A DNA stretch of 64,000 nucleotides from a bacterium (GCA_965213685.1 CBDBZY010000018.1:416001-480000); one strand, 5' to 3'; counted from the stretch's first letter, positions 1-64,000 are shown. Notes: generated by a model from the letters alone, not told the origin. Numbers and translations: made by a program.

Positions 1-1660
1 GACAATATATTACTGTATGTATGCCCATATTCACGTGTGTATGCTCATATTCATGTACATGTGTGTGCATGTGATGGTGTCTTGTGCAGGGGACAGTGTC
101 TCCTGTAGCACTGCTCTACATGTATGTACTGCCAGACCTGCCACTCCTCATTCCAACTCACAGGCCATGCTCCCCTCTCTACACTGGCTCATGGCTGATG
201 ACTGAACACACACTCTCTTCCCTGCACTGACTCATACCAGGTATCTAGGCCCACACTAGCCTCACATCACATCATCGCAATCATATTACACTGATAGATA
301 AATGTACACACATGGAGAAGGCACTAATTATGTGTTTTATTGTTCAAACAACTGAACTACATAAGCAGTAGGCCACAGGTGATCTCAGACAGTACATTAT
401 TAATTAGGTACAACTATATCTCAGCCACTCACCCATGCCACAGTGTCCAGGATGAACACTGCATTTGTCTTCCTCCTCCTCTCCCCATCCCACCCACCAA
501 ACCACACGACTCTTCTCCTGTCCACTCTAGTGAGGGTCATGCGACCAGATGGAGGAGGAGTCCTACCAGTGGTCGGTGGAGTGGACCACTGACCTGGAGG
601 GGGAGGGAGGGAGTGGTCTGGGACTAGCCACACCCACTGGCCTGGGACACTGCTCACATGATCCACCAACACCCAGCAGGTAAGGCACAAGGCACTCTGC
701 TCCTCACAACCATCTACACCACTACATACTGACATGTACTAGTCACCATGTGAGGAGCTCTGCAATGCTCTCACTGTACTTGCTCTATTTGATTCTTTTA
801 CCATAAAATCAAACTCTGTTGCTGTTGGGGTAGGCGAATGGGAAATATGTAAACAATTAACTTCTTATTCACAGACTGTAGTGGTATTGTGGGCATGGGA
901 GTGAATACAGTTCATAGTTGACACAGAAGAGCTGCCTGGCTCTGCAATGCTCTGACTGTACTTCATTTGAATAGTTTACTATGAAATATTTTGTTGGGGC
1001 CAATGGGAACTATCTCAAATAAGTAAACATTGAAACTTCCTGTTTATCATAGACAGTGGTGTAGTGGTATTGTGGGCATGGGAATGAATACAATTCATAG
1101 TTGACACAGAAGAGGTGCCTGGCTGACTGTCCAAACATGAGCATGCCAGGCTGATTGCCTGACATGATACAGGTACATACATGTACATAGCAGAGGATGA
1201 GGGATGTGACTTGTGTAGAGCAGCATACATAGTCACATCATTTGCATGCCCACCTCATGTGGTGAGAGGTAGCATGTCTGTGCATATATGTATGCTAGAA
1301 TAACTGACATGGTTACCATGTACACAGGAGGAGAGAGGGCTTCCTTATTAGGAAGCATACTATCACCATGCCTGGCCAGGCTGTGTGGGTGTTTCCCAAC
1401 TGTCTATGATGGGGCACAGAGACCACCTCCACCCTAACTAACAGCTCCTCCTCAAGCAGCCACTGCTAGAGAGGCAGCACTGCAGCACAGAAGAGACAGT
1501 CTAGCACCAAACATTACTAACTAGAGGAGTGATGCAGCTGAGGAGGGCCTTGGAAACAAGAGAGACATGTCTACAGCAGATGAGCTCATATCAGCTCCCA
1601 CGACTGCTCCTGAGACTGCACTGGAGGGAGAAGCTTGGCTGCAGTAGAGAGACATGTCAT
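1..1660. repeat. Segmental duplication block, near-identical to ~51740-53395
   Basis: Direct comparison shows the same text with only scattered substitutions; the ORF-track peptides are also duplicated. Confidence 0.95.
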
Positions 1661-3939
1661 TATATTTTCTGCAGTGGCTTGTTTGCTATAGAGAGAAAGG
1701 TTAGTCTTGAGACAGTTGCTCTAGAGAGATATATTATATTAGACAAGAGGGACCTGCAGCTACACTATCTAGTTATAATCAACATGCTGTTTAATTAACT
1801 CTTAGTAGCAACTGCCTGGCATGAGAGATTGCTGGCTGATAATACCAGACAGACAAAAAGCCACAACAGCAATGCATGTGTGTACACACAGGGTGTATGC
1901 ATGGCTCAGCACCATGCTTAGAAACACAGAAATCAATAGCATAAGAGTAGCATATAAAGCTATTAATAGTACCTAAACTAGGGCATTGTGTACCCATTCA
2001 CCTTCCTATTTAAAGCCTCTTTCTCCCCTTCTTAACCAATCTTTGTTATATAGAGTAGTCAATCACTGCTTTGTTATCATTATGAAAATGGAATCAATCT
2101 AGGCTAATACACGAATGGCTTATAATTAGTAGCCTAATAGTAGGTGAAGTGGTGAGAGGAGGTTGGGAAAAGGCCTGGTTGTGAAGTGCTGTAGTTATCT
2201 GTGCCTGCTCTTGTGTCTTCACTCTCATTTTAAACAGCATGTTGACTTTCAAATTGCAGTTTTAATACTGTGCACCACTGCTATATATCTGAACTTTGTA
2301 CCCACCTTCTTATGTGATCAGTGGGCTACATGTGCAGGATTTTGAGTTTGCCAGGGGAGGGACACCAAAGTACATCCCCAGCATGGGAGACTAGGAACGT
2401 GACCTCAAGAAAACATACACACTCCATAGGTGTTGGAACTGGGGGGGGGGGCTGGGGGTGCTATAGCACTCCCCACTTTTTACAGGAGGAAGTGAATAGG
2501 TCCACACCATCAACCCGACTGATGAGAGACGTGTCTGGAGGCAGTGCGTTGAGGTTATTATCACGATTGCCGGCATTGCGCAGTACTCTAGCTTGACCCA
2601 CTCATGCTATTTTAAGTGTATGGGCCCCACCCCATGGGAGTCCTTCCCAGACTGTATGTAACCCTGGGAACGAGACACAGGCATACCTTTCTATTAAAAT
2701 TGCATAAGTGTGAATACCGCTAATACTCATATAAGATGGTCTACTCAGTTGAGCACCCACTTATAAACATCTTCCTACACCTATGCACTCTGAGAATAAT
2801 TTGAGAGACATTCTCTGAATACTTGCAGCCACTTTATGGGGGAGGGGACGTAGTCACACATCAGGGTTCTATCCACTGGGGGGGGGGGGGGGCAGGGGGG
2901 AAGCTTCCCCCCTAAATCCCAAGCTTCCCCCCCAAAACTTGGTCACTGATCATGGCATCCAAGAGATTTTTGCTCTAAATCGCATCAAAAGTGACTTAAA
3001 GACATCTCAAAATCAGAAAAGTTCCCGGGGGATACTCCCCCAGACCCCCTACACAATGTGTACTTCTGTAGTAAGCTATTATATTCATTGCACCGTAAGA
3101 CACTTCCCCCCCAAAAATACTTTTCTAGATAGAACCCTGCACATAATATGGTACACATTTTGGATAGCCAAGGAAAGGTCCTTGATCTGCAGCACATGAC
3201 CTCATGTACACAATGACATGCTTTGAACAATATTTAATGGTCCGAAAAGTTAGACATCTCTATGTGCACTGAATGTGTGGTCTGTGTCTGGTGTTATTAC
3301 ATGAGGCCATGTGTAGAGGTCAGCTCACACATGCAGTGGACCAGTTGTAACCTCATGCACAGCATGTGAGGTAGAGTAAAGGTACTGACAGTCCATGCAC
3401 ACACCTGACTCAGAGTTGCAGTACAGGAGCTGATTGGTATATCCTCGACCTTTACTGTCCCCTGGGGCAGGAATGAAGCCTGTCATTGGCTGGTGGGTAG
3501 GACATTCTGCGAAACCTCCGATGGCAATCAAGTGACCATTAGGTAATGAAGTGAGACCTGACCTCACAGTATGTAGCATTTGGCCGGTGCTGACTCTTCT
3601 CTTCCATGAAAAGTTTTGGGAATTGAAAGCAAAGAGTTCTTTGCAGAAACCTGACTGACCACAATTACCTCTGAAGAAAAGCGCTTCATCTCGAAAAGTT
3701 GTTACCGCAGCGCCTCTGAGCCATGGAGGTAGTTCACCAATGGAGCTAATCTTTTTCCATGATAGCAATGTGCCGTCAAACACTTCTACTTCTCGTGGAA
3801 ATGTCACAGTTGTTTTGTGTTGAAAGGACTTAAGCAAGCCTCGAATCATATATAACTTGCTTTCCACTGAAAAGGTTGGGGCATCATAACGTGGTTCAGG
3901 ATGGTATGGGCCAGTTGACTGTGCAGGAGGCTCAGCCAT
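433..3939 (-). CDS. Kelch-repeat protein, copy A (exons ~3939-3405 and ~593-433; continues beyond window start)
   Basis: MAEPPAQ...EPRYDAP...LIAIGG...TNQLLY exon ends in a GT donor. Second exon WSTPPTTGRTPPP...VWFGGWDG...TNAVFILD has Kelch GG...W motifs and AG/GT ends. Paralogous to copy B. Confidence 0.8.
2425..2785. mobile_element. MITE with CATAGGTGT...ACACCTATG termini and 5-bp TSD CACTC (hAT5-like)
   Basis: Short TIRs; CACTC lies immediately before 2425 and after 2785. Confidence 0.65.
2862..3139. mobile_element. MITE with CAGGGTTCTATC...GATAGAACCCTG TIRs and 5-bp TSD CACAT (hAT5-like)
   Basis: Perfect 12-bp TIR; CACAT flanks both ends. Confidence 0.7.
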
Positions 3940-5165
3940 GGCTGGATCTGGGGAGAGGGAGGAGGGGGAGATAGCCACTGAGTGAAGTTTCACATGCACA
4001 TAGTTACTCATGTACAGTGTACATGTATGTGTGTGAGCATATGCATGTCTTGTCCAATTTCAAACACAGTGAAGCTTGTAAGCTACATACACTTGTGCAT
4101 GTGCTGTGGGCATACATCAACACACCTGTGTATCAGTTTATGGGAGAGTGTTTCTAGCTGTGTAAGCCAAGCTAGGCAAATGCAGTCTAGTGTTGTGTGC
4201 AGGTTCTTTTAGTCCATTCCACATGCAGGTGGCAGGTGGTTGCTAAGCTGAGTGGGGAAATCCCATCATGTAGCCCTTCTGTCTAACTCCACCCTTAAAG
4301 TGGTCTCTATATAGAGTGGGGGAAATCCCACAATGTTGCGCTAGCTCTTTTGTTTTGCTCTGCTTTCAATTCTCTGCTAATATGCTTGCATGAGGAAATC
4401 GCTTCATGCTATGGATTTTGTGGCAGCATACAAGGACATTCTGGGACCTTCTAAGTTCTAGCATTACTGGAAGTGTGACTGTGGACATTAGCATGATGGG
4501 GTAGGAGTATGCAGCAAGGAATGGTACAGTAGTGGCTTCAAGTGGTAGAAAACTGTGATGAGAAACCAAGTCAAGTGGTAAAGGCACGCTCAGGGTATTA
4601 TACCTACTCTTAGGGGAGGGGCTTGCTCAGATACACGACGGAGCTGAAGACAAATATATCTCGAGCGTTCAGGGCTCAAGAATCCGAGCGCTGTACGCTC
4701 AGCAGAGCAAAGGCTAGGGCCGCGCTTGCCCATGTCAGGAAGCAAGTGACGCTCGGACGGGCGATGGGGAAAGGGCGCTCGGACATGTGACGAGATAAGG
4801 GCTGACTGTGAGAGCTGGGCTTCAGACAACTCTAGTCCTACCATGCAATCACAAGAGTAAGAAATCTCGCCACTTGTTCCCACAGTGGTACATGTACATT
4901 GTGGCCCTGCGCTCGCTGCCGGCGGCGCATATGGTATTAAGGTAGGCGGGAGGTGTATACTCGAAACTTTTACAGCTTTGACTGTAAGCTTACTGTGGCT
5001 CACACTTTCTGTGTTCTCCTAGCCAGTTGAATGCGCTCTTTGTTTTCCCTTGCGCAGGGCGAGGTTCACTCTGATCTGTCCCACCCTTTGCTCAATAGTA
5101 TCCTAGAAGTATGCGGATATGGACGACAGTGGGTCTTATGCAAAACCGGAAGTTCTATAGGAAAT
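3265..5165. repeat. Segmental duplication block homologous to ~54015-56045 (Kelch first coding exon and upstream region)
   Basis: Colinear similarity ending at the shared motif ATGCAAAACCGGAAGTTC. Confidence 0.9.
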
Positions 5166-6078
5166 ATGAATATTGCTGTTCATAGGAAGTCTATTATCCA
5201 AACTCATACACTCCAGAAACCCACGTCCACCATTGCGATCCGCCATATGGCCTGCACGCGAAAGCATGAAAGCATAATATGGTTACTAGTATACGCTGTC
5301 AGTTCAATGGCTAGTGCTGCATCCACAGGTTGTAAAGTACACGTCATGCCAACAACTGATCGTCTGCGCTAAACTATAAAGTAACAATTTTCCTGTGACT
5401 TCAGCTACACAAACATTATACATTTTTTTCAAATACTCTCCGGTTCCATGTGTTCAGATACGTGACTTCCTACAGTAGCTTTTCACGTGTGACGGCGCGT
5501 CATCCACAAACAAGCCACGCGGAGCCACGCCTCCCCAGAGAAGGCGTGGCTCTGCGAGGCTGCGAAGTAGAAAGCCACAACTGCGACTATTAATATGAGA
5601 CTCAAAGTCATTGTGGGACTAGTATTGGAGGGCCTAATATAGTTCTTGGGATGGGATGACACAACCCACACTTAAAGCCATCATTAAAAAATGTAAGAAT
5701 CCTTTGATACTAAGGCTATATTATATAGTCTGGCGAAGCCATACCCGGGTGTGGCTTCGCCAGAGTAGCTTATATATGCATATACGTACATGAAACTTAT
5801 GGGTCTGATATGTTTTAGTTCGGTAGTTTTGTTGTTTCCAAATGTATACGTTCTTGACTTTTTGTTTTGTAATAATGTACATGTACATTTCGTCTTTGTG
5901 GTCTAGGTGAAATATGGGGTAAGTGAGAGGAGTGTATGGTCTGTAGAGGGTGGTATGTGTTTTCCAGGGGCTGGGAGTATGTGTTCTATCTGTGAGAGTG
6001 GGTATTTACTCTGAGAAAATCATGGGGTGTGCTTGTATGTAAAGCAAATAGACAGGTGTTATTAGACGAGCTTATGCA

Positions 6079-6236
<158 letters not shown>

Positions 6237-7718
6237 GTAGTAAAACACACGTAATATTATATATGTAGCTATTGATTAGGGGTTAATATATCATACTGAA
6301 ATGTATTCAAATGATCCATAATCAACAGCAGTAAATTCACAAAATCATTGACAACCACAACAATAACCTATAAGCACGTATTTGACATGTCACTTGCCTT
6401 TTCAACACTGTTTCTTGTACTTTGCACATACACTTATGCATGTGATTATGTGTATGCACTTCCATTAAATTGTCTGGGGCTAAAGCTGGGCTGGAGAATG
6501 CTAGCTAGGGAAGGGAGAGAGGGTGATAACAGTCCCTTCCCCTTTTCCGGGGGCCCATCTGTACTTGAATTGAAACCCTGGTAGTCTGCATGAGCATGAG
6601 GTGCATGCAGCTGTGGCAATGCATCCCTTTTTTCACCCCTTACTGGTGTGCAGCAAAGGTACACTGTACACATACTTCATCTCACAGAATATTCTGTGGG
6701 GGCTTGATCAAAGTTAAGTGCAAATGAGTACATATTTCCCTCTCACTGGACATACACCCCCTATTTCTTAAGTGCACTATTACATCATAATAACTATAAT
6801 TATATAGACAGGAGTTTGTACGGAACTTTCCAGGCAGATTATGAGAATAATGTTCGCGAAACTACCACCCGGAAGTAGTATAGTATATAGTGTGAAGACG
6901 CGGCGCGCCGCCCTGGCCCCGCTTACGTATCTATAAGCCAAGTAGACCTACATGTAGATGTACGTGTAGATGCTGGGCTCGTGTTCGTCTAGGGACACAG
7001 TTGGCCTAAGAGTGAGGATCGCAGCTGAACGGATAAAGGCTACAAGACTGTCGACAGACTGAGTGAGTTTTTCCGTGTTCGTGCACAGCCTGTTGATACT
7101 ACGTAGTAGCCTGTTGATACATAGTCAGGTGTCTGCTTACACGAGCACTGGAAAGGGGCAGGCCTGCTGAGCTGTGATTGTGTGAGGTGTATGTAGTTAG
7201 GTGCGTTGTGTTGTTGCCCACTGCCTCAGCGTCCATTGGCCCTCCTGCACATTTACTTGTATAGTGCAATGCCGCAGTCAGACACATACACACACATGAA
7301 TGCATAAGCATGTGAAGTGAATAGTTCATGTGCAGTGTATGTGCACTGTTCATGTGCAGTGCAGTGCTCTCCTTTCCTTATGGTGGCCCAAACGGGCCAT
7401 CCACTACCGTCTTCGGCAAGCTTCCATTTCCATCAAACTTCCACTTCCATAGAAATTCCACTTCCATAGAACTTCTACTTCCGTGGAGCTTCCACTTCCA
7501 TGATCTTGCCTTCCATTGCTTCGTTCGTCATGCGCTCACCACAATGTGCAGTGCGCATGCGCAGTTCAAATCGAATGGCTCTGTCACTGCACCCGCTGCG
7601 CAGATCGTCCTTGTTGGAGACGTCCATCGCATACAAATACGCCTCACCTTAGTGGATCTTCCGGGCCACTTGTGTATCTTTCTTCTTTGACTACAGCCTT
7701 AGCAACCGGAAGCGTAGC

Positions 7719-10700
7719 ATGGCGAGCAGATTCTCGAGTGCCCGGGAAACTGGAGTGAGCGATACTCGCAGGACTACACGTGCCGAAGGTTAGTATATAC
7801 CTTAGGGATTGTTCTATGATAAGCACAACTGCCTTTTGTCACTCGTGTTCCAGCAATGCGCCGTTATATGGCCGTAGCGGCAGCCAGCCGGAAGACTGCT
7901 GTGCCCAAAAGAAAGTCAAGTGATGTTAGTCAGATTTTGGAAGGCCAAGTGCAGGTGAGTAGTGGTCTTCTTCTGTATATATTGCATGCATAAGCCACGT
8001 TGTCACTACAACTGTCAACTACAACGCCTTACATATAACAACCGCGTTAAAGTTCAAAGAGAAAATTATTCTAGTGTGTGTCAGGCACACTTATAGGCAT
8101 GTGAGTAGCCATTGCACTTATGACCATAAAGATTTGAGTAGCCATATAAATGTGTGAAGTAAGGTGGTGATAGCAGATAAAAGCCAGAGCCAGTAGGTGA
8201 GGATAGTAAATACCATTAGGTCATACATAATTGGGTGCACAGTGAAGTATTTTTACACTTATACAATTATTTGAGTAAGAACTGCCTGTACCCCAATAGA
8301 TTTCTGTCAGTCGCATGATGTACAGTGCCTGTCATCAGCGAGGGAAGTTAGATCGATCCTGGAAATTGCAGAAGTTGTCCTTCCACAAGAATTTGTCCTA
8401 TCAAGCAGTGAAGAAGATTTGCCAAGAGGCGACATGGCCAGATGAAGAAGAAGGTACAACTTATTACTTGGCAGATGGATCTGGTGTCTCCATTGAGCAG
8501 GACAACTTTGAGCTTGTATCTGAGGATGGAAAGAAGAACACCATAGCTTGGACATTAGCCAACTACCTCGAAATATCCCACATCAAGTATCCATCTCGAA
8601 CACGGCTCTACTGTGTCAAGGTCTCTAAAGGTAAACAAATCAAAGCCTCAATGATATTTTGACCAAACTGTTAACATCTTCATGCTGCAGAGGATGCAGA
8701 GAATATACAGGATGATGCTTCTGAAAGTAAGTCAACATTTCAAACAAAACATATGCTTTTAACCTCATGCGAGCGATGTATTCACTCCTTACATATTATC
8801 ATTAGATGTTTTGTTGTTTGTCATGTCATTACCTTCTTAGAAGACTCTAGTAAAGTTGATGCATCAGAACCAGAACAACAAGAATTGCAACCTCAGCCAC
8901 AAGACAATGAGCCTTCTCCTTTTGGTATGATGCAACGTGACATCACTCTCTCCTCAATTCTGGTGTGAATACCACTTGCTGCATTGTTAATGTTTTGAAT
9001 GCAGATTCACCTGAGGGATTCTTTCAAGTGTACTTTGTAGAGAAAACTGCGAGCAGATACAGCAATCGCTTTGCCTTTCGCCATGGCTTGACACAGGAGG
9101 AAATCCTGTGCTGGCGTTTGCTGGATGATCCAGACACCATGATGAAGTACAGGGATATTGTGGCTTCTAGTCCAGGGGGCCAGTACCGTGTTTTGGATCA
9201 AAACCCTATTCACCTTGGATTCTTTTTGAGCACAATTGAGCAAGGAGGTAAAATTATCAATATGTACATGACAGGAGCATATTGTAAGTATACTACTTGT
9301 ATATCACGTGTAGTATACACATGTGTATTCGTATGTGAGTTTGTACATTTGTAGTATACTATTATGTCAGTTATGATTGTCCACCTCATTAATCACTGAT
9401 TCAGGAAAAGAAGTATGTGACCTAATTGATACTGTATCATGTGAGAGTGGGGAAGTTGCATACAAGTCACCATGCGAAGGTCAGTATCAGTACATTAATA
9501 TGTATTATGGGTATGTACCTTTGATGTATTCCTTCATAGGTACAAAACTTGAGATATGGTGTGGTTGTTATGCATCACAAGCAGACAGAAGGGCATGCAT
9601 GGCTTGTGTGGCATTGGGGGGAAATCACTCTCGATCTGCATACCACTGGAAACGAAATGGGGAACCAGTTTTTGAAGAATCTCCACTGCTTTATGCTGAC
9701 TCTGAGGGCACCTACGAGTGCCAAGTGACCAGTGCTGGTGAAGAGTGCTCAGGCGTGTTCAGGATTGATGGTTTGTTGTAATGCATTTACTTCATTCTAT
9801 TATCTGACTGAAACAAGATTTATATACAGGTACCAGGAGTGGAATAAGAGTTGAACTTGTAAAGGATGACCCCATGGATGTTGAAGGTAGTAATGCTATA
9901 GCGTTTTGCAATTTACTATAATAATAAGCAAGCATTTTTTGCAGTCACACAAGAGAGAAATGTGTCAGTGCATATGCAGAGTTTAAGGACAGAACCTGAA
10001 GGGACAAGTGGGACACAAGTGTCCAAAATCACTGAAGTTGACTCTCAGCTTGGTCAGTTGTAAGAAGTGACCTTAAACATAAGCATGTGGTTGAACTCTG
10101 CACATTTGACCTGAAGTTGCAGATTCAGCATGTCAAGACACCCTAGTGAGTGCAAATCTGTCTGAGCTTAAACGCTCACTACAAACAGGTGAAGGTAAGC
10201 ATCCAAATACAATGAAATTGCGTGTCTTGTAATGAGCAATTCTTGCTGAAGGTTGCCAAGCTCTTAAACTCCTGGATGTTCTTGGCAGTGGTAGTTTTGG
10301 AAGAGTGTATCGAGGAGTGTGGCGTGGAACTATGGTGGCAGCAAAAGTGATTCCTATGCCCAAGACTGACAGGAGAGTGTGGGAGAATGAGATTGCTGTC
10401 TACAGGTTAAATGACATTACTAGTATATCATTTGCACAATTATGTATCCATAATGCTTTCTGATGCAGGACACTCAACCATCCCAATATTCTTGCACTCC
10501 TTGGTGTTGTATCGGATACAACGTCAATAACACTCATTACAAACCTGGTGAATGGAAAAGACTTACATTCTCTCATTTTCAACAATGACAAGGATGTACG
10601 TGATGCCAGTTAGTTACACAATAATCTTTTCACCTTTTCCAAACTTTTGGTACAGATTTCATTCTCTACAAAGATCTGGATCATAGTTCAGGTTTGCCAG

Positions 10701-11277
10701 GCCCTTGTGTTTATGCATACAGCAACACCTCCTGTTATCCATCTTGACTTGAAGCCAGCTAATATACTGGTGAGTTAGTAAGGTTCAGCAGTGATACAAA
10801 GTAATAGAAAAGAAGTACTTTTATGAAATAGTGCAAAGTGCATGAGTATGATTATGAAGATAGATGTTTATGTATTTCATATAGGTGGAGAACAAGACAA
10901 TGCACATTTTTTTGGCGGACTTTGGTCTTTCAAGGATCTTAAGTGACTGTGACCTGGTTGGCTCAACAACCATGAGAGCAGGAACACCAGGATTCCAGGC
11001 TCCAGAACAGCTCCAAGGAAAAGGAATATCTCCCAAGTCTGATGTATATGCACTAGGTGGTGTCATAACCGAAGTGTTTGGAGAAAAAGTACTCTGGCCG
11101 AAGATGCCAGCCCACAGGATAATGTTTCGTGTTGCTGTTGAAGGTGTGTTTCCTTCTACCAAGCATCTACCACAAGTGATACAAGAGGTGACAAGCCTGT
11201 GCTTCATTGGGAGTGAGGCTAGAGCCGATGCTGCCACAGTTCTTGCAAAAGTACTGGACATGTGTTGTGACAAGTAA
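7719..11277 (+). CDS. Multi-exon protein: N-terminal domain + Ig-like domain + TKL (RIPK-like, non-RD) protein kinase, inside the transposon
   Basis: Exons at ~7719-7788, 7854-7954, 8300-8630, several short exons, 9540-9770 (LEIWC...YHWKRNG...GTYECQV), 10252-10405 (LGSGSFG, VAAK, E), 10469-10594, 10655-10768 (HLDLKPANIL), 10885-11277 (DFG, GTPGFQAPE, SDVYALG). Phases checked at the first and kinase exons. Confidence 0.9.
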
Positions 11278-11392
11278 TCATTGATGTCATATAACTCAAC
11301 TGCTTAGCCCAACATGCATGACATATACCTGCAGTTCTTTGCACACCATAATATCACTTATTGCATATTACATATCAGACAAAGAGAGACAT

Positions 11393-14300
11393 TCACTGAA
11401 ATTCATTAATGAGGTTGAGATAGAGAGTAAATGATTCTTCACAGTTATTTGGCATGTACCAATCGTTTTCGTCCATTAAAAATTAATATCAACTAGCTCC
11501 AAAAACTCAATGCAAGCAGGTGCTGGTTTTACAGTTGAATACTGCTGGCAATACTGCAGATCTTGGGCGTCACAAGCACACTGGCATTCTTCATAACCTG
11601 TAATAATATATTGGTCACCAATGTTAAGGGTAAAAATTTGAGGATTACCCTGCAAAGAAGGAATGTTGTACAGCTCTTCAGGTATACCACTAATGCCACC
11701 TCTCCTACACCGTATGAGATGGGTATTCCACATTTGAGCAATGTCATCCAATTCTGCTTGGAGAATGCCCATAAAGGCAAACCGAATGCAGTCACTGCAC
11801 ACAAAGAGTATAGTATCAGTGTTACCCCTACACCTATAAAAAGTGTTAACATACACATACACATGTATTGGACTGGTTTCATCGAAGTGTCCATTGTCTT
11901 TCAACATCTACATTGAAGAATACATAGTGAATATATGAAACAATTACAATAATGCTTCTATAAACAACGTACTTTGAAAAATTCCAACCACCAGTCAGTA
12001 CACCACTCTCGCAATGTACACCAAAACCTCTCAATTCTCTATAATCATATATATATAATAATTATATAAACACTACAAGTAAGATTTTTTTGTTGCCATA
12101 TTGTCACTAGTTATGTTACATGGTGGAGTTGATCATGTTTTCTACACTAATGTATACCTAGCATGCGAAATATGACCCACTGCATCCCAACAATAGTCTT
12201 ATTCTAAACTTTTGTTAGTGTGAAGCCCATACTTTTTCTGATGTATACACTCCAGTCACATTCAATGTGATTTTGAGTCTAACTGAGTAACTGTCTTGTT
12301 TGACAGATCTGACTCCTTCAAGCAGTCGCAACCCATGCTTCCTATATATGTAATGTACTAGTGCTGACCTGGTTACTGACAGACTTTCCATACTGGAAGC
12401 TCTTTCTTCCTGCCATTGAATCTTGTCCATTTCTTCTCAGAAATGGTTGTAAAAATGCCACTCTAACATTTTCTGTACCTCTGTCAGTACGAATAAGTCT
12501 TGGAAGCCCTAGAGCAATGTGAAATATAAGTAATGTGCACCCCAAAGATATACAAGTACCATATCTCTCAACAGCTTTCAAGTAGTAGCCTGCAATAACA
12601 GCAGGATCTTTGTTTGTGGTGGCAATTTCTAGCCACAAGACTTTTCTGGAGAACCTGTAAGAGATTATGGTGCACTGTAAAAACGGAAAGGTTACTTTCA
12701 CCAAGTGTGACTAAAGTACCAGTTCCGTTAGTGTATGAAACAAACTTGGCAAGATATATTTTACCACCAGCGGTGATTTTAACTTTTCCAGTTGTTTTAA
12801 ACTTCATTGAAAAATGTACCTTCCTAACATGTAAAGTAACCATAATCACAGTGCTTATGACATACTAATTACTCTGGTAATATTCACCAAAACCCCTGTT
12901 GCTTTGACCTCCAAGACAGATAAAAACAAACTGTGCATTACTACATTTACTACATTGCACAGCCTACTGATGAGTCCCGGCGCAGTACAAGTAAGGGACG
13001 AAAAGGTCGTCAAAGTGACCTTCTAGGCTTTTGAAATATTATTATATTGTGCAAAAGTTGACATTACAAACACACATTTTCAACATACGCATACACTTAG
13101 AAAGCATGAAAGTACTCTTTCAAATAAACATACAGAATGTCGGATTTTCTGTGAGCATGGAGTATCGTATGAACTTTCAACTCAGAAAAACACACGTATG
13201 ACTGATCAGCTGTGTGTGCAATCACAAAAGCATGATAGTGGTCATCGTAGTACTCCACAGAACAGTGTAACACGTGCAGTACGATGATATCCACCAACAC
13301 AAGTATATCAACTATTCTGGCAAAGGCTGGATGAAGTCCATCACATCCTGTTATTATGTAGGCATTCCTTTTGATGGTATTCCCCAAGTATTTCACCCAG
13401 TTTGGGCGAGTTGTTGGTGTTTCACTACTAATACTAGGGAGAAGAGATGTAAGAGAATTTTGCACATGGGGAGGCATATTTCTAATCAAGATGGGTTGAT
13501 CACATGGTCCACATTGTAAAGGTGAATCCAACAGATTTCCAGTTGAGAGCTCATAGCATAAGAGCCGCTGATGACAATTAGCAATGCTATATGCTATGTT
13601 TTTAAAATTGCCCAGTCGAGAAGCTTGCTTAAAAATATTCAACTTTGCTTCATTGCGCATATTCCATGTGCCAATCATTGGACCAACATTAAGGATTTGT
13701 GTTGGGTAATGAAATAAAAAATGAAACTTTGGGGTGACTGCTTCAGCAGTGTACATTTCAATGAAGGATCGATGGTGTTCCTCAATTGTAACTTTTAGAA
13801 TAGCACAAAGGTCAGGAGATGACCATGAACACAAAGCTAGATCTACAATCTTTGAGAGCAATAAAAATCATTTCCACTTCTGATCATCAAGAGGAACAAC
13901 GTCACCTATGAGGAGTGGAAGAATTCTAACAAGGAGTAATGACTGTGATGCGGACAGTTTGAGAGATTTTGCGTTTTGTAATGTTAAACGTGACCCAATT
14001 GGTTGTGGCTTGCTTATTTCAGTGTATTCATAATCAAAGTGTATCAGGCGGTGATTGTATTCATCAAGATTGAGGTATTGCTTTGATATTAAACAGTGCT
14101 GCAGTAGTAAACACATCTCTATTGCAGCAACTCCCTCAAGTAAATCATGCATGACATCATGCGCCAGTCCACCATTAAAGAGTGAAAAGTGGGATACTTC
14201 TAATAGAGAACTGCGTCTGTTTATTCCATATGTTTTGGAGAAATGATCATGCAAAGGACCATTGAGTGAATCGCACTCTTGGCAATGCTTTTCATCAGAG

Positions 14301-17300
14301 CGGAGTTCTAATTGAGAGGAGTCAGAGAGTGTTTTAAATACATCCTGAGTCACATAGCATGTTCTGCAAAAACGGAGAGAAAAAGAAAAAGACTCCTTGA
14401 ATCCCCCAATCGTATTGCTACCTAAATTATCACCCAAACACAGGAGGAGTCCGCCATAAAATGTTCTCTCGACACCAGGTTGTGTTACAACTCTAACACC
14501 TTCTGCTGCTAAGATATTCAGATCCTTAACAAAAGGTTTCAAAATCTCATCGATCCCATAGTTTTCCACCAATGGGACAGTAGCTGCTATTGCGAGATGT
14601 ATTGCTCGCAGGGAAGAGCGGTACTTAGGGTGGATATTTCCCAATGTAAAGAGAACAATTGCAAGTTTATGCTTCTTGACATGGGTCCCCAGTGGATTAC
14701 ATAACTCAGGCTCATCAAAGAAAGCTATAATTTGCAAGGCACAGGGATCACTTGCAAAGATAGGGTGAGTTTTGAATCTAATACCATCACAATAATCCTC
14801 TATGATCCCATCACTGTGAACTCGGGATGAACACTGTTCTACCTCATCCAGGACGGCAGCATCAGACAAAAGTGACTTGAGGGAAGAAAGGAGAGGAATG
14901 TATTGGTATTGGTCTTGCCTTGCAATTAGTCGCCTCTTTACTCCAGTAAAGACTGGTTCATAGTATGGGTCGCCAATGTTAACTTGCTGAGGTTCCTATG
15001 AGTAATGTGTGTGTGCATGCATGCATGCAAGCAAATGGGGATAAATGAAACAAGATTCATTTCCTGTAGGAAGCTGTCTGTCACATGGCTTCTATGTGTA
15101 CCATTTGTGATAGTATACTGCAAGAAATACCAAGTATGTTACTTCAAAATTGTTTTGTGCCTGACTTGCTAAACTTACCACTAGTCCAAGCTCTTCACAA
15201 AAGTATTTCTCCTGGAGGTAGCGAGCTTCCAGTCCTTCAAAAGGGCTTGGAGTGTCTTGAAAAACTTCGTCCAGACCATGAATTCCACCAACATCTATTC
15301 CAGCAACAGCAAGTGTATCCCGAACTCTGGCACCCATTTGCTGCTTCACTTGAGAGAATAAGCCATCCCAACCCTGCACAATATCATCAATTGCATTCTG
15401 TGAGAGCCTTCTATGCTCTTTCAGTTTCAGGAGAAACAAGGCTGATGATCGTTTTTGAGTAGCTTTGTCTGTGCCAAGAAGGTGACTTAGGTCAGCATGA
15501 AATCCTTCTGCAAAGAAGGTGCATACAGATACTTAGTTCAAAGATGAAGACCGGATGAAAGCATGAACAGGTAGTCATAATAGAGCAACTTGCAATCAAT
15601 ACCTGGCAAATCCTGAGATGCCGCAGCCGGATGTGCACCAGAAACCAAGGCAGATTCGACCTCCTGAGGAATGCTCAACTGATGTTCTCGCTTCTGGATT
15701 ATTCCGTCCTCGGGGTGGCGGCGGTAGATGTGAGAATAGAGTGCAGAAAAAGATCTACCCGTGTACGCACATCCACCAATGCCGCACTGAACACTGAATC
15801 TAGGGTCACTACTATGTAGTAGACGAAGATGGCTAAGATTTCGCGCCATCGTGGGTGACTCGAAGTGACACATGGGGCACTTGTAGCTACCAGCTGTGCC
15901 GCCTGACATTTCCAGCATGATTCGAGTAGATCTCCAATCCTACCAAACGGGCAATTAGCGAAGCTACGCCCATTGCACACGCATGCGCGGTAGGCGTACG
16001 ATGACGCTGCATATATTGGCGGGATTGCGAGGGTTTGCCAAGTGCAGCAGACGGCCCGACGTTACAGGGAAGCTAAGGATACGTGTACTTGGTGTCTACA
16101 GGGTGCAGCGCGAGTGGGCCACTTGAAAGCCGTCCTATTTGGCCCGAGTAAAATCGACCGCGGACGTGACGGAGTTATGGCATGTGAGACGTCCAACGAC
16201 AAGTCGGACTTGACCAGCAAAACAGTAACGGAGCTCAGCGCGTGGCTTGAAGAGAAGGGGATACCACAGGAGTTTTGCAGAGTATTTGAAGGTAAAGGGA
16301 AACGCTTTGTCTTGACATTCTTACCACATCTGGGTTAAAGGCCCCCCCCTGTACGTTTAGTACACCCAAGGCGCATGTCTATTTGTACCATACGCATGGG
16401 TTATATTATCTGCGTAAGTGTATTTTCACCTGTTTACGTGTGGTTACGTGCCGCGCGGATTAGGCGGTGGGCTAGAGGTGTTAATTTGCCCTTGTGGTGT
16501 TTGTAAAAGCTGACCCCTGTGGTTGCCAGGCTACTAATGCTCGTTTCTACCTGCTAGACAATTACATTGATGGAACTGAGTTTGTGGCCTTATCTGAAGC
16601 AGAGATCAAAGAAATGGTTCCACCTATTGGTTTAGCCAAGAAGATTATGAAGCTTGTTCCCAAGGTAGGCACTTTGTACCTTGTGGTGATTTATGTGAAT
16701 TCTATTGACTCTTGGTTGTCCTGTGTTTTTTGAACTTATTTCAGGAGCCAGTACTGCTGTCAGCAGGCAGCAGTGGACACCTAGCTTCCAGCTCTGTCAC
16801 ATCGCCCCTTAACTCACCTCCAGCTTCACCATCCTTTTCACCGACTTCTTGTGGTCCTGGATCTCTGTCCAGTGTTTCCACTACACCTTCTAGGTCAGAC
16901 AAAGTTTGTATCCCTGACTTCTGGAGAGAGGACACCCAACGCTGCATAGATGAGGGAGTACTTGATGATGCCAGTCGCAGTGACATTGTGCGCACACTAG
17001 TGACACTTCTTGTTTCCAAGTATGGTCCAAAGCCAGGTAGAATGCGACTGGAGGAGCTGGGAAGAGCACTGATATTGAAGTATCCCTTTATGAAGGACGA
17101 TCTTGGAAATGGATATGTAAGTAGGTGTATACTCAATTACTACTGAACGTTTGATAGCTATGGATGAGTTATAACTCATTGCTTATCACCTTCAGATGTG
17201 TTTTGGTTGTGGAACTCCTTTTCCTTTTCTTGAGTACATTGACCAGCTGCATGTAACTCAGTGGGAAAAAGTACATGTATTACTCACATATGTATACTTC

Positions 17301-20144
17301 ATGAGTATCGACTTGTGGTTTGGTAACTACAGAGTATGTCTGTTTCTGAATTTCTCTTCTGAGAAATCTGGCACAAGGTACCTCTCAATTTTCAACTTTA
17401 TATTCCAGGCATCATGGGTAGATAAGATGAAGGAGTGTCTTGAAAACCGGCTAAAAATGAGCAGAAGAAAAATGAAGAGGCAGGGAGATACAGCCAGCCC
17501 TAGTGCAAAACGTCAGCGGAGCTCCCATCCTAAAGATCACTTGCTGCAACGGTCAGTATTTGTTGAACTTCCTACGTCTAGCATGCAATATTTCATAGTA
17601 CTTATTAATTGTAGGTATCCAGTACGAGTACAAGATGTAGAATCTGAGGACCCAAGAAGTGTGGTAGAGCATAACAAGGCCCTGTGTGAAGAAATGAAGA
17701 AGCCAAAACCTAGAGACGCCCTCCTTTTGCCATTGATGAAGAAGACCTTCCAAGACCGGAGGATTTTCATTCAAAATGATGCATCTACAGTTGTGGAGAT
17801 ACTGGAGCACTACCCAGCTATGGCACGACCAGCAGTGGTAAGCCTCGTTTTGAGTACTACAATAGAATAGGCATTGCTAACAATTTTCGGGCATTACTGA
17901 TGGTGTTGCTGTGCATGGAGGGCCTGAGGTACACAACTGACAATTAATTGAGGCCTCTACCTTCCTGTACAGATTGAACAGGAAATTGCTCTTATTGTCG
18001 GAAAGAAGGACATTCGAACCACATTTGAATCATCTTGGGTGTCCTCTTATGTGCCTGCCCTTCTCCAGTATGGAGAAAGGAGCAAGAAGAAGGCAATAAG
18101 ATGTATTTATGGGCAACTCATAGAGTCAGGTACTAATACAGAGACACCTTACCTGTGTATTTGTGCATGAACAGTCTCTTACCATGTTTCTGCAGATGAT
18201 ACGTCCAGACAAGTAACTGCTTTGACTCTGTTGGTGGCGTGTATGAAATGTCCAACTGAAAAGGATGTTAACCCTTTATGCTACCTGTATCAGCAATACG
18301 ATGTAAGTACTTGATTTGAATGTGGAATGGAATAATTATTGTGTATATACTATCTGGTGCAAAGTCACATACAAATTATGTGTTCTTTCATCTAGGTTAC
18401 TGAGACACCTGAGCACGTTTGTCGGGAGACAACCTCCCGGAATTCTCCAAGAATAGCTGCCTTCATTGGAGAAGAGTCTCAACAATATTTTATACTCCTT
18501 GAGCAGAGGGTCCTCTGCCAGGTTTCATCACTTCAGTTTGCGTTATTCATTATGTTCAGTGCTTACTATACATTTCATTTGGAGTATCCTAAGCCTGTGA
18601 AGAATGTCATGCTATTTCTTCAAGATTATGTGTTGTCATTTCCAGATGGGCAGCGTAGACCTGCCACTTACCTTGCCACTGCGTCTGATATTAAGAAACT
18701 CTCTCTTTGACTAATTGTTTTTCGTGTTTTTCACTTGTACTCAGGATTTTTGTAGAACTCAATCCATGTTTTTGTGACTTCACTAACTGTGGATAGTAGT
18801 TGTATATGCTTGATGAGGTGAATAGTGGTAGATATCACATGGGGGTGTAAATTAACTGAAAGTGTGTTGGTTAAGGTTAGTTACATGAAGGTAGTAGTAC
18901 TGGACTGTGGTAGTTTTTGCCACTAACAGGTGTGGTTAAATGGCAGTAGAAAGGGTGTTTTTCTTCTTATAGTAACATGAGAACAATCTTTGGAGTGGTT
19001 TCTTTACACAAGTGATACAAACTTTAAAACTCTAAATAAAAGGATTACTTGTAACTTTTAATTGGATTAAATAATCTGTGATTGGTGGTACAGCACACTT
19101 CAAACATTAGGGTTAGTACAATCCATCAGGGAGGTAGTTTATCCTTCCTTAACAGTGAAAAAACCCTACATTATGTTGTTTTAAACTCTGTCATTACCAG
19201 TTGATTTTAACTCTTCCTGATTACTCTCAACCACTGTATGGATATGAATAATCACATTGTGAGAGGGTGACTATCACCATTAACTAAGAAGGGGATATGT
19301 AACCACTTTGTGGGTTGCCTGAGTTGCAGGTGAAGTCACCCAATTTTTATGGTTGAAGTAACCATTTCTTTTTTACAGTGTGGTTGCCTCACAGGTTTAG
19401 GTATGACCTCTGTCCAAATGGTATACACACCCATCTATGCAGCCATGGATTGAAAATCCATATGTCTTCAGTTTGTCATTCCCATCCATATGCCAGCAGA
19501 AATTTGGCCCCTAATATTGATATATATATACTAAAGTTACATACAACATAAAACAGATGATATTTCTATATACCTTTGAGCTATAATTCCTTCTCACAAG
19601 CCGATGCTTTCTCCTCAGTCTTACACTCTCTGGATCAATAGCTGCTAGTGTTTGCCTCACAAATTCCCTAATGAAAAGTTATGTCCTTTTCCAGCAGCAC
19701 TTAAATCCTGCATACTTAATAGCATACCTTGGTACTCGAATTTTGTATTTCCTTAATAGCCTCAAGTGCAGAGCTCGATAGCCCAGCAGGGAACCAGACT
19801 GACTGAGTTCAAACTACATAGGTATAGTGTAAGGCTCGTTTGTGACATAACTCTACCAGTTAACTGTGATGTTGACATATACTTACCATTATACACCTTC
19901 CAACGTGCTGTAGATCACTGTAACCTCCTCTTCTTCTCAACTGTTGCCTTTTCAGACTACGCTTTAATGTCCTAAGGGATATGAAAATACCATACACCGC
20001 AACCAGGAAGCATAAAATCAGTTCGTATTGGAAGCCTTCGTCAAAAAGACTTCGAAAAATGTCGTCCCTTGACAGTCCATAAGGAAGAGGTAGAGCATTC
20101 ACCGTCTCCAAGAGAGTGCAGAGCGCTACTGCAAATACCGCCAT
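11393..20144 (-). CDS. IS3EU-type DDE transposase/integrase, about 10 exons, one intron expanded by the EnSpm insertion; probable frameshift near the C-terminus
   Basis: Exons ~20144-19886 (ISLRTLKRSLK), 19816-19729 (GYRALH), 19665-19575, 19510-19430 (WHMDGNDKLKTYGFSIHGCIDG), 12654-12560 (FSRKVLWL), 12508-12370 (IRTDRGTEN), 12038-11972 (RIERFW), 11907-11862, 11795-11650 (WNTHLIR), 11597-11393. Confidence 0.88.
13097..15918 (-). pseudogene. EnSpm-type transposase with N-terminal C2H2 zinc fingers; one in-frame TGA at 13868-13870
   Basis: Exons ~15918-15603 (CPMC..H, CGIGGC..HIYRRH), 15508-15179, 14995-13097. Motifs FFDEPELCNPLG, GDNLG, FCRTC, DVMHDLLEG, TPKFHFLFHYP, MRNEAK. The two long ORFs are in the same frame, separated by one stop. 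Confidence 0.85.
16177..18710 (+). CDS. EnSpm second gene: N-terminal SAM domain, SAMD3-like protein (about 8 exons)
   Basis: TVTELSAWLEEKGI..FE/DNYIDGTEFVALSEAEIKEMVPPIGLAKKI is a SAM fold; later LILKYPF, LMKKTFQDRR, LEHYP and YYTFHLEYP motifs; GT/AG-bounded exons. Confidence 0.8.
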
Positions 20145-20594
20145 GTTTAACAGCTATAAAGATAAACACTGCGCATGCTCAGGATGCATGATCGCATGGC
20201 CAAGGGGCGTGCAAAATGAAGGTGATGGAAGTGGAATCACCATGGAAGTGGAAGCTCCACGGAAGTGGAAGTTCTATGGAAGTGGAATTTCTATGGAAGT
20301 GGAAGTTTGATGGAAATGGAAGCTTGCCGAAGACGGTAGTGGATGGCCCGTTTGGGCCACCATATTTCCTTTTCCTTGTCCTTTTTTTCTAGAAGGTGAG
20401 CTGTTGCGTGTGCCTAGTTTTGGGGTTGTGTTTGTGTGCGACTTGTGTATGGATGGTAGATGGTCCACATGGGTGGTGAGAGTTGGTGCACCATCAAAGA
20501 TCTTTAAGCCCCATTCCTAACTCTTAAGGTTGGGCATGTGGACCATCTGCCTTCTGTTCTGTTCTTATATGTGTAGGCTTGTTGCTTTCCCCTT

Positions 20595-20780
20595 TTCTAA
20601 GCCGTTGAGGTTGTTAGAGATATATATCTTTCTAAACCAATGAAGCTGCTGTACATATCTATTTTTCTAAGCCGTTGAGGTTGTTACAGATATTTCTAAG
20701 CCGTTGAGGTTGCTAATATTTCTAAGCCGTTGAGGCTGTTTCCAGATATTAAACTATATATTTCTAAGCCCCGAGGTTGT
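20595..20780. repeat. Irregular tandem repeats of TTTCTAAGCCGTTGAGGTTG (about 5-6 copies)
   Basis: Motif recurs near 20595, 20663, 20693, 20719 and 20761. Confidence 0.75.
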
Positions 20781-21779
20781 TGCGGATTTAGGTTTGTTGT
20801 ATAGCGTGTGGTTCTTCTTTCTTTCTTCTCTGTTCTCTTTCTCTTTCTGCTTATTGTGGTGCACTATGCACGTGATTGTTCATGTAGAGTGTGGCAGTGT
20901 GAGAGTGGCCAAAGTGTACTGGGCTGAGTATATGTGTCACAAGACCTGTAAACTTAGACCTCCTTTAGACAAGCCAGCCTTCATGGCCGCCTGTGTATTC
21001 GATAGCTGTGTGCCGTGTACATTCAGATCTGCATGTAGGCACTGATACACACCATTTTTGTTCCATTAGCCTCGCAACGGCAGGTTTTGATGTGGTGTGT
21101 TAGTTGCCAGAGCTCTGGACATTGGGAACATGTGTAGTGGGACACAGGTTGAGGAATAGACCCATTGAAAATGAATATACAGCTGCCATGTATAAACACC
21201 ACATCACTGCCAAACACGGCATTGTTAGCTTGACGCATGTTAAAGAGGATGGGGAGGAAGAGTGAGCAACAGTCTTTTTGAAGACACTACACTGGCTGGC
21301 ACAGGATTTGATATTAAAGAAAGTGTATAGGATTGGACTGTGCTACTGTAAAAGATTTCCCAAAGCTGAAAAGCTTTTGCAATTCAGCATGTGATCTTTA
21401 GTGTATGGACTGGGGTTGAGGGTCAGATGCATGCAGATATGTACATAGGTTATTGCTGGCCAGAGGTCTACATTATCCTTCCACTCTCTCCCTGGTAGCT
21501 CATAAGGATCACATCCCACAACTTGAATTGTGTCAGCATAGTGTCACTTCGACTCTGCATCAGCTACATGTATGCTAGTCACGTATTCTGGGAGAAAACC
21601 ACTTTCCAGATGTTTACTCAAAGCCATACTCACTAGGTATTTACGTGTGCGTGTACACTTTAGTACACCAATATGGCACATAGCAACCGTTGCCATGCAA
21701 ATGTATGAACCATGGCATAATATGCAATGGGTCTACAGCAATGCTGAATCTGTTGAAAGAGGTACAGCATGAACATGTG

Positions 21780-21965
21780 CATACATAAACATCAGTCAAA
21801 GGGGCAAGGCAATGCAAAGCAACTGTAACTACGGCTGAAGATAGCTCTTGGAAAGAAATGAGATGTGTCTCAGGTACATGTAGAACTGGAACATGCTCCA
21901 TACTGCACACTGCATATATGCTCCACCAACTGAGCCACTGAGGCAGCTTAGCTGGGTGGGCTGAA
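21780..21965 (-). mobile_element. Degenerate tRNA-derived SINE
   Basis: Minus strand reads GCTGCCTCAGTGGCTCAGTTGGTGGAGCA (A-box-like); B box decayed. Confidence 0.4.
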
Positions 21966-23144
21966 TATTTAAGGGTTATACAAGGGCCATGGTGTCTCCC
22001 CTGTTGGACAGAGCAGCTGTTAACTTAGCAATATATACACACTACACTGTAGTGTGGTCCACTGCCCTTAATGCTCTTGCTCATAAAACATGCTGTAATT
22101 GTGTCCCATGCGGTGCCCACTCCACTGCCAGTGAGACCTGATATTGGCAGACCCATCCTGCACAATAGTTAGCACACCTGACCAGAGAGCTGGGGCAGTA
22201 TGCACATTGTACGTTTTGGGAGGGAGGGGGGGACACAAACAATGTGCCCTCCTTGGCTGTGCAGGTTGTTTACACCACTTATTCACCTCTCAATCTTTAC
22301 TGTTTACTGTTTGGTCACCTTTGCCTCTCCCCCCAAAGTTCCTGGCTCCATGGCTCACTCGTGGCTCCAAAGGGGCAGCACAGCCCCCCCTCCCCCAGGG
22401 AGAGCTCTGGCATGTGCTGCAGTATATGTACATGTCCATGTGCAGCTTATCTTATTCATGTACATGTACATGCACTCGTACTACTGCACTGCCTTAAAGT
22501 AGCTTCATGAGGCACATGTGCCCGTCACAGGCAACATAACCATGTACATGTACATGTGTGTACATGTACCTGTACTAATATACTGTCTTTTGAGACGTCC
22601 TCTTCTCCCTCCCTCCCTTCCCTATTGTCTCAGCTCAGGTGGCATCGCAGTCAGGGCTCACATGTACCTGTGCATGTACATGTAGTCGCAATGCTTTGTG
22701 TGGAACAGCTGTAGAACGTCTTGAGTGTCTGTGGTCATTGTGTTATCCCATCTCATCCCTGCACTGCTGGCTTTGTGGGGGGGTCCCTACGATGTACATG
22801 AAGGTTTGTAGTGGATGATTTTCTGGAAGCCGCAATCGCCCTTCCTCCCCCCTCCTCTCCTGTGGTGGCTGTATCACCCCATCCCATCCCAGCACTGCTG
22901 GCTTTATAGGTTTTGAGGTGGGGGGTTTCCCTAGAATGTACATGTGGTTATGTAACAGATGATTTTCTGGAAACCGCAATCACTCAGGCTGATGTGTGGT
23001 GCATGTACTTACAGAAGTGCTGCAACCACAGCAGCTTATGTAGTCACAGCAGTGAGTGGGTGATGAGAGCCAGCCACCTTTGGAACAGCTGTCTGCTGCT
23101 TCCCCAGCTTGCTCTAGCTCACCTCGACATGCATGGCCTGAGGG

Positions 23145-23665
<521 letters not shown>

Positions 23666-25067
23666 ATGCGCAACCCAGTACGAGACTACCCACCAATATC
23701 TGTAGCGGAATATGCTGTCCAAAGACATTTGGTCTCTCTCTCCTCTACCATTCTAACTGACTTAACAGTATTATCTCTTGGTACACAAAATCAGTCTGGT
23801 TGACTGACCGGGCATCTGCATATACATATACATGTGTATGTAAGCTCACAATCCGCTCTCCCCTCCCAAAACTCACACCCTCACATATTATGCAAGCTAG
23901 CACACATGTACATACCCATCCCTCCCTTCCTCCCTGCCTCCCCCTCCTCCTCCCTTCATCCCTACTTGTCTCTGTTCAGTCAGCATCATGGTCAGTGCTG
24001 ACATGTGCATGTACATGTAGTTGCAATGCTTTGTGTGAAATGCAATGCAGCTGTAGAAGTTTTGAGTGTTTGTGGCGGTTAATTGTATCACCCCATCTCA
24101 TCCCTGCACTGGTGGCTCTATGTTTTGAGGTGCAGGATTTCCCTAGGATGTAGTTTAACAGTGACGTAGGAAGATGATTTTGTAAGGGGGTCACCAGATT
24201 TTTGGATATGTGCGTGAAGTCTCGGTCTTGAAATCCTCGCAGTTCGCATTTAATAGATACTCGCAATTAAAACCCGACCTACGGTATAGTATGTATATGT
24301 ACGTATGTATGCATATTATGTACATGTACAATATAGATGATGATGATAAATGTGCAAGTTGATTAAGTCGCAGAGATGTGATCATGTACAATTTATGTAC
24401 ATGTCATTGATTATCGCAACATGTACAATTGCACATGATCACATCTCTGCGACTTATCAAAGACAAGGCACAAGAGCCCAACTGCACCTGACACAACTCA
24501 CTTTCCCTCTTTCTGTGCATGTACATGTGCATGTGTGTAAGCAGTATTGCATCCTTGCTTTCCGCTTACCTTTCTCTCTTCCTTCCTTCTGCCCTCTAAC
24601 CCTCCTCTGCCTTCTTTCCACCCTCCCTCTCTTTCCTTGTCTCCTCCCCCCTCCATCTTGTCTCTTTCCCACAGCATCACTGTTGGGAGTGTGGTCTATT
24701 GCTGCATGGAACATACCAATACTTTTGTGCCTCATTCAACTTTAATGTGAGCGTGGAACACTCCTCCTCCCCTCACACACTTCAGGAGTGGCAACACTAT
24801 TACCATTTAGCAAATGTGTTTTGTTCTTACAGTACTTCATTGTCCATTGCTTCTTGTGGCTGTTCTTAAGTCATACCAAAGTACATTACTACTAGCTATT
24901 TGTACTTTGTAAGTAAATGGAACAAGGAACTGATGTTTTTTAAGATCAGCTGCGGTGCCGTGGTTACCATGTTAACCTTTGTGCATGGGAATGGTTGTAC
25001 ATGTAGTAGTTGGTGAGTAGGTGTGTATGTGTGTGCATGTGTGCATGTAGTCTCATGAACCAGACCA

Positions 25068-25160
<93 letters not shown>

Positions 25161-25168
25161 GAGTGCGT

Positions 25169-25850
25169 TCTTGCTAGGTGCAGAGTAAAGCCACACCTGA
25201 AATTACAGGATCTCCCTCTTACGTCATGGAATTACTGTTCGCATCATCTCAGCTATATACCGTAAACGTTAGAATTACAGCGCCAAAAAAAAAAATTACA
25301 TTTCACCTTGGCGCTTAAATACGATCTGTATAAAATATTGTCCTTTCTAGGTGGCGCTTTAATTCGGGTGGCGCTTCTTAAGTAGAACGAGTCAGCACAG
25401 TCAGATGGGCGTTGCTATTTACTAAGCGCCACCAAAAAATGATTCAGGTTAGACATTGGCGCTACTATTTGATGAAAAAAATTAAGTAATGTACAAGTGG
25501 CGCTTAGTATTGGGTGGCGCTGTAATTCGAAAGTTTACGGTAGCTCACATGTACACGTAGTCACGAAACGCACTTGCACAAACGAACAAGTTTCTTCATT
25601 CTAACAAGCTAGTCGTTTCTTAGTGTCTGCAAGCTGCCATCCAACACCAAAGCGCCATCATGCCTAGCTACAAAGGTAAAGAGTTCACGGTGTTAGTTTG
25701 AAGGGGTTGTACCAGGCACTGTAGATATTCAACCTCGTGTCGGTGAGGTATGCACGCACAGTCACAAAGCACACACATACACATGCACACGTTTCAAGCT
25801 ATTCGCTTCTTATTGTCTCTTGATTGCCAAAAAGCTGCCATCCAACGCCT
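25169..25850 (+). repeat. Interspersed repeat, also at ~28098-28830 (+) and ~28970-29640 (-)
   Basis: Shared start TTCTTGCTAGGTGCAGAGTAA and shared AACAAGCTAGTCG and AAAAAGCTGCCATCCAA blocks. Confidence 0.8.
25260..25540. mobile_element. Tc1/mariner-type MITE with TA TSD
   Basis: TA|CCGTAAACGTTAGAATTACAGCGCCA...TGGCGCTGTAATTCGAAAGTTTACGG|TA. Absent from the homologous host-repeat copies near 28170 and 29520. Confidence 0.85.
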
Positions 25851-26099
25851 AGTCTCACGGGCCAGACCCTCTCGGCAAGCGGTTTGCCGTGAGGATCTGG
25901 CTCACTAGACTATTTTACAGGGTTGTACACTTTCTCAACTCTCCTTGTAATACAGTGCAGTAGGAAACAGATTTAAAGATATTACCATGAGTAAGAAGAG
26001 AGCTTGTGCTGAAGCAGGTTCTACCTGTAGACCATAGACGTCAAAACTGGTAGATGCGCAGTAAGCTGGAGCTCCTCCCTGATCCACAAGCCATGTCTC

Positions 26100-27060
26100 A
26101 TGAACCAAAGCCCATTTCAAGAAATGAAGAATACTTTTCATACTATGGATGAGCTGGATCTTTTCAATCAAAGTAAGAACAGGCTTGATCAAATCAGTGA
26201 AGACAGTAAAGTGTCTCGGATGATTGGAAAATATATATATGGGTGGAACACTGTGTACCCTATTGCATCATGTCTCAACTCCATTCCTAACTCCTTGAAA
26301 GAAGTTCACAAGAAATTCTTAGAGAAGGCATGCCCAGGTAAGGAGAAAGAGATTGTGCACAACATAACTCTATTCCTAGTAGAAAATTGCCGTAAAAATT
26401 TTCTCTCCCTTCCCAAAAAATGAAATGGAGATTATTGCCCCACCTATGGTAGATTGTTTAGAGTGTGGGTCTCAACTGGTCTCATATACCATTCCTGTGA
26501 TATAAAGCTGTATTCCTTGAATGGTGCAAAGGTTCTAACCCTGCATTGTTAGCATTGCTAATTACACTATATACAATTACTTACAATTTGGAAAGTGGAC
26601 TTTCAGTATTACCCACAGTTGCAACCAGTAACAGAAGTGACAGATACAACATTCGTACACTGCATGTATCAAAATTAATGAAGGTAAATTAGTCATACAT
26701 GTAACTATAAGTGATCGTTATTAATGCCAGGTTCATATACTTTTTGTAACAAGGTTGAATGTTCATGATGCTTGTACAGAGTCACCTGTATATGGACAGG
26801 CATTTTCATTGCTCATTCCTGAAAGAGCATGCTCCAGCAGTTCCAACAGGACTGAAAGAATACTTGAAGTACTGTGGTGTTGTGACTGAAAGTAAAGTAA
26901 AATGCTTACCATATGTGATAATAGCCTGATACAGTAATATTCTCTAAGTACGCAGATGAAAATGGTATTGCGGACTCAGATGTTGAAAAAGTAGAAGTTG
27001 CTGTTAATACACATCCCAGAACAGAAGGAATTGGAGAGTTTGCAGCAACTTCTCAGGGTA
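26100..27060 (+). pseudogene. Decayed coding fragments, possibly a KDZ/CxC-type transposase-associated gene
   Basis: 107-aa ORF followed, after a break, by LLPPPMVDCLECGSQL (CxxC) and further exon-like pieces. Family assignment is tentative. Confidence 0.3.
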
Positions 27061-27385
27061 TGCTGTTGTATAGTAGCAGGAAGAGTAAACTCCTGAACTC
27101 GATATACTATGATCTCTGTGTAAGGGACAGCTACATGCACTACTGGAGGAGCACCCTTCAATGGTTTAAACAGCTGCTGTAGCTAATCCTGCTGATAAAC
27201 TTTGGAGAAAGGATGTAGGATCATTGAAATACCTACAACATTGGTCAAGAGGTCATCAGTTTGTTGTGAGGGGTGGAGGACATATTGACACACAGTCACC
27301 CCTGTACAACACATTTCAGAGTCTGGTTTAGTGTCCATCATTTGAAGTAGAGAATATTGATGCATTTGTAGAGATTTTCATCATG

Positions 27386-27803
27386 TGACCACGATCTAAC
27401 GGCACAGGGTGCGTATCTGATGTAAATTCTTTTCTTCACGTGAACACTGTCCAACAGCACACAGTATATACGATTGCTCTGTGAACATTCTTCCTCACGT
27501 GAACACTATCCAACGGCACATAGCATGATTGTACAATTGCTCTGTGAACATTTCTTCTTCACGTGAGCACTGTCCGACGGCACATAGCATACGGTTGTTC
27601 TGTCAACATTTTTCCCCGCGTGAACACTGTCTAACAGCACATAGTATATTCGATTGCTCTGTGAACATTTTTTTCTCACGTGAACCCTGTCCAACAGCAC
27701 ATAGTATATATGATTGCTCTGTGAACACGTTTTGCTTCACGTGAATACGATCTCATGGCACAGAGTATATCATAGTTCTCCATGAACATTTCACGTGAAC
27801 ACG
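27386..27803. repeat. Minisatellite, ~59-bp unit, ~7 copies
   Basis: CACGTGAACACTGTCCAACAGCACA...GATTGCTCTGTGAACATT recurs at 27437, 27496, 27560, 27617, 27677, 27738. Confidence 0.9.
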
Positions 27804-28299
27804 AGCTGTCAATCAATCAATCGCGCGGAAACCTACAGCATGTTGAAATTGAAAGTTCTGCTAGGATTGCTAGACATGGACACACAATCACAGCCACTCT
27901 GACAGCTTTGAAGGTAACCGGAACACCAGCAAAACCAGTTTAAGTTCCAGCACGTTAGCGTACCATCGTCACGTGCAAATCGAGATGCCAGTGTGTTGAG
28001 ATATCGCGGAGGATTGAGAGAGAAAGTTCGGTTTCACCTCTGTACTAGCTTCAGGTAGTCAGAAATATTGTTCACGTGATCCTATAAGCCGGAACGTTCT
28101 TGCTAGGTGCAGAGTAACCGCACCGGAAATTTCAGGATCTCCTCTTACGTCACAGCATTACGGTTTTGTCTCTGTAGCTTAGAAGCTAAGTTGTTACGAA
28201 ACGCACTCGCACACATGCACACGTTTTATCAGTGTGACAAGCTAGTAGCTTTTTGTTGTCTGCAAGCTGCCAATAAACGCCTAAGCGCCACTGCGGAAT

Positions 28300-28610
28300 T
28301 TTTAGTTTCCACCGGTTTTTTTTCCGGTATTTTTAGTTTCCACCGGTAATTATAAATATCCACTGGTATTTATAAATCCCCATCGGTATTTATAAATGCC
28401 CATCGATATTTATAAATCCCCACCGGTATTTATAAATCTCCACCGGTATTTATAAATGTCCATCGGTATTTATAAATGTCCATCGATATTTATAAATCTG
28501 AGGCTGGATTTACAAACTCTATCGACAAATACCAACTGGGATTTATAAATACTGTAGTGGAATATAAATCCTGACTTTCTCGCTAATTTTGACACAAACG
28601 GCGCCCCATA
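28300..28610. mobile_element. Solo end of a TATGG-terminated (IS3EU-like) element with 20-bp tandem repeats
   Basis: (CACCGGTATTTATAAATCTC)n followed by TTTTGACACAAACGGCGCCCCATA. Confidence 0.6.
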
Positions 28611-29078
28611 AATCATGCCTAGGTACAAAGGTACAAGAGTTTACTGTGTTAGCTTGCTACCGGGCATCAATGACATGCACTGTAGAAATTCAACCTCGAT
28701 CGTATAGGTATAAGGAAAGCGGCATGCACTGTCACAAAGCACACACGTACACATGCACACGTTTCATTAGAACAAGCTAGTCGCTTCTTATTGTTTTTTG
28801 ATGGCCAAAAAGCTGCCATCCAATGCCTAAATACCGAGTCACCATACCCAGTTGGCAAAGGTAAAAGTTTGTCTGCTAGCTACATCTCTATATTGTATGT
28901 GCAAACTACCGTACCCGGTTGAAGTTGAAGAGTACTGGTATACAGCAGGCGAATCCAACTCTTGCACCTTTGCAGCTAGGCACGCGTACGGTGGCGCTTA
29001 GGCGTTCTCCATTCATACATGACGAGAAGGCGTGGCTTCGCTTTGCGAGTGCGCAGCGCCGCTACCAGGTGAAGTGGC

Positions 29079-29445
29079 TGGATTTATAAATCTCCACCGG
29101 TATTTATAAATCCCCACCGGTATTTATCAATCTCCACCGGTATTTATATATCTCCACCGGTATTTATAAATCCCCACCTGTATTTGTAAATCCCCACCGG
29201 TATTTATAAATCTTCACCGGTATTTTTAAATTTCCACCGGTATTTATCAATCTCCACCGGTACATAAAAATTTCCACTGGTATTTATAAATCCCCATCGA
29301 TATTTATAAATGTCCATCAATATTTATAAATCAGAGGCTTCACTCTATCGACAGTATTTATAAATACCAACTGGGATTTATAAATACTGTATAGGAATAT
29401 AAATCGGGACATTCTCACTAATTTTGACACAAACGGCGCCCCATA
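29079..29445. mobile_element. Second solo end of the same element, about 12 copies of the 20-bp unit
   Basis: Same unit and same terminus ...CAAACGGCGCCCCATA, same orientation as 28300-28610. Confidence 0.6.
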
Positions 29446-32400
29446 AGAAATGACTAGCTTGTTAGAATGAAGAAACTTGTTCATATGTGTAGGTGTGCGT
29501 TTCGTGACTACGTGCACATGTGAGCTACAGATGGCTAGGCTGATCCATATAGTTACAGGTACTATGAACAGTAATTCCATGACGTAAGAGTGAGAGCCTT
29601 TAATTTCAGATGTGGCTTTTACTCTGCACCTAGCAAGAAACCGGAACGGAAAATTGCTTCGTGCATCCATCTAGTGAGGCGCGAGTGGCTAGCTACCATC
29701 ATGGCAGGATATCAATGCAGACAGTTATCAACATACTGGGGTTTGTTTGACTACTGACTGTAGGTCATCTGCCAATATGTCTGTGAAGGGTTCTTAAGAA
29801 GAAAGACTGTCTCGTATGCTAATTCTTATTGTGTGTAATGGAGTGCTGCATGGCTGTACGAAGACCTGAGTTCCAGAGCCCTGGGTGAGCACTGTGGTTG
29901 AGAGCTGTGCCAAAAGACAACTTCAAAAAGGTCAACACATCATACCTGGGAGTTATGTCTATGGTGTACCAGAGCTATACCAAGGCGTCTCCTAGAACCG
30001 AACGATGTTTGGAGTTCGGCATTAACAGATCTCTCAACTCACACGGTTTGACCGTGTGACACAAGGAATTCAATATGTTCTCACGGTCTCACGGCAAGCT
30101 CCTGTTTTCACACGGAAAGTCTGATTTTCAGTTGTGTCAGGCGCAAGCGCTCAGGCCATATTATGGATATGGCTTGCGTATACCTACGCTAGATGCTAGG
30201 CCTATCTTAGCCTCGTTGTCAGGCCGAAAGACTGACCGAAAGACGTATATTTAACGTAGGAACGAGACTGTGCTTAGTAACGTAGCCTCGCAGAGCCACG
30301 CCTTCCGAAGAAGGTGAGGTTCCGAGACACGTCCGGGACTCCGGGAGAACTGTCCGCGCATAGGTAGCGTCATGGCCTGGGTATACAGCCAACCGCGTCG
30401 GTGCGCATACGAGGCCACACGAAGCTAAGGTAGTCTAGTAGACAGTAAAAATTCTCAGACTGACGCTCGCGCTACCGTACACCATGTAGGACGTCATCGC
30501 GCCTATGACGTAATACAACATCGAAGCGCTTTTACATGGTGGCCGTTTGTCTCAGGTTGAGGGGTTTGCATTAATCATGTGTGCTCTGGTAATGGCAAGA
30601 ATGTCGCTTCATGACTTGGGCATGACAGTAGAGCCACCAGTCCTGTCTTGTGACCTCCCTGAGCTGCTGAGTGCTGTGATTTGATTCTATGGATGTTGAC
30701 ATAGCTCTATAAATCCAGAAAAGAGGATTTGCTTGCAGTTGCTGTCATCTATGGCAGGGAACTGACACAGGAGGAATAAATGGTCACAACTTATTGTTTG
30801 TATGCATAAAACAAACAAAGTGTACAAATGTTGCCACTGATTTCAAAAGTTGCATTTTGGTCCCTGAATTGAACATACTCTAGTGTAACTAGTAAGCTCT
30901 TAGTGATGGTTTTAAGAAGTGAGGTAGCTAGCAATAGTCTCCTAACAGGCAGTGCTCTCAATTACTCCTACTGCACCGGGTTACAGGAACTCCAGTCTGG
31001 AAGAGAACTGTGCATCTGTTAAAATTTGGTAGCTCACAGCTCGTCACAGCTCACTCCAAGACAGCTACTTCTTAAGCACCAATACTGACCCTTCAAGGAT
31101 ATATTGGCAGATGTACAGTCAGTGGTTGAACAAATGTTGTATGTTCACTATTTTCTGCCTTGATGTCCTGTGTTCTTTTTTGTCATGATGGCAGCCGTCA
31201 TGGTATAGCCGCCATTCTCACGATCCCTATAGCTATACTCACTTGAGTTCCCCTGTCTGGTTCCTTGATGAGCGATTACTGAAGGTAAGGGATAAAACGA
31301 CTTGTTTCTATCCGCTCGATTTCAGCAGCCAATTTTAGCACAAAATTTAACGTTCACCATTTAACACGCAATGTCTACTACGTTGTACTCCAACATGGCC
31401 GCCATGGGATTAAGCCCTGCCTACTGCCAAAGGTCTGTTTTACGCATGCCTAGTCTGACATTGGCACAGTCCGGCGATCCGGCAGGTGGTGCGACAGGGC
31501 CGTCATGAAACTTCACCATTCTTTAGAGCTTGAATATGACTACAGCATACAAGGAAATTGTGTGTAGTCCAGATGCAGTATTTGAGATATGCACGATGAT
31601 ATGTAGATGTGTCAATGATCAGCACAGAATCTCTCAGTGCTATTCCATATAGCTCTGGCAGTGAATACCCGCCTCTTGCCATAAGGAAATGGCTATGAGG
31701 AGGGTTAACCTTTAGATGAAATGGTGACAAATGTGCTAAACAGTTAAATGTGTTGCACTGAAGGCAGTAGACGAATAATAAGGCGAGTACACACACAATG
31801 TGGAATTCAATTAGAAAAGACCACTTCTCTACATTTCTATGGCTACGTACTTTCTTTGTAGTCTTTATACAACGTCTCTTCAAAGCCTGCACATGGTCAT
31901 CCCTGCACATATAGTTTTTCTTTGATATTTTAGCACTGCCATCCCTACACTAATTATACATAATGATTGTGAAAAATCTATGTGGAGGTGTTATGACAAA
32001 TATGTACGTATATACTTTAGTGTTGCAAAACCCTCCGGAAGAATGATCTAATAATAATTTGAATGAAACTCCAGCAGAGTATTCTGCTTAGTGGTTATAC
32101 AAATATGCATAATACTGATGTTCAACCTGTCAAGGTGGAATATGCCAAAACTCAATATTCATGTACATCATGTATGTGCCACACATGTACAGCCATGCAT
32201 AGTCTGTCCTACAGTTAACTCCCACTCTCAGCATGCATGTACTTTTCCTAGAAAAATAGGAAAGATAGTTTTGTGTGAAGGGTCATACATAATTATGTTC
32301 TCTAACCCTTTCAGAGACAGAGCTTTAAACAGATGCAACTAAAATTGCAAGGACCATTTGGGCATGTATTCATTCCAACATTTCAAGTGGGCAAAGAAAT

Positions 32401-32771
32401 GAAAGCAAGCTTTTAGCCTCTTGATAGGTCATGAATGCAATGTTAATAGCTATGAGCTTTCAACCATGCATCATGAACAAAAAGTGCAGTTAATTACTCA
32501 AGAACAACAGATGGGCAGATCACATTGTTGAGTACAATCTAACACCAATATGCTGATGATCAGCAACTCTTAATATAATGAGGTAGTACAACTAGTACAA
32601 AATCATCAAGCAAATTAAAGATGACACAGTAACCTATGTCCTTCATTGTATTAGTGTCAAATACATAATCAATATTTGAACATTGTCTTTCATGAATGTA
32701 ACTTTCACTACGAAAGTACGGTAGGATAGGTGTAAAGCTATACAGCATGAACTAATGTGTCATCTTTTATA

Positions 32772-39774
<7,003 letters not shown>

Positions 39775-40487
39775 CTGTTCATGTAAAAGGAAGTAGCAAT
39801 ACTAACGGTAAGGGCAGGCAAAATCCAGTATAATTGCTAAGTGTAGTAAGCAGATGCGGCACTGCCTGCACTTTATATATATTCACACTATAATTTTTGG
39901 GGGGTTATTCCGATGTCATAGTATTGTGTTTACAGTGCAGTAGTGTGATTGTCCGCCGTTACTGCATAGCGCTTCGAACGGCACGGTCGTAAAAACAGCG
40001 TTCGTACCCGCACTCTCCGCGGTCTTCCGCAGATTGGGCGTGGCCTGCTTTGGCCTCTGCCTTCGCAGCTGCGTCTTTGGAAATAGCAGAACGCTTATAT
40101 ATGAGAGCTTTACGTCCCTTGGCGTGTTGAAGGAAGTAGCGCAGGCATCAACGCAGCATATAGCGCATGCGGAACGAGGTTGAACGTAACATTTTGCTCA
40201 TGGGCGGTTATTGACTTTTTACTCACACCCTGAGGGTCAAGGTTCACAAGACCACCTTGAAGCTGGCAACAGGTGTCAAACAACGTGAAGAAGGACGATC
40301 GCGCGTTTCATGAGCGGCCAGAATGATTACTGACGCCGAACTCAGAACGACTGACAGTACGGACAATGGACTGCCTTTACCCGAAACCCTCACAGAGCAA
40401 AATTGTAAGTATAGTATCTATGGATTGCGTGGGAACTTCACCGCTAAACTCCAAGTTGTGACCAAGCCTTCGTGTGGCTCTCTCATG

Positions 40488-40706
40488 CATTGGCGTATGA
40501 GAGGCATGAATATTGGGGAGGCTGACAGAGCGCAAAGCCTTTAAACACTTTGGGGAGGAGCTTATTATTATATGTCAACAAGAATCAGGCCTATTAAAAA
40601 TATTGGGAGGACTCTGCCCCCTCCAGAAAAATATTGGGGGGGCTCTGCCCCCTCCAGAAAAATATTGGGGGGGCTCCAGCCCCCCCCCCCCCTTCCTACG
40701 CCTATG
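40488..40706. mobile_element. hAT5-like MITE (ends ...CCTACGCCTATG), absent from the second unit
   Basis: Termini resemble 2425-2785. Empty site GGCTCTATGTG near 45740. Confidence 0.6.
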
Positions 40707-40878
40707 CTATGTGTGTGTGGCAGTTGAAGAGTTACTATGCTATGTGTGTGTGGCAGTTGAAGAGTTACTGTAAGCCATCAGTGTGTGTTGGAATGTTGTG
40801 ATACATGTCGATCCCTAGCGGGATTCTGACGCCACATACAGAGTGATATTGAGAATTGTGAGGGCTGGCTGTCGCACT

Positions 40879-40951
40879 GTGGCCATAGCTCAGGTGGTAG
40901 AGCACTGACAGCTAAAGTCAGATGTCCCCGGTTCAATCCCGGGTGGCTGCC
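40879..40951 (+). tRNA. tRNA-like cloverleaf with CUA anticodon (probably within a tRNA-derived repeat)
   Basis: GTGGCCA TA GCTC AGGTGGTA GAGC A CTGAC AGCTAAA GTCAG ATGTC CCCGG TTCAATC CCGGG TGGCTGC C. All four stems pair; A and B boxes present; TTTTT just downstream; U33 is replaced by G. Confidence 0.6.
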
Positions 40952-41176
40952 AGTTTTTCACGGTTCTCTAAAATATTCCCAAGCCTTTCCTCATGTATAA
41001 CGTAGTTTGTGTGTTGTGTTCAGTGACTCCCTAGAGGGAGACCCAGCTTCACATGCTCTGCTATGAATACATGTATTTCACTCAGTGTGGCTCCTCCCCT
41101 GATGGAGAGGAGTTACCGGTTGATCCCTAGCACATACAGACTGATATTGAGAATTGTGAGGGCTGGCTGTCACCCA

Positions 41177-41248
41177 GTGGCCATAGCTCAGGTGGTAGAG
41201 CACTGACAGCTAAAGTTAGAGGCCCCGGTTCTATCCAGGGTGGCTGCT
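41177..41248 (+). pseudogene. Second, degraded copy of the CUA tRNA-like sequence
   Basis: Same sequence with a T-stem mismatch and shared flanks (about 190-bp unit). Confidence 0.6.
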
Positions 41249-41324
41249 GGTTTTTCACGGTTCTCTAAAAATATTCCCAAGCCTTTCCTCATGTAACTGC
41301 TTTGCTGTGCAATTTTCAAGCTGC

Positions 41325-41361
<37 letters not shown>

Positions 41362-43861
41362 CAACAAGATAATTTCATCTGCATTTCTCTCTCTCTAACG
41401 AGAAAAGCTGAGTGGATGAACTGGCTTAACACACAATCCTCACAGAATTGGTTTTCGACTGAAACAAGATAAAGGTACAGATGACCACACCCACTGGGTG
41501 GAGTCAATATGGAGGGCCACCTGCAGTGATAGAACCTCCGTTCAGGTGAGTGAGTGGTAGAGCATCCCCCCACTTTCCTCTTTACCTGTCCCCCTCCCTC
41601 CCTCCATCCCTCCCTCTCCTCCGTCCCTTTCTCCCTCCCTCCCTCTCTGACTCAGGCTTTGAAGTCTCTCCCCTACCCCTACTCCACCACTTGGAGTGGC
41701 TCTACCTGGGAGGAAACAAGATCCAGGTAGCCACCCACCTTCCTTCCCACCCTCTCCCTCCCTCCCTCCCTCCCTCTCCCTTCCTTTTTTTTCTACCCTT
41801 TCCTCTCACTCTCTCCTTCCCTCCCTCCCTCTCTCCTCTCTCCATCCATTCCTCCTTCCCTCCCTCCCTCTCTCCTCTTTCCCTCCCTCCCTCTCTCCTC
41901 TCTCCCTCTCTCCTCTCTCCCTCCCTCCCTCCCTCCCTTTCTCTACCCTCCCTCCCTCCCTCTCCACCTTGGCACCTTCACCCACACAAACTCTCTAACA
42001 CATATATACTTGCATGACAATTCCTAAACCACAAGCCACTGCTGTCTTCCTAATAAGGCACACCATAGAGCCACCAGTTGTGTGTGTGCATGTGCTGAGG
42101 AGCTTCAGTGTGTGTGTGTGCATGTGTGTGCATGGAGGGGAAACAGAGGAGGGGTAGGGGGTCTCTGTCCTTGCACTCATTTCTAGACAGGCTGCATGCA
42201 TATATGCCATCCGCAACTGGAGAGCACTGGTCTGGGAACCAGACTCACCATTTGAAGATTGTTTACAAACTAGAGCAAGAAGATTAAGTTGGTGAACGAG
42301 CCTCACTCATTATCATGATGAGTACTGCTCTACTGTGTGCAAGTGAGCTCTAAATGGTGAGTCTGGTTCCCAGACCACTGCTCTCTACTCGTGGACCAAG
42401 TTCTCCTCATAGTGCATGCATGTGCACCATGTCTGGAAACAAGTGCAAAGTCTGAGAATGAGGCTGCAGAGGGTGATCAGAGTGGGTATTTCGTGATGGC
42501 AAGTCTTCCAGTGTTCTCCGCAGAGTCACTCTCTCAATATGTGTGTACATGTATGCTTAATTAGCTAGCCAAGTATTCCAGTTGAGTCCAGTGTTTCTAC
42601 ACTTCCGTTCTGTCTGCCTGTCTGTCTGTCTCTGTCTCCCCATCCATCTGTTTGTCTGTTCTGCTGTCCCTATTGGAACTCTCTCTGCCTTTCATATTTC
42701 TTTGCCTTCTCACCACAGAACAAGTATAGATGTGCCACTTCATTTTGATGGTGGGTCAGTGGAATCTCCCGACTACAAGTGTGGCTACAAGTACACTGCA
42801 GGCAAGTATAGCAGCCTTTCATGCAGCCACAGAGAGCAAGCAGTGGCTATCCTCTCAGAGTGAGTGGTTCTGGTGAGATATATACATGTTCACTGCACAC
42901 CTCAATCACTGATACTTGTCCACTGCAGTGGCTGTTCTCATGGGTGGGAAGAGAGAGTGAGGAAGGAATTACTGAAGCTCAGACAAGAAACATTGCTGAC
43001 ATCATGACTGCTTTTAAATTCATTGTGAATGTATACTGTTATGTACATGTACATGCAATTTCTCCTGCTTCCTCTGCCATTTCCTGCGCGCGCAACATAC
43101 CCACGTATGCGGTTCACAGTGGCGTATGAGTATATACTGATATACCATAGATAATGCACTCGTGTGAATAGCACATTTCTTGTGGTACGTGCGTGTGTTG
43201 ATGCGTAGCTCCACTGACAAAGCGGTTATGGAACAATGGCTGTTTCCAAAGTGATCCAAATCAACGTGTGAAGACGTGAACTTCCAAGATGTTAGAGAGA
43301 CTTACAATGATGTACGCGTACCGCGTACTGCCGCGAGTGAGCTGCATAAGACGATCTTCCAGCTTGCTGCCCTCACAGCTGCGCCTTTGGAAATAGCACA
43401 ACGCTTATTGGGGCGAGCCTTAAGGTGACGGGGTATGTAACGGATAATTAAATATTCATAAACTTTGTGTAGCGCTACTGACCAGAAGAATTACGTTACA
43501 GAGCTTTGTAAGGCAACATTCGAAAGGTCAAGGAATGCACTTTTATACACACACCTTTACAAGACCTGTTCACAACACAGGAATGTAGAATTGAAGCATG
43601 AAAAGCGAGTAGTGAGAAGTGTTTTCCACGTCAATTCTAGCCACAGTCACACTGTGGTAGCTGCGCAAACCAACACATACCGTTTGCTGTTGATCCCCAC
43701 CAGGGCTAGAATCACCTCGTTCGCTTTATATGCAAGCGGTGGCTATGTGAGGGTCTCGTTTCCCCCGCGCGCGCTGATGTTCTTCGCGATCTTTACAGTT
43801 CAGCAGCGTGTAGTTGCTAAACCGTAGTTGTATTGAAATTTTTACATTCCTGCCCTAGCCC

Positions 43862-43930
43862 TAGTCTCGCGAGCCACCGTGTACGCATGCACGCGTGCGT
43901 ACACGGCAGTACGTCTGGCTCGCGATACTA
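43862..43930. mobile_element. 69-bp hairpin micro-MITE, TAG...CTA termini, 3-bp TSD CCC (Academ-like)
   Basis: CCC|TAGTCTCGCGAGCCA...TGGCTCGCGATACTA|CCC. Confidence 0.65.
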
Positions 43931-43959
43931 CCCTAGCCCTGTGTCCTAGCCCTGTGTCC

Positions 43960-45007
<1,048 letters not shown>

Positions 45008-45269
45008 AGGAATACGAGCAATATACGGTCCAAATTTGCCTGAAGCGAACAAAAATTGACTTGGAAAAGTTGCGTTGCCCGTAAATCGCCACCTTATAGC
45101 TTAACGAACCCCACCCGGTCTGCGCTGTATATATCGTACTTTTGTCACCTTCTGAAGGCGCATGCGTACGATTTAAATTCAAAGGCGGCACGTGGTAAAT
45201 GACATTGAAGTTCATCACATTGAAGTTCAAAGGTCGACATGTGTGCGAACAACTGACTCCTGGCGGCAG

Positions 45270-45600
45270 CGTCGCACCATGAACCCGGAGCAGAGAAGAG
45301 AAGCAAGGCTGAGCCGTAGAAGAGAAGGCGAGAGAGAACGTCGCGCCCTCCGAAACTGCTGAGGAAAGGGAAACGCGGTTATGTAAGCGATGAGCGAGAG
45401 ATAGAGCTCGACGTGCCTCGCAGATCGCTATTCAGCGGAAGAGGGACTTACAACAGAGAAGAGAGCAGGTGCTACGTTAGACTGTAGAGGAAAGAGAGAT
45501 CCGCCTTCAGCGAATGCGCCTTAATGAGATTGGCTTCTGAGACACAGGAGGAGAGGGAGACCTGCCTTCAACGAATGCTGGCATCTGAGACTCCTAAGGA
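45270..45600 (+). pseudogene. Decayed ETxEEREARL-type repeats resembling a Helitron RepHel N-terminus
   Basis: Frameshifted pieces REARLSRRRE, ETAEERETRL, TVEEREIRLQRM, ETQEERETCLQRM. Confidence 0.55.
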
Positions 45601-46050
45601 CAGACGCTGAACTCAGAACGACTGAGTACGGACAATGATAGCTATGGGACTACATGTACCGCTGCATAGGAAACCCTCACAGAGCAAGATTGCGTGGGAA
45701 CTCACCGCTAGACTCCAACTTGTGACCAAGCCTTCGTTTGGCTCTATGTGTGTGTGGCAGTTGAAGAGTTACTGTAAGCCATCAGTGTCACTGTGTGTGT
45801 TTGAGTGTTGTAGATACTGTAGGCCATCACTGTGTTTCATACACGTACATGTACATGTATACATGTACGTTGAGTGCAGGCCACTCAGGAGGGGCAACTA
45901 GTGCTATGAGTGATTGAGGGTGTACCAGAGAAACCTTGTTCTGTTTGAGAGTGATGTTGCATGAAGGTCTGGGTAGTGGGAGCTTTGGTTTCAGCATACA
46001 GCTTGGAAGTTTGTACATTTTAACTGCTTCACTGTACAATTTTCAAGCTA

Positions 46051-46094
<44 letters not shown>

Positions 46095-46451
46095 CCTCTC
46101 TCACCAACAAGATAACCTGTCCTCCTCCCTCCCTCCATCCCTCCCTCTCCCCCTCCCTCCTTCCATCCCTCCCTCCCTCTCTGGCTCAGGCTTCGAAGTC
46201 TCTTTCCCCTACCACTTGGAGTGGCTCTACCTGGGAGGAAACAAGATCCAGGTAGCCACCCACCTTCCTTCCCACCCTCTACCTCCCTCTCTCCCTCTCC
46301 CTTCTCCCTCCCTCCCTCCCTCCCTCCCTCCCTCCCTCCCTCTGTCTCTCCCTCTCTCTCTCCCTCTCTCCCTCTCTCCTCTCTTCCTCCCTCCTTCACA
46401 CTCTCCCTCCCTGCCTTCACCCACGCAAGCTCTCCAACACATGCACACATA

Positions 46452-47051
46452 TGTGACCGGATCTGCGAAAACTGACCACTTTGTACCCGCTATCGAAATC
46501 GAGATAGCGCAATGAATGATGTCATTGAGGTGTGGTCTAGGTCTGGTGAAAATTTGGAAGCGATCGCCTGTATAGTTTTGGAGATACAGTCCTTAGAAGC
46601 ACGGAGAGTCAGTGAATTTAGACGCACGTGTTTTCCAGAAAACGGGCGTTTATTGCGGTTGCTAGGGCGTGTTTTGCGTAGTCCGTATACTTCCGCGATA
46701 CTTACAGTTTTTACACGCGTACTCGTGTTTACTTGTAATCGACTGATTCTCCATACGATATAGCCATTGGGCAAGCTACAAGTCGTTAGCGTAGCTTGTA
46801 GATCATGTTCTTCGGCTTAGCAACGCACATCGTATACTATACTAGACTATAACTGGGCGCTCGAATAGGCTGCATGTTTCACGCTATAGCGCTCAAACGG
46901 AAGTGCTGATGACTGTCAAACTCCACCACGATGTAGCTAAAGGACCCAAGATTACAGTGGCATAATAAAAAAAGTTTGGGTCTGGAACTACATGACCACG
47001 TTCAAACGCCCGTATCTCTAATGTACATATTTTACAAGGTGGTCGGTTTTC
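46452..47051. mobile_element. Non-autonomous TIR element starting TGTGACCGGATC; right TIR truncated
   Basis: GAAAACTGACCAC pairs with GTGGTCGGTTTTC. Absent from the equivalent site in unit 1 (~42005). Confidence 0.6.
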
Positions 47052-47290
47052 ATATGACAATTCCTAAACCACAAACCACTGCTCTCTTCCTAATAAGGCA
47101 CACCCATACAGCCACCAGTTTGTGTGTGTGTGTGTGCATGTGCTGAGGTGCTTCAGTGTGTGTGTGTGTGTGGAAGGGAAACAGGGGTACGGAGGGGAAT
47201 GTACATGTACATGGGCCTCTACTAGCTGTGCTAATCTACATGTACTGCACCATGCAACAAAATTGTCTGTCTCTCCCCCCCCCCCCCCCC

Positions 47291-47395
<105 letters not shown>

Positions 47396-47599
47396 CTCTG
47401 ACCCCTCACCCCTCACTTCACTCCTCACAGATGCTGGATATCCTGGAACAAATAATCAAATCCAGAGGTTATGTACGTGAAGCACTGTATTTGCTGCCCA
47501 CCGACCCATATTTATGAGCAATCGATAACCGAGACACAGATACACTGAAGGTTTCCTTTGCTTGACATTTTTCCACCTGTGCTTTCTCTTGTGTCTGTT

Positions 47600-48204
47600 T
47601 GAGAGTGTATAAATGCTGGACTGGACTGGACTGGATTACTAATTTAAGCATGCAAGTGTATTGGGACTTGGGAGAGGGGTCTGCGGGAACACTGGAAGAC
47701 TTGCCATCACTTAATGCCCACTCTGGTCACCCTTTGCAGCCTCATTCTCAGGCCTTGCACTCATTTCCAGACAGAAAAAGCTACACATACACTGTACACA
47801 TACGCTATGAGGAGAGATTGGTCCGCAAATGAAGAGCACTGGTCTGCTCTTCATTGGTTAGAGACTGTTTACACACTAGGCAAGAAAATTTGGTTGGTGA
47901 ACAAGCCTCACTCGTAACTGTAATGAGTACTGTTCTACTGTGTGCAGGTGAGCTCTAAATGGTGAGTCTGGTTCCCAGACCAGTGCTCTCCATTCGTGGA
48001 CCAAGTTCTCCTCATAGTGCATGCATGTGCACCATGTCTGGAAACAAGTGCAAAGTCTGAGAATGAGGCTGCAGAGGGTGATCAGAGTGGGCATTTTGTG
48101 ATGGCAAGTCTTCCAGTGTTCTCCGCAGAGTCACTCTCTCAATACGCGTGCATGCTTAACTAGCTAGTCCAGTATTCCAGTCCAGTCCATAGTTTATACA
48201 CTCC
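47600..48204. mobile_element. Long-TIR foldback element (partial copy at ~42165-42605)
   Basis: 47600-47845 is an imperfect reverse complement of 47980-48204 (GAGTGTATAAA..TGGACTGGAC termini). Confidence 0.75.
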
Positions 48205-49900
48205 AGTTCAGTTTGCCAGTCTCTCTCTCCTGCCAGCCTGTCTATCTCTCTGCCTGTCTCTCTGTCTGTCTGTCTCTGTCTCACTGTCTGTCTGTTGTCT
48301 GTTCTGCTGTCTATTGGTTTCTACACTCTCGTTCTGTTTGCTTGTCTGCCTGTCTGTCTGCCAGTCTCCCTGTCTGTCTGTCTCTGTCTCCCCGTCCATC
48401 TGTTTGTCTGTTCTGCTGTCCCTATTGGAACTCTCTCTTGCCTTTCATATTTCTTTTTCTTCTCACCACAGAACAAGTATAGATGTGCCACTTCATTTTG
48501 ATGGTGGGTCAGTGGAATCTCCCGACTACAAGTGTGGCTACAAGTACACTGCAGGCAAGTATAGCAGCCTTTCATGCAGCCACAGAGAGCAAGCGGTGGC
48601 TATCTTCTCAGAGTGAGTGGTTCTGGTGAGATACATGTTCACTGCACACCTCAATCACTGATACTTGTCCACTGCAGTGGCTGTTCTCAGCTGCGTTGAT
48701 GGGTGGGAAGAGACAGTGAGGAAGGAATTACTGAAGCTGAGACAAGAAACATTGCTGACATCATGACTGCTTTTAAATTCATTGTGAATGTATGCTGTTA
48801 TGTACATATACATGTAATTAATTTTCTCCTGCCACTTCCTGCGCAACATACCGCGTATAAAGGGCTCACAGTGGCGTTTAACTCCATGAGTACTGATATA
48901 CATGTACATGTGCCATAGATATCCCATGGATGGGACTTTGAACTCGTGTGAATAGCAGATCCTTTGGTACGTTTATTGATGCGTAGCTCCACGGACGAAG
49001 AAGGAAAGGTCGACATAAAAACGATGGCCGTTTCGAAAAAGATGAACGTGTGAAGACGTGCGTTTCCAAGACGTTAGAGACTTACATGTACGCGTACCGC
49101 GTACTGCTGCGGGTGAGCTGCATAAGATGATCTACCAGCTTGCTGGACACAAAGGCAGAAGCGGCATTTCAGGAACCGAGCAGTGAGTGTGTGCTCTCAC
49201 TCTCACGCTGTTGACAGTCTCTCTCACTGACGGACGTTAGACATTAGACAGTGTTGGTGTCAGTCTTATACATGTCTACTCACTTGCTCTGCATACGCAC
49301 ATTATGCATACATATTGCTGTACATGTACATGTTACGTTGTCTCTACTACTGCTACATGTACCATCTTTCATTTTCTTGTTATACCTCATTCCTCTACCT
49401 CAAACTTTGTCTATTCTATTCCTATTCCTATCACATAATTATTGAGAGCCGCTAGTTATATGCACGTCTTGCGTATGCATGCACATTTCTATTTACTCTC
49501 TCCCTCCCTCCCTCCCTCCTCACTATCTCTGTCCTTCTCATTGACAAGGACATTTTGATATTTTAGTATTACTGCCAGTCAAAAGAATGTTCCAACATAC
49601 ACATATACATGTAAATCCTGTTGGAGAACAATGCTCTCTTGTCAGACTGTACTAACTGTTGTTAACTGTGATGTCATCTGTGTGTCTCTTTATAGCATGT
49701 ATAGTGATGTAATGGTGTAGGCTTATATAGAACTTTGTGTTGGCTGTGTAGTTCCAGCACACATGTTCATAAGAGTCAGTGCAATCACTTATTATCAAAG
49801 CCGAGTCAGTCGCAAGTGCTTCTCTTTGCAACATACCCATCCCTTAATTACACCATTCACATTTCACTTGGTATATTCCTTCCCCACAACCACATGCGTG

Positions 49901-49952
<52 letters not shown>

Positions 49953-50148
49953 AGATACAACCCCCTGTGACACCTTACCTTTTACCTTCACCTTCAGCTG
50001 ATACCAATTCTTCCTCTTCCTTCCCCCACTTCCCCCCTTTGTTCTTCATCCTTACCTTTCTCCCTCTCCTGCTCACCCACCAAGATAAGATACTATTCCA
50101 ACTATGTCCCTGCCCCATGCTGTGATGAGCTAGTGAGGTGGTGCCTAC

Positions 50149-53100
50149 CTTCACTCTCTCTCCTCTGCCGTTCTTCCTCCAACTTGGACCCACTCAGGAC
50201 ATTAGTTAGTGTCCACTTATCTTCCTCTTCACACTCTGCAGTGGAGGCAGAGATACATGTGCAGTTACCTAGGCAACCCTCTTGCCAGTAATTAGTGCAG
50301 TACTCCTCCCTCTGCCCACAGAGGAGATCACATTACATCATCCACTCACACCTGACATCCTGTGCATAGTGCACTATGTACCCACAGGGAGGACATGCCA
50401 CAGCCTTGTACATGTACATACCATCTCACCACATCTCCTACTGCTACTGCTGCCCACAGCATCACTCCAGAGTGAGCAGCGTGGCCAGTCCCCACTCCAC
50501 TCACTGCCACAGTGCCCATCATGCTGCCTACCACACTCACTCCACTCACCAAACTCCAGGACTGTGGTGTCAGAGAGCAGCGGCCAGTCATGTCCTGAGG
50601 TGTACTTGGTAGGGTTATCGGAGATTCCAGCCACAGCCACCACCAACTTCTTTGTAGGAGTAAGGTGGATCACTCCACCACCATGCAAGCACCGTGGAGT
50701 CAGGGATCCTGGGGGAAGGAGTACCTGTAGGGAGGGGAACAAGAGAACACTCAAATGTACAGCAGTCCACACAATTGTCTGCTGCTCCACTGCTTACTGT
50801 TGGCTGTCAGTGGAAGTGTGTTGTGTATTATCTCAAAGGCTGCACATCACCTCCTACACACCCACTGCATTCACTGCTCTCCAGTAATGGAGCAGCCCAT
50901 TCCTCACTACTCTCTCCCTCTCCATACCACACAACTCTACACCACATGACTTCTCTACATGCACTGCACACACTGCCATATGCTCTCCACATGCCAACCT
51001 CTATCCACTCACATGCCACGCCTACTCACCTGGGTTGGCTGCACAGGACAATACCACACACACCACAACACACCATCACTACTGGTATAGGGGCAGGCTT
51101 ACAAGGGGAAGTGTTCAGCTGAGCACTAGCCACACATGCAGTGTGAAGATCATTGCCACACAATAGCACCACTAAGGGGACATCAACACACTCACTGCCT
51201 CATGAGCTCACAGCTCACTCACCTCCTCCCACTGGATGGCGTTAATATTGAAGAGCCACACATCTCCCAGTGGCTCGCCTGATCTGGTCTCACCTCCCAC
51301 CATCACCATACATGGGTGAGGTGGGTCTCTGTCTGGATCCCACAGACTGTAGGCTGTGTGTCTAGTCCTCTCCTCAGGCCATGGCTGGCCTGTCTGAGGT
51401 AGCACTGGTCCAGTCCAGTGCTGGAGAGGGAGAACAATTTGAAAACACTTTGAGAACATGTAATTCACTCATGCTCCAGCTCAGTAAGGCACCCTCCCCT
51501 CTCTACACTGCCTGTATAGACTCACACTACTAGCTAGCCACACATGCCAGCCCATGTACATGGAACATGTACCTGCAAACCTCTTCTCCCATGCACACTA
51601 ACTGGCATGTACACTGTACATACATGTACACTGTATGTAGTTTACATGTAGATTCTGTCTCATCGTGATAAGAGCAACATCTTGTCCACTACTCTATCAG
51701 TTACTATGCATGTACAGACCACTATTGGGTTCCACCAGAGACAATATATTACTGTATGCATGTCCATATTCACGTGTGTATGCTCATATTCATGTACATG
51801 TGTGTGCATGTGATGGTGTCTTGTGCAGGGGACAGTGTCTCCTGTAGCACTGCTCTACATGTATGTACTGCCAGACCTGCCACTCCTCATTCCAACTCAC
51901 AGGCCATGCTCCCCTCTCTACACTGGCTCATGGCTGATGACTGAACACACACTCTCTTCCCTGCACTGACTCATACCAGGTATCTAGGCCCACACTAGCC
52001 TCACATCACATCATTGCAATCATATTACACTGATAGATAAATGTACACACATGGAGAAGGCACTAATTATGTGTTTTATTGTTCAAACAACTGAACTACA
52101 TAAGCAGTAGGCCACGGGTGATCTCAGACAGTACATTATTAATTAGGTACAACTATATCTCAGCCACTCACCCATGCCACAGTGTCCAGGATGAACACTG
52201 CATTTGTCCTCCTCCTCCTCTCCCCATCAAACCCACCAAACCACACGACTCTTCTCCTGTCCACTCTAGTGAGGGTCATGCTGTCAGATGGAGGAGGAGT
52301 CCTACCAGTGGTGGGTGGAGTGGACCACTGACCTGGAGGGGGAGGGAGGGAGTCGTCTGGGACTAGCCACACCCACTGGCCTGGGGACACTGTTCACATG
52401 ATCCACCAACACCCACCAGGTAAGGCACAAGGCACTCTGCTCCTCACAACCATCTACACCACTACATACTGACATGTACTAGTCAACATGTGAGGAGCTC
52501 TGCAATGCTCTCACTGTACTTGCTCTATTTGATTCTTTTACCATAAAATCGAACTCTGTTGCTGTTGGGGTAGGCGAATGGGAAATATGTAAACAATTAA
52601 CCTCTTATTCACAGACTGTAGTGGTATTGTGGGCATGGGAGTGAATACAGTTCATAGTTGACACAGAAGAGGTGCCTGGCTCTGCAATGCTCTGACTGTA
52701 CTTCATTTGAATATTTTACTATGAAATATTTTGTTGGGGCCAATGGGAACTATCTCAAATAAGTAAACATTGAAACTTCCTGTTTATCATAGACAGTGGT
52801 GTAGTGGTATTGTGGGCATGGGAATGAATACAATTCATAGTTGACACAGAAGAGGTGCCTGGCTGACTGTCCAAACATGAGCATGCCAGGCTGATTGCCT
52901 GACATGATACAGGTACATACATGTACATAGCAGAGGGTGAGGGATGTGACTTGTGTAGAGCAGCATACATAGTCACATCATTTGCATGCCCACCTCATGT
53001 GGTGAGAGGTAGCATGTCTGTGCATATATGTATGCTAGAATAACTGACATGGTTACCAGGTACACAGGAGGAGAGAGAGTGCTTCCTTACTAGGAAGCAT

Positions 53101-54688
53101 ACTATTACCATGCCTGGCCAGGCTGTGTGGGTGTTTCCCAACTGTCTATGATGGGGCACAGAGACCACCTCCACCCTAACTAACAGCTCCTCCTCAAGCA
53201 GCCACTGCTAGAGAGGCAGCACTGCAGCACAGAAGAGACAGCCTAGCACCAAACATTACTAACTAGAGGAGTGATGCAGCCGAGGAGGGCCTTGGAAACA
53301 AGAGAGACATGTCTACAGCAGATGAGCTCATATCAGCTCCCACGACTGCTCCTGAGACTGCACTGGAGGGAGAAGCTCGGCTGCAGTAGAGACACATTAT
53401 ATATAATTGCTTAAAAATAGATTGGCCTCTGAGACAATAGACAGGAGAGAGGTCCAGCTATGCAGTCCAGTTAGAGTTGATAACAACTCCTCAGCATAAG
53501 AGATTGTTCAGTGATAGTAGTAGACAGAGGGAACTGCAGAAATTCCATATCCATTCATATGCAGGGCACACTCCCACTAGGGGGTCTGGGAGAATGCCAC
53601 TGAGTGAATTATTGAAGTACAGACACTCTCAGATGGATTCTGAGGCATTCTGCAAGTAGTCATAGCCATTCCCATTATTTTGTTGGGGAGGGGGAGGGAT
53701 GAAGTTGCTTTCTTGTGGGAGGGGGTGATATTCTAGGCCTTTTCCTCCCCCTGCATGAACCCCTGCTGATTTTACAACGCAACTGTACCCCATACACATG
53801 GCCACATGTACAATCATGCATACCTTACTGCACGTAATGATATCCTAAAAATTGAGGTACATAGGAGAGGGCAAGGAAAAGGTATAACTGATCTGCAGCA
53901 CATGACCACACTTATGCATATTACATGATGCATTACCGGTAATTGGTTTCTAATCCTCAAGTACACATACTTTGAGTAAGGATGTCATGCTCTGGCAGCA
54001 ATCAGTTGTCTCTATCTGCACTGAGTGTGTGGTCTGTGTCTGGTGTTATTACATGAGGCCATGTGTAGAGGTCAGCTCATACATGCAGTGGACCAGTTGT
54101 AACCTCATGCACAGCATGTGAGGTAGAGTAAAGGTACTGACAGTCCATGCACACACCTGACTCAGTGTTGTAGTACAGGAGCTGATTGGTCCATCCTCGA
54201 CCATCACTGTCCAGTGGATCAGGAATGAAGCCTGTCATTGGCTGGTGGGTAGGACGTTCTGCGACACCTCCAGCAGTGAGTAGATGTCCATTAGGCAATG
54301 CAACAAGACCAGAGTTCGCAGTGCGTAGCATTTGGCCAGTGTTGACAATTCTCTTCCATACAAAGTTTTGGGAGTTGAAAACAGAGAGCTCATTGCAGAA
54401 GCCTGGGCCACCACAGTGGCCGCCCATGAAGTACACATTTGTGTGGTACGAGGTGACTGCGGCACCTCGGATCCATGATGGCAGCTCACCAGATGTCGGA
54501 TATTTCTTCCATGATAAGGTCACACCATTGAACATCTCCACTTCTCGTGGTAGTGTGAACATGCTGTGCTGGAATGACTTAAGCATGCCCCTAAACATCC
54601 AGAGTTGCGAGCCAACCGAAAATGTTGGTGCATCATAACGTTCCTCAGGCTCATATGAGCCAGTTGGCTGTGCAGGAGGCTCAGCCAT
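50149..54688 (-). CDS. Kelch-repeat protein, copy B (exons ~54688-54157, 52333-52172, 51421-51223, 50724-50550, 50236-50149; 3' end uncertain)
   Basis: Kelch blades: EPEERYDA, YFMGG, LLTAGG, VWFGG, WPEERTRHTA..MVMVGG..LGDVWLFNI...W, PRCLHGG. GT/AG boundaries. Confidence 0.82.
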
Positions 54689-56332
54689 GGCTGGATCTGG
54701 GGAGAGGGGGGAGGGGGAGATAGCCACTGAGTGAAGTTTTAGCCATGACAATACACATTTGTAGAAGTACACATGTATATGTGAACATCTTTCAGGTCTG
54801 ATTTGAGACAGTGGAACAAGATTGTAAGCTACAAACACTTGTAGTACGTGCAGCATGTGCAGTAGGCATATCTCAACACACGTGGGTATCAGTGCACTGG
54901 GCAGTGCTTCAAACTGTGTAAGGCAAACTAGGCAAATGCAGTCCAGTGTTGTGGCCAGGCTCACACCACTTGCAAGAGGTTGCTAAACTGAGAGAAGAAA
55001 CCCCTTTATGTAGCCTTACCATCTAACTAGGTACTGAGGTTTCTATGCACAGTGGGGGAAATCCCATGATGTATTGTACTATGAGCTAATCCCATCATGT
55101 GATGGATTTCATGGCTGCACACAACGACATTCTGGGGCCATCTCATGCTGCTTGATGTCTGACCTTTATCACTCTTTGCTAATGCTAGACATGTACCTCA
55201 AAGGGTGAAGTTACCATGAAGATACTATGTGTATACTGTCCACAGACCATTACAGTTGCTGACATGAGGAATGAGGAGCAGGAGTTTTGTGCAGTGGGTG
55301 GAGACCTGATGCAGCAATGAGTGAAATACTATGCACATTGAAGGAATGTCAGCGCATAATGATAGCGAGACCTGGCATGTAGGGGTGGGAGTATAGAGCA
55401 AGGAATGGTGCCCTAACAGTAGCGGGTTCAAGCGGTAGAAACGTCTCATTTATTAGAAACCAAGTCAAGGGGCGATGGCTACTCTGAGCGTTACAGTCCT
55501 ACTGTTAGGGGAGAGGCTTGCTATGGTACACAGAGGGATGTATTCTGAGCCAAGGACTGTCCGCTGAGCGGGGCAAAGGTTAGGGCCGCGCTTGTATATG
55601 TGAGAAAGCAAGTGACGCTCGGACTGGCAACGGGGAAAGGATGCTCGGATCATCCGATGTGTGACGGAACAAGGTCTGAGAGCTAGGCTTGACACTACTC
55701 TAGTCCTACCATGCAATCACAAGAGTGACAAAATGTCTAAAGGCTCTTGCCACTTGTTCCCACAGAGATACACATTGTGGCTTCGCGATCGCTGCCGGCC
55801 GCAGCGCTTATGATGTATGCAAAGGTAGGCGGAGATCTATACCCCGCGCAAATTCTAAGCCTTTGGCCGTAAACTTATTATGGCTCACTCTTTTCTGGGT
55901 TCTCCTAGCCAGTTGAATGCTCCCTTTGTTTTATCTTGCACGGCGAGGTTCACTCCGATCTGCCCCACCCTTTGCTCGATAGTTTCCTCTTAGTATACGG
56001 ATATACGCGACGTTGAGTCTCATGCAAAACCGGAAGTTCCGTGGGGAATATTGCTCAGCTCACATGAGGGTGACAAGCCAGCAATTCGAAGGCGCCGGCA
56101 AAACGCTGTGTTTCTGAGGTGAATATTGAGCTATGGCGTCCAAGACTGTCACTTTTTTTCTACTGTCTCTCTACTGTATGGCTCGATCTGTTGTCTTTTA
56201 TTCATTAATTTTGTCGTATGTTTGCTAGTTTGCGAACATTGAAGCGTCGATCCTAGTCGTTTTTTTTTTTTCCAGCACATTTGACGGCTATTGTTTTTAC
56301 GTCAGCTCTCGCTTGCTTAGATGCTCCAGATT

Positions 56333-56364
<32 letters not shown>

Positions 56365-56819
56365 ACACGCACATTTTCGCCATCCACGCCTACTAAAGAG
56401 ACACGTGAGTTACTCAGTACACGAATCAGGCGGCAAGTATTCATAGCGCCTAGTGTAGCTCGCCTCCTATCAAGAATACTATTGCTAAGCATAAGTATTC
56501 TAGCTATTTGCCTTGAGCGAGCCAAACGTATTTTCCGTGTACGCATGCGCTCGAGACTATAACTTTTGACGTTGCGTGCTCGTGTTCGCAATGGTTTGCC
56601 ACAATGAGAGTCAGGCCCCTTGTATGAACTACATTCCGACTCTTCTGCATAATTATTATTATAGGCTGTCACTTTCAGGCCTGATTTTTCTTTCCGACTA
56701 TACTTTTGTTTCATGCATATTTCTACTATGATCTCTAGAGGTGAATAAAGTGGCAGGTGAGAGGGGTATAGCTATGACAACAAAGAGTCGGTACAGCGTA
56801 GTACATAGGAAAACGACAC

Positions 56820-59065
56820 AGACCATTTTGGAATACACATCAGACTTGTTCTCAAGCCATCTACTATGCACCCAAGAAGCTCAAAACCTTGTTGAAGAAT
56901 GATATGGAGATGTGCTCATGCAGACTTTCCTCTTGCACAGCAACTACTTTTTGAAGTAGACTGGGACAGGATCATTACAGATGATGTTGACTCCTCATGG
57001 CTGAATTGGCAATCCAAATTCCTTGAAATAATGGAGATCTGCATCCCCAAAAAAGTACTTCCCTCTAAACACCGCAACCTTCCATGGCTAACCAAGAGAA
57101 TTGTGCGGGCAATGTGCCGAAAAAATGCTCTATTTAAACGGGCCATGAGAAGTAGAGCTGATTCTGACTATGCCAAATACCGTGAAGCAAGGAATAATGT
57201 TGTGAGTAGTCTCAGATCTGCCAAGAGTGCCTACTCTCATAAACCATCTAATTCTAAGAAGTTTTGGCAAGCAGTGAATGTCTCAACAAGAACTGCTCTT
57301 CTATCCCCACCCTGACACTTAACAACGTAAGTTATGAGTCAGATGAAGACAAAGCTGCTGTTCTCAACTCACATTTTATCAGTTGCTTCAACAATACTGT
57401 TGAACCATTACAAGTACCAGATGAAGAAACATACATTTCTCACCAAGTCCCTGTGGATCTGTCCAACATTATGTGCAGTGAAGAGGAAGTTGATGCAATG
57501 CTTCATTCACTTGACACTACTAAGGCAAATGGCAAGGATGGAATTTCAGCTCGAATGCTCAAGGAAACTGCTGCTGCAATTGCTCCTTCAATAACAAAAC
57601 TCTTTAATTTATCTATCCAACTCTGTTGTGTACCTTATGCCTGGAAAGATGCAATTGTTATGCCTATTCCTAAAAAGCAGGGTGCCAAGACCCCCACAGA
57701 ATTTAGACCAATATCTTTGCTCCCAATTCTAAGCGAGGTCCTTGAAAGACACTTCTATTTGCTAATCTCAGAGCACATAAGTGACCACTCTCCCCTTTCT
57801 ACCTGCCAATTCGGCTTTCAGTCTGGGAAGTCTACCATTTCTGCCTTACTGTCAGTGACACAGGACTGGTTCAGACAGCTGGAGAAGAGACAAGAGATAG
57901 GGGCAGTGTTTTTTGATTTAAAAAAAAAAGCTTTTGACTCTGTTCCACATCTCCCACTGGTTGATAAGCTTTATAAACTTGAACTTCATCGTTATATCAT
58001 TAAATGGGTTCATCACTATTTAGCTGACAGAAAACAGAGTGTGGTGGTGAATGGAGCATCATCAAACCCATTAAGAGTTACATCTGGTGTGCCCCAAGGA
58101 TCAATCTTAGGTCCACTACTCTTCTTTACATTGACGATATTTCACACATCTCATTATCTGAGGGATCTAAACTGGTTCTGTATGCTGATGACATTCTCCT
58201 GTACCACCCCATTTCATCGCGATGGGACTATGAATTACTCCAATGTGATGTAGATGCTGTGCAGGCCTATGCTTCTACTCAACATATGACCCTCAATACA
58301 ACCAAGTGCATATTCATGTTGGTGTCTCGAATGAATAGGCCCAGCATTCCAATTGTCACCATCTCTCTCTATGGAGTACCACTTGAGAACGTCACCACTT
58401 TCCAGTACTTAGGTGTACTGCTGTCTTCTGCTCAAGTCACATACAAAAAAAACTTGTTCAAAGGCAAGGCAGCTATTGGGACTCCTTTATAGGAGATTTT
58501 ACAGACATTCAAGTGAACAAACTCTACGTCAACTCTACATTTCAGTAGTACTTCCACATTTGAAGTATGGTTCATCCGTGTGGTCTCCCCATCTGCAAAA
58601 GGATGTCACTATGTTGGAAAAGAACTCAACATTTTGCTTGTAAAATATGCACAAAACTATGGGATTCCAACTACTATGAGCTCCTTGACTGACTTCGAGT
58701 TCCAACCCTAGCTAATCGCAGGCTGCACACTGACCTGTGTTTGCTGTATAAGATCGTCTATGGAATAATATACTTTCCACCTGACATAATCATTCCTAGT
58801 GCCAGGGTCACACACAGTACTCACTGTCACTTACTTCACCAGCCATTTGCACATGTAGATGCCTACCTTAATTCTTTTGTTCCTAGGTCTATATCTTTGT
58901 GGAACTCATTACCTAACTCTGTTGTATCCTTATCCTCTTTCACTAGATTTCAGTGTACTTTATCATTATGTACCTTATAGGGTACACATTCTCATTAGCT
59001 CCTGCTACTCTGTGTATCCATGCTCTACAACTAAATTGTCTTAGAAATTGTCATAGAAAAAAAAA
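56820..59065 (+). mobile_element. Decayed CR1-group LINE (5' truncated, frameshifted RT)
   Basis: FRPISLL, QFGF, FFDLKKKAFDSV, SGVPQGSILGP, YADD in a shifted frame, YLGV; poly-A end. Confidence 0.92.
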
Positions 59066-59069
59066 GTAA

Positions 59070-62000
59070 TGCAGAAAAAAGACAACGTGTACTGCAATTG
59101 TTTAATGAGTATAATAATAATAAGAACAATAAACAAAGGGATACAAAGATAGTCTTAAGCTAATACTATGTATACCCTATGACAAAATGTTTACATAGAC
59201 AACGTTTAAAAGTAGAGATGGAGTTACAACATGGAAAGGAGGCAGGTAGTTCATTCCACATACGTACTGAAAAAGAAGAGAGGTATTGGCGAGTATGCCC
59301 ACTAAGATAATGCAAATGATGGCTATGTGATGCACGAGTTGAATAGTACATTTGACGTTGCACAAGTGGTGGTTCTGTAAAGTAGGTCATGTTGTAATAT
59401 ACTTATAGAGCAAAACGAGTTTCATTCTCTTGCGTCTCACTTGTAGAGTATGCAGTAACTCTTCATAGCTCCAGTGCCATTGCTTTGTGCATACTTTTGC
59501 CGCAAATGTTTGCACCTTCTCCAGCAGCTGAATATCTTTTTGCAAGAAAGGGTCCCACACAGTGCATGCATACTCCAAATGTGGATGAATTAGCAATAGA
59601 TAGAGATGCTTCATAGTGTTTGTGTCAGCGTACTGGTAGAATTGCCTGTACACTAGTCCAACAAGTCGTCGAGCTCTTTGACTGACAAGCTGAACATGTC
59701 TACTCCACATGAGGTCATTGGTGAGGTTAATGCCAAGATATGTGATGGTATTACACTCCTCTATGTGGTGACCATTCAGTAAGAGAGTTGGAAGGACGCA
59801 TCTCTTTCTTTTTCTTGACACCACCATATAGGCTTACACTTCTGTTCATTGAAAGTGTGATGGTTTGAATTGCACCAGGCACTAAGGGAGTCAATGTCTT
59901 CTTGCAGGAATTTGTAATTGTTTCCAGAGGTGACTGGCCGATACAAAAGGATGCCATCAGCATAGAGAAGCAGTTTACTCTCATGTGAGAGATTGACAGA
60001 GTTAATGTCACTCATGAAAACGATAAACAGTAAAGGACCCAAGACTGATCCTTGAGGAACTCCTGATGTAATGGGCAGACTACGTGAAATAGAGCCATTT
60101 AGAACAGTACATTGTTTCCTGTCTGTAAGGTAGTCAGATATCCAGGCTATAAGAAATGGATCAAGGTTGATATCAACCAGTTTTTGTAAAAGATGTTGAT
60201 GTGGTACTGAATCAAAGGCCTTTTTAATATCAAAAAAGATAGCAGCAACTTCATTTCCCTCTTCTAGTTGTATCAACCAGTCATCTGTAACTTTTATAAA
60301 GGCACTAGTAGTTGACCTTTGTGGCAGAAATCCCCATTGTTTTGATGGAGGTGGGCAAAGAGACTCAAGATTTTTAGCAACTCTGTTATAAATAATTTTC
60401 TCCAACACTTTACTCACAACTGAGAGTAAAGATATGGGTCTATAGTTGGAAGGTGAAGTACTGTTGGACCCTTTGGGGATTGGCAATATATTTGAGATCT
60501 TCCAAACTGATGGGATTTTTTCATGCTTAATCATCTTGTTAAAGAGTCCAGCAAGTATTGGGGAAATACTCCCAACTGTGCCTTTCAGAATTCGAACAGA
60601 GATTTGGTCAGGACCTGAGGCTTTAGACACATCCAGTCTCCAAATAATGTACATGACTTCCTCTTCATTACACATGAGGTACTCAGGACAGGTGTTTGTG
60701 TCATGGTGGAATCGCACAGGGTCAGAGCTAAGAGGGGGTAATGCTGAATTAAAGCAGCTACAGAAAAACTGGTTGAGAATGTTTGCCTTGTCTTCATTAG
60801 AGGTAATGGGCTACCCATCGTCATATAATACTGGAATTGATGAAGTAGTTTTGCCTCTCAGTAGCTTTACAGTTTTCCAAAAAGCCTTGGTGTTTGTAGG
60901 TCTAACATTCTGCACAAAACGTTTCTTGTTAAAATGCAGCACACTTATACAACTTCATTTCGCAGCTTTCTATACTTTGGAAGATATGAAGTGTTTGTCT
61001 TTAACTTCTTCCAGTAATAATTTCGGATTTTCATTTTCTGTCTTATTGATTTTGTGACCCATGGAAGGCTTCTGTTGTTTTGAATAGTGCTTTGAGGTAT
61101 ATATACGTATATACACTCTTCAAGAATGGACATGAACTTCTCATACCAGAGATGCCATAGATCATCAATGTTACCAGATGAACATTGCAATAATATATCC
61201 CAGTTGACAGCATCAATGAGTTCACAGGCTCTATCAAGGTCTGCTTGAGAATAGTTCCAACATTTCCTAGGCAGAACTCTACTGGGAAATTTTTTTCTTC
61301 TGATAGTAAGACATAGTCCACTGTAGTCAGAGTTTGAAAGTGGTGGAATGACACAGCATGACTGCAGTAAGCTTAGATTAGATAGAAGTGCCAGGTCAAT
61401 CATACTTGCTTTTCCAGAAACACAACCCCGAGTGGGTTCCTGTACAACTTGAGTCAGATAATAACTGCTGAGTATAGTTTGCAAAGAGTGATACAAAGGA
61501 GAAGATGAGTCAAGATAATCTACATTAAAATCCCCTATCAATACAAAAATTTAATTTGAGAAATGAACTTGATGCAAAAATAAAGAAAGACTATGTAGAT
61601 CTGTGTAAACAGAAACAGGAGGAACATACAGAACACACACACACACCACAAGCTCTGACCATCAAACAATTTTATACCTAGCAGCTCCAGATTTTCAGGA
61701 CCATTGTACACAACGCAGAAGGAGAGATTATTCCTAATATAAAGCATAACACCACCACCATGTCTGTCCCTATCTCGTCTAACCAGATTATAGCCATTGA
61801 TTATGAGTTCTGAGTCAGATATAGAGTCATATAACCATGTTTCCACTATACAAACAATGTCAGGAGTTGTATCAGAACAAATGAGTTTTGGGATAATACT
61901 TCTAGCATTGTAGTACAAAGCAGTGAGAGTCACAAGCTTTTTGAAGGAATTAGGAGCTACTTTAGCAGTGCCAGAAGCTACTACCGGTCTTAAAAGGACT

Positions 62001-62450
62001 GCATTTCACTGGAAGGCATGGAAGAGCCTTTGTCTGAGGCAACAGCTAATTCACCAGCAAGAGCTGATGTCGAGGTTTCAGGAGCTGTAGTAGGAGCAAT
62101 ACTTGACATCTTATCACAAACAGGGTCAAGAATAGGAGATATGTTGCCATTGTGCTGCATACTGATACATGTAAATGAGCCATTTGTGTCATCATTCTCC
62201 AAGACCACCACTGCAGGTGATAAAGTGCCATCCACCAGAGAGCTGTTGCTAGGGGGGTGCACTGAAGTTGCAACTGCTGCATCTGATGGTCTTGTGCAGT
62301 GTTCAATGCGCCAACCTGTTTGCAGGCTGACCTTCTCCCAATCCTTTCCCAGCGCAAGCAAGGTGCTTTCATCAGCATGCAGTATGAACCACCGCTTAGG
62401 CTTTCCAGAAGAGGAAATTGCAAATTTTCTGTTTACTTTCAAAGGGGTAC
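59070..62450 (-). mobile_element. Decayed CR1-group LINE (ORF1 remnant, APE endonuclease, RT)
   Basis: YYNARS, IVETWL, RHGGGV, GDFN, YRPISLL, KAFDSV, SGVPQGSVLGP, YADG (catalytic Asp lost); frameshifts. Confidence 0.92.
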
Positions 62451-62454
62451 TTAT

Positions 62455-63415
62455 TTAAAAGAAATTAAAACAAAAGTAAGGCATGCAAGAAAAGACTGTC
62501 AGGCTTGTACGTTTAGGAGTCAAGTGCGTAGTCTGGCCTCCAAGGCGACGAGGTCAACTGAAGGCAGGGGTTGCTTGGCGGCGCGTCCACCGGTGGAGCG
62601 GGAGCCCCAGATACAGCGAATGGAGGAGCGGAGGAGGCAGAAGGATAGACAGCATCTTAGCCAGGCCATGGTGGTACTGTACGGCTGGTCACGTTTGGTG
62701 GCGAGCATTGAGGCGAGTCTTTTGAAGCATACAGTTGCGGCATTGCCAAGGCCTTCTGTGAGTGATAGAACCAGAGGGGTGAAGGAGCCTCGTTCGATCT
62801 CTCGAACGCGTTGTTCGTAGGCACGCTTTTTGATGTTTTCATGTTTCCTGCATGTGGCAGGCGGAGATGGGTTGCCGATTCGAGGTGGCATAGGGGTTAT
62901 GCACTCAGACATCAAGTGGTGACCACCCCAGAATCCGCTGGCAGCAATATCTAGCCTCGCTCCATCCTCTGTGATTGCTGAGGCTCCCGTGAGGGTCTCA
63001 CCAGTCAAGGGTTGCAAGGTGGGCTCTGCATGTGCAGACATCGTGACACACCTCAGCCATCAAGTCTGCTGTGAGGTCTCGTACTTCACTGTGTCTTCGT
63101 GTTGGGAAACCGTTGGGCAGAACAGGGCATGTTGCACGGTGAAGTTTGACCCGTAAGAGCAGTGGGTGGGGAGGTTCGGAGGTGGCCAGCCATACCTCAG
63201 GGCAACAGCATCGCGAAATGCACCCTTGTGGAGGGAAAGGTTGAACTCCTCAAGCGGGAGTGCAGTAAGCCAACTTGACGCACCCTTCTCCTGTGCGAGG
63301 TCCATAGCACGCTGCAGGGACTCTGGGACCGAGTTTTTGAGGGTAGAGGCAGACACGGTGGCTTTGTTGTGTCGTTGCCGCTTAGCGGACTTCTTTGCGT
63401 TAATTGACAATGTAT
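62455..63415 (-). mobile_element. 3' fragment of a CRE-like non-LTR retrotransposon (zinc knuckle + restriction-like endonuclease)
   Basis: GASSWLTALP..FRDAVALRYG..HALFC; RLDIAASGFW..HENIKKRAY..FTPLV; frameshifted. Confidence 0.8.
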
Positions 63416-64000
63416 AGTGGGAGAGAATAGCTCTGTGTTTTCTCAGCGAGTTGGCATAGCTACGTAAGTTATCTGTGAAGACATCGGGTGTGCTTGTGTG
63501 TGTGTAACATTATAATGGACATGGTTTTATGGAGGATTTGAGTGGGGAGGAACGACATACGTATACCTACTGATTAGGCGTTTCCATGCTGAAATGTATT
63601 TGAACAGAAGGACCTAATTTTATATAAGATCATCTAAAATAGAAATACCACATTAACCTATGAGCATAGCCGGTATTGGAAATGCGACGGTCTTTGAATT
63701 TTTCATCACTGTCTGTTGTAGTTTGCACATACACTTATGTAATAAGTAAACATAGTTCAATCTTATTATGCTTTCATTCATTTATCTGGGCTGTGGCTCG
63801 GTTAGCAAATACTAAAAGGGGGGGATCCCAAGCCCCGAGTGTCTCCATCCCACCCGATAAGAACCCAGTCATATAATCATTATTGTCACGAGAGTCAAAC
63901 TGCAGATTGTTTGAGCAATGATGAAGTGCTGTACACGTAACAAATTGCACAAGCAGAAGTTGATCTCAACAAATGTAGCTGAGTCTTCTATTTCATCCTT

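Follow-up and report, generated by a model that had tools for sequence, protein, structure and literature searches.

Does a protein kinase gene found between the ends of a eukaryotic DNA transposon belong to that transposon, or has it only been caught inside it? The question is raised by a locus in a stretch of 64,000 nucleotides (hereafter the window) of contig GCA_965213685.1 CBDBZY010000018.1, in which the ends of an IS3EU-type element enclose an integrase gene and a protein kinase gene. Few superfamilies of eukaryotic DNA transposons have been studied as little as IS3EU, whose structure and function are described as largely unexplored. The described elements encode two proteins (PMC8232023), have TA..TA termini and usually a target site duplication (TSD) of 6 bp, and form one lineage with GingerRoot (PMC10045372); their ends have been given as TAYGG..CCRTA (PMC12730594). 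In rust and truffle families the transposase is accompanied by an oppositely oriented alpha-kinase gene, with or without a TET/JBP gene (Kojima 2025, PMC12730594). GingerRoot elements have terminal inverted repeats (TIRs) of 100–150 bp and a TSD of 6 bp, and 22 of 77 were reported to carry pieces of host genes, all of them fragments (PMC6839031).

The assembly is filed as bacterial and is mixed by GC content, with contigs of ~65% GC alongside others of 42–53%. The contig studied here is animal host DNA contaminating it, the animal source being probably a demosponge, which is a practical caution for users of the assembly.

Ends of the element and its insertion

The element measures 12,986 bp (7379–20364 of the window) and has the ends TATGG..CCATA. 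Its left TIR (7379–7502, plus strand, 5' TATGG) and right TIR (20241–20364, minus strand, terminus CCATA), both found by repeat search and direct reading, are 124 nt long and 99% complementary, with 123 of 124 positions identical and the sole mismatch within one subterminal repeat. Read directly, both ends open with TATGGTGGCCC; they contain TTCCAYTTCCAT subrepeats at a spacing of 17 bp, which are putative transposase-binding sites. The 12-mer TTCCACTTCCAT was matched seven times in the window, always within the two ends (0.01 matches expected). The target duplication, TTTCCT, was read directly on the left (7373–7378) and on the right (20365–20370) and is exactly 6 bp long, the seventh base being mismatched. 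The flanks of the element consist of repeats.

Contig C18 of the same assembly holds two paralogous copies of the flanking repeat that are unbroken at the insertion point (C18:365662|365663 and C18:558638|558639), with a single TTTCCT each and running straight from 7378 to 20371. Because these two sites are uninterrupted, the whole 12,986 bp must have been inserted as a single unit: it entered TTTCCT as one piece, duplicating the target. The TIRs with one mismatch and the perfect 6-bp TSD of the preliminary description are thus supported by direct reading and paralogous sites alike, and the latter also bear out its proposal that the kinase gene moved with the element at least once. The near identity of the ends fits a young insertion. 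A contig of public run X5 that joins 7379 to 20383 was considered as an allelic empty site and discarded, since it matches the paralogous flank at C18:558639 with one T fewer.

The integrase gene and the nested transposon

The integrase (transposase) gene lies on the minus strand in 10 exons, with GT-AG borders in nine of nine introns, and converges on the kinase gene. Exons 1–4 (20144–19887, 19813–19728, 19667–19574 and 19510–19431; together within 19431–20144) contain the first D of the DDE triad, in WHMDGNDK, while exons 5–10 (12654–12560, 12508–12369, 12038–11973, 11907–11861, 11794–11649 and 11597–11476; within 11476–12654) contain the second D in RTDRGTEN and the E in NQRIERFW. All three residues could thus be placed in the spliced model (WHMDG, RTDRGTE, RIERFW). 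The Pfam family rva_4, whose cut-off is 26 bits, was matched with 30.1 bits on exon 4 and 26.1–26.3 bits on exons 5–6; no zinc finger was matched in the Pfam scan of the N-terminal exon. As a lead, the nearest clusters in a protein atlas were rva_4 and then bacterial rve. The DDE stretch printed for GingerRoot (PMC6839031) aligns by eye with exons 4–7.

In the window copy, a 5-bp insertion near 11480 shifts the integrase frame close to its 3' end, at a cost of the last ~28 codons, and the severed tail follows out of frame on the minus strand (11393–11482, 29 codons and a TGA). The five extra bases are missing in runs X1 (17.7 of 17.7 depth) and X7 (5.82 of 5.82). The distance between the convergent stop codons, previously put at about 115 bp, is right for this unbroken form, which ends at 11393–11395 with 115 nt to the kinase stop; it is wrong for the frame of the window copy, which ends at 11476–11478, 198 nt away.

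The second peculiarity of this copy is a nested transposon of 6,708 bp in integrase intron 4 (12673–19380), with termini CACTG..CAGTG, an imperfect TIR of 31 nt and a 2-bp TSD (TG), which takes up half of the interior of the IS3EU element. It contains two divergent genes. That on the minus strand (13097–15939) codes for a large protein with C2H2 fingers followed by a Transposase_21/Plavaka-like core, interrupted by a TGA at 13868–13870, where four of four runs have 13868 T>A. Its Pfam match to Transposase_21 is weak (E 0.054), and as an atlas lead Transposase_21 or Plavaka appeared in a minority of the match sets. The other gene (15994–18710, plus strand) is spliced and belongs to no recognised family; a SAM-domain-like name considered for it was dropped, the Pfam scan being empty. 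Another copy with both genes was found at C18:190911–199665 with the TSD CA, so that the same termini and a 2-bp TSD are found in two of two copies. The nested element is probably of the CACTA/Mirage/Chapaev (CMC) kind, which is characterised by CACTR termini, a TSD of 2–4 bp and a transposase of Transposase_21 type. A reading as Transib with a 5-bp TSD was abandoned, as the joint in the run contigs and the C18 copy both give 2 bp. The preliminary description was silent on the nested transposon and on the 5-bp insertion. Intact autonomy is not supported for the window copy, whose integrase loses its frame towards the 3' end and has an intron swollen by the 6.7-kb nest.

The element in public runs and the search for further copies

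Contigs of four public runs from four studies tile the interior of the element piecewise at an identity of at least 99%, covering the stretch that leads from the left end into the kinase gene, and the one that leads through the integrase gene, past the place of the nest, and enters the right end. One contig of X1 is unbroken over 7446–10713, reaching from the left end into kinase exon 12, and shows 4 differences over these 3268 letters. One contig in X1 and one in X5 pass directly from 12669 to 19380, omitting 6710 letters. Since run contigs are free of the nest and of the 5-bp insertion, the basic element is of ~6.3 kb; it consists only of two convergent intron-bearing genes, each starting beside one end. 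It is compact, with 812 bp preceding the kinase ATG and no other spare DNA. The run contigs break within the ends and so may represent the same locus in other individuals. X1 also holds another copy of kinase exons 10–12, ~89% alike (36 differences and 5 gaps in 330 letters). Other joints, 7568 to 7687 and 7712 to 7846 (with sides of 26) and 7216 to 21047, were left out of consideration, being probably due to repeats or paralogs.

Further copies were sought in the 7.97 Mb of the assembly, which is animal DNA only in part. Blastn with the whole element gave three rows there, made up of the self-match and the matches between its two ends, and with the spliced integrase and kinase as tblastn queries no family member appeared beyond the element. 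The rva_4 profile gave two additional weak matches below the cut-off, in contigs C51 and C64; that in C64 is a degenerate piece of integrase with no kinase within 15 kb. No match was obtained with the integrase piece in viral contigs, and genome and viral contigs likewise gave none when searched with a 24-mer and a 20-mer from the terminus. As no second copy was present in the 7.97 Mb or in the contig collections, no insertions with different TSDs were seen.

Structure of the kinase gene

The kinase gene (8315–11277, plus strand) has 13 exons, at 8315–8630, 8691–8726, 8841–8924, 9005–9247, 9405–9479, 9540–9770, 9830–9886, 9945–10052, 10123–10194, 10237–10405, 10469–10595, 10656–10769 and 10885–11277, and codes for 674 amino acids. 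The model is based on GT-AG borders, found in 12 of 12 introns, on a relative in the sponge Halichondria panicea and on Pfam Pkinase, and has 674 codons free of internal stops. The pair of a spliced kinase gene and a convergent integrase gene within the ends is therefore as first described, with all 12 and all 9 introns bordered by GT-AG. By reading of the model, the N-terminal introns of the kinase gene are all of phase 1.

The protein is made up, in order, of a weakly ubiquitin-like N-terminal domain, an acidic linker, an uncharacterised domain, an Ig-fold domain (exon 6), a linker and the kinase domain (exons 10–13). The catalytic core is complete, with the G-loop GSGSFG, VAAK, ENE (the alphaC Glu), HLDLKPAN, DFG and APE, so that the claim of an intact gene with its catalytic motifs retained, from the G-loop through APE, is upheld. 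Judged by sequence, the kinase domain is of the non-RD, TKL type. Exon 13 matched Pfam Pkinase with an E-value of 7e-12, and the matching families were Pkinase and PK_Tyr_Ser-Thr, with alpha-kinase absent from the Pfam matches. The closest solved structures by sequence were CTR1 (8e-29) and TAK1 (9e-24). The kinase had been called RIPK-like, a name that we do not retain: the solved kinases nearest to it are CTR1 and TAK1, RIPK was not among the 16 PDB sequences with E of at most 1e-20, and the Pfam scans of the kinase exons and of the H. panicea relative gave no RHIM, death, CARD, TIR or ankyrin modules.

For the Ig domain the evidence is a structural prediction. The exon-6 model has seven strands with a pLDDT of 87 over an underlying alignment of 2 sequences, and Foldseek returned Ig-fold proteins in the rows inspected, with probability 1.00, query-normalised TM of 0.56–0.76 and a best E of 4.4e-3, for the cytosolic Ig2 of MALT1. 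Pfam Ig_3 and Ig_2 were matched below threshold (E 0.018–0.025). The predicted structure is a two-sheet Ig sandwich, in agreement with the Ig domain proposed at the outset. No signal peptide or membrane span was seen by eye in the kinase protein, and the Ig-fold domain is hence taken to be cytosolic. The ubiquitin-like matches of the N-terminal domain were weak (E 0.25, probability 0.8) and provide a lead.

Relatives of the kinase

Among the matches listed, the sole full-length relative of the kinase came from one locus of H. panicea, LOC135337876, annotated as a single locus with five isoforms (XP_064389956 and four more). Its 767-residue protein (P0001) is collinear with the window kinase over 726 columns at 38% identity (E 7e-159) and matches Pfam Pkinase with E 3.6e-39. 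The collinearity runs end to end and therefore points to long-term constraint on the entire architecture. The two share the order of domains from the N-terminus to the kinase and the non-RD catalytic loop, and differ in that the H. panicea gene is annotated as an ordinary locus and has a longer, repeat-rich linker ahead of the kinase. The catalytic loop was non-RD in each family member examined, as HLD in the window kinase and in proteins P0042 and P0112, and as HMD in P0001.

Beyond this the family is hard to find. With the non-kinase part as query, nothing beyond the query's own cluster appeared among 1742 candidates. In an exhaustive search, the N-terminal part was matched by four of the best 150 proteins listed, all four being short fragments, and exon 1 matched none of 42 candidates among longer proteins. 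In metagenome contigs, exon 13 found just two distant loci (40% and 25% identity), outside the kinase family, and a search of a genome contig collection with P0001 gave no related locus. The kinase family thus appears to be very rare and patchily distributed even within sponges. The single H. panicea locus with its five isoforms is compatible with a host gene or a fixed element alike.

Why is the kinase in the element?

That this is an IS3EU element which took the kinase gene along on moving is very probable. For the further step, that the kinase is a retained accessory gene of the IS3EU lineage, we see about even chances, and the same balanced judgement applies to the entire account, a damaged IS3EU/GingerRoot copy in a probable demosponge with the kinase as accessory gene. 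According to this account, the transposase would bind the TTCCAYTTCCAT repeats at both ends and the element would have moved by cut-and-paste. The kinase would be the standing second gene of the lineage instead of a fresh passenger, a functional counterpart in sponges of the fungal IS3EU alpha-kinase, and would most likely act in trans, its substrate being either the transposase or some host factor that controls excision, repair or silencing. Being an ordinary protein kinase and not an alpha-kinase, it cannot have been inherited from the fungal arrangement and must have been captured at some time.

The mere fact that an acquisition must have occurred, the fold being unlike that of the fungal partner, also opens the way to another history, in which a complete host kinase was recently acquired at the DNA level, is of no benefit to the element and is intact only through youth. 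GingerRoot relatives do take up host sequence (PMC6839031), the H. panicea relative with its one locus and five isoforms resembles a normal gene, the phase-1 introns are as in shuffled animal domain exons, the ~89%-alike copy of exons 10–12 in X1 could be the parent gene, and multi-copy evidence was absent from the 7.97 Mb searched. However, the captures described for the superfamily are fragments, never whole genes (PMC6839031), whereas in the 6.3-kb element the complete gene of 13 exons, upstream region included, stands precisely where the second gene belongs and is oriented as that gene would be, with no other spare DNA. Without it the element would have one gene, while the described IS3EU elements have two, and the rarity and patchiness of the family among sponges fit a mobile gene better than a conserved gene of the host. 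A recent, useless capture is for us a real but doubtful possibility. A trivial origin, by assembly chimera or by two independent solo ends around a resident host kinase gene, might be suspected from the repeats in the flanks and from a contig in an assembly of such mixed GC (~65% vs. 42–53%), but it is contradicted by the two continuous paralogous flanks with their one TTTCCT, by ends alike at 123 of 124 positions and by the piecewise coverage of the interior at 99% or more in four runs from four studies; its probability is practically negligible.

The retained kinase might also have another target. As the preliminary description proposed, the kinase could be a selfish effector that interferes with cell death, innate immunity or the DNA-damage response of the host, and not a regulator of the transposase. 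A link between non-RD kinases and innate-immune signalling is known, and the catalytic loop is of the non-RD kind in all family members examined. For the Ig-like domain, which would itself be cytosolic, the fold search ranked the cytosolic Ig2 of MALT1 first (E 4.4e-3), and the closest solved kinases, CTR1 and TAK1, are of MAP3K type. This argument is one of resemblance, though: dozens of unrelated Ig domains match the fold just as well, and death, CARD, RHIM and TIR domains were not found in the Pfam scans, so that we regard this role as unlikely.

If, as in the accessory-gene account, the kinase is a regular partner in animals as in fungi, with different folds, a phosphorylation requirement in IS3EU transposition would be suggested, and the compact 6.3-kb two-gene element would be a test system for it. 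A cut-and-paste element would then be able to move and copy a whole multi-exon signalling gene in an early-branching animal, and such a mobile kinase would bear on the growth of sponge kinase families. A more general proposal, which we think rather unlikely, is that the IS3EU group depends on kinase partners, with unrelated folds recruited independently (alpha-kinase in fungi, ubiquitin-like/Ig/TKL in sponges), transposition being switched when the transposase, or a host factor of repair or silencing, is phosphorylated, and the elements being one driver of the large lineage-specific TKL expansions in sponges.

Comparison with known systems

The sequence features place the element in the IS3EU/GingerRoot superfamily, every feature compared being in agreement, and the IS3EU type first given to it is confirmed by the rva_4 integrase, the TAYGG-type ends, the 6-bp TSD and the 124-bp TIR. 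It shares with the superfamily an IS3/integrase-type DDE (rva_4) without an HHCC finger, the 6-bp TSD and the two genes; TATGG..CCATA fits TAYGG..CCRTA and the TIR falls inside the 100–150 bp of GingerRoot. It differs from the published descriptions in its second gene, a multi-domain ordinary protein kinase. In the literature searched it is the first sponge IS3EU element, and animal second genes may already have been named.

The closest parallel is that of the fungal IS3EU families, in which a kinase gene also partners the transposase, in opposite orientation and between the same kind of ends. The partners are non-homologous, alpha-kinase there and Pkinase/PK_Tyr_Ser-Thr here, and the window element differs also in its animal host, its intron-rich genes and the absence of a TET/JBP gene. 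The Tc1/mariner TBE transposons of Oxytricha have a 57-kD zinc-finger/kinase ORF (PMC4724952), and by the title of that article their ORFs are under purifying selection genome-wide. They are likewise cut-and-paste transposons with a kinase-domain protein beside the transposase, but they differ in host kingdom, in domain composition and in the superfamily to which the transposase belongs. With Pack-MULEs and fragment-bearing GingerRoot elements the likeness is in the intron-containing, host-like coding DNA between transposon ends, but their captures are fragments, in contrast to the whole open 13-exon gene found here together with a retained transposase. The preliminary statement that such an element was not known to have been described is thus not supported, in view of the fungal alpha-kinase IS3EU elements (PMC12730594) and the TBE kinase ORF (PMC4724952). 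As the fungal families already pair the transposase with an alpha-kinase, the sponge element is a variant of a known arrangement and not a new system; what is new is the unrelated kinase fold as IS3EU partner, in an animal.

Structure and Target Site of the Element

The IS3EU element occupies positions 7379–20364 of the window (12,986 bp) and ends in the 124-nt terminal inverted repeats (TIRs) noted in the preliminary description, located at 7379–7502 and 20241–20364 and differing by one mismatch. Both ends start with TATGGTGGCCC and each is bordered by TTTCCT. The flanking DNA is itself repetitive, and two paralogous copies of the flanks in the same contig (CBDBZY010000018.1, hereafter C18; junctions at C18:365662|365663 and 558638|558639) are continuous across the insertion point: the base preceding the left end is joined directly to the one that follows the right duplication, and TTTCCT is present once. 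The 12,986 bp were therefore inserted as a single unit that created a 6-bp target-site duplication (TSD), which bears out the perfect TSD claimed previously. Within each end there are TTCCAYTTCCAT subrepeats spaced 17 bp, and this exact 12-mer appears 7 times in the window, always in the two ends (expected 0.01).

The landing site is a repeat of at least 2 kb with at least three copies in C18 that are 89–98% alike (window 6379–7378 and 20371–21400; C18:364777–366069; C18:557616–559045). Part of the right flank (ca. 20428–20928) is a very high-copy repeat, with a depth of ca. 6500 in the public sequencing run X1 vs. ca. 21 for the element. The terminal 11-mer TATGGTGGCCC was found at 13 places in the assembly, vs. 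ca. 4 expected by chance according to our estimate, including sites at C41:377141–377791, C41:218192, C64:97974, 158390, 880781 and 1621097, and C51:43030 and 415781. Several have further common sequence (TATGGTGGCCCACAGGTATATTTGCGAC...) and two of those in C41 face each other ca. 570 bp apart. Judging by these sequences, they may be non-autonomous IS3EU-type elements.

Integrase and Kinase Genes

The ends enclose the two convergent spliced genes already described, an integrase gene on the (-) strand with 10 exons (exons 1–4 at 20144–19431, exons 5–10 at 12654–11476) and a kinase gene on the (+) strand (8315–11277) with 13 exons and 674 codons without a stop. All introns, 9 and 12 respectively, are GT-AG. 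The integrase frame of the window copy ends at 11476–11478 and is followed by an out-of-phase frame of 29 codons ending at 11393–11395; the distance of ca. 115 bp between stops given before holds for this second stop, while for the window copy as it stands it is 198 nt. The Pfam family rva_4 ("integrase core domain", cut-off 26 bits) scored 30.1 bits in exon 4, 26.1 in exons 5–6 and 13.9 in exon 9. The nearest protein-atlas clusters were rva_4 and then bacterial rve, with Mollusca and Cnidaria among the few rva_4 clusters that have a taxonomic record. In the published descriptions, IS3EU has TA..TA termini and a TSD usually of 6 bp (PMC10045372), with ends TAYGG..CCRTA (PMC12730594), and GingerRoot has a 6-bp TSD and TIRs of 100–150 bp (PMC6839031). 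Judged by these descriptions, our element has all the features reported as defining IS3EU and GingerRoot, i.e., TA..TA termini of the TAYGG..CCRTA form, 6-bp TSD and 124-nt TIR, and the IS3EU-like assignment stands.

The kinase gene model was confirmed by its end-to-end alignment with a 767-aa protein of Halichondria panicea (P0001, LOC135337876; 278 identities in 726 columns, E 7e-159). An alternative exon-4 donor yields a stop and was rejected. In our reading of the model the introns ahead of the kinase domain are all phase 1. Pkinase and PK_Tyr_Ser-Thr (Pfam) matched exons 10 and 13, and also the H. panicea relative. The closest solved structures by sequence were CTR1 and TAK1, then EGFR, CDPK and Lyn, with no RIP kinase among the 16 solved-structure sequences at E ≤ 1e-20, and the label RIPK-like is not supported. 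The catalytic loop is HLD, not HRD, as in the protein relatives P0042 and P0112 (HMD in P0001). Non-RD kinases are linked to innate-immune signaling. Exon 6 is predicted to adopt an Ig fold: in its AlphaFold model (pLDDT 87, from a 2-sequence alignment) the Foldseek rows inspected were Ig-fold proteins with probability 1.00, led by the second Ig domain of MALT1 (E 4.4e-3), and the Pfam Ig models fell below cut-off. The model of exon 1 (pLDDT 75, 4 sequences) gave weak ubiquitin-like matches (E 0.25). Exons 4–5 form a conserved region, and neither signal peptide nor membrane span was seen by eye in the protein.

The kinase family appears to be rare. Exon 1 matched none of 42 candidates among longer proteins, and residues 65–385 of the H. 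panicea protein matched, among 1742 candidates, only its own cluster (5 isoforms of a single locus and two short fragments without a name). An exhaustive search using the entire protein as query returned 492,629 kinase-domain matches; among the 150 listed, the N-terminal part was matched by four (P0010, P0021, P0071 and P0088), all short fragments from assemblies. P0042, a 157-aa fragment from contigs of 1.4–1.5 kb with 66% identity to the window's kinase, is unbroken across the positions of introns 11 and 12, and may derive from a spliced transcript or from a copy without introns in another sponge.

A Transposon Nested in the Integrase Gene

Exons 4 and 5 of the integrase gene are separated by a 6.8-kb gap, intron 4, that would measure ca. 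70 nt without its insert. The insert is a separate transposon (12673–19380) with CACTG..CAGTG termini and an imperfect 31-nt TIR. It codes on the (-) strand for a large zinc-finger protein placed by the protein atlas near Transposase_21/Plavaka clusters (Pfam Transposase_21 at E 0.054), in a frame interrupted by a TGA at 13868–13870. A second, spliced gene is divergent from it and had no recognized family in Pfam. A distant copy of the gene pair at C18:190911–199665 also has termini of the CACTG type, and the TSDs of the two, each of 2 bp, are TG (window) and CA. In X1 the CACTG-ended family reaches a depth of 95.5, ca. 4.5 times that of the IS3EU element (21).

Versions of the Element in Public Runs

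Part of window 7200–17199 was present in 20 rows of 12 studies, at least half of the sampled words in 8 of them, and none of the rows was an RNA run. We compared the contigs of four runs (four organisms, four studies) with window 6400–21400 at 90% likeness. One contig each in X1 and in a second run, X5, passes directly from 12669 to 19380 and so leaves out 6710 letters (3 ambiguous), the length of the 6,708-bp nest with its 2-bp duplication TG. There are therefore nest-free versions of the IS3EU element, and its basic length is 6,276 bp (12,986 - 6,710). Besides, the X5 contig leading into the nest from the left includes 68 letters there that do not match the window, which suggests a different location of the nest in that organism. 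At 11480, where the comparison rests on X1 and a third run, X7 (X5 has no coverage there), 5 letters are absent at full depth (17.7/17.7 and 5.82/5.82), which by codon arithmetic fuses the integrase frame with the 29-codon tail. At 13868 all four runs have A instead of T, so that the nonsense codon of the window's nested copy becomes a sense codon.

In X1 also the left end is contiguous with the kinase gene, since one contig spans 7446–10713 and differs from the window at 4 of 3268 letters. A second X1 contig matches 10384–10713 with 36 differences and 5 gaps, and a further form without 67 bp of intron 12 was found in X1 and X5; to judge from these contigs, the kinase gene, at least in part, is present in a second, diverged copy. 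Coding differences from the window (in the kinase an I>V and a synonymous change; in the integrase G>R and F>I) were too few for dN/dS. Since the run contigs break within the ends (7446 and 20297), these runs may hold the same insertion or others.

Origin of the DNA

The assembly (GCA_965213685.1; 71 contigs, 7.97 Mb) is filed as a prokaryote. Its contigs are of two G+C classes, many of ca. 65% and a few large ones of 42–53%, among them C18 (813 kb, 45%), of which the window covers positions 416001–480000. This mixing is greatly understated by the quoted 3.68% contamination. The window contains spliced genes and long open frames with matches to ZU5, COR, Kelch repeats and LINE-type reverse transcriptase, which makes it animal DNA contaminating a bacterial bin. 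C18 at least, with its spliced genes, LINEs and DNA transposons, is of animal, sponge-like origin. The kinase has its best protein relative in a demosponge, H. panicea, and runs labeled sponge and coral-reef metagenome share a small fraction of the element's words, both of which point to a demosponge host without proving it. Contigs C41 and C7 gave, by tblastn with the kinase, several kinase domains, each as one unbroken match of ca. 200 aa; these look intron-less, and the mid-GC contigs may come from an organism other than that of C18.

The long open frames at 37056–39778 (-), with ZU5 and COR-A (Roc-COR) matches, look like a large death-fold/ROCO-type signaling gene, a kind expanded in sponges. 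Two Kelch-repeat frames of similar make-up (3325–4059 and 54077–54982, both (-)), ca. 50 kb apart, are probably a duplicated gene. LINE-type retrotransposon copies with reverse-transcriptase and endonuclease frames lie on both strands at 57258–61550.

Possible Role of the Kinase

A two-gene element between long inverted ends has moved in one piece, and versions without either defect of the window copy (the integrase frame stop and the nested-frame TGA) exist. The DDE transposase would bind the subterminal repeat arrays and cut and paste the element, and the kinase, transcribed from beside the opposite end, would be its second gene. Whether it is a retained accessory gene is for us evenly balanced. 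In favor of this reading, the gene is whole and occupies exactly the second-gene place, the 6.3-kb element contains nothing else, the family is patchy, and fungal IS3EU families also have a kinase opposite the transposase (PMC12730594). That kinase is not homologous to ours, which would rather fit a fresh passenger, a possibility that we consider real but clearly less probable. Relatives within the IS3EU/GingerRoot superfamily capture host DNA (PMC6839031), H. panicea has a single locus, and multi-copy evidence was not found, the 7.97-Mb assembly, partly animal DNA, having no further copies of the kinase-bearing element. Our first guess for the target of the kinase would be the transposase or a repair or silencing factor, and the second host death or immune signaling.

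Comparison with Known Systems

The preliminary description knew of no such element. Of an ordinary protein kinase in an animal IS3EU element we likewise found no description in the literature searched (Repbase, Kojima 2019 and supplementary tables were outside its scope), but a pairing with a kinase is already published: the single statement that we found, in PMC12730594, concerns IS3EU families of fungi in which the transposase is paired with an alpha-kinase in opposite orientation. The arrangement is similar, although the ordinary protein kinase of our element and the fungal alpha-kinase are different proteins. The TBE transposon of Oxytricha, with a 57-kD zinc-finger/kinase ORF (PMC4724952), is an unrelated precedent for a kinase in a transposon. 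More generally, a 2012 meeting report notes conserved proteins of host origin in DNA transposons from several superfamilies (PMC3520738).
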